DNA of 64,000 bases from Sphaerodactylus townsendi (lineage: Eukaryota): NCBI RefSeq assembly GCF_021028975.2, contig NC_059433.1, forward strand, positions 59,768,001-59,832,000, read 5' to 3'. The notes beneath the pieces were generated by a model that did no database searches, was not told the DNA's origin, and saw nothing but the letters and a program-made list of their open reading frames with translations. Positions 1 through 64,000 of this stretch are shown piece after piece. A program made the position numbers and the translations under genes. The first letter of the stretch is position 1. Each line of letters begins with the position of its first letter.

Positions 1-507
1 GGATTTAACTGTCTTTAACCCTGAGGGCACATGTACATCCATCAATAGTTTTTAAAATGAAAAGCTGACTCAAAGGTTATAACTGGAAGTAAAGGAATGC
101 CTAGAGGCTGCTTTATCATTTCCCCTCTTACCATTGTTCTGTTCCAAATCATTCTTCCTACCTAGCTGCTTTTCTCTCAATGAGAAAAGGTTTTCTTCTT
201 GGGGAAGTCGGAAGAAGAAAAGCCACTGCAAGGGGTAATTTTGAGCAGAACCGGAGCAGGAGGGGAAAGTGTTAAGAAGTGCAATGATTGTTGTTTCTTT
301 TGCTTAAAGAGCAAACAATATGTCCTTGCAGCACTTAAGAGTCTTTAATACTAAGTCCTGCACTCAACTCTTATACTGTGTTCCAATATGGATCTGATTG
401 TTTAACCATGCAGTTGAAAATGTTCAATCTTCCTGCATGGGATACTTGGAGTCCCAAATTGTGTTCCATATGCTGTGTTATGTATGGAAACTAACCAGAG
501 ATTACTG

Positions 508-740
508 GGCCCTCTCCGCACTGTAGGATTCGACCTTAGTTCGACGTAGGTCCGACCCAGGTACTCTGCACAGCCATAGCATTCGACTCGTGTCTGTCTC
601 TGCTCCCCCCCCCCCTCACTGTCAAATTTTCGAGCTCGATTGGGAGGTACGACTTTTTGCTGAACTCGGGTTGCACTCAAGCTGAAGCCGGCGGAGTGCG
701 GAATCTCCCTCGCCTCGACTGCCAGGCTAAATGTCTTACT
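508..740. mobile_element. CpG-rich non-autonomous DNA transposon fragment (Harbinger-like end)
   Basis: Begins gggccctctccgcac, resembling the termini of the elements at 2717 and 22561. Confidence 0.4.
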
Positions 741-1592
741 TTCAGCCATACTGTCTGGAAGATTCCAGAAAATCCCCTTTATAAACTGACATTGCCCCTG
801 TAGTCAGCACTGTTTAGTAACAATAAATCATATTTTTCTTGCCCCTTTCACACTGACATTAGAGACAGACTCCTCAGTATATTTTTAACCAAAGGAAAGG
901 ATTTTCTGATGAGTGCAAGATAACGGTATCTTCTATCCAGTCAAAATCCTGTCATAATGAACCAAGTGGCAAAGTTTCTACTGTTGGGTATAAGACTGTG
1001 AGAATCTAAATATTGAGCCCGTGTTTCTATCAGAATCTGTCTAAATGCCAATGAAGGTGTTATTGAAGAAGCACTGTTACTTGTCTTATTATAGACTCTA
1101 ATAAACTGTTGGAAGAATTATTTCCATTCCCTGCCCCCACCCTCATAAAGCATTTCATTTGGTCTTCAGTGGAAAAGGAAAGTAGGAGCTGTCCCATAAT
1201 ACAGAAAAAGAAAAGGAGATGATGCATATTTATTTATATCTCAGAGTTAAACTGGGTATAATTGTTCTTTCCCTGGAATAGCAATTTCGTGGCAGGGCTG
1301 AGTATGGGTAACTCAGTTGCCAGTGTGGTAGGGACAACTTGAGGGGAAATGCTGCCCACATTTGTGATTTACTTGTCAAACATTTTAATTATGCAAGTTC
1401 ATAGTTCCCCTTCTGTGAAACTGAGACAGTCCTCAGCATATTATCAGAAAAGATTTTTCAGTGTTCTGCCACTTCTCCAGACAACAGCTTGTGAAGTTGC
1501 TGGGCAAGAGCCCAGATACCAACCTTTAGTTCCATATATACACATTTACACCTGAACCAAATTTGGTATAGTAACAATAAGATATATAGAAT

Positions 1593-1856
1593 AGATCCCC
1601 GTGGCACAGAGTGGTAAGCTGCAGTACTGCAGTCAATGTTCTGTTCCCAACCTGAGTTTGATCCTGGTGGATGTTGGTTTCAGGTAGCCAGCTCAAGGTT
1701 GACTCAGCCTTCCATCCTTCTGAGGTCAGTAAAATGAGTATCCAGTGTAGATGACTGGGGAAGGCAGTGGCAAGCCACCCTTAAAACACAGTCTGCATAG
1801 TATATGTTGTGATGTGATGGGTCACCGTGGGTCAGTAATGACTACCCTTTACCTTT
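1593..1856 (+). mobile_element. Sauria SINE
   Basis: tRNA-like head, diagnostic ggttgactcagccttccatccttc.gaggtc.gtaaaatgagta core, tttaccttt tail. Confidence 0.8.
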
Positions 1857-2716
1857 TTGCTGCTATTGATTTGTAAGCCCTGGTGAAAGATGATACTGCT
1901 TGTCTCACGTGAATATTAAAACAGCCATATAACTAAAGGTGACTACATTTTCCTTTGGATCTAAAGCCATGGATCTAAAACTAGTAGTATATTTGAATAT
2001 TGGGGTACTGTATTTTCTCTCACTTTCTTGTTTTTTTGTTAATCCAGTTGGGAGAGGAAAGTGATTGTGTCTAGTCTCCTACATGTTGGCATTATATCTT
2101 GCCCTCCTCCCATACCAAAATAGTTTACTTGGAAGTAAAAACCTCTGTTTCCAAATAAGCTTCCTTAAAATAGCCATCTAAATAGCATGCAAATGAAGCA
2201 TATATGGAAAAACCTACAAAAGATCAGCTCGCACTATTTTTGAAAACTCCTTTTAGGTCTGCTGATCCCAGCCCATATCTGTATTTCCCATTTCCACGCC
2301 TATACTGCCCCACCCATTTTACCTGGCAGGTTCAAGAAATCCCAAAAGTCAGAATAAACTAACCTGTTGTGTTGGCATTGGCTTGGACTGTGGAACATAA
2401 AGTGGAAGAGCAGGTTAGTCTAGGTCCTGGTTTGCCTTTTTTGCTTTCTTTCTTCACCATGTCCATTGGTTGAGATGGACAGCAGAAGATTGTTATTGTG
2501 TTTTCATGTGTTTCTGTTCCATCCATAACAAATGGCAAGTTCCTGTACTTGCGGCTTGCCTGTGGGCCAGAAGAAATAGTGTTTAGCCTTTCACCTTCCA
2601 TTGGCTTTCAATATTAAAAGATAGACTCCTTGTTTTGTTGTTAGGAAAAATGTGTGTCCTTTAAATAGCTTTCTTTCAGGGACTTCTTGGAAGGCCTGTT
2701 GGATCCTGATCTGCTA

Positions 2717-2856
2717 GGCTCATTCCGCACCTGCAGAATAATGCACTTCAAACTGCTTTCAGTGCTCTTTGAAGCTGTGTGGAATAGCAAAATCCACTTG
2801 CAAACAGTTGTGAAAGTGGTTTGAAAATGCATTATTTTGCATGTGCAGAAGGGGCC
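2717..2856. mobile_element. 140-bp MITE, PIF/Harbinger-like
   Basis: Imperfect TIRs ggctcattccgcac / gtgcagaaggggcc, internal palindromy, cta/tta flanks. Confidence 0.65.
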
Positions 2857-2869
2857 TTAGAGAAACAGG

Positions 2870-3077
2870 AGTAAGGCAAAAAGCATTATTTCAACTACAC
2901 ATTGCAAAGAAGCTTTCTCCTTTCTTGAAGGCACCTGACCTGGCCACTCTGATGTGTCCCATAGTAACCTCAAGACTTTGTTATTGTTACTCATGTTGTG
3001 TGGGACTGTTCATGACCACTGCCTGTAAACTTGAGCTGGTGCAAAATACAGGAGCCTGCTTGATCTTGGAATACTAA
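2870..3077 (+). mobile_element. L2 LINE ORF2 fragment
   Basis: IVTSRLCYCYS..GL..KLELVQN resembles the L2 consensus VTSRLDYCNS..KLQLVQNAAAR. Confidence 0.75.
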
Positions 3078-3171
3078 CAACCAGGAAGATAGTAGGCCAA
3101 TCTTGGCTTCTTTCCTGGCTTCCTGTTTTACTTTTAGGTTGAATTCAGTGTGCTGGTATTTATCTTTTAAA

Positions 3172-3460
3172 GCGTGGTATAGTGGTTAAGGGTGGTAGGC
3201 TCTAATCTGGAGAGCCTGGTTTGATTCCCACGTCACCTCCACGTAAACAGCAGACTAATCTTGTGAACCAGGTTTGTTTTTCCATTTCTTCACATGAAGC
3301 CTGCTGGGTGACCTTGGACAAGTCACAATTGTCTGAGAACTTTCTCAGCTCCACCTGCCTCACAAGGTGTTCATTGTGGGGAGAGGATGGGAGTTTGTAA
3401 GCTACTTTGATACTCTTTGTGGTTGAGAAAAGCACAGTATAAATCCAAACTCTTCTTTTC
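3172..3460 (+). mobile_element. tRNA-derived SINE with (TTC)n tail (Squam3-like)
   Basis: A/B boxes (tggtatagtggttaag; ggtttgattccc), body shared with other copies here, aatccaaactcttctt tail. Confidence 0.8.
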
Positions 3461-3944
3461 CACACATGTGTAGCTCTGCTGTTCCCAATAGGATGGTTTT
3501 GTCATCTACTCCCGGATCCTTGCTGTTACTTGTGCATAGGCTTTGTAGTAGCCACCCTCTAATCTGGAGCAGCCTTTGCAGGAGATGAAGGAGATAGCAG
3601 CTGCCTGGATCATATAACTGAGTTGTTCAGGAAGGCATTTGGGACAGCGTGAGTAGCTGTATTGGAATTAAGGGCAGACCGGACTGATAATATTTTATGG
3701 CTACAGTTTTATGGGTTGAATATTGAGAATGTTGTAGAGATGATATTGATCTCATTAGTTTATGCTTTGGTACTAAATTTATTACTAGTCTGTGCTGGAA
3801 AAGGTGGGCTGGTACCTGAACATTTGCTATAGTTACAGATAATTTAAGAGGAGCTTTATTATTCCTTTCCATGTTCTGAAGTCTGATTAATATTTTTTGA
3901 CATTTGATCATTGTTTACCAAAGTGCTGTGGTATTTCCCCCCAG

Positions 3945-4487
3945 CAGTGACGTACCGCTTATGGGGACATGGGGTAACCCATGTCCCCGGGCGCACATAG
4001 ACCTGGGCGCCAGCACCAGCTCCAGGCGGTAGACCTGGGCGCTGGCATCGACTCCAGGTGGTAGACCTGGATGCCAATGCAAGCTCCAGGCAGTAGACCT
4101 GGACGCCGGTGCAGGCTTCAGGCAGTAAACCTGGATGCCAGCACGGGCTCCAGGTGATACTGTGTTTCCCCAAAAATAAGGCAGTGTCTTATATTAATTT
4201 TTGCTCCCAAAGATGCGCTATGTCTTATTTTCAGGGAATGTCTTATTTTTCTGTGTTCTGTTTGTTGGGCATGCTTCCAAACAAAAACTTTGCTACATCT
4301 TACTTTCGGGGGATGCCTTATATTTCGCTCTTTAGAAAAACCTACGTCTTATTTTCAGGGGATGTCTTATATTTGGGGAAACAGGGTAGACCTGGGCTCT
4401 GGGAGATAGACCTGGGCGCCGGTGGGGTGGGGAGGCAGAAAATTCAGATTTTGTTTCCGGGCTGTATTTTTCCTAGATACGCCTCTG
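3945..4487. mobile_element. Non-autonomous hAT element with an internal 32-bp minisatellite and a nested Tc1/mariner MITE (4160-4386)
   Basis: TIRs cagtgacgta / tacgcctctg; 8-bp TSD ccccccag / cccaccag; nested MITE TIRs ctgtgtttcccc / ggggaaacaggg with TA flanks. Confidence 0.75.
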
Positions 4488-6619
4488 CCCACCAGTGATT
4501 TAAGTGGCTTTCATTCTTGCCTTGTCTCTTCCTTACAGCATGGTTTCCTCTTACTATTTCCAGATCTTTGAGCAGTTTCTAGCCACTGGGAGTTTCACAG
4601 CTCAAACACTAGCTATATTATTCATACAGTCAAGTGCTTTAAAGCCAGCAGGGAATATACCTTAATGTGACTATGAACTTGAAAGAACTGCTGTGATCTA
4701 ACTGTTCATTCCATTTGTAAGTACCGTTACAGTGCTCCAAAGATTTCCATCCTATGCTCTTAGCTATGTTTCAGGGTCTTTAAATGAATCCCAGAAACAT
4801 AAATCTCTTTTTTTTCCCTTATGTGGTACAGAAAACAGAAAACTGGAACTGGATCTGAGTTGCTTGGTTTCAAACATGACCTCTGTCTGGCCTTGAATTG
4901 CCAGGACAATCCATTCATAGCATAATAAATGTACCTTATTGCTCATTTGTTGAAGGGCTGAAGGTTTTTGTCATAATTCTTTAGATTCTCTTCTTTACCA
5001 GAGCCTTATACTGACGTAGCCATCCACAGGGAAACACTACTGTTGTGGTGACATTGCTGGCCGCTGGAGAAAATTTCCCTTGAGAAAATCTCCCTTCTCA
5101 CCACATGATCCTAACTGAGCTTAGAAAGCAACAAGTATGCATGGAATGCAACATGATGGTGCAAGTAGTAATTGCTGTGATGTTGCTGGTATTTGCTATT
5201 GGCACGTGACTTTTTACTTTCACCCCACCCTTATGTTGATGGCACCCAGCTCTGCGTTGGCTTAATTGTGCACTAGAGTGTAGCTGTTTCAGTCTTAATC
5301 CAGCATCTGGAGGCCTCAGTAGGTCTGTCTGTCTGATATGTTTATCTTGTGTTTTCTCCAAAGAGTTCAGAGTGACACTTCCCTATTTTTATTTTCATAA
5401 CAGTCTGTTAATGTAGGTTAAGCTGAGGGATAGTGATTGACCTATAATTATAGGCAACAGCCACAACGGTGATCTTCAATTTGTACATTAGAACTCTCAG
5501 GTGGGTCGCAGAACCCCATTTGCAAGATCATAGAAACGTGTTGCTTTTTATGGCTGATTTTTGGGAGGATCTGCTGATAGTGTGCATGCATAAAAGGATC
5601 AAGAGTGTAACACTGAGTAGTTCTCTTTATGAACATGTTGAAAAGAGCAGTTTAACTGCAAGGTGAGGTGATTCACTAGTTCCTCCTTGGCTCTTACCCA
5701 TGACTCATTCCTCACTATGGTGTATCTTCTGGTCTCAGCTTGTGTTTCTAGTCCCTGGCTATGTTGCCCAGAGTCCCATCTTTGACAGTGATGAAGTCTC
5801 AACTCCACCAGCTCCCTTTCTCCCTGTCATGTGACTGCATGCTTACTGTATAGCAGGTCTTATGCCTCTGCAGAGAGGTCCTTCAGTTTCTTACAGTTTC
5901 AAGTGAAAATGATGTGGCATTAACAAAGCACCATTATTTTCACTGCATTTTGCCTTCTCCCTTTCTCTCTGTTTAAAATTGAACCTGAAGAGCTCTATTT
6001 ACCTCAGAAACCACTTTACTAGTTTATAATTGTCAGTTCTGATAAAGACATACTAATACTGGTCTTGTTTCTATTCATCTAATGAACCAACAAGGTTGCC
6101 TGTATATTTTATATCTTGTGGTTACTCTGGAGTTCACAGAATTGTATGTTCACATACTAATTTAATACTTTTATTAAATTATAGCATTTATACTGCTGTG
6201 TTAATCTGGCTGAGGCCAGGGCCAAAAATACCCTATACCTGGTTGAGGCTATTCAAGTACAGGGCTCTTGATGATTTCCATATGAGTAATATATATAATG
6301 GCTGTCTGAACCTCAAATGAAATAGGAAAATCAGCCACCTTTAACTTTGTTATTAAACAAACATTTTGGTTAGTAAACAGCCTCTTATATGTGTGGATAA
6401 CAATATTCTCTTTCTTTAATTATCCTAATATTGGCAGGCTAGTATAAAAAGGTCCTCCAGTCATTTAAATCTAGTGTTTTTTCCTGCCCCACCCCACCTC
6501 ATGAAGATGCACTGTGTTCAAATAAAGCTGTGTGCTTTTGCTTAAAATTTTTATGGAAGTGTCTTGGTTTTCCTTGCAGAGTTGGTGTGAAGTTTTTCTA
6601 ATTATTGTCTACATTTCAT

Positions 6620-7615
6620 TTATTTATTTATTTATATTTTATTTTATTTATTCATCTATTATTTTATTTATTAGACTTAATAGACTGCCTCTCCCCATTC
6701 GGGCTCGGGGTGGTTTACAACATGATTTAAATACAATAAATAAACATCTATCAACATTAAAACATTCTAGCAATTGAGCAGTTCCAGTAGATTCATGAGG
6801 TAGTTGTCGCATCCTTCGGGGTGTTACACATCAAGGTCCCAATAAGTGAGGGTACAGAAGGAATTAAGAAAAAAAAGGGAAAACAATAAAAAAAGGGGAA
6901 GGGAACAAAAGAAAAAAGGAAAGGGGGGAAAGTGAAAGGGGAGAGGAGCGGGCAGGCCAGTCGGTACCACAGCTGCCTCAACCATGAGGCTGGTGGAACG
7001 TCTCTGTCTTACAGGCCCTGCAGAATTGCATAAGATCCTGCAGGGCCCTGGTCTCACTGGACAGAGTGTTCTACCAGGCCCATGGTGGTGAACCTATGGC
7101 ACTCCAGATGTTCATGGACTACAATTCCCATCAGCCCCTGCCAGCATGATCAATTGGTCATGCTGGCAGAGGTTGATGGGAATTGTAGTCCATGAACATT
7201 TGGAGTGCCATAGGTTCGCCACCACTGTACCAGGCTGAGGCTAGAGCCAAAAATACCCTGTACCTGGTTGAAGTTAATAACACTTCTCTGGGACCAGGGA
7301 CCACCAGTATTTTGCTATTTCCTGATCTCAGTGCTCTTTGGGGAATGTACCAGTAGAGATGATCCCTATGGTAAGCGGGCCCCAGACCTTTAAGGGCTTT
7401 GTATGTAAGTACAAGTACCTTGGACCTGATCCAGTGCTTCACCTAGAGCCAATGTAGCTGGTGGAGCACTGGTTAGAGATGTACCCACCATGGGGTCCCG
7501 GTAAGGATTCTTGCTGCTGCATTCTGGACCAGCTGGAGCTTCCAGAGCTGATGCAAGGGTAGCCCTGTTTAGAGTGTGTTGCAGAAGTCTAATCTGGAGG
7601 TGACTGTTGCATGGA
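6620..7615 (-). mobile_element. L2 LINE 3' fragment interrupted by a MITE
   Basis: Minus-strand VTSRLDFCN..KLQLVQNAAAR..LHWL and KVLVLTYKALKGLGPAY; (TAAA)n-type tail near 6620-6670. Confidence 0.8.
7080..7227. mobile_element. Palindromic 148-bp hAT MITE
   Basis: Near-perfect hairpin with a perfect 8-bp TSD taccaggc; sister copies at 31731 and 45412. Confidence 0.88.
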
Positions 7616-7656
7616 TGCATCCTTTTCTCTCAGTGGTTTAGAGTGGCATATACTGA

Positions 7657-7742
7657 ACATAAGAAAGAACATAAGAACTAGCCTGCTGGATCAGACCACA
7701 GTCCATCTAGTCCAGCACTCTGCTACTCGCAGTGGCCCACCT
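7657..7742 (-). mobile_element. CR1 3' end, heavily 5'-truncated
   Basis: aacataag tail plus sequence nearly identical to 20821-20902. Confidence 0.75.
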
Positions 7743-8570
7743 GTTCTCCACTCTTCCTGTTTATCGTCAGAACAACTCTGTGAGGTAGGTTAGGTGAAAA
7801 GCAATGACTGACCTAAAGTCACTCAGTGAACATGATGGCAGAGTGGGGATTTGAACCCAGGCTTTCCAATTATAGTGTGTCTGACAGTCTGTCCGGGGAC
7901 TCATAATTGCTGCAGTCCTATGTATGCATGCATACTAATGGGCAAGCTCCATTGAAACTCATGTAGCTGACTTCTGAATAAATGTTCAGAGGCACTGCAT
8001 GGTCCTCTCATCTTAGTCACACATTCACTTGGTGGTTTTAGACATGCCACTGTTTTCCTCGGTTCCTTTCCTGCAAAGAAGGGGACCATTATGCTGGCAT
8101 AACTTACATGTCTGTTGTAAGGGTTATTGAGAGATGGATACAGGCATCAGTCTGAACCTGTTGTATGTATAAATGCCAAGAATTTGTAAAATTTTATCTC
8201 TTCTAGACATATTATGATGATAAAAGCTATTTTGATATTAACACGCATTTTATTAAAACACATTGTATGTCCTGCATATGCAGTCTCCAAATTTTACTTG
8301 TATTGTTTTTTACCTTTGAGTGCTCTTCAGTTTTCTTCTTTTTTTCCTCATCTGCCTTATGCAGAGATAGGATCAGCTTTATTTAGCAGAGCTTAACTTA
8401 GGTGGTAAACCAAATAAAAAGGATCATGTTCTGAACTGTCTTCATTTTTTACTTAAGGCATGCATGATGGAATTTAAATTGACCCAAGCAAGGCTGCACA
8501 TTTTGGATCTATACTGCTGACACTTTCTTCATTTTGCTATACTGGGTTCTTTGCCCAAAGAAAACACCCA

Positions 8571-8648
8571 ATGGATTTCAAGGAAAGTTGCCCCAGTGTT
8601 AGCATCCCTAGCTCTGATGAACATAGAGTGAAGAAAAAGAGATTTACA
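8571..8648 (+). CDS. SGK3: SGK3 coding exon 1 ([26 protein letters not shown])
   Basis: ATG at 8571, donor aca|gtaagt; matches recalled human [26 protein letters not shown]. Confidence 0.95.
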
Positions 8649-11600
8649 GTAAGTCTTTAAACATAAACATGTTTGTATCCTTTCATAGTGTGTTGCTATT
8701 GTACTTTGCATGGAACCGGTTGCCAAAGCTAAGGTGTTTGTTGTTGAGTCTTTATACACAGCAGAATAAAAATATGCAACCAACTAGACAATTTTATCAC
8801 ATTTTATATCATTAAAATTTCATGTCAGCATTTGAGATCAAGTATGTGGCTATTATGTACAGTTTGAAATCAGAAAGTTACAACATAGACACATCTTTTA
8901 AAAATCACATTAAACTACACTCTAGGGGACATTTGTCACGATGCTGGGTTTTGTTTTCATGAGTAGAATGTAAATACCTTTGGACTGAGCTCAAGGTTTA
9001 CATCTGTTCTTAGTGGCAGTGGGAAGAAGTCCTCCTTTGTAATCTCTGAAAGGGATAGAACAGTACCTGATAGCAGCCGTAGCAGATGTTATACTTAAAA
9101 TGGCCTGAAGTCCTTTACATACATACATAAAAGGTGTTGGCAAGTGCCTTGACATGAAAGGTGCCCAACTGGCTTATAAATTCCTAAGTCTAGCATGTGC
9201 AGTGTGATGGAGATCCCAGCCTGAGAGTATGCAGTATGCTTTCCAGAACACATTTTTGCTTGCTTAGGCAGGCTGTCATAAATCTTGGACCCAACCAAAA
9301 GTCAATTGCTGAATACACGCAAGGCATCTGCTGCACATTGGGGGCAAATGTGCTTCGCCGCAAGGTTTCTTGTATGGATGTATTTCCTCAAGCCCTGCTT
9401 TCACTTTCTGTTCTCCCTGCCGCAAGTGAGACCACTTCTAGTATGATTTAATTGTGCTTCACAACCAGAGTGGACAGATTTGCTAGTGGGCATAGGTTTG
9501 CTCTGGACCGAAAAAATGGCAAAATATATTTTTAAAATACAAACGTTTCTAGCAGTGGCGTAGGAGGTTAAGAGCTCGTGTAACTAATCTGGAGGAACCA
9601 GGTTTGATTCCCAGCTCTGCCACCTGAGCTGTGGAGGCTTATCTGGGGAATTCAGATTAGCCTATACACTCCAACACACGCCAGCTGGGTGACTTTGGGC
9701 TAGTCACAGCTTCTGGGAGCTCTCTCAGCTCCAAATGAAGCTCAGCTTCATTTTGCTATACTGGGTTCTTTGCCCAAAGAAAACACCCAATGGATTTCAA
9801 GGAAAGTTGCCCCAGTGTTAGCATCCCTAGCTCTGATGTGAAGAAAAAGAAGAAAAGAGTGAAGAAAAAGAGATTTACAATAAGTCTTTAAACATGAGTA
9901 GAATGTAAATACAGGGTGTTTGTTGTGGGGGGGGGGGGGAAGGACAAGGAGATTGTGAGCCCCTTTGAGTCTCCTACAGGAGAGAAAAGGGGGATATAAA
10001 TCCAAACTCTTCTTCTTTTTCTTCTATACTGACTGATACTACATATACATCAGGTTAAGATACACAGTTTGCATGTACTATATGCATAGTGTTTTGTCTT
10101 TCCAAGATGACTTCAGATTGAGAAGTGATGGGAAGTTCAGCCATGAGTGATTTATGTAGTTTCCCCATTGCCAGTGTGTAGTTTCCCCATTCCTTGTGTA
10201 ATTACTGATAAAGCGCAGCAGCAATGAATCTTCCACATGATATGGCAGGACATATCATAGTCACAGGTTTTCGGAGCTCTCTCAGCCCCACCCACCTCAC
10301 AGGGTGTTTGTTGTGAGGGGGGGAAGGGCAAAGAGAATGTAAGCCCCTTTGAGTCTCCTAAAGGAGAGAAAGGGGGGATATAAATCCAAATTCCAACCTC
10401 CTCTTCTTCACATGGCAGGTTTCCCTGCAGTTTATCTGCATCAGATCCCAGCAGTGGCCATCTGCATTCCCTGGGCAACAAGTGAAGCTTTTGCTTTTTA
10501 AAAAATCGGTATTATAATATTGCAATAATATATTATTGGCCAAATACATATGGCAAGGTTCCCGCGATTCAAAGAGTGTTGACCAGGAGACTTTGTTTTG
10601 GAGCATGTTTAGCATTGTTTGTGGCAGGGCAGGCATTACCCATCAGCCGGTTTTTTGCTTTCGTCTGCGGGGGGTGGGGGTGGGGGATGTTTCACAGGTT
10701 CTCTATTGTGTTTATCTTTAAACTTATCAATGGATTTATCTAACAATCTATCAATAGACTGATATATTGACATAAATAAAAGTCTTTGAATACAGAATCT
10801 GTACACTTTGTCTGAACACTGATTGCCTTTTATGGCGGAAAGCAAGGGGGGAATAATGGTGGCATACACACTGCAAAAGGACATCATGAACTACCGTTTG
10901 CTAAGCTCCCCAGGTTCACGATCATCCATCTCTCAATTTGCTGTAAACCCAAGCATCAAGACCGATGGGCTTTTCTCAGTGTGGTGTTTGGATTAATTGA
11001 CTAGTCTTATTTTTTCAGCGTTAGTATCGATTTATCGATTTGTTGATATGGTTATTTATTTTTTTTAAAATCTAAAGATATGCAGAAGGTGGCCATGGGC
11101 AATAGCAATGATATGGCAGGACAAGAAGCAGGAAGTGGTCGGCAACAGGGATTAGGGCGAGGGGAAAGCTTGCAAAGGAGGAAGTGGAGGGTAATACTAG
11201 ATGAGTTGGCTGTGGCCAGAGAGAAGACGTCCAGAGTAGAGTTATGCCCACTGGCACATCTGTCCCTCTCTGGCAGCGAAGCAAAATTAAAATCATACTA
11301 TAAGTGGATTTGCTTGCTGTGGAGAGAATGGAAAGTGAAAGCAGGGCTAGAGAAAATAAGCCCGTACAAGAAAGCTTGCTGTGGCAGACATTCCCCTCTA
11401 CCATGCAGCAAACACCTTGTGCGTAATTGGCCGTTGTTAACAATAGATTTTCCAGCTTTCATTTTGTTAAAAATGATCTCCATCTCCTTCCCTTGCAGGA
11501 AGGAAAAAAGGCATATCTTCACAAAGGAAGGAGCTTGAGTCTTACTTTTTAAAAATGAAAGCTGGGAATTCAGAGCACCTGCTGTACATATTATTACAAT

Positions 11601-14600
11601 GGTATATTGATATTCTAGTGCTGATTCAAAACAAAAACTAAATAGTATTTTGGTGCAAAAGGGAGGAATTGGCTGATGATGGGACAAACTTTCTCATCCA
11701 CATGGCAGCCACCCAGGCTTCACTGTAATCTTTCCCAAAACTTTTCAGCAAAGCAAGTTTGAAAAAGATTAGAGAAAAGTGGGGAAACCCCTGGAGATGC
11801 ACAAATGCATTATGATGCTGTGGGGAGGAGGGCAGGACCACGTCCCAACAGCTTGAGCCTAGAGCAAAACCATGTGGAAATGGCCATGCTGAGTGGATTG
11901 TCATAGGCACACCAGAGGGTTCCAAGCTAAACCAAATGCCAACTTCCTTCTCCTTGAAGTAGCAAAAGAGAAAAATTTTAAAAGATTAAAGATTAGCTTA
12001 CTTTGAGCCAATGAGAGAAAGAATTAAGACTAGGCCAGGCTAATACACAAGAGAATAATTCAAACCAAGCACCTGTGAGACGACCAGAGTATCATCTCAG
12101 TAAGCAGAGATTACTGAACATTCACACCAGTGAAAGTTAGGAAGGAGAGTTGTTTTTAAAAATATCCGGATTTGCTGCCTCAAGCAAGTGCCTGGAAGGA
12201 ACGATATAAATGTTCTAAATAATTTTTTTTTTGTCACTACAGGTTTACAAAGTTTTGGTCTCAGTTGGCAGTAATGAGTGGTTTGTCTTCAGGCGATATG
12301 CTGAGTTTGATAAACTATATAATACAGTAAGTAAACGCAGCTATGCTCCCATTGTTGAGAACTTTTGATGTCCCTCTGCCGCTCAACTGTTGATAGTTCA
12401 CTATGACATCTACGGCACCTATATTCAGTAGTCAGGCTTAATTGTGTGTTGTTTATTACAGCTAAAGAAACAGTTTCCCACGATGAACTTGAAGATTCCT
12501 GCTAAAAGAATATTTGGAGACAATTTTGATCCAGGTAAGTTAAATTGCGAATCAATACATTTATTAGAAAATACGCTGTTGGATTGCACAGACAACAGTA
12601 TGGGAGATTTAATGCTTGTAGTTTAGTCTAAAATTGCCATGTGTACTCTCTGTTTTGTGGCAGAATGGGCTTGCTTTCTCGGCAGGCCCTATTCCACCCC
12701 AAGCCTCTACCAGGGGTTCCCACCTTTTCCTGGAAAGGTCTTGCTTTCTTTCTCTGGGTAAACTACTGCACCACCTGACCGTTTGAGGAACTGCCCTCTG
12801 GGGTGGGTCAGGGCTCCCCAGCCTCCTTTTCCAACACTGAAGCCTACCCTCGGTTTCCCCGGGTTCCACAGGGCAGATTGGAGACCCCACAGGAGTAGCT
12901 GCTTGCCAACTGCCAGCCTTTCTCCTAATCCCCTCCTATTCTGATAGCGCATCCACAACAGTGGAGGCCCAGGTGGTACAGAGAACTGTTCCCAACATCT
13001 AAGGCTCCGAAGTATTTATTAAAAATAAAATAGTCACAAGTATGTTTTAGCACTGCACCAGATTGAGCAGGGGTTTCCAAAACAAATGAGATATAAACGC
13101 AAATCCTCTATCCCTTATTCTAAACGTACCCTAGCAGTTGTTACAAGATGGTGGGCTCTTAAGCTTAGAAGGTTACAATTCTCACAGAGTTCCCATTACC
13201 TGGAAGGCCAAGTCAGCTCCCTAAGTGAGCACATGGTCCAAAAATGGCTGCTCTCTTCAGTGGCAAGAGGTCTACTCCCTTCAGTGGCCCAGCAGAAAGA
13301 GAGCTCACCCCTCTGTTCCCAGCAGTTTTATCAGTTCCCAGGCCCCACCCCGCTCTCAGGGTCAGTCTGAGTTATCTTTTCCCCCTAGGTCAAATATCTC
13401 TTCTTAATGTCCCTCTGGCGTTTTCAAGTTCTCCAAATTTGTGATACCTGCTTGGAGAAGGAGAGGGAAAAAAGTGGGGGAGGGAAGGAAGGAGCCATTT
13501 CCTCACATGGTTTAACAGAGAGATTAGTCACAGTTGGCAGCTCCTTGTGTTCCATAATTTTTTGTGCTTCGCTTTTTCCTCTTGTCTAATATGTGGTAAT
13601 TGTTCTATGCCTAATAAAGGTTTATCTATCTATGTGGTAATTGCAAAAATCTTAAACACAATTGTATTACCAGGCTAAACTCTTTTTTTTATCAAGTCAC
13701 AAATGACTTATGACGATCCCTTGAGGTTTTCAAGCAAGAGACGTTAGAGGTGGTTTGCCATTACCTTCTTCTCTATCACAACCCTGCTATTCCTTGCTGA
13801 TCTCTTCTAAATACTGATCAGGGCTGACCTTGTTTAGCTTCTTAGATCTGACAAGATGGGGCTTACCTGCGCTATCCAGGTCAGAGCAAGCTATACCGTA
13901 TGGCCAAACAAAATCATACTGAGCTACGGTCCTTTCATGTGTTCTCCCTTCCGTATCCTTCCAGCTTGCTTAATTGCTTCCTGTTTTGTGATACCATCTG
14001 TTTTCTCTTGGTGTTCTTTCTGCATCCAAACAAGAACTGATAGTTTACAGTTGTTTACAGGAGAATGAGAGGGCTGAAATACTGTTTTTTCTAACTTTGC
14101 AGCCAGCCACTCATGCTATTATTCTCCTACAGAATACAATAGAATTATGAATGGTGACTGTGAAAAGCAATATTTGACTGCCACTGTCATTTGTAAATAA
14201 ATACAAAGTATGTATAAATGCCATGGACTGTGTTTCACTTTCTTCCCAAAGTCATTTGGAGTTTTTTTTTCAGTTTGAAATTAGTTTATACAAGGTGGTA
14301 ATTAATAAATAAAATTAGTTTATACCAGGTGGAATCACACGGGAGCTTCCACCTGGTGGTAAGGGAGCTATAACCTGTGAGATTCTTGGGGACTCTTGGT
14401 TTCTTTTGTTTTTTTCTGCTCTTCCCCCCTTTCCCTTTCCTATTCCTCCATCATTTGTTTCTCTCCTTTCTTCAAGGTGTGGTGCTAGGGTTTCTAAGCA
14501 ACTCCAGAATTCCTCTGTGATCTTGCATGGTTTCCTGAGTTCTCAGTTGGCATTCTCTGTTGGGGGGCGGGGGCGGGAGAGGGTTAAATTTCTCCCCCTG

Positions 14601-17600
14601 TTTTAATTTTTTGAGATTTTTCTGCAGACTCCTCCGCCCCCTCCAGTTTGTTGAAACTTCTCCCCTGTTCATGCAGACGAGTGGCCAGTTTAAGAATTGG
14701 GTGGAAGAACCATACTAAACATTAGAATGGTTCAAATGGCCCAGCAAAATGTACTGATCAGTTCCCTACACCCCCCAAAAAAAGTTTTGTTTAAATAGCA
14801 AGGAAGAAGACTTCCAGAGTATTACATGATTACTGATGAAGAGTGCCCTAATTTCTCATGTATTCAGGTCTCAGATGACAGCAGAGCTCACCATACCTGC
14901 TGACCAAGAATGAGTCATGTGTCATTTAAACCTTGTAGCTCCTTCCGTCTAGTATTCCTTCTCTTCCCTCTGCTGTTTGATCGGTACTCTGCTTAGATGG
15001 GAAACCATTCTCCATCTTCTTCTGGCTTGATTGGCTGGAAAAACTTGCCCTATTGTCTGCATTTGTGTTGACAGTCATACAAACTCTGATGATCTCTCCC
15101 AAGATTTGCTAGGTAGATAATATGGCATAGCATTAATCAAAAGGTGGGTTGGATATTCCTTCCTTTCTAATAATGTGGTCATGTTTCCTCCACAACTGAG
15201 GTTAAAACACTTTGTGTTTTTCATAGTACTTCACAAAAGCCCAAAGTCCCCTGGTGTGTGAACAGTAATACTTCAATTACAATATGTACTTTTCAATGAC
15301 TTGGATAGAACTATGAAGTGTCTGCAATCAGGAATAAGCTTTCCTGTTCTCAGGCTAGTGCATGGTTTTGTTGTTCTTCTGATTTCTGGGTGATATTTCT
15401 AAAAAGAGGGTTGGAAGAAACAAACTCTATTTTTCTTTTACTAATATTTATATTCCTTTCAGACTTCATTAAACAAAGAAGAGCAGGGCTGAATGAATTC
15501 ATTCAAAATTTAGTACGTCAGCCAGAGCTATGCAATCAGTAAGTATACTTAATTTTTTTTTCATAAGGGACATTTTGGTTAAGCGGATATGTGACATATC
15601 TTATAATAGAACTCTTAATCCACAAATTGCTTCCAAGTGATCCAAATAGGAGAGTCCAATAGTGTATTTATTGCCAGATAATGCACAAAAACAGTAGCTA
15701 GCTAATCATTACCATACCCTTCTAGAGTAAGCACTTGAATTGCTGCTGAAATTATTTTTTTAGTACCCTAAATATGTGTTAATTTTGTGTGTTTGTGCCG
15801 CTTTGGGGACCCTGATTGTGGGAATAGATGGCATAAAAATGTTTTAAATAAACAAATCATGCCTACACGTGTTGAGTGTTGTTTAAACTTTATTAGATGT
15901 AAGGTTATGTTATGGTATTAGAACATTATCTAAATTCTGAAAATAAAACAATTGGTTTCTAGTTCATACAGTGGTAAAAATGTATTAGACTAAAGACCTT
16001 CCTGTAGCTATGAAGCTCCAACTGAGCTAGGTAGAGAGCAGCAGTAACTACTTATCTACTGATAGCAGGATATAGGAAGAATGGAACTCTTCCTGTGTCT
16101 GATTGTCATTCTATATCTAACACCTTTTGTTTTATTATCTGCTTTGCCTGATCATGGCCCTTTCCCGGAAGAGCAGATGGAGTAAAATCCAGCCAAGTTA
16201 CCTTACTGCCGACAGCCTTCAGCCATGCAGAGTGGAAATCATCTATTAAAATTAAGGGGGTTAAATCTTGAGGTAGGAAATTTAGCTTTAGCTAAAAGTT
16301 GAGTGAAACAAGGCATACTCGAACTTCCATTCTGATAATTCCTGTCCTCAATTGCATTTGAAATACAGTGAAGGACTTTCCAGGCAGCTCTTAAGAATAT
16401 TGCCTGAGTGTACTTGCAGGGGTGGGGGGGTATAGAAGTTGAAGATGGCCCTGATTTGGCCCCATATAACAATTGGGTCATTTGATTTAACTTGAAAAAA
16501 GTTTTAGGGCTGCTGGAATAAAGTGTTCACCCTTTGCCCACAAAATTTAATAATATTTAATGCAGACTTTTGCTCAGCATCAGCTGCATAAATATTGTGG
16601 GCTTTCTTTAAACCAGGAGCTTGGAAGTACTTAAGCAGAGATACTTGTTCGATCGGATAGCCATCCAGGCTCCAGGCCCTCTGTTTTGATTTCTTGCCAA
16701 AGGCCATTATTTTCATTTTTTGATAATTAATTGTTAAATGGTCTTCCCTATAGTATTCAGTCAACACCCTTAATTCTTTTCTCAGCCCAACCAGGGTCCT
16801 AGAAAGAACAATGGCATCTTTATCAAACCATTGCTTTGATGACCTCCCCAATCTCTTTCAACTTGAACCAACATCTTATATCAGTAAGGGCTTCAGACTC
16901 TGTAGTAAACTTTGATAAGAGGTTAAGGGACCTTGCTTCGCATTAGATTATATAAATACTTAGCGATACCTTAAACTATTTTTTCCATGCCAAAGCTTTC
17001 TTTACTGTTTCATCAAGCCACGGAAACCATTTGACTCAGTGGCCTACTCAGTGGCCTACTTGATGCACTTGTTACCATATTACATGATGGGACTTCAAAT
17101 AGGATAACCACAAAGGAACAGAGATTTGTATCAAAATGGGGAAACAATCCCCTTCCAAATAAGGTATAATCTGAATTTTTTTTTAACCAGGGGGAGCAAT
17201 AAACCACACACAATCATATAGTCACACTTGACCCTAAACCTGACATGAATATGAGTTCATTGAGATGATCCATACAGAGGTCAGAAACTGGAAGCAGTTA
17301 CAACCCAAATTCAGTTCCTTGGGTCTAAGTATGAGTAAGTGGATCAAAAGACGGAAGTATGTCTGAAGAGGGGCAGTCTCCTGTAGAAGATGGAACCCAA
17401 AAAGGACCATCCAAGCTTCTCATTTCATAGCCATGCCTATTACTGGAATATATTAAATTTATACCTTGTACCGAACCCTGAGATTTTTCCAAAGAAGGTT
17501 CATCACCCTTATTTTCAGATGGTTGATTATTCGAATCATTCAAATTCATCTGCCTTCATGATTCATTCTATGGAATGTGCCGATGACCCTAACAACTTTG

Positions 17601-20600
17601 TCTGTACTGCTAGTTTTCCTGCAGCTCATCAAAACAGTTATTTCAGAAGATTTTTAATAATGCTTTTGCTGTTGTGGTTCATTAATTTTCATTCAGTTAT
17701 ATGCAATTTGGTTGGTGCAGGATTTTTTGGTTTAATTTTAACAATTAATTAGAACAAATCATAACAATAATGTTGAAACTGGTAGAAAGGAAATTGCTTT
17801 TTCTGGTGGAGGTTGCAGATTAATCTATGCCATACAGGTAGAAGGGGAAACATTATTTAAGAGCTGGTAGAGCTAACTGAACAACTATCTGTTTTAATAT
17901 GATTTTTGATTTATAAGATTTATGTCTGTAAGAATTTATAGCAAAATAGAGAGGCTGAAGAAGTGGCATAATTATATCACTCTTTATAATTTATGGGTTT
18001 CATTGTTATTTTTAGCTCAGATGTCAGAGCATTTCTTCAGATGGATAATCCAAAGCACCAGTCTGATCCATCTGAAGATGAGGATGAAAGGAACAGTCAA
18101 AAGGTAACTGATCAGATGGCATCTGCTAGAAGGATAATAGTTGTCTGTTTTAAGAAAAGAGTGAATTATACAAATACTTTCTGCATTGTAAGAGAGCCTG
18201 TCTTTATTTATGCCCCACTTTTCTGCCACTTAGGTCTTCAAGGCATGTTACAAGTAAATTTAGGCAAAGCTGTTTTCAGTCTCAGCAAGGGCAGGCTTCC
18301 ATATGGCAGTTTCCAGTGCTAGAACAGACTGACTCCCTCAACATGCACCATATGTGCCTGCCAAGGGGCATATGTCACTGGTGCAGCCTCAGAAGTAGGG
18401 CAAAGATTGTGTCTTTCTTTGAAGCACCAATTTAATGAACTTATGAAGTCACTAAGCAGGTAACATGCAAATTGGATTTGAAGTGTGACAGGGCTGCTTC
18501 TGTCACATCATTCTATAGACAGTGGACTTGATTGCAATTCAAATCCCCACAAGAGGGGACCTAATGAAATTGTCCTTCTACCCCATTGTTAATTGTGTTA
18601 TGTTACTCAAGAAAGTGAAGCAAGCCCCTGCTTTATCTCATCTGTAATTGTCTTGCAGTTTTAAGGCTGTATTTCACATAATCTCCATCTTTTGATCATT
18701 CAGAATCCATTATGGACCAATTTTTTAAATGTTTCCCTTTGTCTAATGGAGATCTGTGTCCCGTGCACTAGAGCTCCTATGCCCCATAAACAGCTCTGGT
18801 AAAATTATCTTCACAATGAAAAAAAGAGCTAATATGACAACAGTAGCAGCCATTATTTAGGATACTGCTGGTAAAACTTTGGATGAAAAAGGGGGGCAGC
18901 AAGACTAGAGTTCAACAACTCCACACCAGTCAGTAAAATCATAAGCACAGCAGACAGGAAACTTGTGATCCTGTTTTTGGGGGAGGGACGTAGCTCCTTC
19001 ATGACTCCACTCCTTGAATGGAACACTGGGATTCCAAACAACATAGCACACCACTGAACTGGTTTCTCCAAATCTACTCAACTGCTCCCAAGTACTTTCC
19101 CCAGAAGACAGTACCTACAAATAGTTGGTTACAGAGACAGTTGCTGTTACATTGCTACTTTTTCATCATAGATGCCACAGGTGCGTTCATCACTCTCCCA
19201 GTGTTTTTCACATCAGGGGTCCCTCAACATCAATGGGACCCACCGTTCCTCCCCCTTGGGAGGGTTTTAAATTACGGGTTTTTTTGCTGGACGCCGTTTT
19301 ATTGTATTAATTGCTGTTTTAATGGATCTTATGTTTTTATAGCTATAGTTCGTGGAACCCGTGCTATTTATTTGTAATTTATTCACTTGTTTTATTTGCT
19401 CCACCTGTTTTTTTGGGTTTGATTTTGGCTATATTTTGTGGGGGAATTCTTCTGTTGTACACCGCCCAGAGCCCTCAGCGGATAGGGCGGTATATAAATC
19501 TGAATAATAAATAAATAAATAAATAATAGTTCCCCTGATGTCTAGGTTTGGAGATTCATCCCTTGGGAGAAGATTATTACTACGTTTCTGCCACCACCAT
19601 CTTACCTGTGCTCTTACATAAGTGTGCGATACAGAATGATACAGTTCTGTGCAGCATGTCATGATCTTTTGCTTCCCTTCCAAGGTTGTTAAAGGACTGA
19701 GAGTTGCTTTTAGTCTCTCTAGTTACCTTAACATCTGATAGCTCTACTTAATGAGATGATGATAGAAGAAAGCTTGTTCGTTTCTTCAGTAATGTGGATT
19801 TTGCCACATACCAGAAAATAAATTTAGACTTACAAATGACTCTGAGCTCATCTGCCAAGAAAAGATCTTATTACTTCATAATTGCAAAAAATATGTTATC
19901 TTGAGGGCAACCAGGGTAATAGTTACAAAATATATCTTAAGATAAAACAGTTCCAGGAACAAAATGTTTCTTAAATATATTTGTAGTAACTTCCTCACTT
20001 TCAGTGAATTATATAACTACAGATACATACTGTCTCCTAATTGTGATGCATTATTCTTAAACTGTTGAGTAACTGACTGAAGATCAAGAGCCATGCATAA
20101 TCTATCTACAGTCCTGGAATAATCATCCTACTGTGCTACTGAGCATCATAGAGAATTCATGCCATGTGGAAGTAGACTCAGTTTTTATAGCGATCCATAT
20201 GATGCCCTTGCCACCCAATTGAATTCCAGTGTTTTCGGTGGCTTTCCTTCCCCCCTTTTCCTTTTTCGACATCATTTTTTGAATTTAAAAGTTAATTGCA
20301 GTCAATATAGTGTAGATTCACAAAGAGAAACTCAGTCTTCCGACCACTGCTATCCATTCAAAGGTTGCTTTCCTAATTTGATAGTGCTTCTCAGTTTTAC
20401 TCATTATTTCATGTTCACTTACAGTGGTCATGATCATTATTTTGTTATTTTTTGGGAAGCAGAGATATTTTAATTACTGCTTTTATGCAGCCAAGTGATT
20501 GCTCATTGATGTCTTTTCTCACGTTGGTAATTGCACTCTAACAATAAAGGGGCAATTGGTTGGACTGCAAAATGAAAAGCAGTCATTCATACACAGACAT

Positions 20601-23600
20601 ACATCCTGGACAAGAACTGATTAAGAATCAGTTTAGAGTTGTCATGGCCACTGCCAGCAAACAGGGACTAATTAAGTTTTCTCCTTTTGGGGGGGATTAC
20701 TTCTTCCCAGCTTGAGTAGACAGTTAAAAGAGGAAGTAGCATGTATTTTAAAGGAAACATATGACAAGATTTTGTCCATGGGGAGGGGGATTGCTAGATT
20801 TTTTTGAAATGGAAAATAAGAACATAAGAACATAAGAACAAGCCAGCTGGATCAGACCAGAGTCCATCTAGTCCAGCTCTCTGCTACTCGCAGTGGCCCA
20901 CCAGGTGCCTTTGGGAGCTCACATGTAGGATGTGAACGCAATGGCCTTCTGCGGCTGTTGCTCCCGATCACCTGGTCTGTTAAGGCATTTGCAATCTCAG
21001 ATCAAAGAGGATCAAGATTGGTAGCCATAAATCGACTTCTCCTCCATAAATCTGTCCAAGCCCCTTTTAAAGCTATCCAGGTTAGTGGCCATCACCACCT
21101 CCTGTGGCAGCATATTCCAAACACCAATCACACGTTGCGTGAAGAAGTGTTTCCTTTTATTAGTCCTAATTCTTCCCCCCAGCATTTTCAATGAATGCCC
21201 CCTGGTTCTAGTATTGTGAGAAAGAGAGAAAAATTTCTCTCTGTCAACATTTTCTACCCCATGCATAATTTTGTAGACTTCAATCATATCCCCCCTCAGC
21301 CGCCTCCTCTCCAAACTAAAGAGTCCCAAACGCTGCAGCCTCTCCTCATAGGGAAGGTGCTCCAGTCCCTCAATCATCCTTGTTGCCCTTCTTATGTTCT
21401 TATACAATAGCATTGTACCCTGAGTGCTTAGTAGAGCCCCATCCTTGTTGCCCTTCTTATGTTCTTATGTTCTTATACAATAGCATTGTACCCTGAGTGC
21501 TTAGTAGATCCCCATCCCCAATTTTAATTCTACCTGCAGCTGATTATGGAAAAGTCTTCTAGTGTGGAACCAGCTGTAATCTACAAGTATTAGGTTAAAT
21601 GAGTACATCAATAGATTCAAAGATGTACTTCTTAAAAATCAATTAAGAGACCTGCTCAGAAAAGTCATATAGTGAAAGTTCCATGAATCCTTCAGTCTAT
21701 AATAATGATATACCAGTTTCAGACTTTTTTGGTGGGAAAGGGGGAGGGGATCACTTGCTTGGTGGTCTTTTCAATGTAATATCAGAGAGGCAGATATGAT
21801 CTGAAATTGCAATTTTCTAATTAATTAAAAAGGAACCATAATCTTGTGTGAGTTACTTGCTCCAACATCACATAGGTATTGTTACTGGGAAGAGCTGTGG
21901 CTGTGGCTCAGTGGTAAGGTCCCAGAATCATTGGCATTTTCATTTAAAAAGATCAAGTAGTCAGTTAAGTGAAACTTTTCTATTTGAGGCCAGGCTTAGT
22001 GGACAAACTGACCTTGACAGAACAGTTCAGTATAAGGCAGCTTCATGTGTCAAATAAACATATATCAGGGCTTTTTTTTTTTAAGTGAAAGTTACACACT
22101 TCTGTATCAACAAAGCCAACTGGCAAACTTCTTCTAAAGAAATGCTGAATGGTAACATGCAGTTGGTATTTGTTTTCCTCTCTTGCCTCAGCATTTTAGT
22201 ATCTTATCTACATTTAGCTGAATATATTGTTGAGAGCTGTGACTGTCAGTAAATATTACAACAAAAATAGACTAGAGAGACTTGGATCAGACAGTTTTCA
22301 CTAAATTTGCTGAAGAGATTTCTGTAGTTTACTAATCAGTCAGTTTATGGGAGCTTAAAACAGTATGGGATTTTTATATGTAACCTTTGAAGCGTAAATG
22401 AATAGAGTACTCAATATATTTAAATGTATAGTTAATGTTTGCTGAAGTTATTTCCAAATCCTTATCGGTGTTTGTTTTAAGAGTAACTTTTCCTTTGTCT
22501 GTCATGGCTTGTTTTGATGTGATGATGTTAACTTTTCTGGTGGTCACCACAGAAAGCTAAGGCCCTTTCCGCACAGCGGAAAGGGTGCTCCTCCACTGGC
22601 AGGAATTATGCCGGTGGAGGGGAGAGGGCCGTTCGCACGGGAGCGTGCGAGCGGCCCCCGCAGAGACCGCTGCCTCTTCTGCGTCCCCCCACTCACCTCG
22701 TCCTCCAGCGTCGGTCTGGAGGGCTGCAGGGACCCGCCCATGCTGCCCTCCGACCTCCAGGGGTCGGAGGGCAGTGTGGGCGGGTCTCAGCAGCCCTCTA
22801 GACCGATGCTGGAAAACGAGGTGAGTGGGGGGGGGGGGACGGGAAAGCGGCTCCTTCGGCACAGTGCGTTTTGCACTGCGCCGATGGGAGGCCGCCACTT
22901 TCCAAAAACCTCCCTTGGGAAGGGAGGTGGAAAGTGGCGCCTTCACGCCGCTCGGGGCCACACAGGATGGCTGCCCAGGGACCGGATCTGATGATGGTAA
23001 AGCTGCCAGCCACAGATGCAGGCAAAACAGTAGAAAATGCTACTAGAACATGGCCATACAGCCCGGAAACCACACAACACCCTTCATTAATTAACATGAG
23101 AGGGAGCATTATTAATAATAATTACATTGATTTTTTTGGAGACCACCTAAAATCTACAGGAAAGTTCTAACAAATAATATATGTAAAACTTTGATATGAC
23201 TTTTTTTCTCCTCTTCCTTTCAACAGCTAAATTCTACCTCACAGAATATCAACTTGGGACCATCTGGAAATCCTCAGTAGGTTTTAGTTAAATATAAACC
23301 AAATGTAAGATTGACTTTAATTGTTAACCATGAAGTCATTAAACAGCTACTTATTTGCCATTTTGAGTAGTCTGAGAAAGAGAACATTTTCTACTTTAAT
23401 AACAAGAAAATCTCTGTGTCATCTTAGTGGAAAACTATAGTGAAAAGTTGAATCTCTTACAAGTTAGTGCAATAAATACTGAGCAAAACTATTGTAATCA
23501 CACAGTGAAGAGAAATATACAAAAAGTGTGGGGTGGAACGTTTAATATTGAATGGGACAAAAAAAAGGCTAGAATAAGTGATGCCAGACTAGTAAATATA

Positions 23601-26600
23601 AATTGTGATTGTGAGTAAGCACCAAGAATCAAGAAGTGAGAGAGACATCAGAAATATGTTTTATTATTTAAATTATATATTACAGAAATATAATAAAATC
23701 TAGAATAGTGGGTACTGGTCTGACTATTTCGCTGTTGGATATAAAATAAGATCATCCTCTCGACTACCGTAAATGACCTCCTTTATCCTGAATTCCTCCT
23801 AGTGCTAAACCAACAGATTTTGACTTCCTGAAAGTTATTGGGAAGGGAAGCTTTGGCAAGGTATGCTTCATTCTTTATTTATTTGTTTTTATTCCATTCC
23901 ATTCAAGCTTTAATTGTTTGGGGAAATTTTCCTTTCTGCTGGTGATGCAGAGAGAATGTGAACTACATGAAAAGACTGTGAAATAGTGTTTGTTGGCCAA
24001 ATAATGCTCTTCCTGTAGTTTAATGTTTTAGTACCAGAACTGACTGTCATTCTGTATACAAACTCTTTAGGTTCTTCTTGCAAAAAGAAAACTGGATGGG
24101 AAATTCTATGCTGTTAAAGTATTGCAAAAGAAAATTGTTCTCAACAGGAAAGAGGTGAAAGGAAATTAGATATTTTATCTTTCTCTCCAATTCCAAAATG
24201 GTTCCTTTTTACTTATTGACCTTTCACTTCCTTGCAGCAAAAACACATTATGGCTGAACGTAATGTGCTGTTGAAAAATGTGAAACATCCATTTTTAGTG
24301 GGATTGCATTATTCATTCCAAACTACAGAGAAACTTTACTTTGTTCTGGATTTTGTTAATGGAGGGGAGGTAGGTATATATTTGGGTTTCTCTCTCTGGT
24401 GGAAGAATCATGCCTACTAAATTGGCAGAAACAGTTTTTGACACTTAAGACAGAAGTTGTGATAATAAATTCTAGCAAGTGAATGCAAGACTGTTGACCT
24501 TTGTAAAGACCACTGTATTGTTGCACCATATACATGTATTAGCTAGTCTGTTGCTGTGATTCTTGGGGAGGAGTGAGAGGTTAGATTCCTAGCATGTGAT
24601 GCAACCAGTTTTAGTCATCTCATAGCACTTTTTCTTAGCCCTCCCCCCCAAATAGATTTTAAATACAGACTCCAGTTCACTAGTTTATCAATCAGCTGTA
24701 GCTAAAACATGCAGGATTACAGAGGTGACAAAAGGAGGAAACAGCTATAGGAAGGATGTGAATTACTATGCACATAATCTATTCTCGCTGTGTTGATAGC
24801 TGTTCATAGGAAACTTAGCAACATACAGCATATTGCTGAGAGAGATGCTATCAACTGTTATTTTAAGTACCCGTATTAACTGAATCTGTACTTTGCATAT
24901 TTACAGCTCTTCTTTCATTTGCAAAGAGAACGATCCTTTCCTGAACACAGGGCCAGGTTTTATGCTGCTGAAATAGCCAGTGCACTGGGTTACTTACACT
25001 CCATAAATATTGTATACAGGTAACGATTTAGATGATACAGATGGCCACAAACTTAGCATAAACATTTTACTAATGCAATATGCATCTACTTCTGACTCTT
25101 ACAACTAATAGTCTCCTCTTTTACCAAGAGGGCTTATTTCTTTTAAAAAGATTTATACAACAGAGTATTAATCTTGGTTGTGACTATAGCAAGACATTAA
25201 CTTAAGGTTATTATTTTCATAACCAGGGATCTGAAACCAGAGAACATTCTTCTAGATTCAGTGGTAAGCATTACATCTCTCCTATTTTGCCAGAGCTCTG
25301 CAATTACCAGCGTACACACTTTTACAGTATAATCTCTGTTTTCTATGCAGGGACATATTGTGCTAACAGACTTTGGGCTTTGTAAAGAAGGAATGGCTAA
25401 TTCTGACACCACAGCAACCTTTTGTGGGACACCAGAAGTAAGTTGTTCCTTGAAAAGAGATTTGCTTTATTTCACAATGTGTTTGTATGGGGGAGGGACA
25501 CCTATAGAGAGTCAAATTGTTCATTATGTGCAGTTGTATGTTTTTTACTCTGGTTATCTTGCTTTGTACTTAATGGCTGCCATCAGAATGGCTGCCATCA
25601 GAATCCAAACAAGGGGGTAAGAGTTGGAGACAGCTGGATTGGTCCAGAGTAAAATTCAAATGCAGGAACCAAAAGCCACGTAATAACTTTTATTAGGACA
25701 CATTTAAATGTTATCCAACTCTGCAAGTTTTCACATTCTCCAGAACTCTTTCTTGGGCAGGCAGTTAGAAAAAATAGGGGGATGGGGAGCAGATTTTTCA
25801 AGCTATGATATTAATGCCTTTTCTAGTCAGCATCCTTTGTCAATGCTGAACAAGCATACAGATTTACAGCCCAATTCAAATGGGGGAGTAGAATGGACTG
25901 TGGGAGAATTATGGGCCCGCACCAACATGGTTGTCCTCCCCATCAGTGAAAGTGGCATCTCTGCTAGTGGGGAAGGCAAACAGAGCTGCCGGCAGGTAAG
26001 GGCATTCTCAGAGGGAGAACACCAGTGCAGTTGGGGGAGGGCTAGGGGTATTCCTAAGAGTGGAGCTGACAGTAGTCAGCCCAGGAATGTCCTTGGCACA
26101 GGCCAGTAACTTACTCCACAAAAACATGTGACGTAAGTTACTTTTTTCAGTGGAGTTTTCCAGTGGCAGCAAGGTTTTTTTCCACCGCTGCTTGTTGCCC
26201 CGCCCAGAGTTTCATTGGAGGTGATGTGACGCCCCTCCTCCATGCCATCTCCAGCTGCTGCGGATCTCCCAGCATCTGGATTGGGCTGCCCATGTGGAAC
26301 GGTATCTGGTTGTACTTATTGCATACTGGTAGGAAGATGTAAAAAATGGAGTCCTCCCATTATAGCAACAAATCCCAGCATTAGTCCAAGCATATCTTGA
26401 AATCACCTGAAATACACAGATCACTTAAAGGTTGAGGGCAAATTTGATAGTCCTTGAATTAATTGTGCTGGAGATAAATTTTAAATGATATAAAAGATAT
26501 AAACATAAGTTGAAACCAAACCAAAAGCTGGTGTTTTGGTATGACAGTCCCCACCCCACCCTCCAAACCTTGCAAAAGTTGTCGGGTTGTTTCTTGCAGT

Positions 26601-29600
26601 GGGACAGTAATTTGGCATCTTTTCAGTTGGCAAAATGAAATAATTTAGCTGAAAACCAACAGCTCTCCTTTTCAACTAAGTGAAAACAAATTAAGCTCTG
26701 TAAAGGAATGAGTTTAGACTACATATTTTCTTGTATCATAGTTTGTGATTTCAAGAAAGTGGGTTAATTTTTTATTGCATTAGTATCTCCATAAGATCAA
26801 AATGTGACATTACATAGTTAGAACATAATAACAGGATCAGTACAATTACCTGACTATTGGGAATTTAAGACTTCTTTCCATGGGGTTGAGGGTTGAAATG
26901 TGAGTATAGTGGAACCTCGTTTTTTGTTGTCGGTTTTCGTCGGTTTTGGTTTTCATCTATTCTTTCCCTGAAAATTTTGTCTCGGTTTTCGTCATTTGCT
27001 TCGGTTTTCGTCGGCGCGCATGCACTAATTTTGCGACAACAAATTGATACCCATGCATTTCCATTATTTTCCAGTGTTTGCCTCGGTTTTCGTCGGTTTC
27101 GGATTTCACCGAAGTTTCCCAGACAGATTATCGACAAAAACCGAGGTTCCACTGTATAGGAGAGCTATCCTAATGTCAGAATTCTACTCAGGTTTATCCG
27201 GTGGGGCTTACTCCCAAAAAAGCATTTTTAGGATTGCATAAATTTTTCTTGACCAATTTTTCTTCTTCTTAAAGTGATAAAAATCTATTTATAAATTCCA
27301 GTGAGATAGCCATATTAATCAGTTAAAGTGGAAAAGTGTCATAGATCTCAATTTATTGAAGCATAAGTTTCATGGACTAGAGCTCACTTCTTTAGATCCA
27401 TTAAATAGACTCTAGTCCATGAACACTTAGGCTTCAACATATCTATTAGCTTCTAAGATGCAAAAAGATTCCTTTTCATTAATGTTCATGAAGTAGATTA
27501 CTGGATAAAACACCTACAGTGATCCCCTGTTCTAAATGAGACTGTGGGCATCCGGAAATGGTTTATACAATACTTGCTTTTTAACATAATTGCTTGCTCT
27601 TTCTTTTCCTCCTATAGTACCTGGCCCCCGAGGTGATTAGAAAGCAACCGTATGATAACACAGTAGACTGGTGGTGCCTTGGTGCTGTTTTGTATGAAAT
27701 GCTTTATGGTCTGGTAGGTATTTAATGTTTTTCGTACAATATATCTAAAGCAATTTCACAAATGCCAGTTGCTGACAGGCAACAGCAGGGAGGGCTGATG
27801 GTTTCCTGGAAGCATTTGAAGCATATGAACGGTGAGTGTTGTAAACAGGATGCTGGATGCGACAGACTAGATGTTTGATCCAACAGGACAGCTCCTATCT
27901 GCAGTATTAGTAAGAATATGACATCAAAGGTTTCACATATTTGTGAACAAGCTGCAGGTCATATGGCTTTGTCTTGTGTTGCTTTTGGGTACTTCATTGC
28001 TCCAAAACTAACATGACCTTTACTGACTTTCTAGTGGAAACAATGATGTCACATAGCACAGGGGAAACAGACAACTGAAGCAGCAATGATGCTATTCATT
28101 GCTGAATAGAACGGAATAAACTAGAAGAGACTGCCAGTATCAGTGTCCAGGACATTAGCAATACATTCTTGTTTTCCCTTGTCAGGGATGAGCTGACCAT
28201 TTATATCATCAGCAGTTTTCCCGGTGGGCCGATGTTTTGGAAAAGCAGCAGTGGTGAGGGAGAAACTGCTGGCTCTTCACAGCACAGCCTGAAGCTGCAT
28301 GTACTCAGCTTTCATCCAGCTGCCTTTGCATCACTTTTGAAGGAGGTGCTCACCTCGTTCCACTCCCATCGTTTGCCTCCTTCCATCTCCATCTTTTCTT
28401 TTCACTTGTAGTATATTTTTCTTACATTCATGCTGATGAAAGTACTTGTTAATCATGTAACACACATTTTTTGTTTAAAATTGTGAGACAATGAGAATAT
28501 GCTGGCTGAAATAAAAGTTATTAGTAATAAAACAGTAATATAAAACAGATAGAACCCCGTTATGAGTTGGAGACTTCCTACTATTGCCTGGATTGTATTT
28601 TGGAGCACTTCGGTTAGGGTTACTTTCTAGAAGTCAAATATACCCCAGAAAGGGCCTCTTGGCTGAAAGTGTTGTGCCATGTGACCTTGCTTACTTAAAT
28701 ATGACTAATAATCTACTATCCTAGAACATCCTTAGGATGGGTTGCAGTTCAAAAACTACAATTCAGTTAGAAAAATCGGTAAGAGAACCATGTGTTTAAT
28801 CCCAAATCATTAGTCCCCAACAAGAAGATCTGAAAGTACTTTGTAAAATAGAGCTAAATTTCACTGTGAAATAGAGCTAAGCTTTCTATGGAAAGAGCAG
28901 ATACTCATGGAACAAGCCTCTCTTGGCATAAAATTGCTACACTGTATGGATAGTGCAGTCCAATGGCTGCTCATGTTCTTTAAGATGATCTCTAAAGTGA
29001 GCTTTCTTGAATGTTGCATGAAGGATCACTTCAGATTTAGACCTTTTATACCAGAGGTGTTGAACTGAACATATTTATAAGGGCTGGATATGACATAAAT
29101 GTGACTTGATGAGGCCGGGGGTGAGGAGCCTGTCTCGGCTGATTAGCCCGCAGCATGCACACCTGCCCACCCAGATTGGCCTGTGGAATGGCAACCTTGG
29201 CTATCAGCCCAAGTGTGGATTCCCCAGCCCATAATAGCACTGGGGGGTGGCTGCTTCAGCTGGAGAAGCCACAGCAGGCTTGCCAGCCCAGATCAGTATT
29301 GGGGGTGGCTGCCTCAGCTGTAGAGACTGCATTCAATTTGGGGGTGGCTACCTCAATTGTGAAGAGTGGCTAACTTAGAGGGGGGAAGTGGTTGATACTG
29401 GGAGGAGTGGCTGCCACAGCTGGCAATCCCAAGGCAGGCCTGCCAGCCCAGAATGGCACGAGGAGAGATGGTCAACAGTGGGGGGTGGTCTCAGTTGGCA
29501 AGCCTGCCACAGGCTTGCTGTCCTAGTTTGGCACTGGGGGAGGGCTGCCTCAGCTGGTGACCTTGCAGCAGGCTTGCAGATCAGAACACAGGAAGGGTGG

Positions 29601-32600
29601 TGGCTGCCTCAGCTGGTGAGCCTATAGCAAACTTGCCAGCCCAGAACAGCACTAGGTCCAGTGGTCAGCACTGAGAGATGTGTGAGTGTGTGGCTCCTCA
29701 GTTGGCAAGCCTGCAGCAGGCTTACTGGCCCAGATCCACACTGTGGAGGTTGTCTCAGCTGGCGAGCCTACCTTAGCTGTGATATGGCTGTTTTGGCTGG
29801 CGAGCCCATAGTGTGCTCACCAGCCCACAACAGCACCGGGGGAGGTGGTCAGCACCGGAGGGGAAGGCAGATAGGATGGCTGCCTGGACTGGTAAGTCCA
29901 CAACTGAATGGGGTGGCTGTCTGGACTGTGGGCTTGCCAGAGCAAACAAGGAGAGGGGGTGTTTAGACTGGTGAACCTGCATAGGGCTCGCCAGGCCTAA
30001 TTGGGAGGGGAGTTGCCTCAGATGGCCCGCAGGCCTGATAAGCCCTCTCAAGGGGCCAGATCCAGGCCCCGGACAACATGTTTGATGCCCCTGTTTCTTA
30101 CCATATCTAATGTATATCTATGTACCTCAAATAAGTTCTCAATCTTAATTAGCTTTCTAATTGTATTTTTCTCTCTAGCCTCCTTTTTACTGCCGTGATG
30201 TCTCTGAAATGTATGAAAACATTCTTCACAAACCTCTCCATTTAAGGCCAGGCATCAGTCTTACAGCATGGTCCATTCTAGAAGAACTTTTGGAGAAAAA
30301 CCGGCAAAAGAGACTTGGAGCTAAAGAAGACTTTGTATGTAATGTATCTGCTGTGAAGCCAAGTAGTTCACAAATAAATATGACCGTTCAGTCTCATAAC
30401 CCTACTAGATGAGAATATTTAATTCTACATGTCAGCATATCTTTTAAAAATATCAATTGCCATGATACTATTAAAAGATATGGGATCTGCTTGATAGGAA
30501 ATGTTTTAAAACAATATGAGTTTGTCTTCTGCTCTTCCTTCCAGAAAATAAAATATGTTTCCCAAATGCGAATTGTTCCAGTTGTATAATATAATTCATG
30601 CTGTTGCTGTTCAAATAATAGGGTAAATAAAAAATGCCGAGCTGTTGCTGTTCAAATTGTAGGTTTGTTGGTGTTAAGAAAAATATTTTGCATAAAGTAA
30701 ATAATCAACACTGACAAAAATCCTGAGGAAATCATACAACTCATATTGTCATCAATTGGAAAGACAGGTAGGCCTATGCCTAAATTCCATTGATCTAAAT
30801 GTTCAGTAAGCAAAGCTAATTTCTATGAATCTGGGATTGATTTCCTCAGCCAGGAAACTTGTTGCTGTCCTTTTGTGTAGATTACAGACAGTTTGAAGGA
30901 TTGCTATAAAGACAGATGGGTAAAAGGCAGTTTAGTTCATAATTGGTACAATGGATCGTGCACAGTATTTGTTTATACAGAGCACAGCATTTTCAAAGCA
31001 CTTAGCATACATTGTCTCAGTGATTTTTTTTAGGCTAGTCTGTTACTAGTCTCGTTGCAAATGATGAGCTGAGAGATCAAGAGAGATCAGCTTAATGAGC
31101 TTGCGGTAGGTCCAGTATTTCACCTGAGGGTGTCAGGGTTCACAGCTCAATCAATAGGATGCTGTGACTTTTCGATTTTAGTTCTTAAAATAGTACTAAG
31201 TACTGAACAGAACAGAGAGAAGAAGCAGAAGAATTGGATTTATATCCCCTCTTTCCTGTAAGGAGATTCAAAGGGGCTTACAAACTCCTTTCCCTCCCCC
31301 TGCCCAACAAATACCCTGTGAGGTAGGTGGGGCTGAGAGAGCTCAGAAGAACTGTGACTAGTTCAAGGTCACCGAGCTGGCATGTGTTGGAGTGCACAGG
31401 CTAATCTGAATTCCCCAGAGCCAGTGTGGTATATTATTATTATTTATTGGAATTTTTGGTCACCGTTTCCCATCGAGACAGGCTCAGGGCAGCTCACATC
31501 CTTCAATCATGTAGTGGTGGAAGTGCCAGGCTAGGACCTGGGAAACCTAGTTTTGAATCCCTGCTCTGCTATGAGAACTTGCTGGATGACCTTGGGCCAG
31601 TCACACACTCACAGCCTTTCACCCTGGCAAGTATTTGGTTAAGAGACCTCAAAGGAATACCAGAGGCGTGATGCAGAGGTAGACAGTGGCAAACAGCCTC
31701 TGAATGTGTTTTGCCTTAAAAATCCTATGGCCGTTGTGGTGAACCTATGGCACTCCAGATGTTCATGGACTACAATTCCTATCAGCCCCAGCCAGCATGG
31801 CCAATTGGCCATGCTGGGAGGGGCTGATGGGAATTGTAGTCCATGAACAACTGGAGTGCCATAGGTTCTCCACCACTGTTCTATGGGGTCACCATAAGTC
31901 AGCTATAACTTGACGTCAATAAAAATTGATCAAGTGGGGTCAATATTTCTTGTGTTTTCATGCCACTACAGGTATACTCTGATTCACATTAAGATGTTAG
32001 TATGGTCAGTTGAGGTGCAGCGGTTAAGAAAATGGTATTAGAATATAGTCCTGAATGAATATGAGAATTATAATTCATTTTTATGTGCTGCCTTTGTCAA
32101 AACCATTATTTTGTGCATCAGTGAACTTGGTACTTTGATACAAGAGCATTTATAGTTCATTGAATGATGATGACTAATACTTGCCTTTTGCAAACTGCAT
32201 CATACTTTTTCTTGGCAAAATGGCTGACAGAGCGGAAGCAGGCATGTCTGCTTCTGGAGAGAAATCTCCTCACTGTTATTTTAAATCCAGTCACAAAGGG
32301 CAGCATTACTTTGTATGTTACTTTTTATGCCTTTTCCTGGGCTATTCTGCAATCACCACAAAGAAGGAAGAGAAGAGTTTGAATTTATAGTCCCCCTTTC
32401 TCTTCTGTAAGGAGACTCAAAGGGTCTTACAATTTTCTTTCCCTCTCTCCCTCACAACAAACATCCTGTGAAGTAGGTGGGGCTGAGAGAGCTCCGAAGA
32501 ACTGTGACTAGCCCAAGGTCACCCAGTGACATGTGTTGGAGTGCACAGGCTAATCTAGTTCACCAGATAAGCTCCACAGCTCAAGTGGCAGAGCGGGGAA

Positions 32601-34424
32601 TCAAACCCGGTTCCCCAGATTAGAGTACACCTGCTCTTAACCTCTACACATGCTGGTGGGCAGACAGGCAGGCCTCCTTTTCTGAGGCTGATGGGTCATG
32701 GGTCTGTCTGGCAGCTGCTCATGGCCGGCAAACCAGATCTGGGTAAGGAAGGCTTGCAGCCCACTTGCAGGTGGCCAGCCGGCACCAGCAGAGAGACTAT
32801 CTCACTGCGGGCGGGCACCATCAGCATGACGCACAAGGAAGGCCAGCCAGGAGTAAAGGTGTGTAACTGGGTTCTAGTATTGTTTAATGTTGTATAATTA
32901 AACTGAATGACAAATGTATTTTTCCTTTCAAATGGAGGGGGGGAGCAGGGCTAGGTATAGGCACTAGGGCCCAGGCGGATCATTCTTCAAGAAAGAAGGT
33001 CCGGCATGTGGCAGAGAACTATACAACTCTGTTATCATCTATATGTGAAAGAGAGTGTAGTTAAGTATTGCAACACAGACTACAATGCTTTTATAAAAAA
33101 GTGTACTCAGACTATGAATTTGAGCCTCTCAGACCTTTGCCCTCTGAAACAAGTTAAAGTTTTCAGTTCCAGTGGACAGTGAAACAACTTTCTGATGCTT
33201 TGCAGACAACGGTATACAGTACATATAAAATGACCGATAAATGTTTATTTTATATTTCAGCTTGAAATTCAAAGGCATCCCTTCTTTGAATCTCTCGGCT
33301 GGACTGACCTCCTTCAGAAAAAGATCTCACCACCATTTAACCCTAATGTGGTAGGTATAATACTTCATAGCATCTTCAGAAATTGTATTACAATCATTTT
33401 TCCAAAAAAATTAAGCTCAGCAGCCCCATCCAGAACTGTTGGGCAGACAGGGGTGGTGCAGCTTCGGTGCCGCTCTGCCCGCTCCAAAGGGCTTTCCCGC
33501 AACACAGGAAGTCTGAACAGTTTAAAAAGAGAGAGAGAGGACTCGCCTCACACTCCCCCATAGCACAGAATAGAGATATGCTGCCAAAATCATGGCAGAT
33601 CTTGAGCTGGCTGGGGTCATCCGTAGGCAGAGCGAGAGACTTGAACAGGGCCCTGGAGGTGGGATCTACGGTCAGCCTCACGCACCTCCAAGCACTGCCT
33701 CCTGTGTAGATGCTGCTTTTGGCCAGGCTGACAGAGTGTTTTGCACCTGCGGGACTGAGCAACGGATACTGCTTTAGGGTGGCTGCTGTGCAGCTGCGCA
33801 ACGCCCACCCACCCAAGTACCTGCCCCTTCCACCAGCACATTTGCCCTTGTGTCAGCAGAACAGGTACTTCCACCAACAGGGGCACACCAGTTCCAGAGG
33901 GGGATTCAGTTCTCCCCCCCAGATGGGGCTGCCCATTGTTTTAAAACTGCAGAATGCAAAAATGACATTTTATTTATTCATAGTTTGAGGATACTACAGG
34001 ATATGAAAGTGATACATCAAGAAGGAAAACTACAGAAAGGACATTGGAGGGACTCTAGAAGGGTTTCATACAGAGCTACTAATAAAGTAAAATTAAATAG
34101 TAGTAGTAATGACCAAAGATATTCATTTGTTTTGCCGGAAGGACAGATCTTTTCAAGTTCGACCAAATAAAGGAACCCCAGAATTAGAAATAGGATAAAG
34201 ATCAACATTTTTTATATTTATAATGTATATATACTCTTTTATTATTTTCCTAGGCTGGTCCAGATGATATTAGGAATTTTGACTTGGCATTTACAGAAGA
34301 GATGGTGCCCTATTCAGTCTGTATTTCTTCTGACTATAATATCATCAATGCCAGTGTGTTGGAAGCAGATGATGCATTCATTGGATTTTCTTATGCCCCA
34401 CCTTCAGAAGACTTATTTCACTAA
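8571..34424 (+). CDS. SGK3: Serum/glucocorticoid-regulated kinase 3, full spliced CDS (16 coding exons, 1473 nt, 490 aa)
   Basis: Exons join in frame: PX domain ([31 protein letters not shown]), GKGSFG, YAVK, YRDLKPEN, DFG, activation loop TFCGTPEY, PY motif PPFY, hydrophobic motif FIGFSY. Exon sizes sum to 491 codons; all introns GT-AG. Confidence 0.98.
9552..10025 (+). mobile_element. Full-length Squam3-like SINE split by the exon-copy insertion (about 9733-9912)
   Basis: 5' half ends ggagctctctcagctcca and 3' half resumes acagggtgtttgttgt; uninterrupted copies at 10259, 32362 and 35397. Confidence 0.88.
9746..9912 (+). pseudogene. Duplicated, rearranged copy of SGK3 coding exon 1 (pseudo-exon) inside a SINE
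   Basis: 9746-9837 is identical to 8527-8618; then the AAGAAAAAG block is duplicated; donor GT changed to AT (acaataagtctttaaacat); then gagtagaatgtaaatac copied from about 8961-8977. Confidence 0.93.
10259..10410 (+). mobile_element. 5'-truncated Squam3-like SINE
   Basis: Matches the 3' half of 9552-10025. Confidence 0.8.
12243..12326 (+). CDS. SGK3: SGK3 coding exon 2 ([28 protein letters not shown])
   Basis: ctacag| acceptor, |gtaagt donor; PX domain. Confidence 0.97.
12462..12534 (+). CDS. SGK3: SGK3 coding exon 3 ([24 protein letters not shown])
   Basis: ttacag| and |gtaagt; 73 nt. Confidence 0.97.
13693..13887 (-). mobile_element. 5S rRNA-derived SINE (5S-Sauria type)
   Basis: Reverse complement resembles 5S (atcttgtcagatctaagaagctaaacaaggtcagccctgatcagtattt) joined to a Sauria/BovB-like ggcaaaccacctct tail. 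Confidence 0.6.
15463..15538 (+). CDS. SGK3: SGK3 coding exon 4 ([25 protein letters not shown])
   Basis: tttcag| and |gtaagt; 76 nt. Confidence 0.97.
16235..16855 (-). mobile_element. Degraded non-LTR retrotransposon reverse-transcriptase fragment
   Basis: [19 protein letters not shown]...[11 protein letters not shown]...[10 protein letters not shown] resembles RT domains 5-7 (IN..KTK.M.F, IE.V..FKYLG). Confidence 0.65.
18016..18103 (+). CDS. SGK3: SGK3 coding exon 5 ([29 protein letters not shown])
   Basis: ttttag| and |gtaact; 88 nt. Confidence 0.97.
19255..19527 (+). mobile_element. L2-type 3' end with (TAAA)n tail
   Basis: tgtacaccgcccagagccc..gggcggtatataaat followed by aataaataaataaat. 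Confidence 0.65.
20815..21390 (-). mobile_element. Young 5'-truncated CR1 LINE (ORF2 C-terminus and 3' UTR)
   Basis: Uninterrupted [59 protein letters not shown]; 8-bp tail repeat (CTTATGTT)n. Confidence 0.92.
22561..22980. mobile_element. GC/CpG-rich non-autonomous DNA element (Harbinger-like ends)
   Basis: Starts ggccctttccgcac with an internal gggccgttcgcac; internal inverted repeat; related to 56428-56884. Confidence 0.55.
23227..23276 (+). CDS. SGK3: SGK3 coding exon 6 ([16 protein letters not shown])
   Basis: pyrimidine tract + caacag| and |gtaggt; 50 nt. Confidence 0.96.
23803..23860 (+). CDS. SGK3: SGK3 coding exon 7 ([19 protein letters not shown])
   Basis: tcctag| and |gtatgc; glycine-rich loop. 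Confidence 0.97.
24071..24154 (+). CDS. SGK3: SGK3 coding exon 8 ([28 protein letters not shown])
   Basis: ctttag| and |gtgaaa; ATP-binding Lys. Confidence 0.97.
24238..24369 (+). CDS. SGK3: SGK3 coding exon 9 ([44 protein letters not shown])
   Basis: ttgcag| and |gtaggt; 132 nt. Confidence 0.97.
24907..25019 (+). CDS. SGK3: SGK3 coding exon 10 ([38 protein letters not shown])
   Basis: ttacag| and |gtaacg; 113 nt. Confidence 0.97.
25227..25263 (+). CDS. SGK3: SGK3 coding exon 11 ([12 protein letters not shown])
   Basis: aaccag| and |gtaagc; catalytic loop; 37 nt. Confidence 0.96.
25351..25437 (+). CDS. SGK3: SGK3 coding exon 12 ([29 protein letters not shown])
   Basis: atgcag| and |gtaagt; DFG and activation loop. 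Confidence 0.97.
25866..26289. mobile_element. MITE-like element with CAGCCCAAT / ATTGGGCTG ends
   Basis: Inverted termini; similar ends at 33420-33932 and near 46270. Confidence 0.5.
26907..27154. mobile_element. Tc1/mariner (Tigger-like) MITE, young
   Basis: TIRs (t/c)agtggaacctcg / cgaggttccactg, TA TSD, CpGs retained. Confidence 0.85.
27618..27713 (+). CDS. SGK3: SGK3 coding exon 13 ([32 protein letters not shown])
   Basis: ctatag| and |gtaggt; 96 nt. Confidence 0.97.
29052..30093. mobile_element. Non-autonomous hAT element with degenerate internal GC-rich tandem repeats
   Basis: Ends cagaggtgttgaac / gtttgatgcccctg; repeated ggggtggctgcctcagctgg units; another left end near 63868. Confidence 0.7.
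30179..30334 (+). CDS. SGK3: SGK3 coding exon 14 ([19 protein letters not shown]...GAKEDF)
   Basis: ctctag| and |gtatgt; 156 nt. Confidence 0.97.
31215..31418 (-). mobile_element. Squam3-like SINE, 5'-truncated
   Basis: Reverse complement of the 9552 family. Confidence 0.8.
31731..31878. mobile_element. Palindromic hAT MITE nested in a Sauria/BovB-tail SINE remnant (about 31510-31920)
   Basis: Same family as 7080; TSD tcctatgg / ttctatgg. Confidence 0.85.
32362..32655 (-). mobile_element. Full-length Squam3-like SINE
   Basis: A/B boxes and (TTC) tail on the minus strand. Confidence 0.85.
33261..33350 (+). CDS. SGK3: SGK3 coding exon 15 ([30 protein letters not shown])
   Basis: tttcag| and |gtaggt; 90 nt, ends in phase 0. 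Confidence 0.97.
33420..33932. mobile_element. MITE-like element with 11-bp perfect TIR gcagccccatc / gatggggctgc
   Basis: Perfect inverted termini around a GC-rich 0.5-kb body. Confidence 0.65.
34254..34424 (+). CDS. SGK3: SGK3 last coding exon ([10 protein letters not shown]...[15 protein letters not shown])
   Basis: tcctag|, TAA at 34422-34424; AGC C-tail hydrophobic motif. Confidence 0.97.
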
Positions 34425-35257
34425 GTTTTGTGGAGCCAATTAATACATCACATCTTAAATGGACCAAAATGTCTGGATTGTGAACAGATCCTAAAATATG
34501 TGCCTATGTTGACGTGATGCTTATGAACAAACATTATCTGCTGTAATTTGAGAAACTGGGCATTTTGAACTACTTTCTATAGACTGTTACAGCTGCCACA
34601 TGAAATACTTTTTAGAGAACAAATAGCTTTTGTTAGCTGTTCCTAAAGGAGAGACTCTTTCAAAGCAAGACACTGACTGTTTTTTCTCCAGTTTGTGACT
34701 GTTTTTCCTCCAGTTTACAACATTAACATCTCCAGAACTGGCTGTCTTTAAAAGCAGCACACTTCAGCACATTTAAATGCCTTGGTTAACCAACTATGTG
34801 ACTCTGTGCTTGAAATGTTTCTATGCAATTGTTTTTGTATATCACTTGTTTTAAAAAGATACATTTACGCAGTACAATTGTGTTTGTTTTTTAAGGCAAG
34901 TTGATTCACTGCCAACACTTTCCTTTAATTTTTGTTTTGTTTTGTTTCTGTATGAAACTATTCACTTTAAGGCCAATCGTGCTGTGCCCAGAATTAAAGC
35001 CATCAGCACTTTTCTATTGAAGTACTTTGATTAATTCCAATTATAAAGCATAGAAATGTGCTCTCTGGGTTAGAACAAATGAGCCTTAAAGACTTATTCA
35101 TAATGACTCATCTCATAATGACTATAACTTTTCTCTTCTTGTAGAAGAAGCTAAATGATTATTTCCCCCAAAGAAACAGATGATAGAAAAACTACTGCAT
35201 TTGTAAAAGAAGAAATTAACTTGTATTTGGAATACTAATATATTGCAATGTGATTGT

Positions 35258-35263
35258 ATTAAA
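35258..35263 (+). terminator. Candidate SGK3 poly(A) signal ATTAAA (alternatives AATAAA at 36780 and 37263)
   Basis: Follows about 830 nt of AU-rich 3' UTR-like sequence and precedes T-rich sequence; the site actually used cannot be determined here. Confidence 0.35.
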
Positions 35264-35396
35264 ATCCATTTTTTCTTCTAGTCTGTATTTTGATTTCTAT
35301 TCATATATAGCTGGGAAAACCTACTGCAATCCATCTGCAATTTTGTAAAAATATAGATGGAGATAATCTGTAACATTTAGTGGGGATATAAAGGGA

Positions 35397-35690
35397 AAGA
35401 AGAAGAAGAGTTGGATTTATATTCCCGCTTTTTCTCCTGTAAGGAGACTCAAAGGGGCTTACAATATCCTTTCCCTCCCCCACCCCACACAACAAACACC
35501 CTGTCAAGTGGGTGGGGCCGAGAGAGCTCCGAAGAACTGTGACTAGCCCAAGGTCACCCAACTGGCATGTGTTGGAATGCACAAGCTAATCTGGTTCACC
35601 AGATAAGCCTCCACAGATCAAGTGGCAAAGTGGGGAATCAAAACTGGTTCTCCAGATTAGAATGCACCTGCTCATAACCACTACACCACA
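35397..35690 (-). mobile_element. Full-length Squam3-like SINE downstream of the SGK3 stop
   Basis: Same family as 32362. Confidence 0.85.
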
Positions 35691-38600
35691 TTGAGGAGGG
35701 CATGAGACAACAATTAATTTGCTACCTGAAGCAAATAATCCCTTGGGCTGGATCCTATATATTGTGCTGCTTGCTGCCTTGGATGAGAATTTCACTTATT
35801 CCCTTCTACCTCTTCTGGTCCTCTATAGATCGTCTGCCTTATTCACAAGGATCCCTGGATTTTAGGGAGCTCAGTAGGCTGCAATTAGGAGGGGTTGTCG
35901 GATAGTTCCATTCCACGAGTGCAACAATACTCATAGTGCATACTATGGTCACAGTAGACTTTTCTCCTTCTCTGTTGCTCACCACCTAAAATTAATCTCC
36001 AGCATTAATTAATTGACTGCTATGGGTTTTTTTCCCCACTGCTCTCAACGTTAAAAGGAAGCTGTGTATTCTGCCTGGTGATATAAGGACATTTGAACAT
36101 TATTTTTGTTGTTATTTGGGGGAGGGGATCTAGGGCAGATCTCCATATTTTGCTTCGAGAAGACCAGGGATGAACTAGACACCAAAACTATTTAAAATCT
36201 GGATATCTGCTCAATATTTCACACAAGGATGCTGTCAAGACAGGGCCTTAAGACCTGGACCTGGAAAATCCCTATTTTTTCTCCCCCTCCCCTTTTTAAA
36301 AACATCCAGCCTGAATGAATTCTGGAGAACTCATAAGCTTGCACACAGTTTTCTGTCATTTGGTTGATCCTAATATATGTTATTGTGTGGCTTCTGGTTT
36401 TGGATTTTGATTTGGACCAATGTAGCTACCTGCAGTCTGGAAGAACAGAAACCCATTTGTTGAAAAACAAAACCTTTTTCTTCAAAGCTATATAAGGCAA
36501 AGAATAGGAATAAGAGGATTTTCATGAAGCCAGGAACGAAGTTTACAACAGGTAGATTATTCATTAGTATTATTCATCACTCTCCTAGGCCTTTATTGGA
36601 CACACACTGTGTACCTATATTACCTTTAACCTTTTTTCCTTCCTAGTATTAATGTCTGGGGTGAAGAACTTCCTACTAGCATAATGGTGCAAGATATTTA
36701 ATTTGTATGGGTATGTTTTTAGTTTGTTAGCTGCTTGGTGGCCCTTATGAGGTGGAAAGGTGGGGTTTAAATTTTATTCAATAAAATACATTCCCTTCTT
36801 ACAATGATCCTGATCTACCTTCTGTGGACCTTTTTAATATTTAAAAATGTTAGTTGATTCAGTTGTGGATCACCCACATAATTTAATGTTTAGGCTTTAG
36901 TGCCAGTGCTATACATGGCTTCCCAATGTGCACATATGCACTAAAACAGTCTGATGGTTTCATATGACAGTTTGCAGGTGAATAGTTTGCTGTCTGTGTA
37001 GGAAAATAGCCATTTTTGAGGTGGTCCTTTGCACTCATATATGGTAAATACATATTGCCTTCAAATGAGTAGATTTTGTACTGGAGGCCTTTCTGGGGGT
37101 TTGGGGGAGATTAGGTTCTGGGGGTTTGGGGGAGATTAGGTTTTTTTCCTTTTACCCACAGGTTGTTGCTATATCACAGATGATTTATGTTGGTCTGCAT
37201 TGAAGGTAGGCTAGTAAAACTTTAGGTAGACTAGTAATGTAGGCATATTCTTGCGATATTGCAATAAAATATTATTTGGATATTTAACAATCTTTTTAAT
37301 TGCACAAAGTTACTTTAGTTTAAGCAAACTATATGATGAAAAGCAAATGCTTTAAAAAGGTTGTTTTTTGTGAGTATTGAATCTGTTTTTCCTACTGCTT
37401 TGCTCCTGTAAATAATCATTATTTACTTTGTTTATCTTGGAATACTTGAAGCTGCCTTACACCAAATCAGTTTAGTTGTCTCCTCTGATTGACAGCAGCT
37501 TTCCAGAAGGTCACTGCAACACCTGCTACCTGAGATCCTTTAACTGGAAATACTGGGAGTAAACCTCGGCCTCCTTCATCAACCATAAGCCTGACTTCCT
37601 TCTAAAATTTACTTGTATGTTCCAGTAACCAAATTTGCAATATGATCTCTAGTGCCTTTTCCTTTTCTGAATTTACCTTGAACATCTGCCATTCCTCATA
37701 CCATAGATAGTAGCACACTTTGTAAGATTTTGAGCTTCTCTTTCTTCATGTGAGAAATTAATGCAGTGGTCTGATAGTTGCTGCATTGACATTTCCTTTC
37801 ATCAGAGTTAGAGTGTAAATTAAGCATTTCCAGTATGGGCCATAGTTTTATTCCTGTATTTCTTAGCATAATCTTATTAAGATTTTGATGAACTCAGTTT
37901 CTGTGGCCTATAAAAGTTCTATTGATATCCCATCTACTTTATGGCCCAGTTTAGATTAGATGGCCTATATGTCCATTTCCAACTCTATTATTCTATGATT
38001 CTAAGGATTACAGAAATCTTAGTGGTTAGTAAGCGTGTGACTCTTAAAATAAAGTGATTTGAGGTAAATGTTATATCTTTGATACCTCACTTTTTTCAGC
38101 TGAAGTGAAAGCTTTCCCTTTGCCAGCCAAACAGTTGTCAGTAAGAACTTCAAGCCAGTGCCACCCGCCTAGTCATAGCCAGAAGTAGATGCCAATCAGA
38201 TTTTAATTTGGCCCCACTATGTTGGAGGTGCCCAGTTGTGGGACAGTTTGACACTCTTCATCCTGTGTCCTCTCTTTTCCCTTCAGCATAAGGCAAGGAA
38301 CTGAAAGCTGCCTAGGCTCCCAGTATCTTTTGGTCTGAGTGAAATAATCGGGCATTTGCAGTAGCAATAATTAAAAGTGTGGGGGACGGGCAAAAGTTTT
38401 CTCAGTAGTATATGCTGTTTTGTGGGGAAAGATACACTTCCTTTGTTCACTGATCAGTAGCTGTTTTAGCTGTAGCAACCTGCTGTTGTCTTATGGTAGT
38501 GTACAGAAGAGAACTATGGTGGAGAAACCCTCTTAATTCCTTCTAGTGTCTTCTCATAGTTAAAGATGTCAAGAGCTACCTCAGAGTCTTCCTGCCAATC

Positions 38601-41408
38601 AGCATAATTTCAACAGCAAATTGTGTTCGGTTCCAACTGTACAACTGTAGATGGATTCAGACAACCATACGCACAACTGTAGATGGATTCAGACAACCAT
38701 TTTTACCACACAGATCTGTACACAAAGGGTAACAAAAGTCTCTTCATGGCTTGACAGGATGACACAGACAATTGTCATGGCTACCTGCATATTTTCCTGT
38801 GGAAGGCAGTTTGTGATTTTGAACAGAAAAACAGGGGGAAGTCAACAGCTCCTCCCTCCCCTCATGCCATTCTTTCATTGTAACATAATCCTGTGAGACT
38901 GTTTCAGGTATTTTGTTTTTAATCAGAGAAATATTACATGCATTTACACATAAACTTCCAGTTCCAAGGCATGTTGTGGAATGCTTGAATTTTGAGATGA
39001 CCATTGTGAGAGAGGGCCCTACCAGATCAATTCTTGTAAGTCCACAAGGGTCCTCAAACAAAGTATTTGAAAAAGGCATCAAGTATTCAGAGATGACTAT
39101 CGAGTTGAAGGGTCTATTGTAATGACAGTTCACACACAGTGAGGCTGATGGACAGTAAGAAAATAGTACCTTTAACTGAACTGTTGTTGAGAAAGAGTGA
39201 TAATCCCCCTCCCCATTTTTTTTACAATATTTCTACTCTGTGTTCCTCTGGTTAAGGCTTGAGAATGCTGTATATTATGTTACAAAATTTCTATACAGAA
39301 TTAAGCCTCTTATCACAAAATCTGTTCAGTGTAATGCCTTTATTGCACTGAAATGAGTGAAGAAGTCAGTTATCAGCAAAGCAGAGTTCATGTTCAAAAT
39401 AGGTACTTCCAAAATGAAGTGTAAGACAAATAAGATGAAAGTGTTAATTATATCAAGCTATTTCACCATGGTCACATAATCAACTAATACAGAGTTATCA
39501 ATTGTTGAAACATTAACAGTCCCTTGGGGAAATGCCAGGAGAAATACTTGGGTTGTTTCTGTATATATAGATGTAGCTATAGATAGACACACTTATATTT
39601 GCTAACAATACCACAGGACTTGTTTTCACATACAGGACTTGTTTAGTTTGCTGTTTGATTAGATTGCTAGGTGTACACCTTTTCTATAATACTAAGGAAA
39701 TTCAGAGAATTTCAATCATATCCTTTTCCTAAGAATTACTTCACATATTGTGAATTCCTATAGTGAAATTATAAAAGATCAATTTTAGTGTACCATTTCT
39801 CTGCACTGAAATGAATGGAGAAAACCTGTGGGTAGAGAGGCTCCATTTGCTTGAAATCCCTTCAAGGGACAAATACTTCAGTGTTCAAGTCATTTTTAAA
39901 GGTTATATCTACAATTAAAATCATTAGCAATTATTTCTGCACGTTAAAATGAATCATCATTCTTCAGATCTGAAACAATTCAGCACCTTGATTTTTGTGA
40001 GAGAAAATAACACTTTCAATCATAGGTAGCTGTTGCCTGCAATGAGAACTTTTATTCTGGTTCCTTCAGCAACCCTCTCATTCCCAAGAGTTCTGGAAAC
40101 TTGAATCAGGTCTTACTATTTTCTCCAGAACAGCTTTGTCTGCTGCATTCTGAACTGATGGTCATGGCCTTGGTGATGGGCATGGTGATTCACAATGGTG
40201 GCTTCTTTTTTGACAGCTACTGTGCTTATCCTTGTCTTGGAAACCACTGGCTATATAAACATGGGTTTCAAGGTAGCCCTTGATGTGAAAGCCTCACTCT
40301 GCCCTTTCAGGTCTTAATCTGTCTAGGCATATTACAGCTGCCTCGGGGTTCTGAAGAAGACCAGAAGGTGCAAAGCTGCAGATGGGCTCGTGTGTGTGTT
40401 TATCTGTCTATCCCATTTCAATCTTATCCCACTCAGGAGCATTGCCCCCTCCATTTTATTCTTATAATAACTTTGCAAAGCGGACTAAGAAAATATGACT
40501 GGCTTCATTGTGTTTTATGGCTGAATGGGGATTTGAATCCAGGTGTTTTTAAAGTGTATTTGCCCACCATATGGACAGGAAGATGCAGATTTCCACATCT
40601 CCTGATCGCCTTAGCACCAGTTCCCCTTGCAGCTGCTGTTTCTTCACCAATACCACCAGCCAGCTTTTTAAAAAAAAAATCAGTGGCAGCTACATTGCTA
40701 TAGTGTCATTAAAAAAAACAGGCAAAAAGTCCTCAAGTTGTCCAAGGAAGGGCTGGACATGAGACAATAAGTGTACAACATGGAATCTTCTCCATATAGA
40801 ATGTGATTATTTTTTTAAAAGACACACTTGACACATTAATGGGTGAATACATAAATAGAAGCATGGATCCCCAGTCATATATAACTCGGCTCAGTCCTTT
40901 GTCCACTTGGAGGCAAATTATTGGCTGATTGTTCAGTTGGCCAGATTATATCCTTCTCTCAAACAATTCATGCATGGCTGGCCACTATATGACAATTTTA
41001 TCCGTAAACCAAATACTTTTCTTGGACAGCGTTCTTTGAGTCCTTGGAGCACAGAACAGGAAGGGAGGACTTTGCCCCTTTCAAGGGCTTAAAGATCAGA
41101 GGCCATAAATAGTCCCCCTGTGAGTCACACAATCAGCTTCTGGATAAGCTTTCTAGATAAACAGGGTGAGATTAAGACAGTATCCACATCAATTAAAAAA
41201 ATCACACAGAATCTTGACAGGAAGTTTTAGGGGAAACAATTTGTTAGGACTGCTATCTGCTGAGAAGTCTTGGCAAAAGATTATGCAATCAAGAGCATGG
41301 CACACATACCCCACTGAAGGAGGAGGGTGGGAAATGTCTCTATCCAAAAAGAAGTATAGTCTCTTGAGATAAATTCTAGAATGCTTCATAGTTGATAATC
41401 CAATAGGT

Positions 41409-42477
41409 CAGTGATGGCGAACCTTTTTGAGACCGAGTGCCCAAACTGCAACCCCAAACCCACTTATTTATCGCAAAGTGCCAACACGGCATACTGAGTT
41501 TTCAGTTTCTGAGGTTTCAGTTTAGAAAAAATGGTTGGCTTCAAGGTGCGCGTTACTCAGGAGTAAGCTTGGTGGTAGTCAGTGGCTTGGCTTTGAGGCA
41601 ACCGTGCAACGTTTCAAATGGGTGAATCACGACCCAAGGAGCGTTTACTCAGAAAAAGACCCATTGCCAGCAACCAAGCTTACTCCCAGGTAAAGGATCA
41701 CACTTTAGTTCTTCCCATGAAAATTAGTGGGGTTTAACAGCACTTAACAGGGTTACCTACACTGCTTCCCCAAAACTAGGTCTTAGGTTTAATTCTAATA
41801 ATCTCCCTGAAATAATTACACTATTATCATACTGGGGTCTGGTGGGGGAAGAGGAAGGGATGTGGGGAGAGAGGGAAGTAAAACTTTCACTTTCCGAAAC
41901 CCAATAAACCACAAAATAGAAGTAAAAAGGCAGTCAAGGAAGGCAATCCTGAGCAAGAATGCTGTGCCAGGGGTGGGATAACTTCAGGAAAGCTAAATTG
42001 GTGGAGCAGCCATCTGATCTGCAGTTTTTCCTTCACATGTCATCATAGCACTTGACTTCCCACAAAAATGCAACCGGAACAGAAAAATAAAAGCAGTTCT
42101 AGCAAAAACCTTGGTGTGCTTTTTTAAAAATTCCTAAATTCATCTTGGTTCCTCCTCCCTAGGCTTGATCTGCCCAGGCAATCGGCAAAAAACTTGGGTC
42201 TGAGTGTTTCCCCGGTGTTTGGAAAGGCACATGTTTTGTTTGTTCAACCCCTTGCTCTGTGCCTCTCTAGCATCTCCACCTCCTCTGTCTCTGCCCCCCC
42301 CTCGGGCAGCAGCCACCCAGAGTACAGGCACCAGGCCCGCCAACCGAGTCCTCCCTGTTTGCCATGGTGCGCGCCTGTCATGCCCAGGGACCCAGGTCAG
42401 CCTAGATGTGTTTTTGTGAACACATGACGAACTCTGTGCCCGAGTGCCCACAGAGAGGGCTCTGAGTGCCACCACTG
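41409..42477. mobile_element. Non-autonomous hAT (Charlie-like) element, about 1.07 kb
   Basis: cagtgatggcgaacc left end, gccaccactg right end; degenerate TSD caataggt / cgataggc. Confidence 0.75.
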
Positions 42478-43629
42478 CGATAGGCAATCCCCAATGTGGG
42501 GTTTTACAGAGGTCCCAAAAAAGCACTGTCCCATCACAAATAAATTAAAATGTTAATTATTTTATTAAAGCATGTGTTAGCACTACCATGATCAATAATG
42601 TGTACAAAATAATGTGCCTTACGTTGCTAGCCAGTTCTGATTCTGTAAATGTTATGTGGGTAGTTTCAATTAACCTATTTGTTCAAAATGAATCACAAGC
42701 AAAAGATCATACATTGGGAACTCTGATGACAGGAAAATAATTTTGTGAAATAATTTTGAGCACTTTGATGAGAGGAAAATAATTTTGCACAAACCAAAAG
42801 ACCTTCTTTCTCCATTGTTGAGACCTGCTTTGAAAACTTGCTGTTGTTGAGCAAACTCTATACAGTAGTTTGGTAAACCAGGATCTGTTTTGTATGTTAC
42901 TGATCTTAACTGTTTTTAGCAGTGCACTCACACCGGCAGAAGGAAGGTCCTCCAGGATCTGCATAGTTGTGCTCTGGCCAGGGGCAGAAGAAAGCTCTTC
43001 TAGGTTTACAATGCCCTGATCACTACTAGTGTCAGAAACCATACAGCCTGTATAATGGGAAGGGAAAATAGCAAGGAAGGGTTCCTAGGATGGACAGAAG
43101 CAGGCAGCAGTCATTAACTTAATGAATCCAACAGAAAGATGAGTTGTATGTGGGAAAATACAAAGCAAAATGATTAGACCCCGAGGCAATCAATCAGCAC
43201 AAGCAGACAATCCCCAGTGACTAACTCTTAACTGTGAAAAATCTATGCAGTGACTGAGATTCCCTCCAGGTAGCTAACTACAATCAGAGTTTGACGTAGG
43301 GATCTTAGATGTACTAAAACTGTGATGCTTTATAGCAGTTCAACCTTTTTGTAGGGTTCCCCTCCCCTTTTATTTATCACTGTTTTTGACATTAGTGCCA
43401 AATAGGATTCCAAATGACCCATGAGGTATGCGCTTTTTCCTCACTCAAATGTACTTACTAAAATGTATGCTTACAGGATTGGTCTACTGTGTGTGAAATG
43501 TGAATTCTAATTCTCCTACTTCCTCCTCTGTTGCTGCTGTTAGCCTTATTGATGACCGAAAGGTGAGATTTGCTTTCCTGTAAATGATCCCTTTCTGGGA
43601 TTCAAACCTATGCCTCCTTTCCCCTATAT

Positions 43630-43995
43630 CAGGGGTAGGGAACCTTTAACACTCAAAGAGCCATTTGGACCCGTTTTCCACGGGAAAAGAAAACACTTGG
43701 AGCCGCAAATAATTTTTGACATTTAAAATAAAGATAACACTATATATATAGGGTTTTTTTTTTACCTTTTACTCCGCTCATTCTGAGAAGCACATGGATG
43801 CGCCCGCCCTGCTGCCTGCGGGGCGGGCGAGAGGGGAAGCCCGCGGCGCGGCTCAGCCGACCGTGGGCAGTTGGTGCGCCCGCTCTGCTGCCTGCAGGGC
43901 GGGCAAGGATGGGGTCGGCAGCTCGGCTCGTGGAGCCACAGTGCAAGGGCAGAAGAGCCGCATGCGGCTCTCGAGCCGCAGGTTCCCTACCCCTG
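43630..43995. mobile_element. Young CpG-rich hAT MITE
   Basis: Perfect TIRs caggggtagggaacct / aggttccctacccctg and a perfect 8-bp TSD ccctatat. Confidence 0.92.
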
Positions 43996-45239
43996 CCCTA
44001 TATGCATAATTTTTTTCCCTTTCTGCCATTGGGGACACTATGTTGTTTAGTTTCTTGTTATTCCAGTGGCTGGTACTGTCAAAAACCTCTTCATCAGAGC
44101 ATTAGTCCCTTCCAGCACCATCCAAACTCTTGCCCTACAGCCTTTGCACACGCAAAAATGCAAGAAAAATACCATGGTAGCTACTTATGTGAAGTCAAAC
44201 TAATTATATCCCCACACATATTTGCTAACATAAGATCTTGTGTGACCAATTTTGGGGTGCTGATATATAGGGAGGAAAGTACTAGATGGTGCACACAAGT
44301 GCAACCTGCACATTGAGCAGCCTTGACTATTATCTTGGGCATCAGAGGGTGAGGATGCTGCATGCCATCTTCAGTGATGCCTCCCTGGCCAGCTGGTTAG
44401 CTGTTCCGATGGCCTCAGTGGCTGTGCTGGGGTCTTGGGATTTGCATAGACAAAAACCATGTGAAATGAGAGCTGTAGCAAAGAGGAGAATTAGGTAATG
44501 TTAAGAGAAAGGTGCTGTGAATGAAGGGATCACAGTTCTTTCCCTGCGTGTCTGCCTGTCAAAATATCACGTTTACATTTTATTTCAGAGATTTCAGGAC
44601 TGCTCATGGCCCATCCACCCTGGGAGAAAGGGGAAGGAGAGGGAGACCAGAAGGGGGCCCATCATCTGGTCATGACCCACCCACCCTGGGAGGAACGATA
44701 GGGGAGAAGAGGGAAAGGTGGCCTGTCATCTGGTGTGGCCCACCCACCCTTGGTGAATGGGTAGGAAAAGGGTTCTCTATTCAGAGTGGAGGATGCTATG
44801 TCGCCTTTGTTTCTTCCCCAACTGTACATGGAACCTTTCCAGTGGGTTTTTTGTTTGTTTGATTGTTTTGTACATGGGTGGAAGCAGAGTGACCTCACAG
44901 TTAGCATGTATTGATTGGTCCCTTCAATGTATGGTTGACATAGGATTTAAACCCATGCTTGATATGGGGACATTGTTATACTGTTTCATATTTGGTTGTG
45001 GTGTTACTGTGATCTCTCATTGATAGCAGTAATTATGCTAGTATTACATTGTCATCAGCAATGTACTAGCCTCTTAGAGCTTAGAATTAGGTTGTTAGTC
45101 TTCCTAAATACAAATTACAATAGATTGAATACTGCATATTTAAAGCATTGATTCTACTTCTATTGTTGATTCTTCATAGTAATGTATTATTTATCTGCAG
45201 TCTAAGAATTTTGCAAGGAAGCAAAACCATCAGGAGAAC

Positions 45240-45339
45240 ATGAGACTAAATTTTCAGAAAATGAACGAAGTTGCCTTAACTTATCTTGACAGGAGTGGTG
45301 GCCTTCAGAAATTTGTGCAAGATTGCAAACTGTACAATG
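45240..45339 (+). CDS. MCMDC2: MCMDC2 coding exon 1 (MRLNFQKMNEVALTYLDRSGGLQKFVQDCKLYN); exon starts at 45201
   Basis: ctgcag| at 45200, |gtagta donor; second in-frame ATG at 45261 is an alternative start. Confidence 0.92.
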
Positions 45340-48300
45340 GTAGTATCTAGATTTATTTTTAATGTATTATTGAAAGAAAAATCTTACTTAAATCAAAAGG
45401 AATATATAGGCCTGTGGTGGCGAACCTTTGGCACTCCAATTGGCCATGCTGGCAGGGGCTGATGGGAATTGTAGTCCATAACATCTGGAGTGCCAAAGGT
45501 TCGCCACCACTGAATAGGCTATAGCAACTCTTGTGACTGTCTTCTCTTACAGACTCAAAACAAAGTTATGCTGTCTTTCGGTTTCTTATTTCTGTAAATC
45601 CATCTGATATTGCTGAATTGGATGCTACTCTTGGAAATTATATTCTGCATGAGCCTGTTAAGGCCACACAGATTTTTCAGACGGTAAGGCATCTCATACA
45701 TTTGGAGACAACAGAAATGTATTGACAAATCTAAACCACAGTTTTCTTATGAAGTAAATTGCATTTTGAATTCTAGGTGTGCTTTACAGCTGTTAAGACA
45801 CTGACACTAATTCAACAACTGCAGACAAAGGCTCAGGTAGGAATCTGCTGTATTTTTCAAGTTATGATTAAGAAACAGTTGTACTTATTAAAAATATAGT
45901 TTCCCTCCTTTACATTTTTAAGTTTGATAAATTTTCTGAAATGCATTCTATGCTTTTGTGTTTAGCTTACTGAAAGTACGATCCTACTATGTAATTTTTG
46001 TACAATCTAATATGTTGTTTTCAGCTTACTGAAACTAAGATCCTACAAAATAATTTTTGTGCAAAGTGTCATGTAAAGAATTATTATTTCAGTTGTCTTT
46101 TTAGATGTTTCGTTGGTTCTTCAACCCTAATCCTAATGTATTTATTGAATGCCACATTCTGTTGATTGCATTGACTTACTGTGCAATCTGTCTTGAGATC
46201 AGGTGAGAAAGGTAGACTATAAATAAATTAAATATCCAAAGACAAAGTTTAATCACAAGATAACACCTGGCAGCCCCAACCCGATGGAGGGGGCTGAATG
46301 CACATAGGGATCAGCACAAGGCCATGCCGTAGCATTTTCCCCTCCCCTGCTGCCCCACTGGCGCAAGGAGCAAATGTGCCTGTGGCTGGCTGCCCCTCAT
46401 CTCCATGGCGGGCAAACCCAGAAATCTGGGGCGCTGCAGAGTTGTGCTGGCATCCAAAGCAGGCATTGGAGAGAGGTGGGGCATTTTCAATGGTGGCACC
46501 AAAGTTAGTCGCCTCCCTCCTTCGATTTGTGGCCAGTTGTGCTGTGGCCCCAACCCTGGATATACACCACCCTTTTTGGTAGCATAAGACCATTGGGCCC
46601 CATGGAGGGTTTTCCAGCAACAGGGAGGGGTTTTGCTTTTTTCTCCCTCCCCACTCCTCTGGAAAGCCTGTGGGAGGCAGCACAGCAATCTGGATTATGT
46701 TGTAAGGCAAAATTATTTCCATCACACTGACAAGACAGAGTTCCTAATCTACCTCTATAGTAGTGCCAAAGTTCATGCCTGGATGTAGTTTCACCTTTGA
46801 TTTTCATGTCAGAGGTAGCCCTTAAGTCAGTGTGGAATGGCACCCACATGTGCAGAGGCAACAGCTGTATGAAAGCAACCCAGGGTTGTTGTCTGAATCA
46901 GACAGAATGTGGTGTGACACTGAGGAACAGTGATATGTAAACGCCAAGCATTCTTATGTATTTGTTGCTGTGAAACCATAGACTGTTTACAGTACAATCC
47001 TAAGCAAAGTTACATCGTTCTAAGTCCATTGAAGAAAATGGGCCTAAAAAGTCTAGCTCTGTTTAAGAAGGTACTGTCAGTAGCCGTTTTTAAGCATAAT
47101 CTTTGATTGCAATTTTTAACATTTTTTTCTTCTTAGATGAACATAGTACTGAAACTAACACATTTGCCATCCCTACCTTGTTACAACCTCAGTCTTTGCA
47201 CATTTCCATTTGATTACATGTCTCAAAGATTTTATATGTCAGAAGGAATAGTGATCGCAGCAACCGTTGTAACAAAATATACACAAGGTGCAAGATTTGT
47301 TTGTTCTGAGGAAACATGCCCATTTTCTGAAGGTATGCCAGTCTGGAAACTTGAACTCAGTTTTCTGTAATTCACTGATTAATATCAACAAGAAAGTGAT
47401 CAATATCAATGTTAGTATTATTTTATTTTCTCATGCAAAGTTTTATATACAATTTATTTTAATTGCTCAAAATGGGATTACAGAATTTGGTATTTTAACC
47501 TCAAGGCTTGGGTATTGGGGATGAAGCAAGAAGGAGATACCAGTTATGCGTGTGTATACAGGGGGTCAGACTCTAAGAACAATGGGAAGAAAAGCAGTAG
47601 GGTGAAAAACGTCACTTACCTGATCATTCAAAATGTCACTCTGAACTCATTTTGATTTCCATCACAGACGCTGAAAATGTACGTTATATTGTTGACTATT
47701 ATTTGGATGTGATTCTACTATTTTTCATTTGTGAACCATGTTGAATGCCCTTGTTGGGGCAGGAAAGCAGCAATAAAAATAACTACATACATAAATTGCA
47801 TTTGGGCTAGTAAGAACATAACAGAACTTTGTTTTCCCATGACACTTGATCCAAAGTCAGAAACAGGATCACAATATCCATTTTCACGGATTATTTATAT
47901 ATTAATTCATTTATACCCTGCCTTTCTCCCAAACCAGCAGGGCCGTAGCACTGGAATACCCCCACCACTTCCTTGCACTGGCGCACGCACGGTACATCAC
48001 GCCCCCCCGTCCCCTTGGCGCTACGCCGCTGCAAAGCAGCTTACTTCATTCTGTTTTCCTCCATTTTGTCCTCACAACAACTCTTTGGGGTAGGTTAGGC
48101 TGAGAGAGTTCCTGGCCCAAGGTCACTGAGTGAGCTGTCATGGAGTGGGGATTCAAACCCAGATCCTAGTCTGACACCCTTAATCACTATACCATACTGG
48201 CTGTCAAAAAACTGTTTACTAATTTACTAAAATATTGTTTACGAATATATAATGATTGAATGGAAATGAAAAACCAATCAAGTATCAGCTATCATTTCAT

Positions 48301-51300
48301 GAATGTTAAGAAAACTGAATTTATTGTTTGCTTCTCTTAGGGTTTCAGTATATAAGAGTACATTCTCCTGGTGCTACAGAATCTGCAACAGTGAGAAATG
48401 ATTTTGTGTGCAGTTTATGTTCTTCATCACTGCAAGAAGACATCAAATATCGAGTACTTGGAGGTGAGAATTATATATTTTATTAACTAGTTGTAAACAA
48501 TAAAAGTTCTACAGACTTATGTTGTGCATTGTTACCAGGCTGTAAAAAGAGAATAGAAAAGGGTGGAAAAGGGAATCCTCTCCCTGATGTTGCTTAACAT
48601 CTACATGTAAACCCTTGCCCAGTTGGTCCAGGGTTTTGGACTGAGTTGTCACCAATATGTTGATTACGCCCTGCTGTATCTCTTGATGGGCAGCTGGCCT
48701 GATACCACCTTTGGATACAATGACCAGCTGTTTGGAGGCTGTGGCATGATAGATGAGGCAGAGCTGATAGAAATTAAATCCACCAAAGACAGTGATCCTA
48801 AGGTAGGTTCGGGGGGACTCAGGATTGGACAGCCTCTATGGAGCCACAGGTCATACATACTGCCAGGCTGGCTTTTTTTCCATCTGCAACAGACCAGGCA
48901 ATTGGTGCTCTACCTGTCTCATCCTCACTTTACAATGGTGATCCACACAATGGTAACCTTCAGACGAGACATCTGTAACTCACTCAATGTACTTGAGTGC
49001 CCTTGAAACTGCTCTGTAAACTCCAGCTGGTTCAAAATGCAGTTGCATGAGTTCTCACTGGGACATCATGGCAAGCCTACATACAACTGGTGCTCCATCA
49101 GCTGCACTGGCTCCAGATGAGGTAATGGATTAGGTTCAAGCTGTTGGTATTAACCTTTAGAGCCCTAACAAACTTGGCAGAACCAAAATAATTTTCTTGT
49201 TCCACATGTATTCCTTTACCTTTTAGCCCTCTTTTAGGGCATAAAGCATCCTGTGCTTTGACCCATTTTTACTGGTAAAAACCGCAGATTGAAATTTTAG
49301 ATGCTAAATCACCAAAACGGCCAGATCAAGATATTTATCTCTTGGACCAGTCCACAAAGTTATCAGCAGTTTTGATGCTTTAAAATTTTTAAAAATCTGA
49401 CTTTAACTGGTGTCATCAGTGCACCTAAATCCATATATAGTCCTAAATCTATGTAATCATGTACGTTGCTTAGGAACTAGGGAGACAGACAGAACCATCC
49501 TAAGAACACTTTCTGGGAGAGTTGCAACTCCTTAAAGTCATGTCCAAATGTTGGGAGACTTTGTGGAATGGCATGGGAATGCATACAGGGGGCTATAGCT
49601 GGAGGAGGTAATCTACAGAAATTAGGTCTCCCTCCTTTTCATGAGTAGAAGTGCCTTCCACTCACACAACAAATCCCTTGGATCCCAATGTTTATATCTC
49701 ATGTCCATTTTGAAATTTACTAAGCTAAGCAAAATTTTAAAATACTTTGGTCCACACATACGTTAATATTCCTTTTATATTTTAAAGATAAAAAGATTAT
49801 TGAAATGATTGATCCAAAAGCAATGAGTGCTTTTCAAGGATTTTGCAGTAATAAAGACCATTTCAGATTTCAGTCTTTTACTGTTTTCCTAAGAGGTAAG
49901 TTTTGTTAACTTTGTTAAAACCATTCTTTGAAAACTGTGGTATGATTTTCAGACATTGACTGTGTTCTATGAAGTATTTGTTTTTGTATTTACCTCACTT
50001 AAATCCCAACTTTTTCCTCAATGGGGATTCAAAGAAGCTTTCCTCTCTTCATTTTATTTTCACACTAACCCTGTGAGGTAGGTTATGCTGAGAGTTTGTG
50101 ACTGACCCAAACTCACCTAGCATCTTTCTATGGCAAAGTGGGTATTTGAACCTGAAAATCCCAGATAGCTAACAGTAACCACTACATTATACTTATTATC
50201 CCAGTAGCATTTGAGTGGAATCAATCTTTCATTTCCTGTATGTACCTGCATGTAAACCAAAATGCTGAAGTAATGTTTAGTTCTGATGTTTGTCATATTT
50301 AAAAGTTTGTCCCATTGAATCTGTGGTTCAACAACAGGAATATAACTAAAAATTCTATAATCTCAGACCTTTTCATGGTCTTAGACTTTCTCATACTTCA
50401 ACAGAACTTTTTCCTTGTAATGTTAGTTCCTCCTTTCTGTTTCCTATGATCAAGTTGTTCTATAATTGCTTAATCATTTTGTAACATCCTTCCTCAATCT
50501 GTTTCCTTAGTTGTGATATGTTCTATCCCTGGTTTTCCAAAATTCAACTACACAGAATAAAGTTTTTAACAGAACCCATATCTGTGATTTGCCTTTTGCG
50601 TTTAACTGATATTTCTGCAATCATAACACAATCTGCTGAGCTCTTCTCCTGCATGTCCTAGGAACAGCCTAAACTAGATCTAGTTTATTTGAGGGGCCTG
50701 GAAAATGTTATTATTGTAAGAAGTTTTGTTCAAAAGACTTTTTAAGGATTTCTGACTGATGATCTGAACATATGCTTAACTCACAAGACCAAATGGAATA
50801 TGTGCACACAGCTGAAGGAGATCACTTTGTAATTAGAATTGGTCATATGAATTCATCCATGGAGACAAGTCCTACAAATGGAGAAAGAGAGGGGGGAGGT
50901 GACCCAGCCATTACAGAATCAACTACCTAGATTTAATCTGTCAAAGTCAAACCAGACATGATTCAGGAGATCCCTATTTAGAAACTCCTGCATTTGGGGG
51001 GAGGACCCTAAAAGTTGTTCAAGAAGAAGGATTTGGATCAGTGCCACACAAAGGGGGTATTAACCCACCATATTATTTTCCCAACATAAACTTCTTGCTT
51101 CAAATGATGAGCCGCTATCTTATGGTGATTAAAGTATCAGGCAAGAAATCTGAGTTTATCTCCACTCAGCGGCCAGTTGGCCTAACCTACTTCACAAGAT
51201 TGTTGTAGGGATAACATGATGGAAAGGGAACCATGAATACTAACTAACCAGAGCTACTTTTAGCCTGGGGATCTATCTAGTTGCATCTATGATCCTAAAG

Positions 51301-51417
51301 GTTATCATTTGTAATAAGACTATACTGGTGAAGCACAGAATGGTCTTGTAGACAGAAAACTAATGGCCATTTACACACATATGGTCTCCTTCGCTTTAAG
51401 CAGCTATTCCCTTTGGA

Positions 51418-51475
<58 letters not shown>

Positions 51476-54400
51476 GTTTATGCACATGTTTTCCCTTCTT
51501 CAGCACCAACTCCACTCTTATATCTGAGAATCCCCACTTTTTCTGAATGCTCTGTGAATGTGACTTTTATTCTCCCTTCACAGGGAAAGCGAAAGAGATC
51601 CTGATGCCTTATGATTTCCTCAGGTTTTCTCACTCCTTCCCACCTTTTCTCACCCACACCACAGCAGTTCCTCAAACTCCATTGCCCACTGCACTCCCTC
51701 CTCCACAGCAGTTCCTCAAACTCCATTGCCCACTGCACTCCCTCCTCCATTTTTGCACAATTGGAAGTTTTGGGATGTTCCCCCACTGGATCCCATTAAA
51801 AAAAATACAGCGCTGTTTATTGATGTGTGGTGGTTTCCCCAGTCGACAAAGTATTGATAAACCAGATGCAATTCCCCTCTCCCCCCAAAAAAGCTGGCAG
51901 GCAGTCTCCCACAATGCACAGCAAGAGGTCTTTAGCCGGGAGTCGCCACTCATTCTGATCACATATAAGCTGTGACTGCAAAGTCCTTGGTTCTCAGTCT
52001 TTGATCAACTCAAATTCTTTTCAAATGGCAATTTCCTCCCCCCCTCCCCCACAGGACCCCCACTGAGGCCAGACAGAATCAGCAAGTGGGAGCTGCAGGG
52101 CTTTTCTGGTCAACAGGCAAAGATTCCAGCTCTGCCCAGAGCCTGTGGGGAGGGGGAGGGAGAGGATATAATTTTTAGTGTTTCCTTGTGTGAATTTCTG
52201 CAAGGGTGGTGGGACTGACACTGAGTTCCAGTGAACATAGAGTAGGAGAGCAGCTGGAGACCTGGTTTGCTGGAGCCAGGTGAGCTTCCTCCACTTTTGG
52301 CCAGCCTGGTGCTTCAGACTGTGGATGTAATCCAAAATCTTAAGGAGGAGGAGGAGGGCAGCTCTGATGGCTAGGAGCGTCTTTCTACCCAGGCTGGCCC
52401 TTCTCTGCCTCTCCCCTCAATAGATTTTCTCTGAATCCTCAAAAATGGCCAAATGCAAGGCAAAAAGGGGAGTGGGAGGAAGGATGATGCAAACAGAAAA
52501 CTCCCACTGCGAAGCAAAGTTTGAGAATCGACTGCTTCTTAACTATAGGGTGGTGCATGTGCAAATGGCCAGTGGCACTTTGGTATTTTATTTTTCAAGC
52601 ACCTTTAAAAACAGCCATGAAGCTTTCCTGTGACTTTTACATTTGTTTTTGAATCTGAACTGAAATATATTGTCTTTATTAGAAAAGAAATTCATATGCC
52701 TGTTTGTTACTTATAGATGAGCTAGCCAATAAAATGAAAATAGGGAATGGGTACAAAATTATAGGAATTCCAGTCTGTATGCAAAATGGCTCACAAGTCA
52801 CAGTGTGCCTGGAAGCCAATAGTGTGCTGCTCCCTAAGCTCAGAGGTAAGTCCAGAGAAAGGTGGGGAAAAAATAGAGGTGCCTGTGGCTCTCTGCTCTC
52901 ATGAGGACACAGACACTATGGGCAGAGTAAAGCCTTAATTTGGGAGAGGGTGAAAAAACTTTAGTGCAGTGATATTCTACCTTTACAGGGGTATTTGGTA
53001 ATTAAAAGGCTATATTTAATATTAATAGTTATATTATTGTATGTTTAGGGTGGTGCACAGAGTAAACAGTAGTCTTCTGGCTATTTCGATTGATGGTAAT
53101 TGCAAATGTGCCTCTCTGTGAGCTGCAGAATGTGTGCCATTACTTTAGGTGGCTTGCTTTCTACGTGCAGGGTAATTGATTAGTTTTCTATTAATTGAAG
53201 TTCAATAAATTAGCTCTGGCCCTGGAACATTCAGAGGGGGTTTTTTTGCTTATGCCCATGCCCCCCCCTCTTTTTCATTCTCATATTTCATCTTATTTAT
53301 ATGATATATTTACTAGATTTGAATTTAGACATACAAGGTACTCAGCATTCTGGAAAATCACCCTGTTATGATTCACTTCTGCCTTATTTCATAATAGAGT
53401 GCCCTCTACCTTTTAATTTGTGATCTTACAGCATTTAAAGGTTACTTTTCACATCTGAGGGTCAAATAAGCTAATAATGCAACAATAAAATTTAATCTGG
53501 GTAGAAAGCACTTCTTCTGAAGATTCTTCTGCATTGATGTTTACATTTGGCACCAATACCAAGTGGATTTTATTGATGCTGATTTTGTTGCCTTTTGTGG
53601 TTGCTTCATTTTAGTATTTATGTTGTTGATTGACATGTGTCTCGTACTGAAAGAGATATGTGGAATTTTAATAACGAATAAATAATATAGCATGTACTTA
53701 ATAATATGCATAAATCTGTTGTTTTAATATAGGCCAAGTCAATGGTCAAGCAGGACAACTGATAAGTTGACTGCTTTGCCACTTACTTAGGCTGCCAATC
53801 AATGCATAATAAGATATATCAGTTTTTAAAATTACCTTATTTTCTGCTAGATGGGAAAGCCGAAAAGGTAACAACCTCAGCTTGAATACAGCTCACAACT
53901 TATAAAACCAAGATGGCCACATAATATGAAACCTTACATCTAAATTCTAGCAACTTTTGTTTGGAAGTCAGTCCTAGTAGCATGTGCATTCAGAACTACA
54001 GTGTTGAGCTACAATTCTATGCAACTACCTGGACAAATTCCAGTAAACATGGTTCAAAGCAAACATGCAGAGAACTGGTCTGTAGAACTCATTACAAATA
54101 AAATAACTAAAACATGAGATTTGCTCCTCCAACAAATCTCAGGGAATTCAATAAAAATTGAGGACGATGATTATGAAATTGACTGTATCACTAGTTTAAA
54201 ATGCTCCTGCTGTGTTAGTTAGATTGAAGATTCTCTCTTGACTTTTTTTTTAAAATTCAGATCCTCCTTGCATCAGTGAAAAGTTTAAGCATCTCCTTGC
54301 TTTGACGTCGAATTCTTGTTGGAGATTTACGGCTGTTCTTGCTGACAGCTTTGCTTCCCAAGTCCTTCCACCAGGCATTTATAATACTCTCAAACTGGCC

Positions 54401-57400
54401 TTATTGTTGAGTCTAGTACAGACAAATGACAGAGACGAGGCAATGGCTGAATACCTGGATCTTTTGGTAGCAACACATGATACTTTCATATTGGAGAGGT
54501 GAACTGTATCTCTTTTGTATAAGTGGACAACATTTTTAGATATGCAACATTTTTAGATAGTTGTACATGATTTTTTAAAATGCACGCACAAATAATCCTG
54601 TTGTTTTTGTAGCATTAATTTAGCCATTCATCACATTCTTTCTTTTGTTTGAAATAAACATGAGCAAAGCAATGTGCCTGCTTCTTTATGGGAATGCAAT
54701 TATCAATTTGGGCTATATTTACATTTTCTTTAAAAGTGTTTTAAAAACTTCTTCCCCATAAAGCACTGAAGATATTGAGATATCTGCTTTCCTGTCTTCT
54801 AGACTTCTGAATTATAGTGTCTGCCTTGTGGAGCGGGGCATAAAACACATACCATCTGGTAAAGTTTTTCCCACTGTAGCCAAAGATAAACATGGTACTG
54901 GAATTGCTAGCATTCAGGCTGGTAGTGCTTTGCTAGCTAAAGGTGGAATCTGCTTCATAGGAGAACTATCGTCATATAAAAAGGATAAACTTGAACAGCT
55001 GCAATCAGGTAGGCTAGCTGGAAATTTTATAAATGCTGAGGCCACACCAATTGAAGTTACCGGTACTTCAACTGGCTGAATACATTTTGTCTTTAATGCT
55101 TTTTAATTTCAGGGAGAATCTGTCCATCACTAAGAACAGGTACATTTAAAAAGATAAGAAAAATTCTGGATTACCTCTGTATGACTTCACTACATGCAGT
55201 CCTTTTGGGAGGAAATAGCATTATATACTGTTTTATCTGTGACCAATATACAGATAAGGCACATCCTTCTGACAAAATCCTATAGAAGTATCAAACATTT
55301 TGGCTATACTAATGTGAATGAAGCCTATGCTAGTTTCATAAGACAGTTGCCCTAACTTCTAAGGATTGTATTGTTGTTAGAGATGTATGCTAGGTTGATG
55401 CAGAGATGATATCTGATGCTACACAAGAGAAATTACTGACTGCATAAGGGAGAAAGAGGCCGAGGACCCTAAATAATAACATACAAGACCACTGGTCTGG
55501 ATTAAAACTGGCCACAGTTTGTTTATTGATTTTGCTGGCGGAAGGAAGCAGAGGCACAGCATAGGGGACAGATCTGGTCACTATGTAGCACCCTTGCCAT
55601 CCCCAGTGACACCCTTCCCCCAAGCCCAATCCTGGGGGAACCTGGAGCAGCAAGCCACTGGGAGCCATTCTGAGTGCTTGCCTCTCAGTGAATCTTCCCT
55701 CGTTACCTGGGGACATGAGCCAGTCAGGAGCCTCTGCCTGGGCATGTAGCACCATGGCTTGCTCCACCCCCAAAGGCTCCTTATGGGAGCCCCCACTACT
55801 GGGGAGGACTGACACGCAGGCAGATCAGTCCCCATGCATAACCCACAAGCTGTGTTGAATATAGGCAATTAATATACCATATCCTGTAACAACGAAACGT
55901 AAAACATGCAACAAAGGTGGGTCTGGCCAGGGGTGTGCCAAGGCAAAGGAGGCAGAGGCATGCCTCACCTAGTCTTATATGGTGAGGAATCCCCCCCCCC
56001 CTGGTCCTGCCCCCAGTCATGTCATCCTGCCACACGGGCAGGCCTCCAATGGCCACACTTACCCTGTGCACAAAAGCCAATGCAGACTACTATCCACGCC
56101 CCCTCCAACCCTGCGTCAATGGCAGTCCTCAGGTGTGAAATGGGTTGCTCTTTACCTTTAACTGATAATTAGCATTTATTGCTTTAAAAAGCAAGTAATA
56201 AGGTAAACATGTAGGAGAGCATATCTAAAATTAGATATTAAAGTTCAAATTATTATAATTTACAAATTACTCTGTTAGAAACACCTAAAATCCTTGAAAT
56301 ATATTACATAACACTTTGTAGAGAATAATTCTGAAACAACATCAAAAAATACTGTTGTGAGTCTGTAAATTTGATATGGATATTAAAAATATGGGATATA
56401 GAAAAAATCTCAATTCTATCTTACTGTGGCTATTTCTGCACAGCCAAGGGAGAGAGCCTGCATTGGCATTAATCATGCTGATGCAGGCTCTGGGGCCGTT
56501 CGCACAAACGGCCCCATGGGATGCGCAGCTGTTGGAGCAAGCTCTGCACAGCCACGTATTCCCCGCCCTGGCCCCAAACGCCTCCTTATCTTCTGCTGGC
56601 AGCCATGTCGCTCTATCGTCGCTCTGAGTAAGGAAGGGGACACGCCCCCGTGGCCACAGCGACAGCTGAAGCACCAGAGACCAGGGGCCGTGTCGTGTCC
56701 CCTTCCCTCCTCAGAGCGACGCGGCTGCCAGCAGTAGGTAACGAGGTGTTTGGGGCCGGGGAGGGGAAAACGCCGGCTTCCACCCGCTGCCGTTGGCATG
56801 GCAGCGGCGCCTGTGCAAAGGGTCTCCGCCAAAACGGTGTTTTACCGGGCTGAAGCCGTTGCTTTCAGCCCGTGCAGAAACCGCTTGTGAAATAGTAACT
56901 TATGCATTTAACAAAGTGCTTAAAAATTTAAGAAAACAGTGAGGCAATTTACTCACGAGAGAATGAGAACAAGGAAGAAAGTTAAAGATTAAATAATAGA
57001 ATCCAGCTTCCAAAAGAATGGGTAAGCCAGCAGGCTGCTGTTGGTTGTATCTATATTTATGTCATTCTGAGAAACAAATACAGCAAGAAACAACTTGGTG
57101 AAACGCTTTATTTTAAACATATCACATGTAATCCATCTCTGAGGTTCTTACAAATAAGTATGTGATGTATTATACAAAGCAATATTTGCAGTGAGCTCTG
57201 CAAGACCTTTGGATTAAGTGCAGTTTGTATTTTAACTTTAGTGCTAGAGAGCAGAACTGCTACAGTATTCATTCCTGGAAAGAAGTATGGAGAAGATACT
57301 GATCAACAAATTTCTTTTCCAATTCAAACCAGTTTCTGGACATTTATTGATGTAGATTCCTGTTCCAGAAAGCATATTCTAAAGGATGATTCTCCAGTTG

Positions 57401-60400
57401 GCCAAATAGTAAGTCCTATACAACATTAAAGTGCTAATGGAATGTAACAGTAACTAGGAATACCTAATGGCTATCGATGGGACACAGATGGCAACCATGA
57501 ACAAGTGAAGCAGTCATGTTGATCCAGACTATTGATCGATCAAGGTGACTACTGTCTGTTGTGAGTGACAATAGTTCTTCAGATTTATCCATGCTTTCTA
57601 TAGGTCTATGACTGTAAATACATACATCTGAAAAGCTCTTCCAAACTAGAGGTCTTTCACATTACCAACCACGAGATCCTTTTAATGTATCCAGGATTGA
57701 ACCAGGAGCCCTCTGCCCACAAAACAGATGATCTTTTTCTGAGCCAATTCCTAGCCTAGTTTCAACATGTACTTATTTCCTCAGTCATAGAACCTATTTT
57801 AAGTCAAAGTTTGATTCTGTAGGACCCTATGCATACCAGAAGAAAAAAAATGAACTTTTACATTTTTCATACCCCACAGTGCAAAAGTTATTTTTGTTTG
57901 AAAGTATGCATGTGTTTATATTACCAGGATTTAAATCTGCCTTCAGCCAACCTTATAGATGCTTTTGGCCTCTTGATACACTGTACTGACCCATCATATT
58001 GCCATTCAATGCTTCCTGTTGTGAATTTTATTTTAAAGAAGGCTGTTGACCCAGAAGAGGCATCTTATGTGTTCTCCCATCACTTCAAAACACAAGATTA
58101 TGAGGAGGTAACTGTATACTGGGTGTGAAACAATCATCTTTTAGTTATGACTGTTGGAGCCACGAGAATGATTGGTAACTTGCTGTTCCAGTATTGTATC
58201 TAAAATATTGGGGTGTTTTGAAATTAGTCGTGTTTCCTCTTCTCTGTCCAAGACAATATTCTTTTGGTCTCTAACCTGTGTAGCTGTAATCCTCTTTCAT
58301 TTCCAAAATATAATCTCAGATTTAACAATATTAATCTTGTGGCACCTTGACACTTTCTGGCATCTCAGAAAATTAATGAAAAGTTTTTTAAATTCTATCA
58401 AAGGTTAAGTCTTTAAGGTATGATAAAATTACTGCTTGTTTTCACTGCAATAGACAGTGCTGGTTTTTTAAATGGAGATAGATGAAAGTGTTAGATCTCT
58501 CATAGCACAGGATATTTAAACAATATTTTGATTCAACAATGAAATTAGGCGTTATTTTCCCCTATTCTCCCTTTGGCAGTTCGTATGTACTGTTACTCAG
58601 ATTCAAGTTGAGACCGAGTACATTTCTATTTCTTCCGCTATACTTCCATGTCTTTTACAACACTTTGAGGCCCACTGAGTAGTAGAAAAGTGGAACTGTA
58701 AAAGTGGAATTGAAAACTGAAATATTTAAATAAATATAAAAGTCGGCTAACGATGGGCTGTACAGAGAGAAAACAGCAACTGTACAGTAGATTGGTCATG
58801 ATGATGTTTGATCCTTTCTTTAAATGTTTCAGGAAGGTCTCCAGGAGACTACACATGTCAGAGCCTACTTGAAATGGAAGTACTGTACTCAAACTGTACT
58901 TATCCTTAGACTAACTGGCTGACTGTTGATAACCAATACTCTATTGTTAATCATAGCCCACCACACCACAGTGGCATCTCTGACAAATACTTCTACAATA
59001 TAGCAGTAGTTTACATTCCTGTGCAATATAGGTGTGATTACCATGAAAATCCTGTTATGTACACTGCTTTCATAAGTTAAGTTTTCCACACTTCTGAAAG
59101 ATTGAAATGTTTTCATTTTTAGTTTGTTGCTTTTGCTAAGAATTTACATGCGGAACTTAGGTCAGAGGCAGAAAAACTTATACATGGTTACTACCTAGCA
59201 AGTCGCAGAGTAAGAACACATTCCATTCATGGATCGAATGTCTCAACAGCTGCACTAAAAGTTTTGTAAGTTTCATTTGCAAATTATGTTAAGTATAGTT
59301 ACTTAAATTTTTATCCTTCAAAATCTAAAAACATATTTTACCGACACAACTGAATTATGGTTTAAATAGTTGTGTCAGAGAATAAGGTGAGATGCCCAAT
59401 CAAGGGTTGTAAGCCAACCTTCCTGGGAAGCTTGGAAGGAATAGAGGATCTGCAACTCCCATGCTTCGTATACGCTCCTTTTAAACATGTTAGTTGTAGA
59501 ACAAAACATATGAATCTTTGGTTTTCTTTGAAAATATTCCTATACCTTTTCTAGGAAAACATTTTGAATGTAAGTCAAGGAACATATCAAATTGTAAAAT
59601 CCAGTTTCATAAACTTCATCTATACTTTTGTTAGGATGAAACAATATATTCAGGTTCTGGGGTAATTCTAAACAATTTTTTAATTTTTCAAATATGGTTG
59701 TTATCTAAGCTATAATGCAAGTAACTGCCTTGTGCGGGAGGGGAACATTAAGCATCCTTGTGTAACGTCCTATGGACAAGCGTAATTTAGAGACATGTTT
59801 ATATTTCAGGATTTCATTGTCTGAAGCACATGCTAAACTGAGTTTACGGACAAACGTACTTGAAGAAGATGCCTTGATTGCTATCTTATTGTATGAATCA
59901 TCTCTCACTTTAAAACACGGTAAAATAAACATTAATTTTTCTTAAGTCCAAACTGTTTCTCTAAAAATTCATGCAGGATTCAAGGTGCAGGAAGAGATTC
60001 CACCTAAACATTAGGAAGAACTTTTGGTCAGGGCTGTTAGACAGTGGAATTCACTGCCTTGGAGAGTGGTGTAATCACCTTCTTTGGAGGTTTTTAAACA
60101 GAGGCTGGATGACCATGTCAGCAGTGCTTTGATTGTGTGTTTCTACATGGCAGGGGGTTGGATTTGATGGTCCTTGTGGTCTCTTCCAACTCTATGATTG
60201 ACCCCTACTGGCTGCAGAATTATGCCAGCCTCGTTAGACATTCTTTTACATCCTACCTTGTCATGAAATGAAACACTGGACTTACTTTGAAGGTGCATTT
60301 TACTTGAGGAAGAGGACATTCTGGAACATTTGGGTACTTTCCTACATTTCACCCCTGGAGGCAGAAAGTAGACAGATCTTTTGTCTCTAGATGGGAGGGA

Positions 60401-63064
60401 ATGCCTGCCACTCTCCATTTGGAGACTTCCTTAGCAAATATATCATTTGCATAGTGTGTCTCTCTGTGCATTGTGTACCCCTAATCATCGATGCCAGAGC
60501 AATGGAATGTAATACACTAACAACAATGTCAACAGGATGAACAGAAACCAAAGTAACGTTTAGAGACAGTAGGAAAGAAGGGTGATGCAACACCTCCTCT
60601 TTCATTATTGCTTGAGGATAGGAAAACATTCTGGAACATTTTATTTATTTACAAAATTTAAATCCTGCCTTTCTGTCTTTCAAGGATCAACAAGGTAGCT
60701 AACAATTTAAAAGACAGATGACAAAATTACATTATAAAATCATTACAATAAAAACATACATCATTAAAACAACTGTAAAAAGGTTTAACAACATTTGGGA
60801 TGTTCCCAAGCAGTATGTCCAGAGAGTGGCAACTCAACTGCCACATGAACACAAGACCACTTACTGTAGGACCCACCCTCCAAAGGCTATGGAGTCCAAC
60901 TTACAGTGTCTGACAAAAGTGGACACTGATGCCCACATTGTAGCCTTGAAAACATCAGCAATCAAAGCATTAGTCTCAAAGGATGTGGATGTTGCTGCAT
61001 TACAGACTGAATGAGCAGTAATGTCTCCTGGAATCTCCAATTCATTTGCTTAGGGTTCCTTTGTGACTTTTTCCCCTTTGGTGACTGGATAAGCCACAAA
61101 TGGTCAAAATGGCAGAAAGGTCTAAATTGCATACAGTAAATAGAATTTAAAAAAAACACTAAGAAGTTTATAACCAAGGCTGTTAACCTAGAACACTCTG
61201 GAGGTCCTTAATTCATAGGATCACCATAAGTTGGAAGTGACAAGAGAGCACTCAACATACAGAAGAGAAATTACTTAACTATTACTACTACTACTACTAC
61301 TAATAATAATAATTCACTTGAGGATACCCTCTTGTCGTGAGGAAGGGGCTTGTGTGCTGTGATGATGCGAGAGCTATGCTGGAGGTAGTGTATTCTACTA
61401 GAAGGGTCTCCCAAGTTAGACAGGTCTCAATGAAAAAAACAGACTAACAGTGGCCACCAACCCATACAATATGGTGAAACAAATACAAAAGAATTCTATA
61501 ACGCATCAGTTCACGCTGATTAACATGAGGGATGTGAACAAGGCATAGATGACAATTGAAGTAACTTTCATCAAACCAATCAGCTCATGAGGCATATGGC
61601 TTCAGTGGTCACATGAGAACTGGATACTGAAACACCTAAACCCAAGGTAAATCAAACATCAAAACTGAAGTGGAAAATTCAACTTGAAGAGATCAAAAAT
61701 CTAAGATCAGATGCCAGCAACCTGAAAAATAATCTTCACCAATTTTCCATCTTGGCTGCAGTCCCCTATACCAAATCCCATGCCATTCCACTTCTCTTTT
61801 GGCTTCTGGGGATGGTGACACAGAAAACAGCATATATTCTGTAACAACTCAATCCATAACTGTTAGGAGCCAATTTATATTAAGGGGTGTGTGTGTGTGT
61901 TTATAAATCTTGTCCTTGGATACCTTTAAAATTACCTTTAAAGAATATTAAAGAGCAGTGTCTTGTTTAGATATGTTAAGTAAAAAGCTGCTACCAACTC
62001 ACCAGAAGATTTTTCAGTACTGCATGCCGCTAGATTAGGGTTTCTACCTAGAAACACCCGATTTCAAACTTTTATATAAATATGACAAATCCAAGCATGC
62101 ATCTTAGTATTACCGTATATACTCGGATATAAGTCAACTTTTCCAGCACATTTTTGTGCTGAAAAAGCCCCCCTCAACTTATATGCAAGGTGTATTTTAA
62201 AAAGTATTTTAGGGTTTTTACTTTCTTTTTCGGTTAGTGGCACCAAAATTTCAGGCTAGCAACAGGTGACACTCCTGATACCAGCCAGGTTTGGTGAAGT
62301 TTGGTTCAGGGGGTCCAAAGTTGTGGACCCCCAAAAGGGGTGCCCCCATCCCCCATTGTTTCCAATGGGAGCTAATAGTAGATGGGGCTACATTTTGAGG
62401 GCCCATAACTTTGGACCCCCTGAACCAAACTTCATCAAACCTGGGTGGTATCATCCTAAAGATACTCTGAAATGTTGGTACTGCTAACATAAACATTCCT
62501 CCCGACAGGCACCCTCAAATTTTCCCCAGATTCTCCCTTTAAATCACCCCCCTTCTGAGTGGATTTAAAGGGAGAATCAGGGCTTACAGTGCTAGTTTAC
62601 TGTTTTTCTTTGAAATAAATATTCAAAAACATTTAACCTACTGATGCCTCAATTAATGTAATTTTATTGGTATCTATTTTTATTTTTGAAATTTACCAGT
62701 AGCTGCTGCATTTCCCACCCTCGACTTATACGTGAGTCAATAAGTTTTCCCAGTTTTTTGTGGTAAAATTAGGTACCTCGACTTATATGCAGGTTGACTT
62801 ATACATGAGTATATACGGTACCTTACAGTAGAAGAAATGCTGATATATTCAAAATTGCATTGTAATTTAGTATCTTGACTTTAATGTCTCCATACAGGTG
62901 CCTCTGTATTTTGTGTGCCCCCCAATGTCCTTTTCCCATTTGAACTCAACCATGAGCACTCTCTGGATCAAAGGGATGTTTATCTTATGCAGTGTCACCA
63001 ACAGCTGATGCAGTTCATTGCCACATATGGGCCTCCAACACACATTCTCAGTACTGAAGATTAA
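45240..63064 (+). CDS. MCMDC2: Minichromosome maintenance domain-containing protein 2, full spliced CDS (14 coding exons, 2058 nt, 685 aa)
   Basis: Exons join in frame and match recalled human MCMDC2 (YLDRSGGLQKF, TKYTQGARF.C, IQAGSALLAKGGICFIG.L, GYYLASRR.R, QFIATYGP); same gene order as human SGK3-MCMDC2. Confidence 0.97.
45412..45512. mobile_element. Internally deleted copy of the palindromic hAT MITE
   Basis: Ends as in 7080 and 31731; left arm shortened at a cca microhomology. Confidence 0.8.
45553..45683 (+). CDS. MCMDC2: MCMDC2 coding exon 2 (DSKQSYAVFRFLISVNPSDIAELDATLGNYILHEPVKATQIFQT)
   Basis: ttacag| and |gtaagg; 131 nt. Confidence 0.96.
45777..45836 (+). CDS. MCMDC2: MCMDC2 coding exon 3 (VCFTAVKTLTLIQQLQTKAQ)
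   Basis: ttctag| and |gtagga; 60 nt. Confidence 0.95.
47137..47332 (+). CDS. MCMDC2: MCMDC2 coding exon 4 (MNIVLKLTHLPSLP...ARFVCSEETCPFSE)
   Basis: tcttag| and |gtatgc; 196 nt. Confidence 0.96.
47938..48031. mobile_element. 94-bp hAT MITE nested in a minus-strand MIR/CORE-like SINE (about 47905-48205)
   Basis: TIRs cagggccgtagc / gctacgccgctg; TSD caaaccag / caaagcag. Confidence 0.7.
48341..48463 (+). CDS. MCMDC2: MCMDC2 coding exon 5 (GFQYIRVHSPGATESATVRNDFVCSLCSSSLQEDIKYRVLG)
   Basis: tcttag| and |gtgaga; 123 nt. Confidence 0.96.
48580..49170 (+). mobile_element. Degraded L2 LINE ORF2 fragment
   Basis: GLSCHQYVDY (YADD region), KLQLVQNAVA and LHWL motifs across frameshifts. Confidence 0.75.
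49788..49895 (+). CDS. MCMDC2: MCMDC2 coding exon 6 (DKKIIEMIDPKAMSAFQGFCSNKDHFRFQSFTVFLR)
   Basis: ttaaag| and |gtaagt; 108 nt. Confidence 0.95.
51365..52570. mobile_element. About 1.2-kb non-autonomous DNA element (Harbinger-like TIRs) containing an (ATT)n tract and a 44-bp tandem duplication
   Basis: ggccatttacacac left end and gcatgtgcaaatggcc right end are inverted. Confidence 0.5.
51418..51475. repeat. (ATT)n microsatellite, about 19 units
   Basis: Read directly from the sequence. Confidence 0.97.
52717..52845 (+). CDS. MCMDC2: MCMDC2 coding exon 7 (DELANKMKIGNGYKIIGIPVC...LPKLR)
   Basis: ttatag| and |gtaagt; 129 nt. Confidence 0.96.
54261..54498 (+). CDS. MCMDC2: MCMDC2 coding exon 8 (DPPCISEKFKHLLALTSNSCWRF...TFILER)
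   Basis: attcag| and |gtgaac; 238 nt. Confidence 0.96.
54803..55008 (+). CDS. MCMDC2: MCMDC2 coding exon 9 (LLNYSVCLVERGIKHIP...GGICFIGELSSYKKDKLEQLQS)
   Basis: ttctag| and |gtaggc; 206 nt. Confidence 0.96.
56428..56884. mobile_element. GC/CpG-rich Harbinger-like MITE (possibly nested)
   Basis: ggctatttctgcac and gtgcagaaaccgc inverted ends; internal hairpin ggggccgttcgcacaaacggcccc. Confidence 0.55.
57242..57408 (+). CDS. MCMDC2: MCMDC2 coding exon 10 (VLESRTATVFIPGKKYGEDTDQQISFP...PVGQI)
   Basis: ctttag| and |gtaagt; 167 nt. Confidence 0.96.
57928..58107 (+). CDS. MCMDC2: MCMDC2 coding exon 11 (DLNLPSANLIDAFGLLIHC...FKTQDYEE)
   Basis: taccag| and |gtaact; 180 nt. Confidence 0.96.
59123..59265 (+). 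CDS. MCMDC2: MCMDC2 coding exon 12 (FVAFAKNLHAELRSEAEKLIHGYYLASRRVRT...ALKV)
   Basis: ttttag| and |gtaagt; 143 nt. Confidence 0.96.
59810..59919 (+). CDS. MCMDC2: MCMDC2 coding exon 13 (ISLSEAHAKLSLRTNVLEEDALIAILLYESSLTLKH)
   Basis: tttcag| and |gtaaaa; 110 nt. Confidence 0.96.
59976..60199 (+). mobile_element. CR1 3' end
   Basis: RFHLNIRKNF..WNSLP..SPSLEVFKQRLD coding remnant and ttccaactctatgatt tail. Confidence 0.8.
61200..61460 (+). mobile_element. RTE-clade remnants (BovB-like 3' end, then an RTE 5'-UTR-like piece)
   Basis: cataggatcaccataagttggaa resembles the BovB end; cttgtcgtg..aggggcttg resembles RTE 5' ends. Confidence 0.45.
62113..62818. mobile_element. Non-autonomous Tc1/mariner (pogo/Tc2-like) element
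   Basis: TIRs ccgtatatactc / gagtatatacgg, TA TSD, subterminal gacttata repeats, internal hairpin at 62285-62445. Confidence 0.85.
62898..63064 (+). CDS. MCMDC2: MCMDC2 last coding exon (GASVFCVPPNVLFPFELNHE...QFIATYGPPTHILSTED*)
   Basis: atacag|, TAA at 63062-63064. Confidence 0.96.
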
Positions 63065-63114
63065 CAGAACTGTAGCAAGTATGAGGATCCTTTGCTGATT
63101 TCAGGGTAATGTGA

Positions 63115-63205
63115 AATAAAAGACAAGTACAGAAGTAATTGCTAATATTTTATTCTAGTAACAGTATTGCATCTTAAGTGCTTTGTTTTTAGCATACAGA
63201 ATAAA
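63115..63205 (+). terminator. Candidate MCMDC2 poly(A) signals (AATAAA at 63115 and 63200)
   Basis: Two canonical hexamers 50 and 135 nt after the stop codon. Confidence 0.5.
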
Positions 63206-64000
63206 AGCAATGTTCAAAAATGTCTATTTTTATCCGTTTCATTCAATAGATAAGGAAAATGCAGACCTATTTTCAGCTATAAGTCACTCTATGACAGAGT
63301 TTAACAAAATACATAACTATTGGCCTGAAACCAGGATGTTGAAACCTGTGTGCGTGAGAGAGAGTCAAGATATTGACATAAGGGTATTTATTTACAACAT
63401 TTTAATGCTGCTTTCCAATCCCTGCAGGGTCCTCAAGTTGGTGAACATAAAAAACGTTAAAACATTTGACAAATCAGAAATACTGTTAAAATGAAAAAAA
63501 TGCAATTAAAAGGACAAACAACAAATTCCAACATTCCTCTAAGATATAAAACTGTTGGCAGCTTTATTCAGTTTATTCAGGAACTAATACTTAATAGTAA
63601 ATAGGAAACAGATAATATCCTAACTACACCACTTAGTGAGAAAGAGGAGACTGAGTACAACCTCTGAGAAGCAGGATATTGCCCTAAGTGTCACAATCCA
63701 GAAACCGACAAGAAATGATACTTAGCAGGAGAGAAGGTGGGGATCTCAGTGTCCTATCTAACTGCCCTTTTGTTACATCTTGTAGGGTCTTCTTCTGTTC
63801 TTTGTGTACCAGACAATACATATTCCAATAAAAACAAGGTGAACTTGGTCTATGAATGTGTTAAATCATGAGTGTCAAACTCATTTGTTACAAGGGATGG
63901 ATATAAATGTCACTTGGTCAGGCTGTGCCATTTGCACCATAAAATTTAATGCCTAGTACTGGAAATACAAACTTTACAGAAGACATCAGCAAAGCCAATT

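What the first reader, a model, noticed from the sequence alone, without database searches (positions are those of the whole stretch)
9721..9920. SGK3 start exon re-written into a SINE by multi-step templated insertion
The SINE normally reads ctctcagccccacccacctcacagggtg (see 10279-10306). Here the middle is replaced by a patchwork of about 180 bp. (a) A fold-back palindrome aaatgaagct-c-agcttcattt that reuses the SINE's ctcagct. (b) An exact 92-bp copy of 8527-8618, including the SGK3 ATG. (c) A stuttered tgaagaaaaagaagaaa. (d) The exon end and intron start, with the donor changed from GT to AT. (e) A jump at a 'cat' microhomology to about 8961-8977. (f) A return to the SINE at 'ac'. Intronic sequence is included, so the template was local DNA or unspliced RNA, not mRNA. 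Iterative microhomology switches with snap-back are the recognised signature of polymerase-theta end joining or MMBIR. This looks like a recent exon duplication caught in progress.
Basis: partly seen in the sequence, partly recalled or inferred. Interest (0 to 1): 0.75.

Follow-up and report, generated by a model that had tools for sequence, protein, structure and literature searches.

The report
DNA-repair patchwork inside lizard SINE
A 177-base patch stitched from pieces of the SGK3 gene's own start exon and intron, copied from about a kilobase away, sits inside a short repeat element of a lizard genome; it is likely the scar of one error-prone DNA break repair, of a kind already catalogued in other vertebrates, and is predicted not to work as an exon.

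Summary
Bases 9734-9910 replace about 8 nt of a Squam3-like SINE in the intron after the SGK3 start-codon exon. They parse into 9 local pieces (controls need at least 22): a 93-nt exact copy of 8527-8619, three passes over the purine run, exon end plus intron start with the donor G changed to A, and 8958-8977, joined at 1-4 nt microhomologies, plus a fold-back. Public contigs from two samples of the best-matching organism carry 9809-9938 with no difference at near single-copy depth, so the centre is neither an assembly artefact nor a mobilised chimera. The left junction was not covered. Two close relatives show no junction contig, but an empty orthologous SINE was not shown. Size (177 nt), donor distance (1.2 kb), host transposon, microhomology, deletion and filler match the repair-mediated duplications of Pace et al. 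2009, in their rarer two-donor form. The 93-nt tract and kilobase reach fit polymerase theta alone poorly. 'Exon duplication in progress' is overstated: the copy lacks the predicted acceptor and its donor is dead. One curiosity: it stays in frame and its only substitution hits that donor. Known kind; low interest.

The parts
8571..34424 (+). SGK3 coding region, 16 exons, open 490-aa frame; the patch lies in the intron between 8648 and the next exon at 12243
8458..8648 (+). SGK3 start-codon exon (ATG at 8571, donor after 8648); the acceptor at 8458 is predicted from a small weight matrix, not from RNA
8527..8664 (+). Donor 1: 3' part of the exon plus 16 nt of intron, intact in all four laid runs
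8958..8977 (+). Donor 2: 20 nt of intron
9551..9733 (+). Host SINE, 5' part (Squam3B-like by eye; very high copy number); its left flank junction is held by a contig 9390-9575 in run X1
9716..9732 (+). 6-bp hairpin in the host SINE whose foot is the left breakpoint; it needs T at 9730, which 4 of 5 other window copies lack
9733..9742 (-). Inverted filler: reverse complement of the new SINE-exon junction 9744-9753 (fold-back); not covered by any laid contig
9741..9747 (+). 7-nt repeat of the SINE end 9724-9730; a 7-mer recurs within 30 nt at 681 of 63,890 positions
9746..9838 (+). 93-nt exact copy of 8527-8619, with the copied ATG at 9790
9838..9859 (+). Stutter: two extra passes over the purine run 8628-8641, one with an A lost
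9856..9895 (+). Copy of 8625-8664 (exon end and intron start); single substitution G>A at 9880, the donor +1 base
9893..9912 (+). Copy of 8958-8977, entered at a 3-nt and left at a 2-nt microhomology
9911..10025 (+). Host SINE, 3' part with CTT-type tail

Best explanation
The patch is a single-copy mosaic of nearby SGK3 DNA inside an older SINE, likely left by one germline double-strand break that was repaired by repeated rounds of microhomology-primed copying (a repair-mediated duplication), and it is predicted to be inert. Shown: the pieces, their sources, 1-4 nt overlaps at the joints, loss of about 8 SINE bases, no target-site duplication or poly(A), and presence of the central part in two samples. 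Inferred route: the break fell in the SINE near 9733, perhaps at the foot of a small hairpin. The right-hand end (bottom strand, 3' end pointing left) paired at 2 nt with top-strand DNA at 8977, copied 20 nt, re-primed at CAT (8664), slipped twice in the purine run, ran 93 nt to 8527, re-primed on the SINE end (9724-9730), folded back on the joint it had just made, and was joined at 9733. The direction follows from the inverted piece, which is a copy of a joint that exists only once the right-hand pieces are made. The long tracts more likely came from a processive SDSA/MMBIR-type step and the short filler from polymerase-theta-type end joining; no enzyme is shown. About 0.9 that it is a real repair scar, about 0.65 for this DNA-templated route.
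For: Parse and controls: 9 pieces against 22 or more in 292 of 292 controls. Four unambiguous joints overlap by 2, 1, 3, 2 nt against a chance mean of 0.74, P about 0.03. Contig 9809-9938 with 0 differences in X1 and X2; the source contig breaks exactly at 8619 in both and runs unbroken in X4 and X5. Depth of the contig holding the shared 93 nt is 77.6 and 32.8; a separate copy predicts 78.5 and 36.7, two alleles of one locus 134.9 and 59.5. Age: the host differs from window copies at 91 of 721 aligned sites (12.6% pairwise, about 6% per copy), the patch at 1 of about 152; P = 0.0006 if equally old. Class match: published repair-mediated duplications average 162 bp, peak about 1,200 bp from the donor, interrupt transposons, and microhomology + deletion + filler is the commonest breakpoint type (10 of 39) (PMC2671141); here 177 nt and 1,219 nt. 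Direct pieces from the opposite resected end and inverted pieces from hairpins are the two classes described for templated insertions (PMC7165422). Inertness: donor ATAAGT, no native acceptor.
Against: The left junction, on which the direction argument rests, is covered by no laid contig (bin 9762-9793 holds only the source contig in X1 and X2). An empty orthologous SINE was not seen: X4 and X5 have no cover at 10050-10200 and only partial cover at 9506-9537, so absence there may be a later deletion or a filter hole. The predicted nascent strand is paired at its 3' end with probability only 0.02 at 9741-9742 and 0.46 at 9739, so the fold-back needed weak priming or one more slip. Short pieces (7-10 nt) were assigned after the fact. 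The SINE age estimate rests on five local copies and may be inflated by subfamily structure. X1 may be the sample the window came from, and X1 and X2 belong to one study.
Confidence: 0.65

Rival explanations
1. Replication-fork template switching (FoSTeS/MMBIR or serial slippage) without a two-ended break: a stalled strand at the SINE hairpin hopped among nearby templates and returned.
For: [quoted passage not shown] The breakpoint sits at a hairpin foot. Stutter in a purine run.
Against: Top-strand growth would have to write the inverted piece before the joint it mirrors existed. No flanking copy-number change is seen in the window. The sequence alone cannot fully separate this from the best explanation.
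Confidence: 0.14
2. Polymerase theta made the whole patch.
For: Short microhomologies, direct plus inverted pieces, slippage and several rounds are its hallmarks; insertions up to 157 bp were seen, the longer ones from several rounds (PMC7165422); patchwork inserts from abortive rounds (PMC8654963).
Against: Tracts are rarely over 10 bp, about 85% start within 10 bp of the break, with about 1 error in 30 nt in C. elegans (PMC5068794). Here: 93 nt without error, donors 756-1206 nt away.
Confidence: 0.08
3. The template was the nascent, unspliced SGK3 transcript, reverse-transcribed onto the right-hand break end.
For: All long pieces are sense-strand, upstream in the same transcription unit, and the inferred growing strand is the one that pairs with the RNA. 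Transcript-templated break repair is reported in human cells (PMC12065846, abstract), and experimental templated insertions are enriched for transcribed sequence (PMC5110952).
Against: Resected top-strand DNA predicts the same orientation, so the gain in odds is only about two- to fourfold (inference). No splice junction, poly(A) or target-site duplication. The fold-back piece needs a DNA template.
Confidence: 0.07
4. Assembly or amplification artefact, in whole or for the left junction only.
For: Fold-backs and short jumps also arise in amplified libraries (recalled, no call). The left junction is unconfirmed.
Against: Identical 130-nt junction contig in two samples at 0.70-0.82 of source depth. 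A separate copy must have a left entry into the 93-nt repeat, yet the source contig shows no branch there, so that edge was pruned whatever its letters are (inference).
Confidence: 0.04
5. Chimera formed during SINE insertion by reverse-transcriptase template switching, or a mobilised chimeric SINE subfamily.
For: The pieces have the same orientation as the SINE, and both SINE halves are kept.
Against: The patch is far younger than its host. The junction contig has single-copy depth while SINE parts reach summed depths above 10^7.
Confidence: 0.02

Closest known systems
Repair-mediated duplications (RDs), Pace, Sen, Batzer and Feschotte 2009, PMC2671141 (main text parts 1-5 of 8 and passages read; Table S1 not read); they overlap the 'doublets' of Thomas et al. 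as cited there (not read)
   Same: Insert of 50 nt or more interrupting a transposon, donor within 5 kb (1.2 kb, their peak), length near their mean of 162 bp, microhomology + short deletion + filler, no poly(A) or target-site duplication, donor intact. Chimeric two-donor cases (20 of 1,136; both donors within 3.5 kb in 5) and partial exon/intron donors (4 of 824) are in their set.
   Different: More switches than their two-donor examples (stutter and fold-back); a squamate, whereas their survey covered mammals, chicken and zebrafish; the empty site here comes from paralogous SINE copies, not from an ortholog.
Templated insertions of polymerase-theta-mediated end joining / SD-MMEJ (PMC7165422, PMC5068794, PMC8654963; passages read)
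   Same: 1-4 nt priming, several rounds, direct and inverted pieces, slippage.
   Different: Tract length (93 nt) and donor distance (0.75-1.2 kb) lie far outside the typical 3-30 bp and 10-15 bp ranges.
FoSTeS/MMBIR junction inserts (PMC5120786; passages read)
   Same: Iterative template switches, inserts of hundreds of bases from several nearby loci.
   Different: There they sit at junctions of large rearrangements; here the insert stands alone with about 8 nt lost.
Class 2 templated sequence insertion polymorphisms (PMC5110952; parts 1-2 of 4 read)
   Same: Germline break patch without target-site duplication or poly(A), similar size.
   Different: Defined by a distant donor; here the donors are local.

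Membership tests
Repair-mediated duplication (Pace 2009) | Insertion of at least 50 bp interrupting a transposon whose two halves are contiguous in the consensus | tested here: met
   177 nt between 9733 and 9911, about 8 nt missing against five window copies
Repair-mediated duplication (Pace 2009) | Donor intact, more than 50 bp and less than 5 kb away | tested here: met
   1,219 and 935 nt; donors intact
Repair-mediated duplication (Pace 2009) | Only one other copy in the genome | tested here: inconclusive
   No genome held; one copy in the window; contig depths fit one extra copy
Repair-mediated duplication (Pace 2009) | Microhomology, deletion and/or filler at breakpoints; no poly(A/T) tail or target-site duplication | tested here: met
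   longest A or T run in the insert is 5, internal and copied from the donor
Repair-mediated duplication (Pace 2009) | Empty orthologous site in a relative | tested here: inconclusive
   X4 and X5 list no junction contig but also lack cover of the right flank; Pace accept a consensus comparison where no ortholog is available
Polymerase-theta templated insertion | Short tracts (3-30 bp) templated within about 10-50 bp of the break | tested here: not met
   93-nt tract, donors 756-1206 nt away; only the 7-10 nt filler fits
Polymerase-theta templated insertion | 1-4 nt microhomology at switches; direct and inverted pieces | tested here: met
Polymerase-theta templated insertion | Genetic dependence on POLQ | not testable with these tools
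   historic germline event
Functional duplicated exon | Usable acceptor and donor | tested here: not met
   Donor +1 is A; native acceptor not copied; SINE AG at 9727-9728 scores 4.2, below 13 of the 15 real acceptors in leave-one-out scoring
Functional duplicated exon | Inclusion in transcripts | not tested
   No RNA run of organism A was listed; none was laid
Squam3 SINE (host) | tRNA-type head, CORE-like body, CTT tail, 218-271 nt | tested here: inconclusive
   Head and body motifs match Squam3B consensus rows by eye (PMC7983390 supplement 1, part 1 of 2); the window family has an extra block of about 55 nt absent from the 51 rows seen; no formal alignment
Class 2 TSIP | Donor at a distant locus | tested here: not met
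   donors within 1.3 kb

The most novel reading that the evidence does not exclude
A germline break was patched by repeated reverse transcription of the nascent SGK3 pre-mRNA, creating in one step an in-frame rival start exon (SINE-supplied acceptor, copied ATG, four extra residues that lengthen the basic stretch), and the allele spread only because one base change silenced the copied splice donor: a fossil of RNA-templated repair and of selection filtering a newborn exon.
Probability: 0.05. Interest if true: 0.6.

Novelty: new member of a known kind. Interest (0 to 1): 0.2.

Why it matters
As one locus it changes little: such patches number 824 in the human genome and occur in every vertebrate surveyed by Pace et al. 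It is a clean teaching case, because the order of synthesis can be read from the sequence and because it joins a long, distant tract with theta-like filler in one event. I found no squamate example in print (searches; limited library, weak claim). The one point worth carrying forward is statistical: if copied splice donors in such patches are mutated more often than neighbouring bases, or donors lie upstream in the transcript more often than chance, that would show selection on newborn exons or RNA templating. One case cannot show either.

Tried and rejected
No genome is held for this window, so a genome-wide BLAST of the insert and a search for the ortholog were not possible. 4 of 24 listed runs were laid; shares of the other 20 are not used as evidence. 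Missing cover at 10050-10200 in X4 and X5 and at the left junction in X1 and X2 is not taken as absence. The idea that the junction contig is a deletion allele of the source locus was rejected on depth. A first microhomology simulation over 8 joints (P about 0.003) was dropped, because short pieces were chosen after the fact and one value was miscounted; the 4-joint version (P about 0.03) is used. A first SINE divergence figure (28 of 247) was inflated by a misaligned block at 9576-9593 and replaced. The in-frame net +12 nt is not treated as evidence of function (1 in 3 by chance). The splice matrices rest on 15 sites each and are rough. Earlier scan notes by place and by sequence returned nothing. 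Paper searches gave nothing useful. Table S1 of PMC2671141 (chimeric cases) was not read and may hold equally complex examples.

Full report
Observation. Between 9733 and 9911 a SINE that elsewhere reads straight through (five window copies) has lost about 8 nt and gained 177. From left to right the gain is: an inverted piece (9733-9742, the reverse complement of 9744-9753); a 7-nt repeat of the SINE end (9741-9747 = 9724-9730); 93 nt exactly equal to 8527-8619; 9838-9850 = 8628-8640; 9849-9859 = 8630-8641 with one A lost; 9856-9895 = 8625-8664 with one substitution, G>A at 9880; and 9893-9912 = 8958-8977. A greedy parse against DNA within 2 kb needs 9 pieces, where 292 of 292 control stretches need 22 or more. 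The four joints between unambiguous pieces overlap by 2, 1, 3 and 2 nt, against 0.74 by chance (P about 0.03). There is no target-site duplication and no poly(A).

Setting. The source exon encodes the SGK3 N-terminus (24 of 26 residues equal to PDB 1xtn; best hits are gecko SGK3 proteins). Sixteen GT-AG exons from 8571 to 34424 give an open 490-residue protein, so the gene is intact. The host is a very high-copy SINE whose head and body match Squam3B consensus rows by eye, with an extra block of about 55 nt (PMC7983390: part 1 of 4, passages, and supplement 1 part 1 of 2). The animal is a squamate, probably a gecko (inference from these calls).

Is it real? No genome is held. Of 24 runs listed I laid four on 9250-10200. 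In both runs of organism A (X1, X2; two samples, one study; X1 may be the source sample) a 130-nt contig covers 9809-9938 without a difference, and the contig of the source locus breaks exactly at 8619, where source and copy part. By the tool's 31-letter rule this contig bridges the stutter, the G>A and the CAT jump; it is one letter short at 9838 and a few short at the return to the SINE. Its depth is 0.82 and 0.70 of the source contig. The contig holding the shared 93 nt has depth 77.6 and 32.8, as a separate copy predicts (78.5, 36.7) and two alleles of one locus do not (134.9, 59.5). So the centre is a real, single-copy insertion, probably homozygous in both animals. No contig covers the left junction. 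A separate copy must enter the repeat somewhere, yet the source contig shows no branch, so that edge next to the high-depth SINE was evidently pruned; this is inference, and the palindrome stays unconfirmed. In organisms B and C (X4, X5) the source contig runs unbroken and no junction contig is listed. Neither run covers 10050-10200, however, so an empty orthologous SINE was not shown, and a later deletion between the two neighbouring SINE copies is possible.

Age. The host differs from other window copies at 91 of 721 aligned sites (12.6% pairwise, about 6% per copy); the patch differs from its donors at 1 of about 152 (P = 0.0006 if equally old; 95% upper bound 3.6%). The patch is therefore younger than the SINE, unless subfamily structure inflates the SINE figure. 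This argues against a chimera made when the SINE inserted.

Mechanism (inferred). All long pieces come from the left flank in direct orientation, and the one inverted piece mirrors a joint that did not exist before the event. The simplest order is growth of the bottom strand from the right-hand break end on exposed top-strand DNA: prime at 8977, copy 20 nt, re-prime at 8664, slip twice in the purine run, run 93 nt to 8527, re-prime on the SINE end, fold back, join at 9733. Direct pieces from the opposite end and inverted pieces from hairpins are the two classes described for templated insertions (PMC7165422, passages). The fold-back would have needed weak priming: the predicted 3' end is paired with probability 0.02 at 9741-9742, 0.46 at 9739 and 0.89 or more from 9737. 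The left breakpoint lies at the foot of a 6-bp hairpin of the host SINE (9716-9732). Polymerase theta fits the short filler but not the whole: its tracts are 3-30 bp and rarely over 10, and about 85% start within 10 bp of the break with about 1 error in 30 nt in C. elegans (PMC5068794, passages). A processive SDSA- or MMBIR-type step finished by end joining fits better; theta acting on failed SDSA intermediates is proposed in PMC8654963 (passages). Fork switching (PMC5120786, passages) and a nascent-RNA template (PMC12065846, abstract; PMC5110952, parts 1-2 of 4) are not excluded.

Function. The copy begins about 69 nt inside the exon, after the best predicted acceptor (8458), and its donor reads AT. 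It keeps the SGK3 frame from the copied ATG at 9790 to 9879 with a net gain of 12 nt, a 1-in-3 chance. The SINE offers a weak-to-moderate acceptor just before 9729 (score 4.2, below 13 of 15 real acceptors). With an intact donor, inclusion after the real exon would shift the frame and stop early. The only substitution falls on the donor's invariant G, about 1.3% by chance. That is suggestive of selection, but it was noticed after the fact and among many scanned windows. No RNA was examined.

Comparison. Pace et al. 2009 (PMC2671141; parts 1-5 of 8 and passages) found 824 human insertions of this design by looking for interrupted transposons: mean 162 bp, donor distance peaking near 1,200 bp, microhomology + deletion + filler in 10 of 39 inspected, two-donor chimeras in 20 of 1,136, partial exon/intron donors in 4 of 824, with further cases in chicken and zebrafish. 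This locus (177 nt, 1,219 nt) meets every defining feature I could test; genome-wide uniqueness and the empty ortholog remain inconclusive. It is at the complex end of the class. Eight earlier scan notes on similar local exon copies in other genomes (AI notes, not checked) suggest the scan meets this class often.

Verdict. Observation confirmed; interpretation partly supported; a new, rather intricate member of a known kind; interest 0.2.

Noticed in passing
window:9790-9879: The copied exon stays in the SGK3 frame (net +12 nt, giving a longer lysine-rich stretch), and its sole substitution hits the donor +1 base at 9880.
   Followed up: partly
window:10050-10200 and 9506-9537: Runs of organisms B and C (X4, X5) have no cover of the spacer between the host SINE and the truncated SINE at 10258-10400, and only partial cover left of the host; a deletion in those lineages or a filter hole. 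Unexplained.
   Followed up: no
window:8665-9249: The contig of organism B is a net 21 nt shorter across this intron stretch than the window; organism C is colinear.
   Followed up: no
window:9716-9732: The host SINE forms a 6-bp hairpin ending at the left breakpoint; it depends on T at 9730, which may be an old variant (one other copy has it) or itself a fold-back product.
   Followed up: partly
window:51659-51749, 21375-21517, 38641-38700, 37091-37142: Four recent short tandem or near-tandem duplications (47, about 70, 28 and 27 nt); the one at 21375 has an internal stutter.
   Followed up: no
window:7083-7228, 31733-31879, 45414-45512, 22685-22832, 62276-62453, 56555-56772: Palindromic, MITE-like elements of 100-220 nt; the first three belong to one family.
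   Followed up: no
window:9625-9680 (and copies at 31.3, 32.5 and 35.5 kb): The local SINE family carries a block of about 55 nt not present in the 51 Squam3 consensus rows seen; possibly an undescribed Squam3B-related subfamily (by eye).
   Followed up: partly
window:8440-8448: The 9-mer that starts the copied tract at 8527 also occurs in the pyrimidine tract of the predicted acceptor, so the 8-nt core of the inverted filler has two possible older sources besides the new joint.
   Followed up: partly
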